64,000 nucleotides of DNA from Ophelia neglecta. Taxonomy: Eukaryota. The translations under genes and the position numbers were made by a program. The notes below the pieces were generated by a model, which was not told where the DNA came from, did not search any database, and worked only from the letters and a program-made list of their open reading frames with translations. How positions within the stretch are numbered: the first letter of the stretch is position 1; each line of letters starts with the position of its first letter. The stretch lies in contig OZ260664.1 of NCBI GenBank assembly GCA_965285935.1, positions 89,404,001 to 89,468,000 on the forward strand. Direction: 5' to 3'. Below are positions 1 through 64,000 of the stretch, one piece after another.

Positions 1-2
1 GT

Positions 3-1835
3 TCTTCCCTGCATTACGTGATAATGGAGTACAATAGGTTAACACTTAGATACAAGGACAGTCTAGGGGCATACCGGTACAGATACCGACCGTTTAAGGA
101 TGAGACAAAAGCAGTCATCAGCCGCAAGGTCGCAGACCGGAAAGCCACCATTTCTGCTCTATTGGACGCTGGAGCAGATGTAAATGTCGAAACTGAAGAC
201 GGCGTCACGCCATTACACCTAGCCTGTGACATGCTTCTCGAGGGTATTGTTAAATTGATCCTTCTAAATGGGGCTAATGTAAATAAACGTGACAAAAATG
301 GCGAATCTTCCGTTTACAAAGTACTGAAAAAACGGGGATGGACACATAACACCCCGTGCCTTATGAAACTGATCAGAGATATTGTGTCTGCCTTGATTGA
401 AGAAGGCGCCAAATTTCCTACTACAGATTTGGACGGAGATAAACCACTGCATATCGCTTGTCATTTAAAGAGTTTTTACATAGTTAAACACCTCTTACAA
501 AAAGGAGAAGATGTGAACGCAAAGGATGCTGAAAACAATTGTCCGCTACTTATTGCTTTAGACAACTACTACTGTGCTGATTATAGGTCTGTTGTGATAT
601 GTTTGTTAGAGGCTGGGGCTGATGTACACGCCGCTGGAAAGGAAGGATTTACACCACTACATCTCGCCTGCCAGCATGGAGACGAGGTTATAACAAGGAT
701 ACTACTGGAGAGGGGTGCTGGGGTCAATGTCACGGCTAAGCATAACGGCACCCCACTGGCTTGTCTATTCAACCGTACAGACGCTCTAAGCTTTAGAAAA
801 CAGTTTCTCGGCATTGTATCAGTTTTACTGGAGGCCGGAGCTGATACACAGGTCTTAGATGATTCAGACAACTCACTGCTACACCAGGCCTGTCAGCTGC
901 TGGAAGGAGATGTCGTACAGATACTACTATCACACGGGGCGGATGTAAATATTAAAAACGCCGATGGGAACACACCGCTACATTCCCTTGCCATTGAGAA
1001 TCGCAATAACCCCATGGAAAAGGCTAATATCGCAAATATACTACTGACAGCTGGTGCTGATATCAGAGCAAAAAACGTTAACAATAGAACTCCATTAGGT
1101 GACATATTAAGCGGATGTTACGGTTATTGCAAAGAATTGGTCGAGGTTTTCATAGCAAACGGCGCTGATGTTTTAGAATTATGCGCTTCCTTTGACAAGG
1201 TATGTACTATGGGTGGAGCAGTTCACATTGACCGTCTGTGTGAAGTCGGTATTCAATTTCCCTCAGACTTCTATCAATATGAAAAGTGTGCTGTTAATAT
1301 CGGAGCGATTGATTTTTACTATACTCTAAGTAAATGGGCTTATATGTCAATTGCGGTTGTGTTGTGCCGGGCTGGTATGGGTTGTACTGACAGGCTATTT
1401 GAAGCTGTTTGTAACTACCTCAAGTTACAAAAGCTAACAGACACCAATGAAGTCGCTCCCCTGTTGTCTTGCTACTTCAGATTTTGCTATGTGATGATTC
1501 CATACCATACTACACTGATTACGGACATGATGAATGAAGTAAACAAACCAGAACTAGTTAATGTAATGGGTGATATGGCAAATACCCAAGTATGGCCAGC
1601 TTCTCTGAAGGTAATAATGATCTGCGCCATAAGACAGCGGCTGTATGAGATCGGTGTCCCTCTTTCTATACTACCTAGGATTGAGGCACTCCGGAAGGTG
1701 CTGCCCCCTGCTCTACTGGACAGCTTGAGACTAACTGCAGAAACGGACGCCTTTCTAGCCGAGATTTTGAGGCACCAACCTGTACATGACAGAACAACGT
1801 GTAGCAGATATATTACAATGTCAACTGAACTGTAA
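3..1835 (+). CDS. Ankyrin-repeat protein with C-terminal SOCS-box-like motif (5'-truncated by window edge, intronless here)
   Basis: About 10 ankyrin repeats (TPLHLAC, GADVN, KPLHIAC, TPLHSLA). The frame is open back to base 3 (SSLHYV). The C-terminal WPASLKVIMICAIRQRL...IEALRKVLPPALLDSL resembles the SOCS BC-box/cullin-box pattern. Confidence 0.85.
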   Translation, partial: SSLHYVIMEYNRLTLRYKDSLGAYRYRYRPFKDETKAVISRKVADRKATISALLDAGADVNVETEDGVTPLHLACDMLLEGIVKLILLNGANVNKRDKNGESSVYKVLKKRGWTHNTPCLMKLIRDIVSALIEEGAKFPTTDLDGDKPLHIACHLKSFYIVKHLLQKGEDVNAKDAENNCPLLIALDNYYCADYRSVVICLLEAGADVHAAGKEGFTPLHLACQHGDEVITRILLERGAGVNVTAKHNGTPLACLFNRTDALSFRKQFLGIVSVLLEAGADTQVLDDSDNSLLHQACQLLEGDVVQILLSHGADVNIKNADGNTPLHSLAIENRNNPMEKANIANILLTAGADIRAKNVNNRTPLGDILSGCYGYCKELVEVFIANGADVLELCASFDKVCTMGGAVHIDRLCEVGIQFPSDFYQYEKCAVNIGAIDFYYTLSKWAYMSIAVVLCRAGMGCTDRLFEAVCNYLKLQKLTDTNEVAPLLSCYFRFCYVMIPYHTTLITDMMNEVNKPELVNVMGDMANTQVWPASLKVIMICAIRQRLYEIGVPLSILPRIEALRKVLPPALLDSLRLTAETDAFLAEILRHQPVHDRTTCSRYITMSTEL

Positions 1836-2223
1836 CTATTCATCCATGTGAAAAGAACCCACTCTCTTCGTTCGTGAATATCATTTGAAAACTGATCCCT
1901 ATTTTGAATAGGCCTATTTAGTTGTATGTGGGTAAAAATACGAATTAATTGGGTTATTCAAGAATGATTCATGTTGTGAATACATAAAACGTCGGTACCC
2001 AATTATTAGATAAAGTTTGATTATGATAATGTAAATCCTAATGGTATATAAGAACATGTATAGCAATATAGACAGCACATGTATGCTTGTATGCCTAATA
2101 TAAAGGTTGAAATTGAAAGTAATGCTTCAATACATATATTAAGATCTAACTGTATATGTTATATTTTATGTATATGTTATATATATATATATGTTATGAA
2201 TAACTATTTATATTAGGTATGAA

Positions 2224-2360
2224 NNNNNNNNNNNNNNNNNNNNNNNNNNNNNNNNNNNNNNNNNNNNNNNNNNNNNNNNNNNNNNNNNNNNNNNNNNNNN
2301 NNNNNNNNNNNNNNNNNNNNNNNNNNNNNNNNNNNNNNNNNNNNNNNNNNNNNNNNNNNN
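2224..2360. other. Assembly gap (137 N)
   Basis: Run of N bases. Confidence 1.
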
Positions 2361-3173
2361 AAGGCGAGCGCTATTTTGGATCGTTTTACACGAAATTGAT
2401 GCTTGAAATGGCCCAGTCGTTTGTTTACCGTTGTATGTATTGTATTCTATGTATTTGACACGAAATCGATTTTTGAATTATCGACCATGTGTCATGCTTT
2501 TACATGTACGCAATTTAACATAAGATCAATTGTAGCCTATATACTGGCGGGGGCATAAACATGAACATTATCATATGGATCGATGTTAAGTATGGTTCTT
2601 TGTGTACTGTGTTGAGTATAATAATTCAAACTACTTACTGAGTTAGAAGAGGCGTAGGTTTACAGAGTCTGGTTATCCCAGGTGCTGACGCTTTGACATC
2701 AAATTCTCCTCTGACTGACAGTAGACATCATTTTACTGTATCCACTCTGTTTGCTCTGCATCTGATACTTGGTAGGTACAAACTCACCTGCGACTGTGGT
2801 GACCCCTGTTGTCTGATTGGTTCTCTAATATACTGCTTATGTAAGAGCCCTAGTGTGTCATCCTGCTTGATACTATACAAGTGAACTCGGCGCCTAAATC
2901 AGGTTCTGTACCGCCTCCATGATTTAAAGTAAACGACAATCCAGGCATTCTAATGCCAACGGGGATGGGTACGCAGGTGGAGGGGGAAGACCCCCACCCA
3001 CCCCACCCCGCGCTCCCTTCCGGGTGAGCACATCCAGAATAGAAGGAGGGGTGGAGGGCAGGTGGGAAGGGGCCAGACCCCCCCCCTCCCCTTCTGGGTG
3101 AGCACAACCAGCCCGCACCCTCTAGTCAAGGCTTTCTCCGTTAATGACAACCGTATAGTAGGGCTCCACCCCT

Positions 3174-3441
3174 TCACACTGGGCGTGTTCCTGCCCCCTT
3201 CACACGGGGCTTGTTCGTGCCTCTATCACACTGGGCGTGTTCCAGCCTCTATCACACTGGGCGTGTTCCAGCCTCTATCACACGGGGCGTGTTCCAGCCT
3301 CTATCACACGGGGCGTGTTCCAGCCTCTATCACACTGGGCGTGTTCCAGCCTCTATCACACTGGGCGTGTTTATACCCCTACCCGCTGGGCGAGTTCCTG
3401 CCTCCTTCACACGGGGAGTGTTCCAGCCTTTTATCACACGA
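3174..3441. repeat. 26-bp minisatellite (GGGCGTGTTCCAGCCTCTATCACACT), ~10 copies
   Basis: Direct tandem copies visible. They explain the overlapping repetitive ORFs at 3062-3500. Confidence 0.92.
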
Positions 3442-3544
3442 GGCTTGTTGAGGTGCAAAAAACAAAACAAAAACAGTGTCTTGTACTGTACATAGAGTAA
3501 TACTGATGCGTCAGATAAGGTAGCTTCTGTTGGAAACTGGTAGA

Positions 3545-3700
3545 CAAACAAACAAACATATTATCAATCCTTGTTTGTTTATTTGTCTTAATTAACACAA
3601 ATAAACAAACAACACACAAACAAACAACCACGCTTTACAAACACATAAACAAAAAAACATACTCAGCAAACAAACGATTCAGGTAATAAACAAATAATGT
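3545..3700. repeat. Degenerate (AAAC)n/(GTTT)n microsatellite
   Basis: Repeated AAAC/ACAA with a short inverted TTTG stretch. Confidence 0.6.
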
Positions 3701-4099
3701 AAAATCAAAACATTTCGAGAAATGCTACAATGAGGGTTGTGGACTGCGCCTCTATATATTCTAGGCCTATATATATATGTCGCTGACAATATAAATATAG
3801 AAAGGAAAGTATAGGTACACGCTCCAAATTACCATTAACAATTGGCTTATTCCTTGATTAAAGCTATTTTTTATATTTAAGGAATTCCTTCTTTTATCTT
3901 TTTTGATTCCACATGTCTATTTCTGCTATTTGTCTAAGGAACTATATGTGATACTCGCCAGGAAAATTCATTAAACCTGGCATGACTCAGGAGTAGCACC
4001 CGGCCGACTAACTGTATTAGTCCGCTTCGAGGTTTACATTCTATTTCCGACCTGAGTGCGGCGTATTGATATTTAGCTCCGGGTGTGAAGTTGGAGTGT

Positions 4100-6717
4100 T
4101 CAATCGATTTCAGGTAGTTCCGGCGGCGGATTTGGCTCCGTGCCGCTTTGTATTGTGCCAGTATCTCCGGTATTAACAGACCCCGCTACGGGTGTCGGAT
4201 CTATGTCGGTCTCCTTGGCGGTGGGCGTGGCGCGTTCCTCCCGAACTTGTTCCTGTCCCTCCCCCGATTTATCCCCGTCCCTGTCCACGCTCCATTCCCC
4301 ACCGCTCCCCGAAGGGTCTTCTTCACTATCTTTCACCCCTAAATCCCCTTTATGCTGGTTGTGTTCCCTAGGTAACGTGTTCTTCTGGCCTTCATCATCC
4401 ATAGCGACAGGGCTAGCCGAACCCTGCCTTTGTCCCTTTGTCCCTGCCACGTGCCTGTCTTCCTCCCCTTCCCTATGGTATCTGACCTCCGTATCTGGGG
4501 ATGTCTGTATTCTATCCCCAGCGTCTAGAGCCACCGCCTCTTTCGGTGCCTCCTTCTCTCCCACCCCGGAAACAACATCCCCGTCAATCGCATTTTCTCC
4601 TTCCACAACTACTAGGCCGCTCTGCTCTCCATCCGCTTTTTCGGACTCCCCCGTGCCCCCAACAAAATCATGTCCCTTTTCTTCCATCTTAGCACTCCTA
4701 AGTGGCGCCCCCTCCTCCCTCTACATATCCCGACTTACAATTGGCGCCCCCTCCTCCCTCCCCAAGTCCCTCGGGCTGGACCCTGTGTCTGACGCGTCAT
4801 CGTGGATGGGAAGGGTCACATTAATTTCACCCTTTGACCTTTCGCCGACCTTTGAACTTTCGCCGACCTCGATATTCGTCACGCCTGTAGTTCCAATTAT
4901 ACTTGGTTTCCCCGCTTGTTCTCCGCCAAGGGGACGACGATGGTCGTTCGAAGATGACCTCTGACCTACTGACCTATTTTCGAACGTTTCCATTGGAGTC
5001 GTTTTGACGTCTGGCTTCACGCCCTCTTCCGTATGCGCTTGCGCACTTATTTTGCCAGGCGTCTGTTGAGCCAAGGTATTTCCTATGCTGCTTTCTTGGT
5101 CTTGGCGCAATTGTCCCGTGAGACTGCTAACTTGTTTGCCCGTTTTACCTGCGGCATCTTCCTTGTCCACTTCGGAAATATTCGATATTTTGCCTTCGGT
5201 ATTTTCCGGCGTGTCTCCCGGATGACTCGTCTCGTCCAGGGAGGCGATGAGGCGGTCCATGGACTCCGACCTGCGCAGGTTCTATTTGGGAGTTTGATTT
5301 GTACATTCGTACAGAAGGAATTTCAATGTTTTCTCGGTCAAACCCGTTGTACATCTGGAGTTGTGAGCTGAGGACGCGAGTGGCCTGAGATTTTGTGGGC
5401 GATCTGGTGCCCGGGACTGATTCGCCCATACCCGAGTCCTGGAAAGTAGTTGCCCTTGACATCCATCCTCTGTTGTGCGCTGCGAAATCGCCCTTGGCGT
5501 GATTAGCCGCTGCCTGTTCGCCTACTTCCGGACCGGATGTGCGCGGAGATTTGACCTTAAGCACGGCGTTGTGTCGTATTCCTGACTTGATTCTCTTTTC
5601 GCCGTAGGTGGGCATTAAATCGTAGTATTTGGGGACGATTTTGAAAGCCCCGCCAATGGTGGAGCTGTTGTTCTTGGTGCGTCTCAGTTGGTACAAGGTC
5701 ATCTTCAGCTCCGACGCCAAGTGCTGCTCCACTCCCACCGGATGTCCGTAGTGACTTAGTAGATCCAGAGTGTTGGTGACCCCTAGCCGATAGGGCGGCT
5801 TATGACTCGCGCGTGCCGACGACCGCCCATGCGCAGTTGGTTGAATGGGGCGCTTTTTCAAGGGCGCTCGTTTGACATTGATACTGGGGAGCGTCTTTGA
5901 GCGGTCGAATGCGTCGTAAATGTTCTCGTCCAAGCCGGTGTAAGCGTTCACCTCTCGCCTGACATAGACCCCATCCATGGGGCTCTGGCCGCTCATCATC
6001 CCCCTGTCCCTGTTCTTAGTAAGTCTGTAGTAGTCCCAGGGGTCGTGGTACATGTCACTGACCTTGGGAGGGAGTTGGTCTATCTTGGTCCCTTTGACAC
6101 GTATTCGCTGCATTTGGAGGAGGTCGCCGGAGGTGAGCAACCTGGCGTTGCAGCTGTAATGAGCGCTGAGGCTGGTGCCGGTGCGGATATCGACGGCCGT
6201 GCTCCGCTCACGATCCGGCTTGGGCGCGAACCCCGGGGTCTCAGGTACGTCTGCCACCACAAAAACCGCCTCCTTGTGTCGGGGGTGAGCGCTCAACCGG
6301 TCAGCCGCGCTGTACGGCTTGGGACAGGGAGCGCGTTCAGTGCCCCGGGGAGTAGTGGCCGCCCTGTCCGGGTTCGGGTAGCCCCGGCTCTCATAATCCA
6401 TACGAGCCGGGGCGGACTGCGCGCTGAGGCTGCTGTGAGTCCTCTCCATGGGCAGGGAGCGGCCAGGGCGCCACTCCTTCTTGGTGAAGGGGCGCAGCTC
6501 CACGATGGGTAGGTGCTCGTCCCAGTCGGGGGCTCGGGCCGCCTCTGCCACCAGCATCCTCCCCTCGTACCCCACACGCTGGCGGCGCTGCTCGGTCTTA
6601 CAAAGGTTGACGGTCACAGAGCCGGACGGGGCGGCGCCAGATACCGCCGGGCGCTTCTTTCTGGAGGTATCGACGGACCGAGAGGAGGCGGTGTACTCCT
6701 CGGCCGGGAGGGTCAGT
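4100..6717 (-). pseudogene. Large terminal exon of an uncharacterised low-complexity/disordered protein, with a frameshift and an in-frame stop
   Basis: GC-rich coding-like block with acceptor ttgtttcag ending at 6718. It is covered by ORFs 5145-6617, 4721-5260 and 4100-4687, with a frame change near 5260-5400 and an in-frame TAG at 4721-4723. No recognisable domain. Confidence 0.55.
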
Positions 6718-7310
6718 CTGAAACAACAAGAACAACAATTAGGACACTTCAGGAGCTTTACAAACGAATCTAGAACTGTCTACACTCTTTTCAGTGGGCT
6801 GCTATCTTCCTACAAGAGAAGTATAGAAAAAATATAATAATACCTCTTCAAAATCTTTCAATTTTTAGTTATGACCTATACGTGTATTTGTATACAATCG
6901 ACCTAAACGCAAGCCAACCTCGATATATTTAATATTCCCAACACAGAGCCCTTGTATAGGATATGAAGGAAGACCTATAATGATTTGTTTCTGCAAGCCA
7001 CTTTAAATCACTACTGAAATATGTGTCAGGTCAAAGGGCAATGTACTATCAAGGGTCTCTCAGATCGAGTGCCTTTATAATGTCTTCACGGAGTCTTAAA
7101 CACACGGTCTTACACACACGGAGGAGAGGGGGGGGGGGGGCATGTAGTTGTTACCTATATGCTTGTTTACATGTTGTGTATGGCCAAAAGGCAGATACGT
7201 ACAGTGTGTACGACCTGGATATACTTATAATACGGCATGCTATGGCCTATGTATACGGATTAAGTAAAGCCAGTGTTTACATATAAGGTATGGCAAATGT
7301 CTACGAATTG

Positions 7311-8123
7311 TGTATTCCCTGTGTATACGTATTGTGTATGGCCTGTGTATGGCTTGTGTATACGTATTGTGTATGCCCTGTGTATGGCTTGTGTATACAT
7401 ATTGTGTATGCCCTGTGTATACGGATTGTGTATGTCCTGTGTATAAGGATTGTGTATGCACTGTGTATGCCCTGTGTATATGTATTGTGCATGGCTTGTG
7501 TATACTTATTGTGTATTCCCTGTGTATGCCCTGTGTATACGTATTGTGTATGCCCTGTGTATACGTATTTTGTATGCCCCGTGTATGCCCTGTGTATACG
7601 TATTGTGTATGGCTTGTGTATACGTATTGTGTATGCCCTGTGTATACGTATTGTGTATGCCCTGTGTTTACGTATTTTGTATGCCCCGTGTATGCCCTGT
7701 GTATACGTATTGTGTATGCCTTGTGTATACGTATTGTGTATGCCCTGTGAATACGTATTGTGTATGCCCTGTGTATACGTAATGTGTATGCCCTGTGAAT
7801 ACGTATTGTGTATGCCCTGTGTATATGTATTGTGTTTGCCTTGTGTACACGTTTGGTGTATGTCCTGTGTATACGTATTGTGTATGCTCTGTGTATACGT
7901 ATTGTGTATGGCTTGTGTATACCTATTGTGTATGCCTTGTGTACACGTATTTTGTATGCCCTGTGTATACGTATTGTGTATGCCCTGTTTATACGTATTG
8001 TGTATGTCCTGTGTATAGGTATTGTGTATGCCCTGTGTATGCCCTGTGTAAACGTATTGTGTATGCCTTGTGTAGAGGTATTTTGTATGCCCTGTGTATA
8101 CGTATTGTGTATGCCCCGTGTAT
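7311..8123. repeat. 24-bp minisatellite (GTGTATACGTATTGTGTATGCCCT) built from two related 12-bp halves
   Basis: About 30 tandem copies with occasional single 12-bp units. The 8-aa periodic ORFs here are artefacts of the repeat. Confidence 0.95.
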
Positions 8124-9036
8124 ACAAGATTTATTTCATTGATAAATGGATATTTACTTCACTCAAACAGTGTTTGTGCTCCAGTAATAGGCCAGAACAC
8201 TGAGTGAACAAGACACGTAATATAATATAAAGGAATCATATTCAATTTCTAACGGTTATTGATCCGCATATCATAACACAACAGTCCACACAATCCAAGG
8301 GGGTAATAAACCCGTCGACATGGACCAGGATTATTGAATTAAAAAGGGTTTCTGAAAGGGATGAAAACCAGACTACTTCAGTTCGAATGTGTCCCGACTA
8401 CCGACTTCGGATTATAGGAGCGAACACTGTACGGGCAATTACGAAAAGAACCTGGTCAAGTGCTGAAAACAGTTACGTGCACGTCACGAGTCTGGGTTAT
8501 TGCTGGGTTGTTCCTCAACATGCATTTTGCCTATTGTACGTACATTGGTACATGTAATTGTGCTGTGCGCCACTGCAGACTGGCTCTCATATTGATATCT
8601 GGCTTGGGTTTGTTTATATATTAGATATATTATATATATTATATGATGAGGAGCATGAAGTAGGGACAGGGATAAGCTTTCTCGGTGAATTAAGGTAGCG
8701 ATAGCTGAGTATGACGTCACGGTATAGCGTCACAGGGGAAGGGTCACTAAGGCACTGTGTATAGTCAATATAAACCTTTCATTTTAAATAAAGCCCAGAA
8801 GAAGGCAGGTTTGCCTGCCGAAAATTCGACATTTATACCTTGGTGTTTTGTTTTATTTTAATATCATATTGTTACGATTGATATATATATTATATATATA
8901 TTATATATTTGCAGGTGATTTTCCGAAAGCTCCAAGAAAAGGGAAGTTCGAAACTAAAATCCAAGGATCCGTGTAAGTCACAATATGGTGCCTCCAAATA
9001 TGGAGATGAATAAATGTCGAAGCAAAACAGTTTAAC

Positions 9037-9153
9037 CGGGCGAGGAAAAACAGTTCACAGGGCGAGGAAAAAAGTTCACAGGGCGAGGAAAAACAGTTCA
9101 CATGACGAGGAAAAACAGTTTATACAGCGAGTTATAACTTCTTAGGGCGAGGA
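9037..9153. repeat. 21-22-bp tandem repeat (GGGCGAGGAAAAACAGTTCACA)
   Basis: About 5 copies, degenerating to the right. Confidence 0.85.
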
Positions 9154-12100
9154 AATACGGGACCCATGTAAATGAACGATATTTACCAGTCGTAAATTGT
9201 AAGCTTATAAGCAAACACAGCCAAACTTCCTAGCTCTATGACAAATTGCAAAGAAGCATCACTCAAGTAGACCAGGTAGACGCTAGTTGTACCACAGTAC
9301 CTGAATTGATGTCATTGGTTTTACTAGTGATATCTGACGAGCTTAATCGTATTTATTGCCTCCTTTTGGTTGTTACCATAGTGATATTTCAAGATAACGT
9401 TGGCCGTGCTTTATGTGGAAAATGTTGAACCTTTTTATGTGCATAAATGAGAGATTTCGGATAAAAGCTATTTCGGAGCAAGAAATTAATGCCCCATTAT
9501 ACTTTAATAATCTGTTAACATTTTACGTCAACGAGAGTATCGATATAAGCCCAAATTACTTTTTGAAGCTTATAAAAGGCTTCAGTTTGTCGCAAATTCT
9601 AAGTTTAAGCCATTATCAATACCTTAATTCTACACAGTGTCAAGTCCTTACTAAGGAGGCTTTGTTCTATTCGTCGTAAATAAGTGGTTATAAAGACGTG
9701 ATACAGATAAAGAGTAGTTTTTTTTCTCAGGATTGACTAGAACCACCGCTACATAAACATTGCCTCCTTTACAGAAGAGTACTCTACAAGAGAAACGGGT
9801 AAATGGATACTGTGAAACGTCACTAATAAGTAAATAAAATATTTTAATTATAAAAATTAAGTAACCGGGCCCTGGAAACTAGCAACGACTCGAGAAGATA
9901 TCGAAGTGCAATGGTGCGCTGCTCATAGTGGTTTTCAACCCATCAATCTCATTCACTAACGGACGTCTTCACACATTCTGCTCGATTTCTGTATTTCGCT
10001 ATGTTTATAACAGGGTTTTACATTTCATGCAACAACACATAACTATTTACTAACCGATGTTTTCGAGGATATTGTTAGATTTCTGTATTTTTCGCTGTTT
10101 ACAAGCAGGGTAGTGCAATCCACAACTAAACCCAGAACTTAGATAAAGTGTTCATAGTAAGTGCACCGCCTTAAATGGTTTCTGTGGATATTAAGCCTTT
10201 CGATGATCGGGAAAACTTGTCCTTTATGACAAACTTGTCTACCTGAGCTTTTCCACATTGGCCTACCAGACGTACAAAGTCGTTAAGAAATATGACGTCA
10301 CTCCAGCCCATAATATACCGTAAGCCAAGAAAGGTTCACGAGCAGGTAAATTTTGCGAATCCTATTCACCCTATATTTTCGGCCTGAAATCTCGGCGCTG
10401 AGCGACAATAGAGGGACTTCCAATGAACAGCATGGCTTCGTAAGGACACAGGCAACTATTTTTACCAGCTGTAAAATGGCACAAATTATTAGCTGGCAAA
10501 AACAATCCTGATATGCTACTATAAGGAAAAATCTTAACGTGTTATTTTTAAGAGACCTAATTCTAGACTTCAGTAGAACTTATATATTTGAGGTAGCCAT
10601 ATGTATTAGTGTGTGTTTAAACTCGATGTTATTTATTGGAGGATGATTATTATAGTATATTTGGAATATGGGTAGTATAATACAATTAATGAAATTAAGT
10701 ATGACCAAGTGGCTTAACTGGTGTTATTCCTATACCAGTTTATTATCAACTATGATGCTGTTGTAGTGCTCAATTATCTTTAAATACAGCTGGCTAAACT
10801 ATAGAAATGCACTAATTATTAAGTATATTTTTTATATCATTCATCATTCGTTCATTTCTAATTTGTTAGAAAACAGCACAGTTGGATACACAATATTACA
10901 AATCACATTTAGCTCTACGTTAAATGTCAATAATGTAAATAATTGGCTTCCAATTGCAAAAGTGACAGAAATATTACCTGTAAAATTAAACTGTGAGAAA
11001 ATAACAATCCATTTCTAGATGTAACCTGTTAGAGGGGGCCTTTGTTAGGGGACTCATGTAAATGAACGATATTTACCAGTCGTAAACTGTAAGCTTATAA
11101 GCAAACACAGCCAAACTTGCTAGCTCTATGAAAAATAGGTGTGCCGAGTTTGACTGACTTAAGAGTTTATCACAGAGCGCCATTGAATAGCCGATACACA
11201 TTGAAAAACTTCAATATTTTGCACACCATAAATTTCCCTATAAAGAGGGAAGTATAACTGTCCCACTTAAGTCAGTTCTGATTGACATTGGCCACATGGC
11301 GATATTATTCGGTAAGTAGAACATCTCTAGTGTGGTGAGTAACATTGATCAGCATAGGGCCTGCATGGGAAAAATCTATAGCAGAATTAATGAAACTTTC
11401 AACACTGGCTGGCCACTACGTCTGTCTCGTGAGTGAGAGTCCGTGTGACGGTGATAATAGTCACTTTAGCCAGATCTGCAGGGAGAATTTTTCTTCGGGT
11501 AAGTGTATCTATCTGTACCTCGCCTAAATAATAATATTTAGTGAGAATGTAGTCTGAAATGATACGAAAGGAGGGTACCAAATTTTTATTTTTAGCTCAT
11601 TCAGCCGTGTTGAAATATCCAAATGATCATACCTCGGCTTATCAACGGTTTTGGACAACATATTTTAAGGATGCATTCATGTTAAGACCCTGAACCTGCG
11701 ATTTTTAGTGTATTATTGTTTAAAAACGCAACCCAGTGTTTTGAATTTTTCAAATGTTCATATATGGGCGCTTTATCAAGTGGTTTTGAATATAAATTTG
11801 TTGACAATATTAAGTGCATCCCTAGGTTTGATATTTTCAAATGGATATAGCTAAGGTGTTTTTAAGGATCTGCGCGATTTCTATTGCCGTATTTTTGAAG
11901 GGCTCAATTATTGTCTAAGATTCATGCATATATTTTGGAGGGAAATTAGGCTTGGTTAGTATTTGCAGTTGGCCTGGAGAATTGGTAGAGAAAGGACCAA
12001 TTTGTGTCAGTTTGTGTCAGGATTTATGGTTTCAAAATTGGGTTTGTCAAAGAAAATTGTTCCCTTTGTGGTCCTGTGTTATAAATATATATTTTAGTTT

Positions 12101-15100
12101 TGTCAATCCACGGTTCTGTATATTAAACAGTAAAATTATCATGACATTTGTAAAGGAATAGCTTTTCTATGACATCCTAAAACAAGATGTAGGTATTAAG
12201 CCAATATAAAGGTGCAGTACAGCACTGAAGTGTGTATAGGAATCCCTTGTATATTGCTGGTTCCTCAAAACTGATTAGTGCTTAATTGTGAACCTAATTT
12301 AAGGGTTAACAGTGTTTCAGAGATTCCTTATTATTCATTATAGCTGTTGATGCCTCCTAGTACACGTATGCAGCCCGGCCTTCTGTCCTGCAGCCTCACC
12401 CAGAGCACCTTTACCCAAGGTATAACACTAGTTGCATTAACCCTTTGATGCCCAAGCAGCTTTATGTGTGTATGTATCATATAGTTATATTATAGTCAGT
12501 ATGTGAACCAATGTATGTTAGTGAATTGTAGTGTGTATGTTAGTGTGTATAAAACCCAAACTCGTCTACCTGAGCTTTTCCACTTTGGCCCCACCTACGA
12601 AGTCGTTAACAAATATGACGTCACTCCAGCCAAAAATAAACTGTATGCCAAGAAATTTTCAAGAGCAGGTAAATTTTGCGAATCCTATTCACACTATATT
12701 TTCGGCCTGAAATTTCTGCGCTAGGCGAAGATAGAGGGATATCCTTTGAAAGGCAGGGCTGCCTAAGGACACAAATTTAAACAGCAGGGAAATCGCAAAA
12801 ATTACCAGCTGGCGAAAAATTCCTGATTTACAGTACTAATTTAAGAAACGTAATCTTTTGGGCGACCTTTTCCTGCTGATCCAACGTTCGTCGTCCGCTA
12901 ATTCCAGACTTCATTAGAAAGAATTTGACTGTAGAAATGCATTAATTTTTAAGTATATTTTGTATATCATTCATCTTTCGTTAATTTCTTATTTAAGAAA
13001 GCAGAACACATGGATAAACAATATTACAAATCACATTTAGCTCTACGTTAAATGTCAATAATGTGAACACTTGGCATTCAATTGCAAAAGTGACAGAAAT
13101 ATTATCTGTAAAATTAAAGTTAGAGAAAATAATAGTCCATTTCTAGATAAAACCTCTTAGAGGGGGCCTATGTTCCGCGACCCATGTAAATGAACGGTAT
13201 TACCAGTCGTGAACTCTTATAAGTTTTATAAGCAAGCAGAGCCAAACTTGCTGGCTCTATTTCAAGTAGGGGTGTCGAGTTTTGCTGGCTTGAGAGTCTT
13301 ATCACAGAGCTGGTTGTCAACTGCCGATGCACATTGAACTAGCTACAATATTCGCACACCATTAATTTCGCTATTAAGAGGGAAGTATCACAGACCAAGC
13401 CATGTTTTTTATTTACAGAGGAATATTGTACTACATAAGATCGACATTGACAACATGGCGATATTATTCGGTAAGTAGAACATCTCTAGCGTGGTGAGTA
13501 ACATTGATCAGCATAGGGCCTGCATGGGAAAAATCTATAGCAGAATTAATGAAACTTTTAACACTGGCTGGCGACTGGCCGTGCGTCCCGTGATTGAGAG
13601 TCCGTGTGACTTTAATAATAGTCACTTCAGCCAGCTCTGCAGGGAGAAATTTATATTTTTCGTCGGGTAAGTGTATCTATCTGTACATCGCCTAAATAAG
13701 AATATTTAGTGAGAATGTACTCTGGTATGATACCGAAAGGAGGAAACCGAATTTTCATTTTTAGCTCACTCAGGCGTGTTGAAATATCCGAATGATCGTA
13801 CCTCATGCATAAAGTATACTAAACTATGCTTTTTCAATTTTTCAAATGTTCATATCTGGGCGGTTTATCAAGTGCTTTTAATATGAACTTGTTAACAACA
13901 TTAAGTGCATTCCTAGGTTTGATATTTTGGATAAATGGATATAGCTCAGGTGTTTTTAAGGGATCGGCAGGATTTCTGTTGCCGTATTTTTGAAGGGGTC
14001 AATTATGATTCATGCATAAAGTATACTAAACTATGCTCATTTTTATATTTGGTTTTGCAAAATGAGTATCTTTTCAATAATTGCTCTGGAGAGCATATTG
14101 AAGTATTGGATGGGTGTCTCCCCCGAGAAGGGGGCCTAAGGGCTACCCAAAACACCCCCTATAATCCCATTAAAGTAAAGGGTTGAGTTGGATGGAGGGG
14201 GGGGGGGGTCGAGACACAGAGGGTCACCTTTTTTTCCCCCTTTAAAGTGTGGGGATTGAGAGGGAGGGAGGGGGCTGGGCAAGATACAGTTAACCCCTCA
14301 TAAACTGTCTTTGTCTATGCAGCAGCTACATGACAATAATAAAAACAAAAAAAAAACGTCTTGGAAAAAAGCTATTTCATCAAACTAACATTAAAAAAAT
14401 TAGTAATAACCAGACTTGTGGATGAATAAGTCAGAAGTATTTGTGTATTCAACCTGCTAGGCAGGGAATCAATGGTGAGTCTACATGGATCTGTTCTGAT
14501 ACAGATAAGAGGGTATTTATACGGCACATTGCTGTCACAGAACAGCCTCACTTCAGGTAAGGACCTGTACTAGATACAAGCTCATGTAATCCAGGTGTAA
14601 TCAGGTATAATCAGGTATAATCACCATTCACGGCCATTAATCAGGCCTATAATTGGAGGAGGGCCTTGCCAGCACTGGTACTGACAGTGTATTTAGAGAA
14701 ACAGGGCACACCGGTACCAACAAGGTCATACAGACATTAATTTGATTGCTAGCGATCGCCAGTTATCGCCAGTTACCGGCGTGCAGTGATCGTGTTAAGC
14801 TGGTAAGGCCGCTGCTGGGCATAAACCAGATTTATGACCATACCTGGAGGGTATTTGACAGGATAGGCAGCTATTGTGAGTTTATGACTGCGATGAGCCA
14901 TTAAAGCATGTTCCTGTTTGGCCGGAAAAGCTAATATTTACATTTTTAGCTCACTCAGGCGTGTTGAAATATCCAAATGATCATACCTCGGCTTATCAAC
15001 GGTTTTGGACAACATATTTTAAGGATGTATCCATATTAAAACCCTCAACATGCGTTTATTTTGGTAGTGTATTATTGTTTATAAACTCAACCCAGTGTTT

Positions 15101-17078
15101 TGAATTTTTCAAATGTTCATATCTGGGCGGTTTATCAAGCAGCCCCTATAACCCCAATAAAGAAAGGTGATGAGATGGATGGAGAGGGGGGGGGGGGTGC
15201 GAGACACAGAGGGTCACCCCTTCATCCCCATTAAGGTGAGCGGAATGAGAGGGAGGGAGGGGGCTGGGCGAGATACAGTTAAACACTCATAAACTGTCTT
15301 TGAAGCAGCTACACAACAATAATGAGACCAAAATTTGTCTTGAAAAAAAATAGCTATTTCATCAAACTGAGAGTAAAGAATTAGTAATAGACAGACTGGT
15401 GGATGAATTAATCAGAGGTATTTGTGTATTTAAACTACTAGGCAGGGAATCAGTGGTGAGTCTACCTGGAGCTGTACACATACAGATAAGAGGGTATTTA
15501 TATGGCGATGGCTGTCACAGAACAGCCCCACTTCTGGTAAGATCCTGTACACGGGTAAAAACAAGGTCATACAGGGATTAATTTGATTGCTAGCGATCGC
15601 CAGTTATCGCCAGTTACCGGCGTGCAGTGATCGTGTTAAGCTGGTAAGGCCGCTACTGGGCATAAACCAGATTTATGACCATACCTGGAGGGTATTTGAC
15701 AGGATAGGCAGCTATTGTGAATTCATGACTGCGATGAGCCATTAAAGAATGTACCTGTTTGGCCGGAAAAGTTATTATTTTTATTATTAGCTCTCTCAGG
15801 CGTGTTGAAATATCCAAATAATCATACCTCGGCTTATCAACGGTTTCGGACAACATATTTTAAGGATGTATCCATTTTAAGACCCTCAACCTGCGTTTAT
15901 TTTGTTAGTGTATTATTGTTTATAAACGCAACCCAGTGTTTGAATTTTTCAAATGTTCATATCTGAGCGGTTTATCAAGTGCTTTTAATATAAACTTGTT
16001 GACATATTAAGTGCATCCCTAGGTTTGGCATTTTCAAATGGATATAGCTCAGGTGTTTTTAAGGGATCGGCAGGATTTCTGTTGCCGTATTTTTGAAGGG
16101 CTCAATTAAGATTCATGTATAAAGTATACTAAACTATGCTCATTTTTATATTTGGTTTTGCAAAATGAATATCATTTCAGTAATTGTTCTGAAGGGCATA
16201 TTGAAGTATTGGGTGGGTGTGTCCTCCCAGAAGGGGGCCTTGGGGCTACCCCAAACACTCCCCAATAACCCAATTAAAGTAAGTGGATGAGATGGATGGA
16301 GAGGGGGGGGGGAGGGGGGGGGACACAGAGGTTTACCGCTTTATCCCCCATTAAAGTGAGGGGATTGAGAGAGGGGAGGCGGCTAGGCGAGGTACTCTTA
16401 ACCCCTCATAAACTGTCCTTGTCTATGCAGCAGCTACATGACAATAATGAGAACAAAAATCGTCTCTAAAAAAGAATCTTTTTCATTAAACTGACGGTAA
16501 AAATTTAGTTATAGCCAGATTTGTGGATGAATAAATCAGAAGTTTTTGTGTATTTAATCTGTTAAGCAGGGAATCAGTGGTGAGTCTACATGAAGCTGTT
16601 CTGATACAGATAAGAGGGTATTTATACGGCACATGGCTGTCACAGAACAGCCCCACTTCTGTTAAGGACCTGTACTAGATACAAGCTCATGTAATCCAGG
16701 TGTAATCAGGTATAATCAGGTATTATCACCATTCACTGTCATTAATCAGGCCTATAATTGCGGAAGGCCTTGCCAGCACTTGCACTGACAGTGTATCAGG
16801 AGAAAAAGGGCACACCGGTACCAACAAGGTCATATAGAGATTGATTTGATTGCTAGCGATCGCCAGTTATCGCCAGTTACCGGCGTGCAGTGATCGTGTT
16901 AAGCTGGTAAGGCCGCTGCTGGGCATAAACCAGATTTATGACCATACCTAGAGGGTATTTGACAGGGTAGGCAGCTATAGTGAGTTTATGACTGCGATGA
17001 GCCATTAAAGAATGTACCACAATACATACTTCACAATTATACACATACTACACATTTATATGGAATTACACATGTTAC

Positions 17079-17320
17079 CTATGCATGAATCTTAGACAAT
17101 AATTGAGCCCTTCAAAAATACGGCAACAGAAATCGCGCAGATCCTTAAAAACACCTGAGCTATACCGTATAATATCGCCATGTTGCCCATGTCGATCTTT
17201 TGTAGTACAATATTCCTGTGTAAATAAAAAACCTGACTTGGTCTGTGATACTTCTTTCTTAATAGCGAAGTTAATGGTGTGCAAATATTGTAGCTAGTTC
17301 AATGTGCATCGGCAGTTGAA
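17079..17320 (-). repeat. Inverted, internally deleted copy of repeat modules
   Basis: 17079-17165 is the reverse complement of ~11846-11930; 17170-17320 is the reverse complement of ~13317-13465. Confidence 0.85.
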
Positions 17321-17696
17321 TGCTAAGCACAAAAAAGATAACTGTTCTGTATATATAGTATATGGGGGGGCCTTGTATTGGAATACTATATGACAATATC
17401 ATGTGTATTAAGATGCCTTTTTTATTTGAGCTCACATGATTTAAAAGTAATAAACAGATGCCTGTCTATGTGCCAATTCCCAAAATTAACTTTTGTTCAT
17501 GCCTTGTACTATTGACTGGCAGCCTACCAGGGCATTACTAGCCCAGGATTAAGGTTTACAGGGTATTTATTTGAGTGCACTTATGTTCATACTGCTGACA
17601 CATGATTTATGTTATCTCACATTCAGTGAAACTGGGATTTTAATATTTCATGAAACAGGAACAGATAAAAAAACAATTCTAATGACAAAGGCCATA

Positions 17697-17924
17697 CCCT
17701 AATTACTCTAATTTTTCAATGATATAGTCTATTTTGACTCTAATTATTCAACTACCCACTGAATGTCAAAAAAGTAATTTGTAATTGTTCTTAATCTTCA
17801 ACCATGTATGCGCTTACAATATTAAAATCATGCTTTGCATTAAATTTCCTGGTTACCTTTAATTATTCAACCACATTCATTCATAATCAATTTATATATC
17901 ATTGAAAAATTAGAGTATTTAGGG
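17697..17924. mobile_element. MITE with ~30-bp TIRs and TA flanks
   Basis: TA|CCCTAATTACTCTAATTTTTCAATGATATA ... TATATCATTGAAAAATTAGAGTATTTAGGG|TA. Confidence 0.75.
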
Positions 17925-18869
17925 TAATATATATATAAATATTCAAGAGTGAACAGAATGTGTGCAGTATTTTTGACGATTTAAATGTTTGCCATGGTGG
18001 TTGATTTTAGGCGCTCTACTATTTAAGCCACGGCAAAAACGAAAAGATAGACAAGCCCTGCTGGTGGGACTCAAACCCAACGCTGGCACGTCGTTTAGCC
18101 CGCGCACAGCCCTACTGCACACACAGGTAGGCCAATGAATAATAAATTAAACAATGACAAACATATAAATACATCAAAAGAATTCAACTTTTCTGCAAAT
18201 CAAAATACACACTTGAACATGATATGGTTGAACACTTACTCCATTTGACAGTCTTCACTGATGACATGGAAAATATATATGTTTTCTTATGTATCATAAG
18301 GTGATCACTAGTGTTCACATGTTTATTTAGACTCTTTATAAATATTTTTTATGGAAAATACAAGTACATTATTGCTTTCTATGCCAAAAGGATTGTGATA
18401 AAAATCTGTAAATTATAGGTAGGGCCTACTAGTACTATCACTAAAGTGAAAGGTGTTTTGTCCATGAAGTTGAATTAGTGTGTTGTACCTGTAAAAATAA
18501 TGGATTAAGGCTGCGAAAATCCGTTCCATTACATGATTACTACCATTAGTAATATACAAAGTTCTGCATAAAATGTAACAGCAACCACAATTATGCAGTA
18601 ACGCTTTACAGATAAGCTCTGGCATCATCATTATAGATATATTGACATAAAAAGCCAAAAGTTACATGAAAGATAATTGTTGTACAAGGGTTCATTGTGG
18701 TAATGTATACCACCTGTGGGATATATCTGGCCGTAAAGGTTAGGCAATATACCTTTGAAAGTTTCAACGGTTATAAATGTATAGGGCCAGCAGTGTTCTT
18801 GTGTTTGTGAACAAACGGCACGTGGTTCTAGAAATAAGAAGTGTGGTAGCACATGAGCAAAATATTTAC

Positions 18870-19068
18870 CTTCAACCGCATGCAAATACCCCTCAAGCCA
18901 ATTACTATAGCCTTTCGTCATTTTAGCCCTGGGTATTTTGGCTGTCCCATTACCCCATGCTTCGACAAACTGGAAACCAATAGGCGGAATATTGTCTAAT
19001 GATCTTGACCACACTTGCCTCGATGTTGTTGGCTCCTGTGTTGCTACGTAAACATGGTCAGCCGCCAT
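18870..19068 (-). pseudogene. Orphan first exon resembling N-termini of SWIM/YqaJ-type accessory proteins of DNA transposons
   Basis: CAAGATGGCGGC start context and a GT donor after 18870. W..SLDNIP...AKMTKGYSNWLEGYLHAVE pattern. It lies just inside a 97-bp inverted-repeat arm (19134-19231). No downstream exons were found. Confidence 0.35.
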
Positions 19069-20998
19069 CTTGGAATTCCGCCAACCACGCCTCGTTCTGA
19101 CGCGGGAATGCCGGCAGCGAGACTGCGAAGTATGCGGAAAAGCTCAGGTAGAAAAGTTAGTCATAAAAGACAAGTTTTCCCGATCATCGAAAGACTTAAT
19201 ATCCAGAGAAACCATTTAAGGCGGTGCACTTTTGGATGAAACCTGTTAGAGGGGGCCTTTGTTATGGGACTCATGTAAATGAACGATATTTGCCAGTCGT
19301 GAACTGTAAGCTTATACGCAAACACAGACAAACTTGCTGGCTCTATGGCAAATAGGTGTGCCGAGTTTGACTGACTTAAGAGTCTATCACAGAGCGCCAT
19401 TGAATAGCCGATACTCATTGAACAACGTCAATATTTTGCACACCATAAATTTCCCTATAAAGAGGGAAGTATAACTGTCCCACTTAAGTCAGGTTCTGAT
19501 TAATAGAGGAATATTGTTCTATATAAGATCGACATTGGCCACATGGCGATATTATTCGGTAAGTAGAACATCTCTAGCGTGGTGAGTAACATTGATCAGC
19601 ATAGGGCCTGCATGGGAAAAATCTATAGCAGAATTAATGAAACTTTCAACACTGGCTGGCCACTACGTCTGTCTCGTGATTGAGAGTCCGTGTGATGGTA
19701 ATAAAAGTCACTTCAGCCAGCTCTGCTGAGAGAAGTTTTCATCGGGTAAGTGTATCTATCTGTACATCGCCTGAATAATGAATAATTTAGTGAGAATGTA
19801 GTCTGGTATGATACGAAAGAGGGTACCAAATTTTCATTTTTAGCTCACTGAAATATCCAAATGATCATACCTCGGGTTATCAACGGTTTTGGAACACATA
19901 TTTTAAGGATGCATCCATGTTAAGACCCTCAACCTGCGTTTATTTAAGTGTATTATTGTTTATTAACGCAACCGAGAGTTTTGAATTTTTCAAATGTTCA
20001 TATCTGGGCGGTTTATCAAGTGGTTTTGAATATAAATTTGTTGACAATATTAAGTGCATCCCTAGGTTTGATATTTTCAAATTGATATGGCTCAGGTGTT
20101 TTTAAGGGATTTGCACGATTTCTGTTGCCGTATTTTTGAAGGGCTCAATTATTGTCTAAGATTCATGCATAAAGTATACTAAACTGTGCTAATTCTTATA
20201 TTTGGTATTGCAAAACGAGCATCATTACAATAATTGATCTGGAGAGCATATACAAGTATAGGGTGTATGTTTCCTCCCAGAAGGGAGTCTGGGGCCTACT
20301 CCAAACACCCCCTATTACCCCATTAAGGTTAGGGAATGAGATGGATGGAGAGGGGCGAATGGGGGGGGGGTACACAGAGGTTTACCCCTTTAGCCCCATT
20401 AAAGTGAGGGGATTGAGAGGGAGGGAGGCGGCTGGGCGAGATACAGTTAACCCCTCATAAACCGCCTTGTCTATGCAGCAGCTACATGACAATAATGAGA
20501 ACAAAAATCGTCTTGAAAAAAAGAAGCTATTTCATCAAACAGACGGTAAAAATTTAGTAATAACCAGACTTGTGGATGAATTAATCGGAAGTATTTGTGT
20601 ATTTAATCTGCTAGGCAGGGAATCAGTGGGTAGTGTACATGGAGCTGAACAGATAAGAGGGTATTCATATTGCACATGGCTGTCACAGAAACAGCCCCAC
20701 TTCAGGTAAGGACCTGTACTAGATTAAAGCTAATGTAATCCAGGTGTAATCAGATATAATCAGGTATAATCACCATTTACGGCCATTAATCAGGCCTATA
20801 ATTGACCATACCTGCAATACCATACGCCGCCTGGTGAAAACCGCAGAACTACGATCGCGCAATGCATTGTGGGAAAAAAGTCGACCACTCCAGTCGGCGG
20901 ACCCAAGCTGTCATAAACAATGCATGGCGTTTTTCATGTTATGCTTAGGTCTGCGTCCTACAACCGTTATTTTGAGCTTTAAAACGAAAGAAGGGACG

Positions 20999-23247
20999 AT
21001 GGTGTTTATATTCGAGGCAGCAGAATGCTTCTCGCATAGCAGGAAGATGAAACACTTGGACAAATATCCTTGGATGGAACAAATATCTTGGGTTAAATGG
21101 CCCCGTGACAAGGCCACATGCAATTAGCGGATTCAGCGGATTATTGCGGAATGAGCGGATTCTTCAGTTAAAACTTAATATAATGTAAGTTACCTATGAA
21201 TTCTAATTTTTCTATATATTTTCTATATTATTTTCCTAGAATTTCTAGATTTTAAAATGTTTATTATCCCGGAATGCGTTTTTGGCAACTTCTCCAAAAT
21301 GGTCTGCAGCCGATACCTCCCCCAGCCTCCAAGCAGAGCACAACACTGCATGGAGACTTGCGCAGTAGACTGACTGGGCATGGCGCACGAGGCTAATCGA
21401 GTGTAGCGTAATTTGTACAAGCAGCGGTACACAGTGAACTCGACCCATTGCGATCTCGACCCAACGCACTCGAGCCACCGGGCTTGCGATCTCGACCTAA
21501 TGAGACTGGTCGAGATTATTAAATTTTGTCAGTGTCCGTGTTGGTGTTTTGGCCTATTCGGATGCGTATACAAGCGATCTCTGGCATGTGCATATCAGAT
21601 GTGTAATTCCCTAGTTCAAATGATATTATTTATGGCGTTCTTCTGAGCAGGTTGGCTGTCCAATGTCCGTAGCCTGTCGCCAGAATACTAAAATCCGAGG
21701 TGGCTTATACACAGGTTTATACTACTATGTTGAGCGCTTAGCGTACAAAATGGAGAGCAGGATAGGAACACCAAACTTTGGTCACAGTTTAATTTTAGCA
21801 AGATGAGTGTCATATAGGCTAATATTGTGCTTTTAATTGGTGTTCACAGAATACTTGAATGAGCCATTGGAAGCTTTGATAGTTGTGGTGATATAATGTG
21901 GACAACTTCGATTAACGCACTTAAAACAGTGGGAACAAATATTCTTAAGTATGTTTTGAGTTTTCCGAACTTTTAGGTGGCCACTATATTATATGTGGTG
22001 TGAAAAAAACATTCTATGCACTAGGGTTAATTTGCTCTCACAAAACTATCATGAAATAAACATTATGTAGTCAGAGCAAAATTTTATCAGTCGCAAAACT
22101 ATTTGAAATAAATGGTCACCATACAAGTTGTTTGTTAATTATACTACAATTTGGGCCTATTTGCCATAGAGTACGTTCAGATGATTCTATCAAGCTGATT
22201 AGTCTTCTACAAAAATAGAAAATATGACATTATCATTATACTCCAAATGACCTATGGGCTGGCAATTTTTCACTGGTCACACTGAGAGATAAAATTGTCA
22301 GAATTTACCACTCTCTTCTACATTTTAAACTGTTAAAGGTTAAAACCAGTGACTGGTGACTTTTCAACATGACTGGGCTAATCAAAGATTAAAACTCATG
22401 CGCTTCACAGAATTACTGGTTACAATATTACAGAAATTCTGAATTAACTGATTGCCCTTGCCTTATTCAGTTATTCTGTGTGTGCGATGAGATGATGACG
22501 CCACGCATGTGACCTGGTGACCATGTGACTGTGCACTGCTAGTTACTAGTAGTAGCCTACACATGACAATGCAGCGTGCAACCAGCATGCTGTCTCACCT
22601 CAGTAGAATTTTAGATGCACTATACTGTTTAAAAGCATACATTACCTCGTTTTTCCAATCTAGAATTTGCGGTTGTAGTTGTCAGTTGGTTGTAGACTGG
22701 TAGAGAGGTCGCACCAGAAACGCGCCGGAAACATCGTTAAACGGTGAAAGTTACGTTACGAAACCGGTGCGGTGAAGTAGTATATGGCTGCTACCGTTTC
22801 AACGAATTTCGCTCTTTCTGGGAGATGAAATGTATGGAGAAGAGATAATAATGATACTGATACTGCCCGTGAACACCGGATTTTTACGGTAATGGCGACC
22901 CATATCTATCGGAATGCCGCCGCGCTCTTTCCGAAACTCCGCTACCAGTCTACAGCCCAAATCCGCTCATTCCGCTATAATCCGCTGAATCCGCTGAATC
23001 CGCTAATTGCATGTGGCCCCGTGACAACCCGGCATCGGTTGCATGATGGCGGCGCCTTGTACGAAGAGAAGGCAAACCTTCGAAGGAAAACTACACGATC
23101 GTTGACAAATTAAACGTGAACAAACGATCTAGGCTGTGTTCTAGACATTTCGACCCAGAACAATTGGTTAATAAACGAGGAGTCGCGATTGGAGATCCGA
23201 AATACTTCGCGTGGAACAACTGGGGACAGCTTGTCAAGCCATCTTGA
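20999..23247 (+). pseudogene. THAP zinc-finger ORF split by a nested transposon
   Basis: Joining 20999-21111 to 23028-23247 gives MVFIFEAAEC...WVKWPRDNPASVA*WRRLVRR...SRLCSRHFDPEQ. It has an internal TGA at 23044, and the first Cys is apparently replaced by Phe. Confidence 0.75.
21112..23018. mobile_element. Non-autonomous TIR element with 9-bp TSD (Mutator- or Merlin-like)
   Basis: TIR GGCCACATGCAATTAGCGGATTCAGCGGATT / AATCCGCTGAATCCGCTAATTGCATGTGGCC. Exact TSD CCGTGACAA at 21103-21111 and 23019-23027. Confidence 0.9.
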
Positions 23248-26058
23248 TCAGCTGTTCGCATGTCCCTGGGTGACCTGCGAAACATGCGCAGTGGGATGCG
23301 CAGTGGCTCGCGAAAAGTGGTCGACCGAGAAATACGAAAACCGTAGTTCTGCGGTCACCACCAGGCGGCGTATGGTATTGCAGGAATGGTCAATTGGAGG
23401 AGGGCCTTGCCAGCACTTGTACTGACAGCGTATCAGGAGAAACAGGGCAAACCGCTACTAACAAGGTCATGCAGGGATTAATTTGATTGCTAGCGATCGC
23501 CAGTTACCGGCATGCAGTGATGGTAAGCTGGTAAGGCCGCTACTGGGCATAAACCAGATTTATGACCATACCTGGAGAGTATTTGACAGGGTAGGCAGCT
23601 ATAGTGAGTTTATGACTGCGATGAGCCATTAAAGCATGTACCTGATTGGCCGGAAAAGGTAATATTTTCATTTTTAGCTCACTCAGGCGTGTTGAAATAT
23701 CCAAATGATCATACCTCGGTTTATCAAGGGTTTGGACAACATATTTTAAGGATGTATCCATATAAAGACCCTCAACCTGCGTTTATTTTGGTAGTGTACT
23801 ATTGTTTATAAACTCAACCCAGTGTTTTGAATTTTTCAAATGTTCATATCTGGACGGATTATCAAGTGGTTTTTAATATAAACTTGTTGACAATATTAAG
23901 TGCATCCCTTGGTTTGACATTTTCAAATAATATAGCTCATGTGTTTTTAAGGGATCTGCGCGATTTCTGTTGCCGTATTTTTGAAGGGGTCAATTAAGAT
24001 TCATGCATAAAGTATACTAAACTATGCTCATTTTTATATTTGGTTTTCAAAATGAGTATCATTTCAATAATTGCTCTGGAGAGCATATTGAAGTATTGGA
24101 TGGGTGTGTCCGCTGAGAAGGGGGCCTGGGGGCTACCCAAAAGACCCCCTATAATCCCATTAAAGAAAAAAGTTGAGATGGATGGAGGGGGGGGGGCGAG
24201 ACACAGAGGGTCACCTTTTTATCCCCCTTTAAAGTGAGGGGATTGTGAGGGAGGGAGGCGGCAGGGCGAGATACAGTTAACCCCTCATAAACTGTCCCTG
24301 TCTATGCAGCAGCTACCCAACAATAATGAGAACTAAAAACGTCATGGGAAAAAAAGGTATTTCATCAAACTAACAGTAAAAAATTTGTAATAGTCAGACT
24401 TGTGGATGAATAAATCAGAAGTATTTGTGTATTTAATCTGTTAAGCAGGGAATCAGTGGTGAGTCTACATGAAGCGGTTCTGATACAGATAAGAGGGTAT
24501 TTATACGGCAAATGGCTGTCACAGAACAGCCCCACTTCAGGTAAGGACCTGTACTAGATACAAGCTCATGTAATCCCGGTGTAATCAGGCATAATCACCA
24601 TTCACTGCCATTAATCAGGCCTATAATTGGAGGAGGGCCTTGCCAGCCCTGGCACTGACAGTGTATTAAGAGAAACAGGGCACACCTGTACCAACAATGT
24701 CATACAGAGATTAATTTGATTGCTAGTGATCGCCAGTTATCGCCAGTTATCGGCATGCAGTGATTGTGTTAAGCTGGTAAGGCCGCTGCCGGGCATAAAC
24801 CAGATTTATGACCATACTTGGAGGGTATTGGACAGGGAAGGCAGATATAGTTTATGACTGCGATGAGCCATTAAAGGATGTACCTGAACGGCGGGAAAAG
24901 GCAGTATGGACGAGATTAAATATAGGGCGGAGGTTGGGAGGGTTGAATTAATTGTCAGAGTTCATGAGGAGGGTGTCGGGTGGGTCTCTCACAAAGGGGG
25001 TCTGGGAGCTTATAGAGGGTGTGGGATGGGTGTCTCCATCTCCGAATGGGGTCTGAGGGCTTAAAGAGGGTGTGTATTTCCTTGGATGGTCGCTCCACCG
25101 CACCTTCACTCAACCAAGACACGAAGACATTCACCCGTTGAGGTGTGTTCAATATGTGGCTACTTGGATGAATCACACACAGTGAAGATTAATCATTTAG
25201 TTAGATCCCAGTAAATGCACTGTAGCATCAATAAAGAACATTTATGTAGAGATAGTTAAGCCCTGATGACCTGAATTCTTTGCTTCTAGGATGAGAGCTG
25301 CTGGGAAGAGATTGGGACCGGGCGTTTGATGTGTATGCAATTTAATACGACATGGGCCGACAGCAGTCTATTTGCCTAATCAGTATCCCCTTACTCTGAG
25401 AAAATATATATGACATATTTTTAAAAGACGAAATTGTATTGATAAATTGATTGTAACATTAATCTGTATGGGCTACATTCATAATTATTAGTTTGCATAT
25501 ATAAACTTAGTTGTGAATACTTTTTTTTTCTTCTCAAATCAACAGCAGAATGTAAGTATGCTGCATCATATTAAATACTTGTTCTGATATTCAAGAGCCG
25601 ACAGGAAACATGCACACACTACCGAATGCCATCAGAATGAGCATGGCCAATCATTATCAGCATCCACACCACGTCCACAGTCCCATGATTCTGGTATAGA
25701 GGTCCAGTCCATCTGGGCTGAGGCCTAGTTTGTCGTGTCCAGTCCAACTTAAAATCAGGGGGTCATTGTGTCAAGTAGACAAGGCCAGTTCACGTCGTAA
25801 GGTCGGCGGTCCAATATGTCTGGTGCAGATGCACAGCCAAAGTCCTAGGTTCACCCGTCGAGTGTGTGGACTGCAGATGCACAGCCAACGTCCCAGGTTC
25901 AGCGGTCCAGCTGTGGTATTTATTTTCTTTTCTAAAAAAAACAGGTAACCATGAATGTCCCTGAAAGGAGCAGCCACGATGGAGATTGAGACATTGGGAC
26001 AGACACCGGAGACGATTTCTACATTGTTGATGATATAAGTGAAGTGGACAATAAAACA

Positions 26059-29000
26059 ATGGACAGTGGGAGAAAGGAACTCCCTGTGTCGGGTTCAAAT
26101 GCCCCTTCAACATCTCTAGGTAAGCGAAATACTGTGTCAGAGCACAGACCCAGTCCATAGCTTAGAGTCTACTGATCTCTGCATTTGAATACGTAATTTA
26201 GCCTGTAAATATACGGTTGGTCACTTTGCACGAGTTTTAATGTGAGAACTGTTTCAGACAGTGCCACCGGGCATGAGCCGCCATACCCTGACCCAGCAAC
26301 ATGTGAACTAACTGATGAAGAAAAGTATTCATTTTTAAGTTCTAAATGGGAAGAGGAACACATCTGGAGGTTTGACTTTCCTCCACGGTTAGTATCACAT
26401 ATATGATACCACACGAGCTATGTATAGAATAAAGACGGAAAAATCAAGCTTAAAACGCTATTTATGGCAAAGTAAATAGTTGACAGTAGTATGATTGTTT
26501 GGTTTAATTGGTTGTGTAACAAGAATAGAATGGGATAGCATTTATTAATTACGTCGTGTGACACGCGGGCTGGGGGTGGGGGTCATAGGGATGAGTAGGT
26601 TACATTGGCTCTTCTCATAATCAGCTAATTTACTTAATTTTTATAAACACATAAATGTTTGGCCTGACATGAATAATATATGTAATTATTTAAACCTATA
26701 CCAAAGAACAAAACAGGAATGTAAGTTGGTTTTCAGATACGCCAGTTTAAACATAGCTGGGATGTTTGTTTGTTTTTTTTTTGGGGGGGGGGGAGGGGGG
26801 AAGGGGGTGGGCACCGGTCATGGTAAAGGGTAAGGATCCTACTTTAGTTGCCAATACTGAATAATCAGCACGGCACTCAAACCATCAAAAATTCCACTTT
26901 TTCAATCCACGTGTAATTTAAGAAGGGGGTCCTTCTACCTTATTTCAAAAACTGAAAGACAAAATGAGTGTTATATGTGCTTATTAAAACGTTACTGATT
27001 TCCCGATCTAAATACACAGTTGAGAGCTGATTGTTTTCGCACATCTTGTACAAACTTGATAACGTACAGTATATGGCAGAATATTTTACAAAATTGGGAT
27101 ATTTTTATGCGTTTGTTGGAATATAACCTCATGGATACTGCACTTTTTAGAGCAGGCGAAGGCTAAATACGACAGTGGATACACTATAAACCAAACAAAA
27201 TATTTAATTAATGTTAATTCATTAAATAGGTTCGAAATCACAAGGAATGATGGACCAAGCTCTCATAATTGTGAGACTAAAACAGGATGCAAATTGTGGC
27301 CGTGTTATCATATTAAAGAACAAGCGCTTGCTCCCTCATAAATGCATATACTGATTTATATAATAATATTATTTGAGACATGAAACTTGGTTTCCTAAAA
27401 TCATGTCACCTAACATCCTTTTAAATGGTATTTGTCCTGACCTCTTTTTTTTAGGCATTAAACAGACTTAGTCAGTCAACATTGCAGAGATTTATAATAC
27501 GTGGCTATCCTAAACCTGTTGACCAAGGTTCCTTTAATTAATGCAGGGAAGTGATCATCTTGCACTGTGGATTCTTAATGTACAGTAAAACCTGTGAATA
27601 AAGACCATCCAGGGACTGAAAAATGCTGGTCTGATTTTGGAGGTGGTCTGCTTAGACAGGTTATTAAATATTGAAAAATTATGTCAGGGTCCTCATATAA
27701 AGTGTCTGAATTGGCAGGTGGTCTGATTATAGAGGTGGTCTTTAAGACAGGTGTCACTGTATATATCCCCCAAATAATATGAGTAGTCACAGTTTAATAT
27801 CTGTGTTTCAGTAATTACATTTCATCTTGAATGATTTTCTGTCTGCTTGTCATTGTTCAGGCGGCGGGGCAAGAAAACTATGAAGCTTCAGCCACATTGG
27901 CTTACAGACTACCCATTGTTGCGGTATTCAGTGAGCGAGAATGCTGTCTACTGTGTTTACTGCCTGCTATTTGGGGAGGAAGATCAAACATTCGGTCGGT
28001 CTGCAGGTTATAAAGATTGGTCTAACCTGAAGAAGCGTATAGACAGTCATATTAAAGAGGGTTCCCCTCATTATCATTGCATGAATGAGGCTGAAACTTA
28101 TTTAAAGACATTTGGCAACGTTGGCGCCATGAAAAATGAGAAGGATGTAAACGAGGAGGTGGGTACAATAACACTCGAAGATGACCAGTCCGATTTGATG
28201 GAGGACCTCCAGGGAGACAACACAGAGATCAATAGAGAGGTGAGTGGTCTTTACAAGTATACCCTGGGCCCGCTCCCAGGAAGCAGTCTTAGCGCATCAC
28301 CTGAATTAAAATCAGGATAGAATTAAAGTGATTAATCATTAAGTCGAATAGGTTCTCATCCTAGATACACCTGCCGTTTATATTACCACTAGCTTACTAG
28401 TTTATTAACTTATCTCTGATGTGCACAAGGTATTTCTAGAAATCTGCATTATGTTGTTATGTTCCTACATGTGTCTTTCTCATTAATTGTACAGTTGAGG
28501 CTGGCGAGCATGACGTCCTTTTGTGTAGATCGGTTTGTCGTGCTTCCATTTCCTCAACTGTTTTTAGCACTTCATATATACATGCGTGCTTGATGTACAG
28601 CCACCTCATGTCGCCCTTCATCCCATCACCTCACCTCATCCATTGCATGCTGTTTAACCTAATGTTCTGTATGTTGATATGTTGGAAATTACCGATTTTA
28701 AGCCATAGGCTTTTGTAAGATCCAACATAGAAAAAAAATAAATAAATAAATAAATATGTTTAAACCAAAGTGATTAATCGGTTTCAACTTGCTGATATGG
28801 GTTTCTGGAATCTGGAGTTTTGTCCTTATCCCGACCATTTTGGTCTTAACCTTAATCCTGGTCAATGGAATCACCAATTAACGAGTTCTCTGTTAATCTA
28901 ATCCCTAAACTTAAGACCGGCTTTAGAAACCAGGCCCTCAAGTTCACCCAACTGTTGCTCCTTGTGAAAATGACATGAATCTACACTAGTAAATTCTTGT

Positions 29001-32000
29001 GCTTACATAATCCGAAGAAACATTTTAATCATTTTGTTTACTAGACAAGTAAAAGCATTCAGTATTAATTTAATACTCAATGCAAATGTTCCAAATGGCA
29101 GTTTGGCAAAAGGCCAAAGACTTACCAAAAGAGCAAGTCAACAGATACAGCTAAAATAATACTTCAAAATAAATAAACACCATGCACAAAGGCCAAAGAC
29201 AGAAGAGAAAACGGTTTTATTTGCATTTGTTTGCGGAATGGTAGCATGCAAATGGCAAATCTCAATGGCATTACGAAGCTTCGCACACAATTGACATGCA
29301 GCATTGTTTTCTATTCGGAGCTTTGTATTAAATAATGGCCGAATCGCTTTAATTTTTATTTCGATTGTTCTTAAATGACAAAAACTGTATCATTTTCATA
29401 ATCAGTGCTTATGTAATTTGGTTGCTGGTGGCAATGATTAACGCTGTTTAAGTTAAAAATAATTAACAAGACAGTCGCTTGATTTTATTTGATCTGTGTC
29501 GAGGTGATCATTCCGATAGCCAACGCCAAAGTCGGACTTCCCGGACAGGGAGTATGCTTACAATCTTAAACACGCCGGTTTTTCTGTCTGGTTCTGACTA
29601 GACATGTGAAATTATTAATTGATTCTTTTAGGCGGCCGTTTTAAACAGATATGAGCATTTTATCTGACAATTGAAATAAGAACCAAAAATAAATCATGTC
29701 TCTTGGACAAAATCGCAATATTCATCAGCCAAACTGCGTTATAAAAGTAAATCTATATGTTTAGGCTACTATTTTTTAAACGCTTTTGAAACAAAATGCA
29801 CATTAAACGCGTGGCATGATAATGAAGTTATGACAGAACTTTATATCTATTATTTTTTAAATAATAGGTGGTTCATAAAAGAAGTTTGATTAGTGTAACC
29901 TACAATGCATAAATACAATCTAATAATATTAAACACGGGTTTAATATATTCTATATGTTTTAATTTCTGTTAAAGAGCCAAGGATTTCAATTCTCAATAT
30001 TGCTCGCAAATATAAAAATGTCAAAGTCAAGTCAATCTTTAGAATTTGTTGACATGCTACTAATTAAAAAAAATAAGTTTTGTTTGTAATTGCGATAGTG
30101 CCTTTCCCATGAACAAAAACGGGAGTAGATGTAAAAGTTCCTCGCATACTAAACAGGAAATGGTGTTAAATATCCTCGATAGTGCGCTTAGATGGACAGA
30201 CTTAAATGAAGATATGTTAGTAATAAAAGTTGAGCAATGTAACATGATCATGAATAATGTCAATTTTATTTCAAACAGATTGTCAATCTAACTAACCAAC
30301 TTTGATAGATAGAGCATAGTTTCTTCTTTGCCCTGAAAGACTGAGACTGAATAGATTTAATGTTATTATAGTTTGCATCCTGGCCGGCTGTGGCCTCATG
30401 TCCGGGGTAGCACCAACTCCTTTGTATGACTACCTATATTGGTCTTTAACGCTTGGTGCCTGAAGAGATGCCACGGTCTCTTGGTTTCATATCATTGATT
30501 CCACTGCTAACAAGGTTAATCCATGTCGTCCTGCTAACATCATCAAGACCTGTAATGGGTTTGTTGCTAGAGTTTAAGCTTGGCTCATGCTAGCACAAAC
30601 AGCCAAAACAAACATTAACAACGGTGTCAGGAGTTGTTCAAGTCGGCAAAGGCAATTTGTATAATTCAAGACCCAAAATAGTTAAATTTGTCCGGGAAAT
30701 TTGCAATAAAACGGTAAGTATGACAGCTGACTGGTATCTGCCGCAATCGAGGGGCGTAGTATCTATGTAAATAGCAAGTTATCAGAGAGCTTGCCGAGCA
30801 ATGCGGCCTGCTGCACAATTGCATTCTCACATATCTACCGATATTTTCAAGCAAAAGCAATACGATTAACAAACTTTTGATTAACATATTATGTTGGTGT
30901 CATGTTTTGGCATACTGAAGCATTCTACGAGTTATCTTTATTAGGTAGATGAACGCTTCAGGTCAAACAACAGCCAAGATGGAGATGGAGACACTGGCAC
31001 AGACAACGGAGAAGAGTGCTACACTGATGATGATATAGGTGAATTAGACAATGAAACAATAAATAGGTGGAGAATGAAACACCTAGAGGAGGAATCTAAA
31101 CCTGCCTATTATCCCATGCAAGAGGCCATAGCTGAAAAAATAGTCGATAGAATAGAAAGTATTCTTCGGTTATACCATGACAAATGTCTGTCAGACTTCG
31201 ATGACTTTGAATATCAGATTTATACCGCAAAATTCAGTATGTTGGAAGAACAAACTGAAAAGAGGGTGTGTGCCAGGATGGCAGCATGTTTTCATGACAG
31301 TGTTTATCAGGATCCGGCATATGTCAGGGACCTAGCAAAACAAAGGGTTCAAAAATATGTGTTAGGTAAAGCCGAAATAATCAGAAACGAGCAGCTGTTT
31401 GAGCTGGCAAAAGCTAAACCGAAGACTTTCTTTCTAATAGTAGCTGATGAGGCTCATTGGGGAGTTGGAAAGCCGGGGGAAAACGAAACTGGTCAAGATG
31501 GAGAACACATGGCATATGCGAACACTTCGAAAGCTGGGGCACATGGCAAACTCATCAACTGCTGGACTAACGAATTCCAGAATGTTATTGTCTTGTTAGT
31601 CACTGCTACTGGGTTTAATCTGAAAAGTCAAGATTCCCGACTATGGCATCAACAAGATTTTATCAGGATTCGATCAAAAGCAAGTAACAAAAATGCAACA
31701 GGGAATGACCAGCTTTATTTAGTTACAAAGGAAAGAGCTGTCTATATTGATAATAAAACTGACAAACCAGTCAAAATAGAGAATAGCGAGGTAATGGAAG
31801 ACAAGTTGCACTGTGTGAAATGGTCTGAGGGGCACCGGGATAAGCTTCTTCAGGGTATGGTGGTTAGACTGCGTGTACCAAACATGGAAGGACATGAACC
31901 TATATGGTTCAAACAAATATCTAAGAAAACTAGTGGTGAAATTCAACCGGTCTGCGTGACACATGAGGAAGACGAGTCTTTGGAACTCATCATGACTGGT

Positions 32001-35000
32001 AGGGATAGAGATAATGTCGAAATCAAAGCATACAACAGCAATTGCCAAATGATAGCATACAGAGCCAAACGGTCTATAGGTGCTCAGCATCAACTTGGAT
32101 TTATTGAGGTTAGTACTCTGCAAAAGTTTGAAAAGGGAAATGATGTGTGCAGCAAATTCAGAGTTCACATGATATGCGGTGAAGACATTTTAGAGCTTGA
32201 AGCGGTCAGTGTGACCCGTGGATACCTGAAGTATGAAAACAAACAAGAATGCATAGCTTTAGGTCGCCGCCCAACCGATGAAGGATTTGAAGACCTTGGC
32301 CTAGCAATTCATGGCTGCGAGTACACATTCATCGTGGACTATTATGCCGAGCATCACATGCTAAAAGGCGCACAGAAACAACAAATGCAATACCTATCTT
32401 TGAACTTCTTCTACAACACCATGCGCAACAGAAAGAAGGACGAACAGTTGATCAGAAGTGACAAAGACTACATTAGTATGATAAAAGGCATGGTGAAGTC
32501 ACAGAAGATAGATACTAACAGTAAAACTATTTTGAATGACACGTTGAATGACTATATGGCCGCTGAATATTCCTATTACATTTTGATGCAAAAGTTATTT
32601 TCCCGGTGTAAATTAGCAGCACTTTCCGTTGATCTCTTTGATAAAAACCCTGGCCAAGCTTTTGGACCTGGTTATGTTAAAAGGGTGGATACATTGATAC
32701 ATGACTTCCTTGAGAAATTGTTTAAATACTGGGAGAAGTTACCAAGCTCTGGGAATCAAATTCTTCCCATTGAGGCTGAAATATTTCAAAAGTGGTATGC
32801 ACTTTTATGTCAAAGAAGTAGAGATGATTTAAAAATGAAATTGAAACACCGTGACGATAAAGAAACAGCAAATGCCTTGATCAGATGTTTGCTTTTCCAT
32901 GGTTCTTCAGAGATGAATAGTTTAAAATTGTGCTTAAAGGGGTACAGTGCTCTTTGTCATGAACTGCTTCAAAGGAAGTGCAATACTTTTCAGGCCACTA
33001 AGACAGACATACTTGCAGAATCAGAAACTTACAGGATTGTTAATAGCGTATGCAGAAAACAAAAGCTTGTTGTAGTTCGGGTCCACAAAAATATTCGGAA
33101 ATCTGCAAGGAGCTCTCCCGGAAACAGGTTATACAAGACCATCACCATTGCCAGGGACATTGCTTACGGTAAAACTTTTGAATTTGAAGTGATACGAGAT
33201 TTTGGAGAATTCACAGTGAGCACGGTAACAGAAGATGTGACGAGCCAGAAGTACAGAATTCACCGACGACTACAACCTGAAATATGCCAATATGAAGATG
33301 CCAGGTTTTCAAAGTGCAACAGGGGCCCGCGTGGAGAGCCATGTAATGACTACAAGCCAGTGGCGCCAGATCCCACATGTCAGAACTGTGCTCTTAAGCA
33401 CACTAGTGACTCTGAAGCGGGGCAATGTTTAGACTACAAACCAGTGGCACCAACTCTCACATGTCAAAACTGTAACCACAAACACAAAGTAATCAAGGAC
33501 TACAATGATCTAAACACCCTACCTTGCATCCTGATTCTTGTTGACAAAGGGAGACTAGGAGACACATTTCCAGAAAGTTTCTGTGCACTGGATCAAAGGC
33601 AGCAATTCAATTATACCAAAATGATAAGTACCAAAGAAAGGAAGTCTGATTTATATTTGTCCCGTATAATGCAAGAACTTGGACGACTTTGTCGCTATGC
33701 TTACAGACCTGGACAGATATTACCAAACCATCAGGCGTCATCTTATACTGATCTGCCATATGCTCTGGTTGGGGAAAAGCTATTCAATTATCTTGTAGAG
33801 TCACTAAAAAAAGTTCCTGTGTTTTATGGCTATTTCGCAAAGAAAGGTGACCTAGATGCTTATGTAAAATCATCTAAGTCTAGTAAACCAAATGCATCAA
33901 ACATCCAGACGGGAAACAAAAGCACAAAATCCCCAGCGACAGAGCCAGAGAGGGACGAGGATGACCTTCGTGAAAAGGTTACCAAGTTGGAGGCAAACGT
34001 TAGAAGTTATGATTTCGGAAACACAGAAAAACACACAAACAGGCTGTTACTAGAAGCTGAGCCTCAAATTGGTAAAACAGGCGTTTATCTGAAAACTGTG
34101 AGCATATTGAGAAAGAAAATTTGCAAGGAAAAGGAAATTGAGTATATCGAGCAATACGATTCGTCTGATGAAGAAGATAAAGAGGAAATGATGACAGAAC
34201 CTTCTCTTCCTGCCACATATGAAGTAGGAACAACGAATGAAAACGCAGACCTATGGAGATATCCTTACTGGAGGGACATGGAATCACAAAAACTCCCAAA
34301 AGTGGGACCGGGAAAGTACGATCGTACAATTGGATCTGCACATTCACCTGGAGGAAAAGAAAAAACTGAAAATGTGTTTCAGAAAGACAGAAAAGGACAC
34401 AAACAGGAAGGAAGAACCATCGAACACGATTTTGAGCAAGATCAATTTAAAGCTTACAATTACACCCACAGTTGCCCAAAGTGCAGGATACATGAATTAG
34501 GCAGGCAGATCAGTAAACGCGTGAAAATTGAGCCTTCTGGTAGAATTGATGACTCATTTCATGTGAATGTTAGTATTCCAGATTTGAAAGAATATGAGGA
34601 TGTACAAACGTTAGTTAACCCAGATGAGTCCCAGAGAAAAATCACATCACAGACATTAAAAACTGATACATCCCTTGAAAGCTGGATATTTACGTCATCT
34701 TACAAAAGGCACAATGATGCTACCGTGAATTACAGACATACTATGGTACTCGAAGAGAACAGTGCCAAATGTCACTATGTCCACTTCCTAGTGGTGAGGA
34801 GGGAAGAGTACCCTCTTTACTGTAGTTACTGGGGAAGTTCACACGGGATTATAGAGCTGCCTGAAGACATTTCCGTCAAGGGTGATGATGATGTCGTGAA
34901 AAAGGTAGATGCCGAAAGCGGCGGCATTGGCTATTCCCGTCTAGTCATTCAGATGTTCGCAGCACAATTGGGTTGTAAACATATTTTCATGATAGATGAT

Positions 35001-38000
35001 AATGTAATGTCCATTCATGAAATAACCACGCAGTGTGGTGACGACGGACAGGAGAGAATATTGAGAAAAGGCCGGCATCTACAACTCAAAAATGTTCCAT
35101 TTTTCAAAGCTCTGAAGCATATAGAGAACCAACTGTGCCATCCTAAAGACAAAGCGGACAAAGTCATGCAACTTGTAGACAAAGAAAAGGCATATGATCA
35201 TGGTGTGCCATTAGAAGGGCTAGAGGGTTATACCGGAAGTTCAGACAAATATGCCGTACTTGGCTGCTTAAAAGTCAGACGAGGCGTCCTTCATGTAAAA
35301 CAACCATTTAAGAAAACTTATGTGTCTTCTCTCGTTTTGCTAAACCTGCTCTCACTCAGGGAAAAAAACATCCAATACGATTTAAAGGAGAAATCATTCG
35401 AAGATGTGCATCTGTGTCAAAGATGCGACGAACGGGGCCTGTGGTCGTGCAAGTACAACCGATTTGTAATGCGGAAACTGAACTTAAAATCCCACATCAT
35501 TAGTGATATGTTCTATTGGCCAGAAGATGTGAGGCTGTCATCATACATTAAAGCAACCCATAAGCTGCCAGATGAGGAGGATGAAAGAAATAGGTTTCTT
35601 AGTTGGGTTGAATCCAAACATCCTCCGTCAAATGTTCAACAGTACCTACCTCATGAAAAAAAGGGTAGCGCGGTAGAAGTATGGTGTAAAAAGTTCAAGT
35701 CAATCGCAAAAGACAATGCCCAGTTGCATTTATTGCTATACCTTAACAACAATAAGTCACTAGTACAACTCCACGAATACTTCAAACGTACATGTGGAAT
35801 TGGTGGTTTTGATCAGCATATCATTCTCTTTTCGGAAGTATTCTGTCGAGCCAATGAATTACTTTGTTACCAAGACTTTGTTTGTAAACTTATAACGCCT
35901 GTGTTTGAAGAACAAACCAAATGTGTTGTGATCTCTACTCACAGCATTGAGCACTACACTGTCAGATACATAGTCCTTCTCATCACAGGAAAAAGTAAGT
36001 AAATTTGATATATAATAACGAATCTAAATGTAATAACATGTAACTCATTCCATATTGTTCTTGATGATGTATATCATATCATTTCCCTGAATGTTAATCG
36101 TCTAACTTTAAATGAATATTTGCTATAACTTTGCAGTTTCTGATCCTCTGGACAATGATGCTCTGTCTAATGTCATCGTAACACCCTCAGACTCCACGCC
36201 AGCGCAAATCATTGTAACAATACCCGATTCACCTGAAGAAGGAGAGCAAGAGAAGTAAGTTACAAAAGAATCCCTTCCATGGCCATCGATGTAATACACT
36301 GTCCAATTATTTCTGTCCGTTTCGTGCGATTATGAAATATCTACATTTAGACAATATCGAACGCAACTGATCCTTATTACGATACTCTGAAGCCGAAAAC
36401 CAGACTTCTGCTGAATGAGAATTGCTAATCAGCTACTCACATAATCATTTTACACTACATGCTGTTATTAATGCGAGTTTAAATAAGTCTTCCCCTTCCC
36501 ATTCCAAACTTAAAAGTGAATCCATCTCTCCTTTACTAGTTATGTTCCATCTTGCCGGGTCTGTGTATGCCGGCTCAAGGCTGAAAGCAGTGTTCAAAAC
36601 AACTTCAATACTAAAACACCTGGGAAGTGTTATACAGAATACTCGTAGGCTTTAGTACTTATTATTTCTAAAGGAAAGAGATACAACTTTCTCAAGTCGA
36701 GTGTTATACTTACATTACGTCAATAGCCCGTTTTAAACTGTAGAGTCATAATCAACGTTCGGTAATTGGAACACCAGGGTTACATCAGACAGAAGACACA
36801 AGGTTTTACAAATACCATGGGCCCAAACTCGAGTTGTCATGATGGGGAGTGTTAAGGTCATACAGAGCCCAAAGAAACTTTTCCTTAGCTACTCACAAAA
36901 AAGAAATTATAAATCGCCAAGCAGCCAACTGAAACCTTAGTAGAGCAGCTAAAACCTAAAACAAAATAAGTAAATAGAAACGAGAGTGGATGTTATTATA
37001 ATCTTTCGCAAAGTGGCGACTTTCGTTTTGATTTATTTTGAAATGATGTTTCGATGATCACCGACACTCCTATGGAGAGATTCAATGGTCTGCCCACATA
37101 CTGGAAACCGCACTCATTGCAAGTTATTAGAAAACTAGTTTTAATTGTATGAAAACTAATAGGAAAAGAAGAACAAACTGAATGTGTATTTTTGTGAACA
37201 AGCACTGGAAAACTGGTGATGCCCCACGACTACCCACACCACTACATAAGGACGAGACAGCCATCAATTTATCGAGAAGTGTGGTACCTGTATGTGGAGA
37301 CGGCCGCTCTCTGTTTAGGTGCATTGCCGCATAAAAGCTGTCCACGGCAATTTAAATTGATAAACCCACTTCAAATTCACCTTTGGACATAACATAGGTA
37401 TCTGTTGCTTTTGAACCAAATCCAAACTACCGCGGTTTACAATATTAAGTTAGTCGGGGCAAACACCATTTTACTTTGTTTAGGCATGTATTGTGGAAAA
37501 ATTTCACCTGTCATGTTACATTAATAAGGAAGCCTTATGTTCTGTCACAAACTCTTTATAGCAATTATGTGTGCAAAACAGGGATAGAAATAATTTAAAC
37601 TCAGTTCTTCCAAAGCACACTTGTCTATGTCCTATGTTCACCATTTATTCGTTTGCACGGTTGTTTGACTCTTTCATATATTTTCATGTGGGTCATTTTT
37701 TTCTGTCATGAATTGCAGCCACTGCGCGTTTTTCGCAATTCACGCATATAATGTAAGAAAATATTACAGAAACATGCTTTCTTTGACGTCTGATTTTTCC
37801 TTGCAGCAGCCAGGATTCCCCACCACTTCAGACTCCACTACATGTAGAAGAGACAGCCGTCAATTCTTCGACCAAGGTGGTACTTATTCGTGGAGACGGT
37901 CGCTGTTTGTTTAGGTGCATTGCGGCATACGGTTTGCCATTTACAGCGGTGAACCGCGAAACTAGGGAGGAATGCATAGCCGACAAAATAAGGCAGCAGG

Positions 38001-39762
38001 TGACTGGCATGTTGGAGCAACATGTCAAGGAGCTTTCAAAAATTGAAAAGGACATACCGTTTATTCTTGAAAAGAATAATGCTGAATACTATGATTCAAT
38101 ACAAGATCGGATCAATTGTATGAAAAACACGTCAGAGTTTGGCGGCTATCTTGAATGTATGGGAATCGCCTTCTTGGCAAAATTACCCATTCATATATAC
38201 AGAGAAGAAAACGATCAGTACAAACTACATGCAAAGTTTCCTCAAGACCATTATGAGGAATCACTGCCCATATCTATAGTGTACACCATGGACCGACGAG
38301 ACCAACCGGGACATTTCAATTTACTCCTCATCGGCGACAGTAAGCAACCAGAATGGAGCACTAACGATGACAACATTTTCCCGACGAGAGCAGATGACAG
38401 GCATACTGCTTCATTCATGGATATTCTAAATACCTGGTCTGATACCACCAAATCGACAAGTCTAGGTAATGAATTATTTTTATTTGAGCAAAACAGCTAT
38501 ATACAAACTCAAATTAACATAAACATATACATTACTAAGTCGTCCGGACGCCAACACTAGTTGAGGCTGATTTGTTGCAGGCCCTCCTCTTCATTACAAC
38601 GCCTTATTAAAGTCAATGAAATGAAATATTATCAAAATGATTATACATGAGCATAAGTAATAATAGTCAGCTTAGAATACAATGTATTTCAACATACACA
38701 CAGTACATCCATACATATGTAAACATATTGAAACAATTGTACATACAAATTGACACAACCATATTGGCGCTTTCTATAAATTAGGCATCTAATGTACGAC
38801 CTTGAGATCAGATGAGGTCATTCAAAGACATAAATGTAAAAACCATAATGCAATCGAAGATGCAAAGAAGCAGAAAATAGTTTGCAATCATGCTATAAGC
38901 AACACTGAAGTGCCTTTTCTTTAACAAGAATTACCACTTAACGCACGAACAGTTGCTTTCATACAATGATGAAAAAAATTGAACTTATAATTTGATGTAT
39001 GCTTCCATGTTTTTAATTTCAAGTAGTTAAATATATTATTATATCACTGTGTTTATAACATTTATTAGACCTTTATCAGAATGGATATAGCGTCTATGGC
39101 TGGTGCAAGGTTTGCGTCATATTTGTACCAATTCTAATAAGAATGATGGGGTACTGATTGTTATATTTTATGAAAAAGCTTAGGGCACTTCAGTGACGGT
39201 TTGCTCGAGATAAAAACTCCTGACCAGTGTGCCATTAGCTCACTACTGTGTAATAATCTGTCGAATGTAGGGGGTGTTTGACAAAATACGTTTGAGAGAA
39301 TGCGCCTGATATTGATTACCAAATACGGATGTCTCACGTCCAGGGTATCGCGAGTGCAGCATTTAGGGAAAAGAGCCTGGTTTGCTAGTCGCTAGTTTGA
39401 TTTTGCGTTATGTAAATACTAATTAATATTTTTTTAAATATTTAGTTAAATATCAACCCTTTTCCTTTTTAAAGTCATTTCTTGTTATCGTTGGATTCGT
39501 TGTTATTTCAGATGAAACATTTATCCGTGAGAACTCATGTGCGTTATGCCACATTCCAGCTAGTTTTGAAGAGGCAACATGTTTGAGTGAGTCAGCACTT
39601 GAACAATCAACTGTCGCTCTAGTGCACAACATACTTTGGGTGCGTTGCATTGGTTGTTCCGGTTGGTGCCACCTGCGATGCTGTCCCAATTACTACTCAT
39701 TTGCCGACTTAGTTCTGATAAACAGAGAAGATAATGGATTTTATTGTACTAATTGTCAATAA
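26059..39762 (+). CDS. Multidomain GREB1-like protein: ZnF-TTF + circularly permuted SF2 helicase + TAGT glycosyltransferase + OTU + PHD (~2215 aa, 7 exons; 5' end uncertain)
   Basis: Exons 26059-26119, 26258-26387, 27861-28239, 30945-35994, 36137-36254, 37807-38465 and 39512-39762. All introns are GT-AG with matching phases (1,2,0,1,2,1). The total is 6648 nt with no internal stop. Confidence 0.78.
26258..28239 (+). CDS. Exons 2-3: TTF-type zinc finger (hAT transposase/ZMYM-like)
   Basis: LTDEEKYSFL..W...FDFPPR|RRGKKTMKLQPHWLTDYPLLRYSVSENAVYCVYCLLF...GYKDWSNL...H...PH. Confidence 0.8.
27583..27759. mobile_element. Tc1/mariner-type MITE in intron
   Basis: TA|CAGTAAAACCTGTGAATAAAGACC ... GGTCTTTAAGACAGGTGTCACTG|TA, with internal GGTGGTCT subrepeats. 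Confidence 0.8.
30945..35994 (+). CDS. 5050-bp exon: GREB1-like circularly permuted SF2 helicase plus TET/JBP-associated-type (GT-A fold) glycosyltransferase
   Basis: Walker B LIVADEAHW (~31446), motif III VTATG, motif V LVDKGRLGDTFP and motif VI QELGRLCRY (~33672) all precede Walker A EPQIGKTG (~34059). The C-terminal part has IFTSSYKR, HFLVVR.EE, GIGYSR, FMIDDN (~34995) and ED..L.....GL...KYNRF...K. Confidence 0.85.
37030..37135 (-). mobile_element. Decayed GIY-YIG endonuclease fragment (Penelope-like) in intron
   Basis: LITCNECGFQYVG followed, after a 1-nt slip, by QTIESLHRSVGDHR. Confidence 0.55.
37205..37335 (+). pseudogene. Degenerate duplicate of the 5' part of the OTU exon
   Basis: PTPLHKDETAINLSRSVVPVCGDGRSLFRCIAA* versus QTPLHVEETAVNSSTKVVLIRGDGRCLFRCIAAY at 37830-37930. 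Confidence 0.8.
37807..38465 (+). CDS. Exon 6: OTU-family cysteine protease domain
   Basis: GDGRCLFR catalytic loop (Cys at 37904), FGGYLE, and GHFNLL (His at ~38312). Confidence 0.85.
39512..39762 (+). CDS. Terminal exon: PHD finger (not in the ORF track)
   Basis: CALC...ILWVRCIGCSGWCHLRC...FYCTNCQ* matches C4-H-C3. The tttcag acceptor is in phase with the OTU exon donor. Confidence 0.8.
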
Positions 39763-42353
39763 GTGTATTTTAAAATGGTTACAACACATGACGATCGAGA
39801 TGTGTCGACAAAAACGGTCTACTATCATGCAAACCAACAATCCCACATACGCTAGAAAGTATTGATTCAGTCCATGGAAAAAATTGTCCCTTGACCCGGT
39901 AGCCTAGAGTTGGGCTACAGTCTCAATCTGACCGTAGAAAGGCTAACAACAAAATAACTAACGATTGGAATTCAGGGCTCACTCGTAATGAAATGTGGAA
40001 AGTAATGGATATCTTCAATCATCTACCCTCACCTCCACCTCGCAGTGTATTCCCGAAAAGGTAAGCGTCTTGTGAGAACAATAGATGACTTAGTAATATG
40101 TTAAACCAGCCTCATTTGAATGCCGTGATACAAGTGTCTAAGATGAATACACAAACACTGTATTCAACATGCGTTTCTGTTCCTGTAAATTTGCATGAAC
40201 TAATATTTTAAATTGAGACAAGTTATATATATTAAACTTAGTCTTTATTATTTGTGTATGTATCTAAAGCTGGTCGAAGACACCAACTTTTCAATGGGTT
40301 TTATAAAGACCAATGTTAGAATATGTTTTAATAAGCAGTAAACCTTTATTTGTTATTATGTATGCATGTCATATGTTATTCATTATGTATACACCTACAT
40401 ATTATATACAGTCTTCAAAGTGAATTTTAATGAAACGTGCGATAGCATAAAATGAGCAAATATTGTACATACAGTGTGTATAATTAGATTCTTAATAATT
40501 CAGAAAATGAACACAGCCTATGCCTTAAACATCAGCTTATAACATTTTACCCCTTCGCAATTTTCACAATTATTTCTTCATGGATCTATCATGACATAAA
40601 GCATCAATACTTTAATGTTATTGACTAAATAGAACAAAGAACCTTTACATAATGCGCACCCTTCCTCTTAGGCAATCTTGGTATGTAAATATATCAACAC
40701 CCAAGTATATATCCTGAAATGCCATATTATATGATATTTGAATAGTGAGTAGTTTCCAGTTTAATCGCGATATGCCTATTCATAATAATTCGATTGTGAT
40801 TTATTAATAAAATGAAATCGGATTTAATTGCTTGTATTTTGTCTTTGACTTATCTTATTGAAGCGACCGAGCTACCGTGGAAACGATAAAAGGAATTAAT
40901 TAGTGTACATTGGGAGAAGGAACTCAACTATGTATTTTATAATATGTAAAGATAAGTCAAGAGTTTCACTAAATGTAACTCCAAGAAAAATAAACTGATA
41001 TTCGATCATAAGTCCATGAGGATAAGGTTGGTAGTACGTTTCATGTAGAGCTCATAAAAGCTAACTCCTGCTCGAAATCCAAACCAAAATATCTACACGT
41101 CATCTCCAGGGTGTAAAAGCGGCAGGCCGCCTGGTCGAGGGCAGAGTAGTATCCAAGCAGATGGTTCAGCGTTGATTACTACTAGCTGAAGTCAGAGCGT
41201 CGTACTACTTTAATTTGTTATGTCTCAGCCGACGTGAGCAGAAGCACCTGATATTTATACAGGTACCTTAACAGCGGATATTTATACACAAAAAAAGATA
41301 AATTAATCAACTATTGTTCCCGCTGCTGCTTTAGGAGGGACTTCGGACAAGATCCGGACACTTTGAATATTCTTGCTCCAGAGAAAAGGCCCGTGACAGT
41401 CGGCAGTTTGACCTCTTTCCGTATAAATGGGCATATATATTATTGGGCGATGCGATTAAAATCTGGGTTTATATACAGTGTAATCCCTGGATTCTGATCT
41501 GGCGTTGAAACTTGTACTTATATTTGAATGTGTGCTTATGGTTTGAATATAAATTTAGCATTTCATTATTGGATTTAGTTTTGGAACTAGAATATGGCGC
41601 TGACATACCAGCAGCGAAGTGTTCTTCTGGATCCCTATAGCTTTGCAACTACGCACAAAAAATGGATTTATGACAGCAAGCAGGTGGTGACACTTTTATC
41701 TGTCAGCAAGTGGCTTTAAGCTGCTCGTTACTAATAGAAAAGGGAACATAAAATATATATTGCTTGGTCAACCGACCTTTAAAAAATGCATCCATGCCAG
41801 AATCCATTCGATGTAAAGAGCCTCCTTCTCCCATTCACATACACCATCTGTTAAACTGATCCATGTTAAATATAATCATAGCTATATTGATACATGAAAA
41901 CAACCGAGTTAGTTTACCTCATTCAAAACTGCTTTATATTATAAATATAGGCAAAGTACAACAAAGCGGTTTCGAACTTTACGGACTTCTTGTTCGGAGC
42001 TGCGAAAAAGTTTGAATTTGTTTGATTATGCGATACCCATGATAGTAATGTGACACTAATAAGATTGGACTTTGTTTGAGAAAAGTGAGGCGAGGATAGA
42101 TAGCACTGAAAATATAAATAAGCCGCAAGCCATACATCTCTACCTCCAATATCGCCCACTGTAATCATAACATTCAGTGAGCTGTTTCCCTACTATACTG
42201 GCATCCTTTAGCAACAGTGACCATCATTGATATAAAGAGGTGTGAACGCACCCTCCACAGCCGGCTGCCTGCCGGTAGTAACACGAGTAAGGGTTCTACG
42301 CGCAAGTAAAACCTGCTGATTGCGTAACGCATTGTGTTAACTCGGCCTTACTA

Positions 42354-42502
42354 GGCGGTAATGTCGAGTTATCGTCTAGACAGCATTACCAACTTCAAGT
42401 AATGCTGTGTGTCATGACAGACAGCATTACCAGAAGTTGGTAATGCTGTCCGATTGACACACAGCATTACCTGAAGTTGGTAATGCTGTCCGATAGACAC
42501 AC
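42354..42502. repeat. Array of three ~41-bp palindromic units, probably the subterminal region of a TIR element
   Basis: CAGCATTAC-N9-GTAATGCTG x3, preceded by GGCGGTAATG and truncated by the Gypsy LTR. Confidence 0.65.
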
Positions 42503-42671
42503 TGTGATATATTCATATTAACTACTTGTAGTACTATACTACTATACCTACCTATCTATTGTATTATTTGACGTCATAGCACGCATGCGCAATAACGTGT
42601 CTCTCCTCGTGTTTACTTCAAGCTTAGTCGTTGGCTTATTTCCATGCCCACTTTACACCGAAAATATTACA
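42503..42671 (+). repeat. Putative short 5' LTR (169 bp)
   Basis: TGTGATAT...ATATTACA inverted ends, immediately upstream of the PBS. Confidence 0.7.
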
Positions 42672-42672
42672 G

Positions 42673-42685
42673 TGGCGACGAGGAT
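42673..42685 (+). promoter_or_regulatory. Primer binding site, tRNA-Ser type
   Basis: TGGCGACGAGGAT is complementary to the 3' end ATCCTCGTCG-CCA of tRNA-Ser(GCT). Confidence 0.8.
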
Positions 42686-42962
42686 CGGCCTAGACGGACC
42701 AACAAGATGATTCGGTGGATATAGCTGCTCAGTATTGTGATATTGGCAACGTTTAGGAAGCGTGGATTTTCAGTGGATTTGTTTTCTTTTGTGCATGGGG
42801 TTCAGATCTCATGAATGTGACACTGGACATTTTGAGCACATAGGTGGAGTGCCGTGTGCAGAGTGTGGAACTTTGACAGCCATTTTTCTTTTCGTCTGTG
42901 AGTGAGTACAAGGATTCGATCCTGGAATTTTCAATATTGCTGCCGGAGGCTTTATTGGCAGT

Positions 42963-43770
42963 GTGGGAACTTATGATAGCACAAAAGAAACTTTTGTTGC
43001 ATATACTGAGAGAATAGAAATGTTTTTTGAGGCAAATAGTATTGTGGAAACACCTGGCGAAACGGAGGCACAGGTAGCGGCAAGACAAGCTGTCAAGGAC
43101 AGGAAGAAGGCCATTTTTCTTAGTGAGGTGGGTGCAGAAGTGTATTCTATTTTAAGCAATTTAATTGCTCCAAACAAGCCCAAGGACAAGGGTATCGATG
43201 ACATTTATGAAGTGCTGAAAGCACATTTCAATCCTCCTCCACTAGAAATTTCAGAATCATTTCACTTTGGCACAAGGAATCAGAAACCAGGAGAAAGCAT
43301 CAGTGATTTTATTCTAGCTCTAAAGAAATTGACCATTCATTGTAACTTTGGCACTTACCGTAGTAGAGCTCTAAGAGACAGATTTGTGTGTGGCTTACAA
43401 GATTCCAGGATTCAGAATAAACTTCTGAACACTAAAGATTTAACAATTGACAGTGCATGTCAGATAGCTACAGCAATGGAGATGGCTGACAGGCAAGCAA
43501 AGGAGATGCGGACCAGCTTAGGAAGTGGCAAGCCAGAGTCTGGAGCTGTAAATAAAGTTAATAGGCAAGCTCAGCAGCAGAAGCAAGCAACTGGAGGACA
43601 TTCAACTGGAAACCTGGATCCAGGCCTTCCGGAAGTGACCAAATAAACTCCCACAGAGGAAACATCGTGTGTTATAGATGTGGTGGTGACCATTTAGCCA
43701 CTAATTGTTTAAGGAAGGGAGCCACATGTTATAAATGCAAGAAATTAGGTCATCTTGCCAATAGATGTCG
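42963..43770 (+). pseudogene. gag: Gypsy gag with two CCHC knuckles (frameshifted)
   Basis: RNQKPGESISDF..L......CNFG...LRDRFVCGL. The knuckles CYRCGGDHLATNC and CYKCKKLGHLANRC (43670-43768) lie in a different frame from both the upstream gag and pol. Confidence 0.85.
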
Positions 43771-45030
43771 GTCTTCGAGGCCCCAAGTCAAACCCATTTT
43801 GACAGAAATAAAATAAGTAAAAACTCAGCAGACAACAAATCTGTAAAATTTGTTGAATATGATAATGATAAACATGACTTTAATGAATCTGAACTTGGTA
43901 TATTTAGTATCAAATCTGAAAGTGATAAGAAAGGTTATTATGTGAATTTGTCAATTGGTGGAAAAATGTGTAATATGCAAGTTGACACAGCTGCAGACAG
44001 CTCAGTAATGAGCAAAATTGTGTACGAGTCAGAGTTTGCTCACATACAATTGAAACCCTCAAATGTAAAGTTGTCTACATACACAGGTGGCGAGATCAAG
44101 GTTTTGGGTGAAATTTCATGTAAAGTGTCTTATCAAGGTCAGAAATGTACTTTGCCAATGGTAATAGTTGATCTCGGTGAAAGACCCACTTTGTTGGGAA
44201 GAAACTGGTTGAATAAATTGAAATTAAATTGGGCAGAAATTTTCACAGTTAAGCAGAATGTAGGGAAAAATGCTAGAGATAGACTTGATCTGTTACTGCG
44301 CAGGCATGCACATTTGTTTCAAGATAATTACAATTGTATGAAGGGTCACGAAGCTCACATACGAGTAAAGCCTGATGCTACCCCAGTTTTCCATAAACCT
44401 CGTAGGGTCCCATATGCTCTTAGGGACGAAGTTGAAAAGGAGTTACAGAAATTAGAACACAATGGAGTTATAGTCAAAACAGAGAGATCAGAGTGGGCAA
44501 GCCCAATTGTGGTTGTGCCTAAGTCAGATAAATCTGTAAGAATATGTGGGGACTATAAAGTCAGTATTAATCAAGCAGTTGAAGATGAGCAGATTTCACT
44601 GCCCACTACACAAGACTTATATATAGAGCTAGCAGGCTCTAAGGTGTTTTCAAAATTGGATTTGTCACATGCCTATGCCCAGCTTAGTGTAGACAAGCAA
44701 AGCCAAGAGTACTTGACTATTAACACTCACAAAGGTCTGTACTCTTACACAAAATTACCTTATGGTGTCAAGTCGGCACCCAAAATTTTTCAGTCTAAAA
44801 TGGATCAAATTTTGCAGGGAATTCCAAAATGTGTTTGCAAGCAGGATGACATGTTGATTGGGGGTAATGATGACAATGAAAATTTGGACATTCTTGAAAG
44901 TGTATTACAGAGGTTGGATGAAAATAATGTTCATCTCAAATTGCCAAAATGCCAGTTTCTGAAAACTAAGATTGTGTATTTAGGGCTGGAATATAGTGCT
45001 GAGGGGCTAAGACCAGTTAAGTCAAAATTA
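43765..45030 (+). pseudogene. pol: Gypsy pol 5' part: protease + reverse transcriptase
   Basis: VDTAA protease site; WASPIVVVPK, RICGDYK, LDLSHAY, LPYGVKSAP and KQDD. Confidence 0.92.
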
Positions 45031-48000
45031 GACTCAGACTCAGACTCAGAACATTTTATTCGACCAGCACATTGTTACATATGAAAATCATGAAAAAGAA
45101 TAACAAAGATATAGGCAATGGGAAAACATACATGAATATTGATAAGAGAAAAAGAATAGTAGGCCAGGGAGACACTCATTAAGTCTTACAAAGACGCTAT
45201 CATGAGTGCCACCCTTATAATATTTATTGTTACAATAGTGATAAATAATGTTTAGTAGATGAAGGACAAAAGAAAACTTGACGTAACATACATATGTGGA
45301 TTCAAGCGGCACTCCCGATACAGCAACGGCATAGGTATGTGAATAAATATCAAGGAGAATAAACATACAAGGCGGGGCTTAGGGTATTTAAGATTAACAT
45401 CGTATAGGGTTTGGCAGTTAAAAATTGACTGTTAATATAGATAAAATTACAGCTGGAGCTAGTAATGGACAAAGTGGAAACATGCAAATACATTACACAT
45501 ATATGCGCAAATGCACACAGTTCACATATACACATAGGACCCAGCATGTAACCGCTCAAACTAAAACAAAAGAATATGATTTACATATGGTCATGTAACC
45601 AATAGAGAGAAACGTGAATCTTTAAATGTCAATATAAATACAAATCTATGTTTAATCAAAGTCAACGTATATAAAGTCAATAGAAGTACAAATCGGTATT
45701 TAATCAAAGTTTACGTCTAAATATAAATACAAATATAAGTATAAATCCCAAGCACATTTTAAGACTATTGTATGTTGCTGTGCAGTTGACAGACATAACA
45801 GTTTACGAGGTTGCAATCGACTGCATAAGTATCTAATAGAAAAGTTTTAACACAAGATGAGAAACCAAGCAGGCTGTGTGTATGGACCTTGAGCTTAATA
45901 TGGTCAGACATCTCGTTCAAAATTGCGACAATATTGTAGCGAATCCTTTTTTTCGCAAATTCATGTTTCACAGAAATTTGATGGTATTTAGATTTATGTC
46001 TTGTGTCGTAGTGATGGATGTCGGAAAGATGATGTAAATTCAGGGTATCAAAATACTCCGGTATGTTGCCATTCTTATATTTGTAATAAAATTTTAATGT
46101 GTAGAGTGTGTAAATATCTTTTAATTTTAAAAGTTTCAGATGTTTAAAGATGGGTGTTGTGTGCGAGATATATTTACTGTTGGTGATTATGCGAACCACT
46201 TTTTTTTGCAGTTTATCTATTCGGGTGGTATCATGGCCCCATGCAAGAATACAATAGGACAAGTGTGGCAAAATGAGGGTTTTATAAATACCTTCGAGTA
46301 TGTTTCGTGGTAGAATAAGTTTCAGTCTACATAGAATCCCAATCGTTTTAGAGATAGTGTTGGATATTTTATTTAAATGATTTTTCCAGCTCAAATGCTT
46401 ATTAAAGTTTAAACCGAGAAAGTTAAAATCATCCACACATTCCAATGGAGAATTATTAATTGTTAGATTGGGAATAACAACTTTCTTCTTAGGCATGTGG
46501 AAAATCATAAATTTTGTTTTAGAAACATTTAAAGAGAGTTTATTTAGTTTAAGCCACTCATTAATTTTTTCCAATTCATTGTTTATATTTTGACTGCAAT
46601 TTAGGGAAGAATCGAACATGTTGCAAACGCTAAGAGTGCCAGACAAAGTGGTGTCGTCCGCATAAATGATTGTATGAAATAGCGTGCTGACACAACTAAT
46701 ATCATTCATATAGATAATGAACAAAAGTGGCCCAAGTATCGACCCCTGTGGCACTCCAGCTGTAATTGATGCCATTTCGGAACATTTATTATCCAACTGA
46801 ACAAACTGTTTACGATTTTGCAAGTAACTTTTGAAGAGTTCTAAAGAAGTGCCGGTAATTCCATAGGAGTGAAGTTTATAGAGAAGAATGTCGTGATTTA
46901 AGGTATCAAAAGCTTTAGAGAGATCCATATAGATATTAATTGGTGTCTCGTCTTTATCTAAAATGCTGATAATTCTATCCACTAGTTCTAACGCTGCAAA
47001 TTCTGTGGAATGTTTCTTTCTAAAGCCATATTGACTACAGTGAAATAGATTACGTGATTCAAAGTATTCATATAATTGGTTAGCAATAATTTTCTCGAAT
47101 ATTTTAGATATTGTTGGTAAGACGGAAATAGGACGATAATTATCAAGAAGAGTGTTATCGCCTTTTTTATAAATCGGCGTTACCTTTGCAATTTTAAGTC
47201 TATTGGGGAAGGTCCCTGTTGCCAAGGTTTGATTTATTATTATTGTCAAAGGAGATACAATGTTTTGTTTAATTTCTTTCAACAATTTGGAAGATAGTCC
47301 ATCTATGCTGCAACTACTTTTAGGTTTCAGTTCATCTATATATTTGGAGACAATTTGTTCAGAAATTGGCTCCAGTGCAAAGTTATGTTGAATAGTGTTT
47401 AAGAGGTAAGACTCAAAAGTTTTATTAGATGTATGTGTCAATTTTGAGGCCAGGCTGGGACCAATATTAATGAAATAGTTATTAAATTCATTGGCTATAA
47501 TCTGTTTGTCAGAAACGAGTTTACCATTTAAGTTGAGGCACTTAGGGAATTGCCCAGTCTTCTTTTTTCTATTAAGAATTTCACTTATTGTAGACCAAGT
47601 ATTTTTTTATGTCGTTTTTAAATTTAACAAAACATGCGTTGTAGTAGTCTTTTTTGGCTAATCTGATATTTCGATCTAGAATTGTGTTATAGGTGTCCAA
47701 ATTGGTTTTCAGGGTGTTGTATTCAAGAGTATCCTGTAAAGTTGATTTGACTTTTTTATAGAGTTTATCTCTGAATTTAATTGATCTAATTATTCCTTGT
47801 GTAATCCATTGTGATTTTTTATGTTTGTACTTATTGAATTTCACGACTTTAGGTTGTAAATGTTTGCAATATGCATGTGTAATGACATTATCAATAATAT
47901 TATAGTTATGATCGGGGTCTGCCATTTCATCTAGGTTCATCTGAGAAAGAATATTAGAGTTTGAAATTTCAAGCCTGAAATTGTTAACCGTTAATGGATT

Positions 48001-48165
48001 AGTTCTGCTAACCTCAATGTATGCAGGTGATTCTGTACGAGTATGAATCATGTTGTTAATAGCGGTTTAGTTTATTAGCTCTTGGCCTCAAAGAGGCATG
48101 GAGCACAGAGAAACATACATAGGTACATACAAGCTTAATCAGTACAATTAACATGTGCAATATAT

Positions 48166-51100
48166 TTACATGCAATGAAATGAAAGAATTTTTCTGATAT
48201 ATATTGAGAGCTTGCGTGACAATTTAGCATCAGTCATTAATGTAATAAATTTAAACATACTTGGCCGTTCACAGAAGTGAGGGGGCAGGTAGTGCCTCCT
48301 GAGCTTCACAATTACATCATTATTACATTCGAGCAACGCATGGTATTCGTCGCACAAGCAGTTTCTATTACATACTGTACAGAGCCGTTCGAGACGAGGG
48401 GTGCGTTTGTACCTTCCAGTCTCGATGGGCAAGCAATGATTGCTTGAGCGGAATCTACATAATTGAATGGCCAAATTATGAGGCAATTCGTCCAGATAGC
48501 TTTCAAATTTAAACATTGTCTTGTAGGCAGAGTATGATAAACAATATGACCTTGACGAGATATCACTATGCCAACCTTGTATAAAAAGATCCATCAATTT
48601 CCTGTTTAGGTGCAGTTTGAGCCAAACTGGATTGACGTATGTCGCTTGTGAGATAAACAGATTAGGACAGCCACAGCTTTCAAAGATAGACTTAACAAAA
48701 AGTAACCATGGTTGCGAGTACATGTCGAGATTAAATAATTGATATACGTATCTATAGAGTGTGCTGCTTAGTTTACTTTGCTTGCCAGTGGCGAGCTTTA
48801 CCCAGAAACCAGCCATTCTAGTTTTAATAGATACTTCAAGTGGGTACCGACCACTTTCTCCATATACCATAGCAGAGCAGGTGGAAGCCCTAAGACCCAG
48901 AACATATTTACAATATTTAAGGTGTAACCTTTCTATCACAGTTATATTAGTGTGACCCCAAACTTCACAGCCATAGGTGAGTATAGGTAATATCATGGTG
49001 TCAAATAAATCTAGGCGAGTTTTAATAGGTAATTTTAAAGCATTACACCTGCTCAGTACAGAGAACATAGCACGCTGAGCCTGCTCAACAAGATATAGTT
49101 TACATTTTGCAAAATTGCCAGTACTAGTAAAGAGAATACCAAGGTATTTGAATTCGTTAACAACTTCAACTGGACGATTATCATACACAAAATTGAAAAT
49201 AACACCACGGGATTGTCGCTTCCCAAATACACACACTTTGGTTTTATCGGCGTTAACACACAGATGCCATTGACAACAATACTCGGCAAGATCATCGAGA
49301 CCCTTCTGAAGTTTAGCTTCAGTATTTGCAAGAATGGCAGTGTCATCAGCATACAAAATTAGCAAAATAGTTATAACACTTTCAGCATCGACAAAAACTC
49401 CTTCATTTCCTTTACTAAACAGGTAAGATTCCAAGTCGTTGACAAAGAAAGAGAACAATAATGGAGATAAGTTTTCACCTTGTCTTACACCAGTAGAGCA
49501 CAGAAAGTAATCACTGATCCTGCCATTTTTACACACACAAGATTTAACATTTGCGTAAATACTTTTAACAACTCCTATTAGTTTACTATTAGAGCTAAGA
49601 CCTTGGCTATGTAGCTTCCACCACAATGTATCACGCCATACCATGTCAAACGCCTTGGAATAATCGACAAAAGCACAAAACACTTTTTCTTTTCGAAAGA
49701 GCATAATGTCAATGATACATTTGAGAGAAAATATTTGATCAATTGTGCTATAGCCTTTACGAAAGCCAGCCTGATTTTCTTTAATTAGGTTATGAGATTC
49801 ACAAAATTCATTTAAACGGTTATTTATAAGGCTGGTGAACATTTTCCCCATACATGATAAGAGCGTAATTCCCCGATAATTCGTCGGGTTGCGCTTGTCT
49901 CCTTTTTTAAATATTGGCACGATCATACCATTGCTCCAAGCCTCCGGGAACTGCCCAGATTCCATGATAGCATTAAACAACAACACATAAATTGGCAAAA
50001 AGACATCTTTTGTACTTATAATGAATTCATTGATTATTCCATATAGACCACATGCCTTGGCACGTTTAAGTTTTGTAATAGCTATAGATATTTCGTCGGC
50101 AGTAAAAGGTATGTCAAGAGGTTCGAAATCAATACCGGGGTCATTTTCAGGAGCTGTTAGTTCCCGATTATCATCTAAACGGTCAGATTGTGTTTGCCCT
50201 AAATCTCTAAAGTGCTGGAAAAGGTCTGGCAATGCGGCTTGTATATCGTTTCCTTTCTTTTTAATGTTGAGCAATCTCCAATATTCTTTAGAGTTATTTC
50301 TTTTGAGGTCATTAAGTTTTGATCTCAGAGCACGCGATGCATCAGTCTCTGCCTTACGACGTTCACGTTTTAGGGCACGACTTTTACGGACAAGGTCCGT
50401 GCCAGTCCTAGCCAACCGCAGCCTCCGGTGCGTATTTTTTGCTTGGTGGTACTGAGACTTGGCTAATTTGTACTCTGGGCGTGAAAAATGATAAACATGT
50501 TTATTGACATTACTGTTATGAGAACTGTTAATTGAGGCACGGGGAGTTGGCTTTGGAAACGTTTTACCGGCGCTGCCAACCATAACATCGGTCATTAATT
50601 TAACTATAGAGTTGATATCTGGACTAGGGGCGTGAGCTTGTGCAAAGACCAGATTAATTTTGTCTTTATCTAGATTAATTAGGAAATCTTTAGCATGTAC
50701 ATCATCCCATGCTGAGTAAGGAACTGAATGTCCTTCACCAATGGACTCTGTGTTTACACTTTCCCTGGGTGTAACAATTGGACAGCTTATAAATGAAGCT
50801 ATGATAGGCTTATGAATATCAGAAAGAATAGGGTCGTAGTCCAAAATTTCAAATGAGACAATTTTGGAAGCAAGTATTGGGGAACCAATCATATAATCAA
50901 CTATAGTGTTATGAACAGTAGTACCAGCGCCTAGCTGAGCATCTGTGCCACAGCGACCATTGAACATAATTATAGAAGTGGATTTACATAAGTCAATTAA
51001 TCTATTGCCGTAATAGCAATCATTACTAGCATCGACAGAAATTCTGTGAAGTGGTAAACCATAGCTGAGAAGCTCACTTGCTGTATCAGAAAAATTAACA

Positions 51101-51651
51101 TATTCGTCGTCAATCCCCACCTCGTTCAGTAGTCTGTTATCAAAATTAGTCACGTCGGATCTAGCGCTCGTGTGGGCATTAAAATCTCCAACCAGAAGAA
51201 AATAATTACTGTCTATATCTTGCGAAACCATAAAAATTTCAAGCTCATCAAACAGTTCTATACTGGAAAACTTAGATTCTTTTGGTGGAATATAAACATT
51301 GCAGATAATTACAGGTTTATCCATTCCTAGGATAGTGTTATCAAGCCTAAACCACTGACAGAAATTGTGATTTGATTGAATAGGGGTTACATGTTCACTG
51401 AATTTAAGTTTAATTGCGCATAATAGGCCACCAGATCTGTGCACTGACAGGTCTTTCCTATTCTGGAAAAACACTGAGAAACCTCTTGCAGAAAATTCTT
51501 TCTCTATAACAGAGATGCAAGTGTTATCTAATTTTGTCTCCTGAACACAGACTATGTCGTAATTACACAATTGATCGAACAATTCTGGTTTACTTAGAAT
51601 ACCACACACATTAATGGTGACTAAGGAAAATTTGTCATATGAGATATTCAT
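48166..51651 (-). CDS. Inner LINE ORF2: APE-RT-CCHC, 1161 aa, intact
   Basis: VQETKL, GDFNAH, SDIH; NYRGITL, DYSKAFD, GVRQGENLSP, YADD; C-terminal zinc finger. Confidence 0.93.
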   Translation of the reverse strand: MNISYDKFSLVTINVCGILSKPELFDQLCNYDIVCVQETKLDNTCISVIEKEFSARGFSVFFQNRKDLSVHRSGGLLCAIKLKFSEHVTPIQSNHNFCQWFRLDNTILGMDKPVIICNVYIPPKESKFSSIELFDELEIFMVSQDIDSNYFLLVGDFNAHTSARSDVTNFDNRLLNEVGIDDEYVNFSDTASELLSYGLPLHRISVDASNDCYYGNRLIDLCKSTSIIMFNGRCGTDAQLGAGTTVHNTIVDYMIGSPILASKIVSFEILDYDPILSDIHKPIIASFISCPIVTPRESVNTESIGEGHSVPYSAWDDVHAKDFLINLDKDKINLVFAQAHAPSPDINSIVKLMTDVMVGSAGKTFPKPTPRASINSSHNSNVNKHVYHFSRPEYKLAKSQYHQAKNTHRRLRLARTGTDLVRKSRALKRERRKAETDASRALRSKLNDLKRNNSKEYWRLLNIKKKGNDIQAALPDLFQHFRDLGQTQSDRLDDNRELTAPENDPGIDFEPLDIPFTADEISIAITKLKRAKACGLYGIINEFIISTKDVFLPIYVLLFNAIMESGQFPEAWSNGMIVPIFKKGDKRNPTNYRGITLLSCMGKMFTSLINNRLNEFCESHNLIKENQAGFRKGYSTIDQIFSLKCIIDIMLFRKEKVFCAFVDYSKAFDMVWRDTLWWKLHSQGLSSNSKLIGVVKSIYANVKSCVCKNGRISDYFLCSTGVRQGENLSPLLFSFFVNDLESYLFSKGNEGVFVDAESVITILLILYADDTAILANTEAKLQKGLDDLAEYCCQWHLCVNADKTKVCVFGKRQSRGVIFNFVYDNRPVEVVNEFKYLGILFTSTGNFAKCKLYLVEQAQRAMFSVLSRCNALKLPIKTRLDLFDTMILPILTYGCEVWGHTNITVIERLHLKYCKYVLGLRASTCSAMVYGESGRYPLEVSIKTRMAGFWVKLATGKQSKLSSTLYRYVYQLFNLDMYSQPWLLFVKSIFESCGCPNLFISQATYVNPVWLKLHLNRKLMDLFIQGWHSDISSRSYCLSYSAYKTMFKFESYLDELPHNLAIQLCRFRSSNHCLPIETGRYKRTPRLERLCTVCNRNCLCDEYHALLECNNDVIVKLRRHYLPPHFCERPSMFKFITLMTDAKLSRKLSIYIRKILSFHCM

Positions 51652-51681
51652 TGTATTGGCCTCTGGTGCTCCATCGTGTCC

Positions 51682-52977
51682 CTACGCCACGGGTTCAGGT
51701 TGACTCTGTAGCGGTGTGTATGGGTTGTAGTTCGGGCCTCTATCGGCAGAGCGGCCGCCCCTCCCACGTTTGTTGCGGGGATTTCCTCGGGGGTAGCCTC
51801 CTTCCTGGCGGCGTGGTGGCTGCGGGCGGTTTCCGGTCGCTCTAGTCTCATTCCTCTGCACTGAGGTGGTCGGGCGCTCATCTTGCTCGGTGTTATGACG
51901 GGAGGTGGGTGGTTGCGTACCTGAGTCAGTCCTATCGCGTACAGGCAACGTCTTTAGCGCCTTATCGGCTGGTGACCGGCGTGGTGCATCTTCAGTTTTC
52001 CCGCGTGGTACCAACACTGTATGTGCAGCCAGTCTGTAACTGTCACCGAGCCCAGGTAGTTCATCCAGTAGTGTTTGGAAGTTTCTCTCCATTGCCCTTT
52101 CAGTATGCGGCTTGGAGCTGCGTATAAAAACTTTCTTGAATTCATCAGAAGTTTGTAAACTCTTTTTATTTCTGAGTATGACCATCTTCTCAGGGAGTGA
52201 GGAGAAAGCAATCTTGACAGGGGCGGGTTTAGAGTCAAAGTTCTGTCGGAGACGACAGATCTGGTGTATGTTTACAGTGACATCTTCACCGGTGATACAG
52301 CGCACCATTCTCCTCACGACTGCCTCCAGGCTTTCGTTTTCACTTTGGGGGATACCATAAGCTATAATTGTTCGGTTACAGTCCTCAATTGGCGGTCCCT
52401 CAAGTTCTTCAACTCTGCTTTGGAGCTGACTGATGTTGTCATTCACTGATTTCAGTTGATCACTAACTGATTTGCAGTCAGTCACTCGGTCCAGATCATC
52501 TATAGTTGTTTCCATTTCATTCATTTTGTCTTCCAGGTAGTTCATCCTTTCCTCCATAAAAGATTGTTTCTCGGTGTCCAGCTGTCCTGTCTCCAGCGAG
52601 TCAATCCGTTTGGAGAGGTTGTCTATGTCTTCGGACAAGGAGCCTTTTATTTTCGATATTTTACTTTCAAAATCATTCATTAGGAAGGTTTTCAATTCAT
52701 CAAATTTTATGTCGAAATATTTCTTGCTCTCCTCTTGACTGCATATCAGCTGTTGAATAAGTTCTCTGGTAGAGCACATGGTTGGAGAACGAGCGAGCGG
52801 GCTTGCTCTGCGTTTCTTGTCAGGGAGTTCACTCACTTCTTTGTAGGATAACAGCAAGCCAGTCGGTGAATGCATAAACTGACCTTCCTCAGAGTCCGAG
52901 CCAGCGCGCTGGCAGAGAGAAATGCTGTCGGCATCCTGCTCCTCCGTGTTAAAAGGCATGGCCGCCGAGTAGTGCAA
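51682..52977 (-). CDS. Inner LINE ORF1 (coiled coil + RRM-like), 431 aa
   Basis: Heptad-rich N-terminal half; RTIIAYGIP..ENE, PAPVKIAF, VFIR motifs; R/G-rich tail. Confidence 0.8.
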   Translation of the reverse strand: MHYSAAMPFNTEEQDADSISLCQRAGSDSEEGQFMHSPTGLLLSYKEVSELPDKKRRASPLARSPTMCSTRELIQQLICSQEESKKYFDIKFDELKTFLMNDFESKISKIKGSLSEDIDNLSKRIDSLETGQLDTEKQSFMEERMNYLEDKMNEMETTIDDLDRVTDCKSVSDQLKSVNDNISQLQSRVEELEGPPIEDCNRTIIAYGIPQSENESLEAVVRRMVRCITGEDVTVNIHQICRLRQNFDSKPAPVKIAFSSLPEKMVILRNKKSLQTSDEFKKVFIRSSKPHTERAMERNFQTLLDELPGLGDSYRLAAHTVLVPRGKTEDAPRRSPADKALKTLPVRDRTDSGTQPPTSRHNTEQDERPTTSVQRNETRATGNRPQPPRRQEGGYPRGNPRNKRGRGGRSADRGPNYNPYTPLQSQPEPVA

Positions 52978-55063
52978 TATGGTTTCTGATGCCAGTATAT
53001 ATGACGCAGAACCACCCAGTCGGATACTGCTTACAGAGGTATCCGGCCTGGCCTAACGTGTACGGGTAGAACACAGTTAAGAATGCTTTAACTGATTGCT
53101 TTCACACCTCGTCTGACAGGAGCTGTAGCGAGCTGTTCTGTCAGGAGACATTCAAATTACTTTTGGGCGATAATAAACAGTCTATTGAAAAAGTTCTTAA
53201 AAAAGTCACTTGTTGGTAAACTCACACATTCGGAATTTTTCCTGCGTGATCCTTGCCCATTCCGCTACCATCAGCTTAGGTTTTATCGTGATCTATTCGG
53301 TATATACACTGAATATGGGGGAGATTTTGGTGCAGCCAAGGACTAACGTCCGTATGTCCCGAGCCGCTGACTGTTTCTGTATAGTAAGGGAGGTGGTCAG
53401 ATATTTGACTAAGTAAGATTCCGCTTAGGGAGTCATAAGACCTCGTAGTAAGTTTGCAAATGAAATTATCTATTAAAGTGCCATTGTGTTTTGAAAACCT
53501 GGTCGGTAGAGTTATTTTAGGAAAAAAACCTTGAGAAGTAATTGTGTCGAAATAATCTGCAAATATCTGCCTTTCATTAATCTTAAGTAGATCAATATTA
53601 TAATCACCTGCAATAATGGCTTCACAGTTTAGTTTCTCTAATTGTACTAGGACATGGTTGAATTCTTCAGTAAAAGTTTTATAATTGTCAATAGTGTCTC
53701 TAGGTGGCCGGTATATATTTCCAATAACAAGTTTCCTTTGGATATTTCCCCCCGTAACTTCCAAGAATTGCCCCTCCCATGCATGTGTATATTTGCATAT
53801 TCCCGAATCTAATATTTTGTAATCATAGGAGTCCTTAAGATAAATAAGTAATCCGCCATGAGCAGAACATATTTTGCCTTGAGAAATGAGATTATAGCCC
53901 ATCAGTTGCAACAATGACGTATCTGAATCCTCAGAGAGCCAAGATTCTTGTAAGCATATAGCACTGAATAGAATATTATTGTTCTCGAGCTGCTGCAATA
54001 AAATTTTGATCTGGTCGAATTTAGCATTAATGCTCTGACAGTTCATACTAAATATACTAAAAGTTTGGTTGACAAAGCACTGGAGAGTTGATCGGTGTCC
54101 ACATATGATGAAAACTTTATGATATCGGGCTCATTATCTGCAGATAATTTGTCATTATTACCACCAGGGTTCAGCAAAATATTAAGGGAATTATTATTCA
54201 AACCCCCAAATGCCCTCAAAAATGCCTCGGAACTATCCATAAACGAGTAAGTAGATAAGTAGAAGGGAGTATACATTTAAGATTACCACCATATAGAGAT
54301 ATTCGCCTGAAAGCAAGCACATGTAGAATAAACAATAACAATGATCTAACAAAAGCACCGAGTCCGCGATTACCAAAAGAAAAAACAAAATACTATGAAA
54401 AACAAAAGAACCGTGGGTCATATACAAGGGGCTCAAATTCGATGGAAAAACAGTCCTAAACTGCAATGCGCACTGATGGCACAGTGTGCAGCGACAAATT
54501 ATCCCATGTTCCCACATACCACCATATACTATCCCAACAGTTTGAAGTAGGTTGCATGGCCAGGCGTGGCCAATGGAGGAAAATCACACATAAATATAAA
54601 ACTTCACAATGTAGCAAATTAAGGGTTATTCGTCAGCCTCGCTAAAGATATATATTAACTTTAGAAATAAACATCAAATGTAAAATAAAGGAGACATCAG
54701 ATTATGGTTCCTTGCGCAATCTTGTGAACAATTCAGACAATTCCATCCAATATATAAATACAGATACAAAACACAGCTATACACTATGCTCTATGTTAGC
54801 CTAAGTGCACGCCAGATATGCAAAGGCAAGACATGTAATTGTAAGACAAAACATAGCTTTACCTAATTTTAAGTTGACTTGGCATATGCCAAAAGCTCGA
54901 CGTACGTGTAAGCTACAACTCTTGGAGAGACCACAGAACAAAGGCATACAATAGCACAGGCAACGGCCATGCCTGACAGAGCAAGGTCAGTAAGCAGTCT
55001 AAGCAAATGCAAGTATTTATGTCCAGTGTAAGGGGGGGGGGGTTATCAAACAACTATAGCGTG

Positions 55064-55841
55064 TTAAAGTAAACACTTATCCTCTTCCTCCTCAGAAAGT
55101 CTGTAAGTCTTTAATGGGCCAGGGCCTGGTGCGTCTCTATACTTTAACATTCTAGGAACAGAAAAGGGTATAAATGCGATGCGCCCATCATCTCTAATCT
55201 GTTTCATTTTATTTCGAAGAATATCCTCCTCTTTCCTGGTGACAGCATCGATGTCATCCGTAATGAAAATTCCGGAGCCTTTTAATGCTTTTGGGGCAAG
55301 TCTCAGGATATTATCCCGGTCAGCCCAGTTTAAGAGCTTGGCATGAATAATGCGAGGACGTGGTTTGTTAGGATCACGTTTTGATGGTGTCCTGTGGACC
55401 CTTTCTATGTTTATATCCTTCAAGTTCAGTTTATCCTCTAGGAGAACTTTGATGTCTGATGTTGTCATTGGTTTCTTGGTGTCTCTCGGCCAGACCATGG
55501 ATAACGATGTTGTTGCGTCTGCCACGGTTGCTCAGGTCCACGATTTTCCTTTTAAGTTCCTTAACATCATTTCTAACCAACGCTTTCTTCTTTATTTCTC
55601 CTATTTCCTGCTCCCTCTGAAAAAGGGTCTCTTCAAAAGATGCCATACTCCTTTCTAAATCAGTTATTCGCTCGTCATTGTACTTACTCTTGGCTTCAAC
55701 AGCCACCATGCGTCTCTCATGTAGGTCCAATTTATTTTCTATGGATGTAACTTTCTGTAAGATCTGTGACAAAATTTCAGCCTGGGAGTTGCCCCCCTGA
55801 GCCTCGGTCGACGAATGTGACATTCTGAAAACTTTTTCCAT
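55064..55841 (-). pseudogene. Outer LINE ORF1 (L1-like coiled coil + RRM), frameshifted
   Basis: RRNNIVIHGLAE, then after a frameshift near 55470 IERVHR...PRIIHAKL...IFITDD. Confidence 0.8.
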
Positions 55842-56030
55842 TAATATTCACAAAAAGAGCTGGAAATTCACTGGATAATTCCGACCACAATTGAAAAACA
55901 GCACCTTAATGCACAATGTATTCCAAAATTTCCTCGGTTTAATTTAATTTAGATGTATAAAATTGGCGATTTAGTGTCCACGCCTGACAAATAACCTCCT
56001 CTAGATATGCATGACCTTCACCTAATTCCA

Positions 56031-57534
56031 GTAAAAGCAGTAAAGAATGCCCCTGTCCCCAAGGATGTATCTCAACTTAGATCATTTCTGGGTATGATAC
56101 AGTATTATCACTCATTTTTGCCAGACTTGGCAACAATTTTGGAACCATTGCACAATTTATTGAAAGATGAAGTACCATGGCAGTGGTCCAGAGAATGTCA
56201 GTTAGCATATGATCATTGTAAAGAATGCCTGACTAGTGAAACATTGCTTGTACATTACAATCAGAATTTGAAGCTACGGTTGGCATGTGATGCTTCGTCC
56301 TATGGCGTTGGATCTGTGCTCAGTCATATTATGGAGAATGGTGATGAGCGCCCAATTGCCTATGCATCTAGGACTATGAGTTCTAGTGAAAGAAACTATG
56401 CCCAGATAGAGCGTGAGGCATTGTCTATAATTTTTGGTGTGAAAAAATTTCATGATTTTTTGTATGGTCGAAATTTTACATTGATCACTGATCACAAGCC
56501 TTTATTGGCTATTTTGGGTCCAAAATCTGGTATTCCAACCATTGCGGCAGCAAGAATGCAGAGATGGGCACTGGTATTGTCGGCCTATGATTATGAGTTT
56601 GAATACAGAAATTCAGCAGCTCATGCAAACTGTGATGCTTTATCAAGACTTCCAAATCCCGAGTCTAGTACTGAGGGTACAGAAAGCAGTGTATTTACAG
56701 TTAATTTTATTGATGAGAGTTTTCCTATTTTAGCACAAGACATAGCAAAGGCTACAAGAGTTAGTCCTGTTCTGAGCAAAGTGTACGATTTTGTTTTAAA
56801 TGGATGGCCTGAGAAATGTACTCATGAAAATTTGAAACCTTATTTTGATAGAAAAGACCAGTTATCATGTGAACAAGGTTGTGTTCTGTGGGGAACTAGG
56901 GCAGTAATACCACAGACTTTCAGAGAACGTATCTTAGATGAACTACATTGGGAACACCCAGGTATTTGTTCTATGAAGGCTCTAGCAAGGTGTTATGTAT
57001 GGTGGCCAAAAGTAGATGAAGACATAGAAACCAGAGTAAAGAATTGTACTCCATGTCAGTCTTTAAGACAGCCACCAGCCAAATTACCATTACATCCATG
57101 GAAATGGCCTAGTAGACCATTCCAAAGGGTTCATATTGATTTTTGTGAATTAGATAAGAAATATTTTCTGATTTTGATTGACAGTCATTCGAAGTGGGTG
57201 GATGTGAAGCACATGCATAGCACTACTGCTGATAAAACTATTGACGAATTGAGATTGATTTTCGCTGAGCACGGGTTGCCAGAAGAATGCGTGTCCGATA
57301 ACGGACCTCAGTTTACTTCAGTTGATTTTTCAGAATTTATGTCCAAAAATGGCATAAAACACACTTTGGTTGCCCCATATCACCCTGCTTCGAACGGCGC
57401 TGCTGAGAGAACTGTAAGATTATTTAAGGAGGCATTTGCCAAACAAGTTGTTGAAGGAAGAAAAGGGTTAACATTGAAACACAGAATAGCAGATTTCTTG
57501 CTGAGATATAGAGTTACTCCTCATAGTACAACTG
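56031..57534 (+). pseudogene. pol: Gypsy pol 3' part: RNase H + integrase
   Basis: LRSFLG, CDASSYGVG, NYAQIEREAL, TDHKPL; HHCC finger; HIDF, SDNGPQF, HPASNGAAER. Truncated after HSTTG. Confidence 0.92.
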
Positions 57535-57809
57535 GGCCGGGTTGTTAATAAAATCTTAGACTTCAAGTGTAAGTTTCGACTTAGACTTGTGATTTCTGAC
57601 TTTGCTAAGACAAGACTTTGACTTAAGTCTAAGACAGTTGTTATAAACGACTTAGACTTAAACTTACGCAAGTCTAAGTCAGAAAGCCAAAGTCGACTTG
57701 AGATCTTCGCCAAGTCTAGTTTTTGTCTATGTTGGTGTGGCCCTAGCTGAAAACGTCACTTCCGCGAATTGTATCACAAGCCTTCTGCTACTGTGGTCGT
57801 CTGCTAAAC

Positions 57810-60800
57810 ATGGCGTGTGCGAAGGCAGTGTGGCCGAGGGCCGTCGAAATTTCTTTAGCATCTGCGGTAGTAGAACGGCACGACATACTTTTTGGGAGGC
57901 ACGAAGGCATGATTATAACCCACTCCAAGAAAAAGGCCGCATGGCAAGCTGTAACAGATGCGGTAAATAGGTAATAATTTAATTTTCTCTCGAATGAAAT
58001 CTACCCGCTAGCATACTACTGCCGCAGCGTGTGTTTGTTTACAAAATGCAAATCCGCCGACACAGAGCTGCTCGGTAGGTTGGTAGCGGACATTGAATTA
58101 TGCGTGTTTATTCAGCAAAAGTTATTTCCACTAGTAAAGAAATATAACCTGGGGGACATCGTATTTTAGTGTGTATATAATTTAAAATTGCCAGTTTGGG
58201 GACTGCTGTATTTTTTCATTTATGGCATTGATTGGTGTCCTAGCCTGTTTCCCAAGGAGGAAGGGGGGGGATATTATTATATATATACTGCTCATATAAA
58301 TGTCACTGATTTGGTTCCTAGCTGATACTGATCCCATTCTGTGTGGGCCTGCATATCATTTTCCATATCTTATGTTAAGGCCCTAACAATATGATATCAT
58401 ATAGGCCTATCAATATTCCTGCATTGATAGGGCAGTGTTCAAATATATCTTAATAGGATGAAATTTCCCCTCTGTTTACAGCTGTGATGCAACCTTTGTC
58501 TGCCAAAGTGTTGACAAGATTATGAAAAAGTGGCAAAACCTTAAAATGGCTGGTAAGTTTACTTGGTTACTTAATAAAAATTCTACTACATGTATATATA
58601 GCGGTAATTATGTCTTGGGTGAGTATAAAATGCACCTTAAACAGGCTATATTTTTAATAATAAAATAATTAATTTAAATGAAACAGAATATATATTTCAG
58701 CAAAAAGGAAAGCCAGACAGAGACTTTCTTCTACCACTGGAGGAGGACCTGTGCAAGATATAACAATGTCTGCTGCAGAAGAGATCATCCTCATATATCT
58801 GCAGGAGAACACTCCTGAAATTTTAGAGGGCATTGCTGGTGGCTGTGAGACCGGTAAGTTATTTCTAAGAGGAGAGTGTTGTAGGTTGAGTTCTGTTTTG
58901 GGTTTGGATTTTTTGGGCTTAACGACACATAGACACCATGCTCATTTAGTGTCTTAAGTTGGGTATAGTTTATTGTTCATTGTACTGTCTATTTTTATTT
59001 ACATGGGGATATTCGTAAGAAGTAAGAGGTTATTGAGCTCTATTTCATAAAAAATCTTCTAGGTGGGTGGGACAGATGTTTTTCTGACTAAAATGTGTTA
59101 GTAAAGGAACATAAAAGGTTAGTTGTTTAATAAATAGATAAAAGAAAGTTCCATAAACTTTCGCATTTTAAAAATGGTTTTCACGTTTAAGATCTACTAC
59201 ATTTTGTAGTAGAGATCCATAGACCTTTCTGAAGTATATCACATAGGCAATATGTTAGTTTTGATAGGATGTTTTACTCTTCATTTGAAAAAGGAAGTGC
59301 ACAATCTCAATGCCCAATGTGGCATTTCACCTACACAGAATATTTATGCATTTTAAAGTGTCTATTTTTATTTTTTGCAGCCAGTGAAAGTATTCTGACC
59401 TATGCCAGCACCGACAGTGGTAGGTTGTTGAGAAATATCTATCTCTATATATTCCCATTATATTATTTAGTATTTCCTATATTATATCACAGTACATCTG
59501 TATAATCAGAAACCCTAAAGTAATTGGTGAAGTATAACTTAATATAAAAATAAATAATGTACATTCATTTGATTTGTATCATACTGTCACTATTATTAGG
59601 TTGCAATTAAACTGTCAATTTGTGAACTTGGTAAGATTGGAAGTTAACAACATATTTCTATATCTCAAACATGGTAAGATATGCATAAATAATGTATAAA
59701 TTGATTTTGCAGTTCCCCCTGAGGGACAACTTAGGCAGCTCATTGAAAAAGTGTCAAGTGAAGGTATGTGAAAAATAGTCCTTCGGCTATTAGGCCATTA
59801 TGTGTGGCATCATGGATAGGGCAGTATCAAAACAGTAGTAAAATAATGTAGAATCCAAGCCAAGGCCCACATGTATGACAGACATTCAAAACCCAACAAA
59901 ATAAAAACCATGAATGCACTTGCGCTTTGAGTGTGATTTAGGAGCATGCATAATAATTAGTTTCTGGTCGTGCCAAGTTCCTATTCTGAATACTATAGGC
60001 CTCATATAGTTGTTGTAACTGGTATTCATTTTTGCATGACAGCGAAGTCGAGAAGTCGCTATCCCCAACCATCCAATCAAGTCTCCACCTTTTAGTAATT
60101 TTACATGGCTAGTTGTACTTCACATTTATCGATTCATCCATTTTTGCCTTATCAGTCTTAAAACTGTGTGTGAGTGTATCATTCTACAATTTTGTCAATT
60201 ATAATGTGAATGCATTATCATGTTATTGTAACAATATATGCGACACATATGAAGCGTTTGGTTACCTCTTATAAATGGCAAGTTCACTCTTATGTTCTTG
60301 GCTCATGCTAACAGAAAGAAGTTCTTGTCTCTTACAGATTCATTTACTGGTAGGAATGAACCATCCCTTTGTGTCTCTGGTAAGTGTATATTGGATATAT
60401 ACTATATTGTCAAGATTACAGCTGTTGTGAAATGATAAACTGAACAAGATGATATAATTGTAGTTGTCAACCTGCTGGGGTGTCAATCGGGATTATCTAT
60501 TTAGGTACATATAAAAGAATAATTTCTGTTTAGATTCTTCAGTCCAACTGAATATGTTCCGCCCAGCAGCAGTTGGGCCTTCCACATCAAGTACACGTAA
60601 GTGTTTTTTTTTATCCCAAAACCAATATTGAGGCATGCATTTTGCTCATAGTTACATGCATCAAATAAGTGCCATGTTATTTATTATCATTTTTCAAGCA
60701 GCACATCTCTATTCGGTTCAGCCATTGCCAATTGACCCCTAATGGTCACTTGTGACTAAAAATGATTCCACCCATGCATGAAATGTTATACACTCAAAAT

Positions 60801-61755
60801 TGTTATTAGAACGTTCATTGTAGTCCCATTTTATTGTAGCTTCTGTTGCCAGCAAGAAGCGCGCTGCATGGGGGTCCAGTACTGGTAACTACACGTTTCA
60901 TGATGCCCCAATTGCACAAACTGTAAAACTTATGTAATTTGTAAAATTTAAATTTCAAAGCTTTATAATTAGCAACTTTTTTTTATTAGCCTTTAATTGT
61001 GCATTTTACAGGTTAAAACAGTCTCTCATATAGGTCCCTGTCATCTTATCTTGATTACCTTTGACCCTATTTATGAAATGCAGGAAATGTAGGGTGGTTA
61101 ACAAATGCCAATAGGCTTTCAATATGTCTTTATAGGAATGAATATTTTCAAACATGTGGTTTTGAAAGTCACATATTGTTTACAGATTGCAAGGATAAGG
61201 ACACTCTGTTGAGGGAGGCAACAGAACTGGAGATGGAGCTAAACAAGTCTCTCAAAAAAAAGCAGACCTTGAATGTGAGCTGCTAACACTAAAAATTAAA
61301 AAAATGAAGGAAGAACTAAAGGTATGGAAATATATTAAATATTCAAGTTTATTGTTTTCAATTCAACATGTTTTCTCAGCGCAGTGCACACAGTGTGTGC
61401 TAATGGACTCATGGCAGCCAACAGTTACCAATACTTTATAGCTATATGCATTTATACAGTGTCCTTTATAACAAATGGCTATATAAACATATTTTGGAAA
61501 TTTAAATCATGCCTCAATTACAAAACACTGTGATGATAGGCAGACTCAGACCATCAAAAGTTAACAAGTTTTTAAAGAAAATAGAGAAGTACACAATAAA
61601 TACCAGTGTGTAACCTTATTCAACTAGTGTGTGTTATATTCTTTCTTCTTGATTCAAGTCAAATTAGTGAGGATAGCAACATGTTTTATTTTCAGGCAGC
61701 CGAAGACAGCGCAGGGGAGAGTGAAGATTTTTTTAGCTTTGCCCAGCAATTTTAA
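57810..61755 (+). CDS. Harbinger Myb/SANT-like DNA-binding protein, ~10 exons (not in the ORF track)
   Basis: Exons ~57810-57970, 58482-58552, 58701-58853, 59381-59419, 59713-59763, 60338-60379, 60534-60596, 60840-60884, 61186-61321, 61696-61755. Motifs ILFG...KKAAWQAVTDAVNS, KKWQNLK, TGGGP, EGIAGG. Apparent 1-nt loss in the A8 run at 61254. Confidence 0.75.
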
Positions 61756-62093
61756 TTTGTTGAATAGTCATTAATTGTTATTGTTGATAATGTATCTAAA
61801 GACCCGTTGTTGTTAATATATTTTTTGTTAATCCATATAAGCAGAGCATATTAAAGAATATTGTAATTTTACAACCACTTCTGTTCTACTTCCAGTCAAT
61901 CCAATATGAAGTTAAGGAGACTATATTTCACTAGACACAATCCAAAATACACACTCCTTAATTTTGAACACATTTAACACATTTTTACAGTAATTCTGTG
62001 CTATCTATCCACCACAAAAAAAAAGCCAATTCCAACCCTCCACACACTTTAAAATGGAATAGCCCTAGGCAAAACATGTGAAAATATATAAAC

Positions 62094-64000
62094 TTAAGTA
62101 AATACATTGGCAATAATAGCATTCCTAGCGTTGACACCAGCAGCTGCATCAGCCTGATGCGGTGCAGCTGGTTGGTGCTGGGGGATGACAGGTGGTGGGG
62201 GTGCAAGATAAACCTCATCCAGCTCATCTTGGTGGGTTCTGGCAATGTTGTGTAACATTACGCATGTTTTGACTACTCTGCACACTTTGCTTGGTTGGAG
62301 TCTAGCTTTCCCACCTAGTATAGCAAAGCGCCTTTTCAAAATGCCAATTGTCTGCTCAATGAGCACTCTTGTTCTCACCAAACAGCTGTTGTAGGCCTTC
62401 TGAGGCTGTGTCACAGGGTTTCGGAGGGGGGTCATCAGATAAGGATGGAGCTTATAACCAGAGTCCCCCAAAAGGAGACCTTGATGTAAACCTGTAATTT
62501 AATTGTACAAGATTTAAAATGTACTCATTTAGTAAATTCAGTCTTAAATGAAGCATATTAAATATTTATCATAAATGTTAGGCAATGGCCAGGTACTAGC
62601 AAAATATTGCGAATCTACATGTACATTAATTAGAAATTTTAATATATGTATATTTGTAAAGTTTGGTTAAATATTTAATTACCTTGTGCAAACTCCCTGT
62701 TTATTGCTGATTGCTGAAACACAATGCTATCATGCACCGAACCAGGATTGGCAGCCTTGAATGATGTAATTTTGTAGTCTGCATCACAAATGATCTAGAA
62801 GAGCAAAGACCTAAGTACTTAGAAGGTGTCAAGTTTTCATTTAAAATGATACCAGACTGAAGAAGTTCTCCTTTATTTATTAAAAATCAATTATCATGTG
62901 TTATTTTTGTGTATGAAAATACTTTCCTTATTAAGTCAAAATCTAATTTTCTGTTTATTCATGAGTGATGAGGGCATTCATTGAAAGCATAAGGGTCGAA
63001 ATATTGTAGCCTGTATATAAAAATATTATACCTGCACATTTATGCTATGGTAATGATGTCTGCAGACATACTGCTCCTCTCTGATATGTGGAGCCTGCAT
63101 TGGCACCTGAGTACCGTCCACAATACCCAGAATCCCCGGAAATCCTAAAAAAGAATTTTTTTATTGTACTTGATTATTAAAAACACAAAAGTAATGGACA
63201 GCAAATATAAAGTTTTATTTCAAAACTGAAGTCAATTTTTTGACAGTCATGATGTGTAAGAAAACTATTTCAAAAGTAAATTATTTACCAGCCAACAAAA
63301 TGTATTGTAAAAATTCAGCTTTTGGACATTTATTTTTTTGGCAGTGAAGGAAAATATTAACTACTATCTATCCATTTTTTAATATCGGTCCTCAGTAGTA
63401 TACTATGGACATCGTAGGTCATGGGTCATTTTGGTCCCAATCAAAGTAGCCCCGATAATGGCTGCCGATAGCCGCTGTAGCCTGATCAAGGCCAGCTAAT
63501 ATTCTGTCCCGTTATGCATATTCTCATTAATCAATCAGTTCGTTAATATGTAACCTTGATCGAGGAAATGTGTCTTTTTTTGTACAAGGGATCAGATAGG
63601 ATTACCGTCAATGTCGGAGGCTGCAAGATAATACGATAGAGACTAAAATGCTTGGCCCTAAGTCTCATAAAGGTTAAGGTCATGCAGTGATATCCGGTAC
63701 GAGCAGACAAGTGTTTTACAGCTTAATGTGGTGTAAAGCATAAAGGTAGACTATATATTGTTTTTATTCAATTTAAAGGTGGTTTATACATACCAGCCAC
63801 CGCCATGAAATCGGTCTTCACACGCTGTGCTGCCTGTCCGGTGGGGAAGACAACGAAATTCCCAACAAAGGGGGCCATGGCATCAACAAATTCCCACAAC
63901 GCCCGGGATACTGTGCCTTTGTTGATCCCAAAAAAAACTTGTCGGCCTACAAGGCTCATGAAACCGCCGGTGGCTAGGTAAGACAGGCCAATGCACACGG
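62094..64000 (-). CDS. Harbinger/HARBI1-like DDE transposase (5'-truncated by window)
   Basis: Exons 64000-63794, 63144-63032, 62794-62683, 62491-62094. They encode YLATG, GFPGILGIVDGTQ, HSINVQIICD, PGSVHD, LLGDSGY, LMTP and TRVLIEQTIGILKRRF. Confidence 0.9.

Follow-up and report, generated by a model that had tools for sequence, protein, structure and literature searches.

A multicopy GREB1-like gene of Ophelia neglecta encodes a circularly permuted SF2 module with conserved motifs and a fused TAGT glycosyltransferase

RESULTS

Core frame and order of the helicase motifs

The window analyzed here is a stretch of 64,000 nucleotides from the genome of Ophelia neglecta (contig OZ260664.1, positions 89,404,001 to 89,468,000). 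It harbors an open frame, in which all residue numbers below are counted, and the large exon that this frame contains. The motif numerals (Ia, II, III, V, and VI) are labels that we take, as an assumption, from general knowledge of SF2 helicases.

30945-36002, + strand: permuted GREB1-like frame, 1,685 codons, stop to stop
30945..35994, + strand: large exon, 5,050 nt, with permuted SF2 module, TAGT, and C-terminal alpha/beta domain; GTAAGT donor
31221..31271, + strand: motif Ia-like YTAKFSMLEEQT (residues 93-104); L100, Q103, and R107 nearly invariant
31446..31457, + strand: motif II/Walker B, IVADEAH, with D168 in DEAH (motif alignment and copy comparison)
31602..31610, + strand: motif III, TAT (220-222); A and T invariant in 42/42 aligned sequences
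31818..32354, + strand: predicted beta-trefoil separating the two RecA halves (residues about 292-470; AF2 model and VIA)
32355..33056, + strand: helical insert domain (residues about 471-704; AF2 secondary structure)
33057..33869, + strand: RecA2 half with a Cys-rich insert (33282-33494) and motifs V and VI (alignments, AF2)
33546-33572, + strand: motif V, KGRLGDTFP (868-876; homologue alignment)
33672-33695, + strand: motif VI, QELGRLCR (910-917; homologue alignment)
34062..34079, + strand: displaced Walker A, PQIGKT (1040-1045), docking against the DEAH half in the models
34650..35486, + strand: TAGT glycosyltransferase, GT-A fold, with DD at 34995-35000 (Pfam, AF2, VIA)

The frame matched the Pfam family PF20692, "Circularly permuted SF2 helicase found in GREB1 proteins," with 223.9 bits (E 6.2e-66, cut-off 26.2), and C-terminal to the helicase it matched PF20691, TAGT, with 58 bits (E 1.7e-15). 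These matches bear out the relationship to GREB1 proposed in the original prediction; the product is a GREB1-family permuted SF2 module, and its motif set is not a chance occurrence. The predicted order of DEAH, TAT, motif V, and QELGR, then PQIGKT about 870 aa beyond DEAH, was also found, with Walker A located after motif VI and 872 residues between D168 and P1040. Motifs I, Ia, II, III, V, and VI are all present and conserved in the permuted frame, as judged by alignments, the other copies in the genome, and homologues. The catalytic set looked canonical at first reading and has proved so, as 24/24 key residues checked are conserved in 12 of the 13 full-length frames of this genome. The interval first proposed, 31430..34090, takes in the helicase motifs but omits the first part of RecA1 as well as the glycosyltransferase and the remaining exons. 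When read unspliced, the large exon terminates at a TAA at 36000-36002; its GTAAGT donor is conserved in 14/14 other loci, including a paralogue that is only 58% identical.

Predicted structure of the large exon

The AF2 model of residues 121-1100 reached a pLDDT of 84.4 and a pTM of 0.87, with the strand and helix of Walker A at 92-94. In a split test, residues 1011-1068 against residues 50-299 scored 0.65 and the best of three controls 0.00, a score to be read with the caveat that two halves of a single domain may score through resemblance to solved helicases. The mark of this test is passed by 51/78 solved complexes and 2/108 mismatched pairs and, among eukaryotes, by 39/65 solved pairs without a like complex (71/105 in all) and 2/126 unrelated pairs; the runs shared at least 57% of contacts, with a partner pLDDT of at least 53. 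The predicted interface takes in D168-E169, the motif III strand, and G1043-K1044-T1045, and the K1044-D168 pair was not found among the best 25 (lowest-error) pairs. Modeling agrees with a Walker A that folds back beside DEAH, the arrangement to be checked under the original prediction; in the predicted fold this piece packs on the half with Walker B and motif III and closes the ATP site. When the helicase model was used in fold searches, every match was to a beta-trefoil; since the trefoil filled the lists, this provides no argument against a RecA fold. A family-profile search of PDB sequences gave nothing significant and no helicase. In Pfam scans, two homologues showed weak ResIII matches. 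On the basis of motifs and model, the permuted motor is likely still a working SF2 ATPase.

The domain between the RecA halves gave a VIA match with Z 15.1 (rmsd 3.2, 142 aligned), and all 50 matches listed are beta-trefoils. An insert of about 160-190 aa occupies this position in homologues of the animal clade, against 4-10 aa in Capsaspora and compact relatives. The TAGT model (AF2 pLDDT 85.7) matched GT-A enzymes with Z 12.9-13.3 (rmsd 3.6-3.7, 180-185 aligned), and TAGT residues D, D, G, and R are invariant in 36/36 aligned sequences. For the C-terminal alpha/beta domain (about 1540-1682), Foldseek lists COMT chains with E of about 6e-3, without ranges.

Protein GalNAc transferases, too, combine a GT-A domain with a beta-trefoil. 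A rival reading is that the enzyme, like human GREB1, glycosylates proteins, with the ATPase serving as a switch that senses nucleic acid or cargo and the trefoil binding substrates that are already glycosylated. Lectins are among the best trefoil matches, GalNAc-T2 is one of the tied best GT-A matches (Z 12.9), and human GREB1, the only family member assayed, is mostly cytoplasmic and O-GlcNAcylates ER-alpha (PMC7968844). The lack of a linked TET/JBP gene (see below) points in the same direction. However, the trefoil fold is no proof of function, as IL-1, FGF, and MIR domains match within about 2 Z, and the intact, selected SF2 set together with the predicted zinc-finger and PHD exons favors DNA or chromatin. 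We consider this protein-directed activity a possible but distinctly less probable reading.

A candidate seven-exon gene

Splice sites and open frames around the large exon suggest a gene of seven exons, encoding 2,215 aa. The six further exons are as follows.

26059..26119, + strand: predicted first coding exon, ATG in AAAACAATGG context; GT donor in 11/11 matches
26258..26387, + strand: predicted N-terminal lead-in exon of the zinc-finger module; AG/GT and open frame in 10/10 fully covered copies
27861..28239, + strand: predicted zinc-finger exon, hAT-transposase N-terminus type; intact in 9/9 covered copies
36137..36254, + strand: predicted linker exon; open in 12/12 copies, AG conserved
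37807..38465, + strand: predicted OTU cysteine protease exon, GDGRC...GHF; Pfam OTU E 8.4e-08
39512..39762, + strand: predicted last exon, PHD-like C4HC3 finger (Cys/His pattern)

The spliced model comprises 6,648 nt with 0 internal stops, its six introns have matching phases and canonical ends, and the three exon length variants seen among copies (+6, +6, and +12) all preserve the frame. The donor of the linker exon is GT in 3/12 copies and GC in 9/12. The annotated Paralvinella protein also runs on beyond the same GK position. Three sequence runs (contigs of one sample) covered all 30 bins, introns included. Exons further upstream of 26059 are possible.

The zinc finger, which we take to be of the TTF type, had no Pfam match; its exon is 39% identical (E 2.6e-9) to the N terminus of a gene with DUF4371 and Dimer_Tnp_hAT on C2 and has 26 matches on C7. 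The three-exon zinc-finger module is present as 1-4 in-frame repeats per gene copy, with the phase kept. The OTU exon has 12 matches in the genome, all within the duplicated unit described below, and is intact in 9/9 covered copies. The PHD-like exon, intact in 7/8 covered copies, had no Pfam match; Atlas PHD clusters at 0.90 offer a lead, and 5/7 sub-threshold PDB matches are to the PHD-finger proteins KMT2D, Bye1, and Spp1. For the 58% paralogue, no zinc-finger, OTU, or PHD match was found within C7:74.34-74.40 Mb.

Copies in the genome and selection

The GREB1-like gene is present at 15 loci in the O. neglecta genome, 14 at 91-99% identity and one, the paralogue, at 58%. The near-identical copies lie at three places on two chromosomes and are mostly tandem segmental duplications, in which units run head-to-tail and carry other genes and repeats besides the GREB1-like gene.

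2400..64000, no strand assigned: segmentally duplicated unit with the gene, about 50-70 kb, edges approximate

The unit extends about 9 kb past the window, and the 42.3-66.6 kb stretch is an insertion private to the window copy. We rejected the idea that faulty assembly had produced the copies, because they diverge by 1-9% with a synonymous bias, carry private insertions, and vary in the number of zinc-finger modules. Two of the loci, L026 and L027 (99%), may nonetheless reflect one duplication of very recent date or an echo of the assembly.

A large mobile element that brings along the helicase-glycosyltransferase for its own protection or replication would fit the spread of near-identical copies over three places on two chromosomes, and the resemblance of the zinc finger to the N terminus of a hAT transposase. 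Among the copy ends examined, however, neither shared termini nor target duplications were found (the left edge of the unit being approximate), and the left 540 nt of the unit has no inverted counterpart in any locus examined. The copy on C12 is a 23.5-kb internal piece of the unit with different ends, the scanned ORFs of the unit contain no transposase apart from retroelements private to the window copy, and the gene carries introns of the spliceosomal type. As no common ends were found among those examined, most of the evidence is against this explanation, and we regard it as very improbable.

The helicase-TAGT core is under purifying selection, with a dN/dS of 0.21-0.55 against 11 close copies (0.21-0.34 in eight of these) and of 0.24 against the 58% paralogue (dS 1.2). 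Among near-identical copies, N/S is 0.29-0.53 in the helicase and TAGT blocks; any block covered in 14 copies counts the divergent paralogue among them. In the exons for zinc fingers, OTU, and PHD, N/S is 0.77-1.6 on few changes, inseparable from the intron controls (0.60-1.66), and these exons are thus without clear purifying selection. Several copies are decaying, with DDAH in place of DEAH on C12, one frameshift, and deletions.

One could suppose that a single functional gene has been copied as a passenger of unstable, near-neutral segmental duplications, and that the OTU, PHD, and zinc-finger sequences belong to another gene or are left over from transposons, rather than forming part of this protein. 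The head-to-tail units shared with other genes and repeats, the near-neutral ratios of the accessory exons, and the broken copies are what this supposition predicts. On the other hand, the low ratios of the core in 8 of 11 close copies, the six introns with matching phases and canonical ends, the in-frame repetition of the zinc-finger modules, and the occurrence of multicopy clusters in corals as well all argue against it, and we consider it unlikely.

Homologues and comparison with known systems

The permuted order is common to 158/158 fetched proteins that match all three core blocks, and DExH, QxxGR, and QxGK[TS] are jointly kept in 143 of these (a count that includes the query and many near-redundant corals). 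The intact DEAH, which had been supposed exceptional, is therefore no exception; intact motifs are the norm of the family outside vertebrates. The proteins from Capsaspora (CAOG_01586), Hondaea ("GREB1-like protein"), Guillardia, and Cyanophora also have the permuted order with intact motifs, which suggests that intact residues are likely ancestral. The proposal of an ancestral state therefore holds for the motif residues but not for the protein as a whole, given its derived beta-trefoil insert, recent expansion, and lineage-specific extra exons. These protist proteins mostly carry TAGT, differ from the protein described here in their partners (LRR, caspase, kinase, tandem doubling), and in Capsaspora and compact relatives lack a trefoil-sized insert.

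The invertebrate proteins from Paralvinella (LSH36_269g08046), Stylophora, Acropora, Montipora, and Oculina share the intact DExH, QxxGR, and PQIGKT, the trefoil-length insert, and TAGT. The Paralvinella protein is the closest named relative, with 35% identity, and forms a clade with the O. neglecta copies (tree support 0.997). Corals, which have several GREB1-like copies per contig, add ankyrins or an N-terminal OTU whose similarity to the OTU domain found here is undetectable (BLASTP E 0.77). Partner domains across the family include ankyrin, OTU, caspase, kinase, LRR, and ZZ (Pfam). PHD was found by Pfam in 0 of about 40 homologues, although gene calls that ignore introns would overlook exons of this kind. 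Searches for viral or phage homologues, which were weak, gave 217 pattern matches and 0 confirmed in viral_contigs and none in INPHARED.

Vertebrate GREB1 and GREB1L likewise have a permuted SF2 module followed by TAGT, and the Atlas clusters nearest to the protein described here are GREB1 proteins (0.82-0.87, leads only). The named proteins from our homologue searches are from invertebrates and protists; the contrast between intact motifs here and an eroded Walker B or inactive module in vertebrates relies, on the vertebrate side, on description, two papers characterizing the helicase module of vertebrate GREB1 as catalytically inactive (PMC7968844, PMC6163654). The domains of vertebrate GREB1 proper (GREB1_N, GREB1_2nd, and GREB1_C) had no Pfam match in the protein, and a genome search with GREB1_C gave no match, its control being equally silent. 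The human GREB1 gene has 38 exons, whereas the core here is one 5-kb exon, and the 15 loci, the beta-trefoil insert, and the predicted zinc-finger, OTU, and PHD exons also set the O. neglecta gene apart from vertebrate GREB1/GREB1L.

TET/JBP-associated glycosyltransferases of phages and the base-J glucosyltransferase of kinetoplastids share a GT-A domain of the TAGT family, and phage TAGTs occur in operons with JBP-like genes, as described in PMC7968844 and PMC4111573. No such gene is linked here: the 3/3 Tet_JBP matches in the genome fall in one gene on C8, which does not lie beside the GREB1-like clusters. A TET encoded elsewhere might still provide 5hmC.

DISCUSSION

The permutation itself has already been published. 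What is new here is the beta-trefoil that animal-clade members carry within their helicase, the 15 loci arising mostly from tandem segmental duplications, and the candidate seven-exon gene, in which zinc fingers, a protease of the OTU type, and a PHD-like finger extend the core. Neither the trefoil insert nor the zinc finger/OTU/PHD architecture was found in the literature searched; the founding paper on the family (Iyer et al. 2013) may list intact invertebrate members.

We propose that the protein is likely a glycosyltransferase that is coupled to ATP and works on DNA or chromatin. The displaced Walker A would fold back next to DEAH and complete the SF2 ATP site, the completed ATPase would grip DNA or chromatin, and the helicase module would bring the attached GT-A glycosyltransferase to its target. 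The seven-exon gene would join the zinc fingers, OTU, and PHD to this core. We give this joint explanation an even chance. The protein would presumably act in the nucleus, and the sugar would be transferred to a hydroxymethylated base or to a DNA-bound protein; we lean slightly toward a target bound to nucleic acid. The lineage-specific expansion and the changing partner domains across the family suggest that the protein takes part in genome conflict or in defence.

A more specific version, which we consider quite unlikely, is that an ATP-driven permuted SF2 motor, moving TAGT along DNA, deposits a base-J-like sugar mark on hydroxymethylated DNA. The variable, transposase-derived zinc-finger array and the PHD finger would then select targets at which OTU strips ubiquitin, and the gene would encode a recently amplified genome-defence enzyme, retaining in working form what vertebrate GREB1 no longer has.

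GREB1 is important in hormone-dependent cancers, its helicase module has been described solely as inactive, and its link to DNA-glycosylating enzymes is a standing question. An invertebrate with fifteen copies and with catalytic residues kept provides a test case for the former role of the human GREB1 motor. The intact motor, the 5-kb single-exon core, and natural variants such as the DDAH copy and the OTU-less copies make the function of a permuted SF2 motor testable, and the same gene makes testable whether DNA bases are glycosylated in any animal.

Permuted order and fold of the helicase

The large frame (1,685 codons, 30945-36002 on the forward strand) matches the Pfam family cpSF2-GREB1 (titled "Circularly permuted SF2 helicase found in GREB1 proteins"; E = 6.2e-66), and a TAGT match (E = 1.7e-15) comes after it. 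Its main features, all on the forward strand and numbered by residue of this frame, are listed below.

93-104, +, Ia-like motif
168-171, +, DEAH
220-222, +, TAT
868-876, +, KGRLGDTFP
910-917, +, QELGRLCR
1040-1045, +, PQIGKT (Walker A)
1236-1514, +, GT-A domain (Z 12.9-13.3, rmsd 3.6-3.7, 180-185 aligned)

With 872 residues from D168 to P1040, the permuted order claimed in the original prediction, with Walker A about 870 aa after DEAH, is real, and this permutation is a trait already catalogued for the cpSF2-GREB1 family. Modelling also places Walker A next to DEAH, the outcome on which the original prediction depended. The AlphaFold2 model of residues 121-1100, built from 42 sequences, reached a pTM of 0.87 and a mean pLDDT of 84.4, and the strand and helix that carry Walker A scored 92-94. 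In a split test folded without alignments, residues 1011-1068 against 50-299 scored 0.65 (median of three) versus 0.00 for the best of three controls; because halves of one domain may pass by resemblance to solved helicases, this score backs the geometry and says nothing of activity. Of 78 solved complexes, 51 passed the mark for this test, as did 2 of 108 mismatched pairs. For eukaryotes the figures are 39 of 65 for solved pairs lacking a like complex, 71 of 105 for solved pairs overall, and 2 of 126 for unrelated ones. Contact agreement between runs was at least 57% and partner pLDDT at least 53. The predicted interface includes G1043-K1044-T1045, the motif III strand and, on the Walker B strand, D168-E169; the 25 lowest-error pairs are packing contacts of the helix following the P-loop.

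Intact motifs are the rule among homologues

Homologues occur in Paralvinella, stony corals, Capsaspora, Hondaea, Guillardia and Cyanophora. All three core blocks were matched in 158 of 248 proteins compared, every one in the permuted order, and 143 of these 158 jointly keep DExH, QxxGR and QxGK[TS], in a census that counts the query and over-represents corals. Contrary to what the original prediction implied, the intact DEAH is thus no exception; permuted helicases that keep their motifs are already a known kind. The Pfam model fits intact members well, since coral proteins reach about 750 bits. Passages of PMC7968844 and PMC6163654, both citing Iyer et al. 2013, describe the vertebrate GREB1 module as catalytically inactive. 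Taking vertebrate inactivity from these statements, we infer by parsimony that the intact residues are ancestral and were lost in vertebrates.

Partner domains vary across the family, with LRR in Capsaspora, caspase in Guillardia, kinase in Cyanophora, and also OTU or ZZ fusions. The family module is doubled in members from Hondaea and in protein P0043. Fused or doubled family proteins are P0242, P0116/P0247, P0084, P0095, P0043, P0103, P0217 and P0025.

Inserts and the glycosyltransferase domain

Two inserts separate motif III from the RecA2 half. The first (residues ~292-470) is a beta-trefoil in the AF2 model (best Z 15.1, rmsd 3.2, 142 aligned), and 50 of the 50 structure matches listed are trefoils (lectins, IL-1, FGF, MIR). 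Capsaspora and its compact relatives have 4-10 residues at this place, against ~160-190 in the homologues that form a clade with the annelid and coral sequences (support 0.984 in a midpoint-rooted FastTree tree of 55 sequences and 299 columns). The second (residues 471-704) is helical. A small Cys/His-containing region separates Walker A from the GT-A domain, whose DD motif is unchanged in 36 of 36 aligned sequences. The alpha/beta domain that follows (35490-35990, +) is well predicted and carries no Pfam name; weak Foldseek matches to COMT methyltransferases may belong to it.

RecA2 also contains a Cys-rich insert (33282-33494, +), internally duplicated as two CxDYKPVAPxxTCQNC units, with low model confidence and a best Pfam E not better than 0.07.

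A candidate seven-exon gene

The large frame starts directly after an AG acceptor and has a GTAAGT donor just ahead of its stop, conserved at 14 of 14 other loci, including the 58%-identical paralogue. Seven putative exons with AG/GT ends and matching phases give 6,648 nt, encoding 2,215 aa with no internal stops.

26059-26119, +, first exon
26258-26387, +, exon
27861-28239, +, exon
30945-35994, +, large exon
36137-36254, +, exon
37807-38465, +, exon
39512-39762, +, terminal exon

The N-terminal zinc finger shares 39% identity (E = 2.6e-9) with the N-terminus of its closest outside match, a hAT transposase-like gene with introns (DUF4371, Dimer_Tnp_hAT) on contig C2 (fetched stretch L099, 7005-9870, reverse strand). 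The OTU protease exon has a Pfam E of 8.4e-08. The terminal exon encodes a C4HC3 finger with no Pfam match; Atlas PHD clusters match at 0.90, and 5 of 7 weak PDB matches are PHD-finger proteins. Counted over fully covered copies, reading frame and exon ends are both preserved in 10 of 10 for exon 26258-26387, 9 of 9 for the zinc-finger exon, 12 of 12 for the linker exon (GC donor in nine), 9 of 9 for the OTU exon and 7 of 8 for the PHD-like exon. Such a fusion appears rather probable, and would be recent. Counting against it, N/S in the accessory exons is 0.77-1.6 on few changes, similar to introns, and these exons were not found near the 58% paralogue.

Contig C7 carries 26 occurrences of the zinc-finger exon, one to four per gene, and a three-exon module repeats in frame. 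The stretch 25945-26119, which includes the first exon, is homologous to 30945-31080, where the large exon begins, and unequal exchange between them would explain these repeats. A partial degenerate duplicate of the OTU-exon start was spotted by eye at ~37200-37340 (+). A broken orphan PHD-like exon lies on the opposite strand just left of the window (stretch L045, C7:89,400,263), and C7:101.56-101.57 Mb holds a truncated copy of the 3' portion of the gene.

Copy number and selection

Both cpSF2 and TAGT were matched at 15 loci of the 762-Mb genome, which is an animal's and, judging by the tree, probably that of an annelid relative.

C7:89.2-89.9 Mb, four loci
C7:101.5-102.1 Mb, nine loci
C12, one locus
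C7:74.4 Mb, one divergent locus

Thirteen close copies compared show 91-99% identity and the divergent copy 57-59%; the fifteenth locus is in pieces. The full frame is present at 13 loci; of the other two, one has a TAGT frameshift and one has deletions. Relative to the window copy, dN/dS is 0.21-0.34 in 8 of 11 close copies, 0.24 in the divergent paralogue, and 0.50-0.55 in the other three close copies, two without the OTU core and the C12 copy. The latter, an internal piece of 23.5 kb, has DDAH in place of DEAH and lacks the zinc-finger exon. Units at 101.6-101.8 Mb are arranged head-to-tail (~50-65 kb), also with a DUF1647 gene and repeats, and no inverted termini were found when the loci compared were searched with the unit's left 540 nt. 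We read the expansion as segmental duplication accompanied by birth and death of copies, and not evidently as transposition. Neither the trefoil insert, nor the recent expansion in clusters, nor the putative zinc finger/OTU/PHD fusion was found in the literature searched, which excluded the founding Iyer et al. 2013.

The DUF1647 gene rides in the duplicated unit as a single frame (stretch L046, 5799-6860, reverse strand; 353 aa, E = 2e-17), and repeats of 80-85% identity surround the copies at 89 Mb. Three GC-raised frames (544, 186 and 206 aa; 4100-6779, reverse strand) occur in several, not all, units and have no Pfam match. An open ankyrin-repeat frame (3-1835, +; 610 aa, Ank_2 E = 1e-44) runs off the window; it is not part of the duplicated unit, and none was seen next to the other copies retrieved. 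The region 42.3-64 kb (to ~66.6 kb) is an insertion only in the window copy, made of LTR-retrotransposon pieces (protease, RT, RNase H, integrase) broken by LINE-type EN-RT frames. A ~2.6-kb insertion at 20795-23400, with 59-nt inverted arms at its ends and absent from other copies, is likely a DNA transposon.

Possible function

Motif residues, family membership and selection acting on the core are directly supported by the data; the mechanism below goes further. In SF2 enzymes, motif VI arginines close the ATP site between the two RecA halves. The C-terminal Walker A is predicted to complete RecA1 and so a two-RecA ATP site, and, judging from sequence, we consider a working ATPase quite likely. 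Nucleic-acid-stimulated ATP hydrolysis would clamp or move the protein and offer a target to the adjoining GT-A domain, which would use a metal-bound nucleotide sugar via its DD motif; the zinc fingers and PHD may choose DNA or chromatin sites, where OTU would remove ubiquitin. The whole reading, ATP-coupled positioning of a fused glycosyltransferase on its target, has about an even chance of being correct. The sugar acceptor may be a base or a protein: PMC7968844 and PMC4111573 state that TAGT relatives glycosylate hydroxymethylated bases, and a single TET gene, not linked to the loci, is present in the genome, whereas human GREB1, according to PMC7968844, resides mostly in the cytoplasm and glycosylates a protein. 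A role in conflict or defence would fit the recurring lineage-specific expansions and the changing partner domains (ankyrin, OTU, caspase, kinase, LRR, ZZ).
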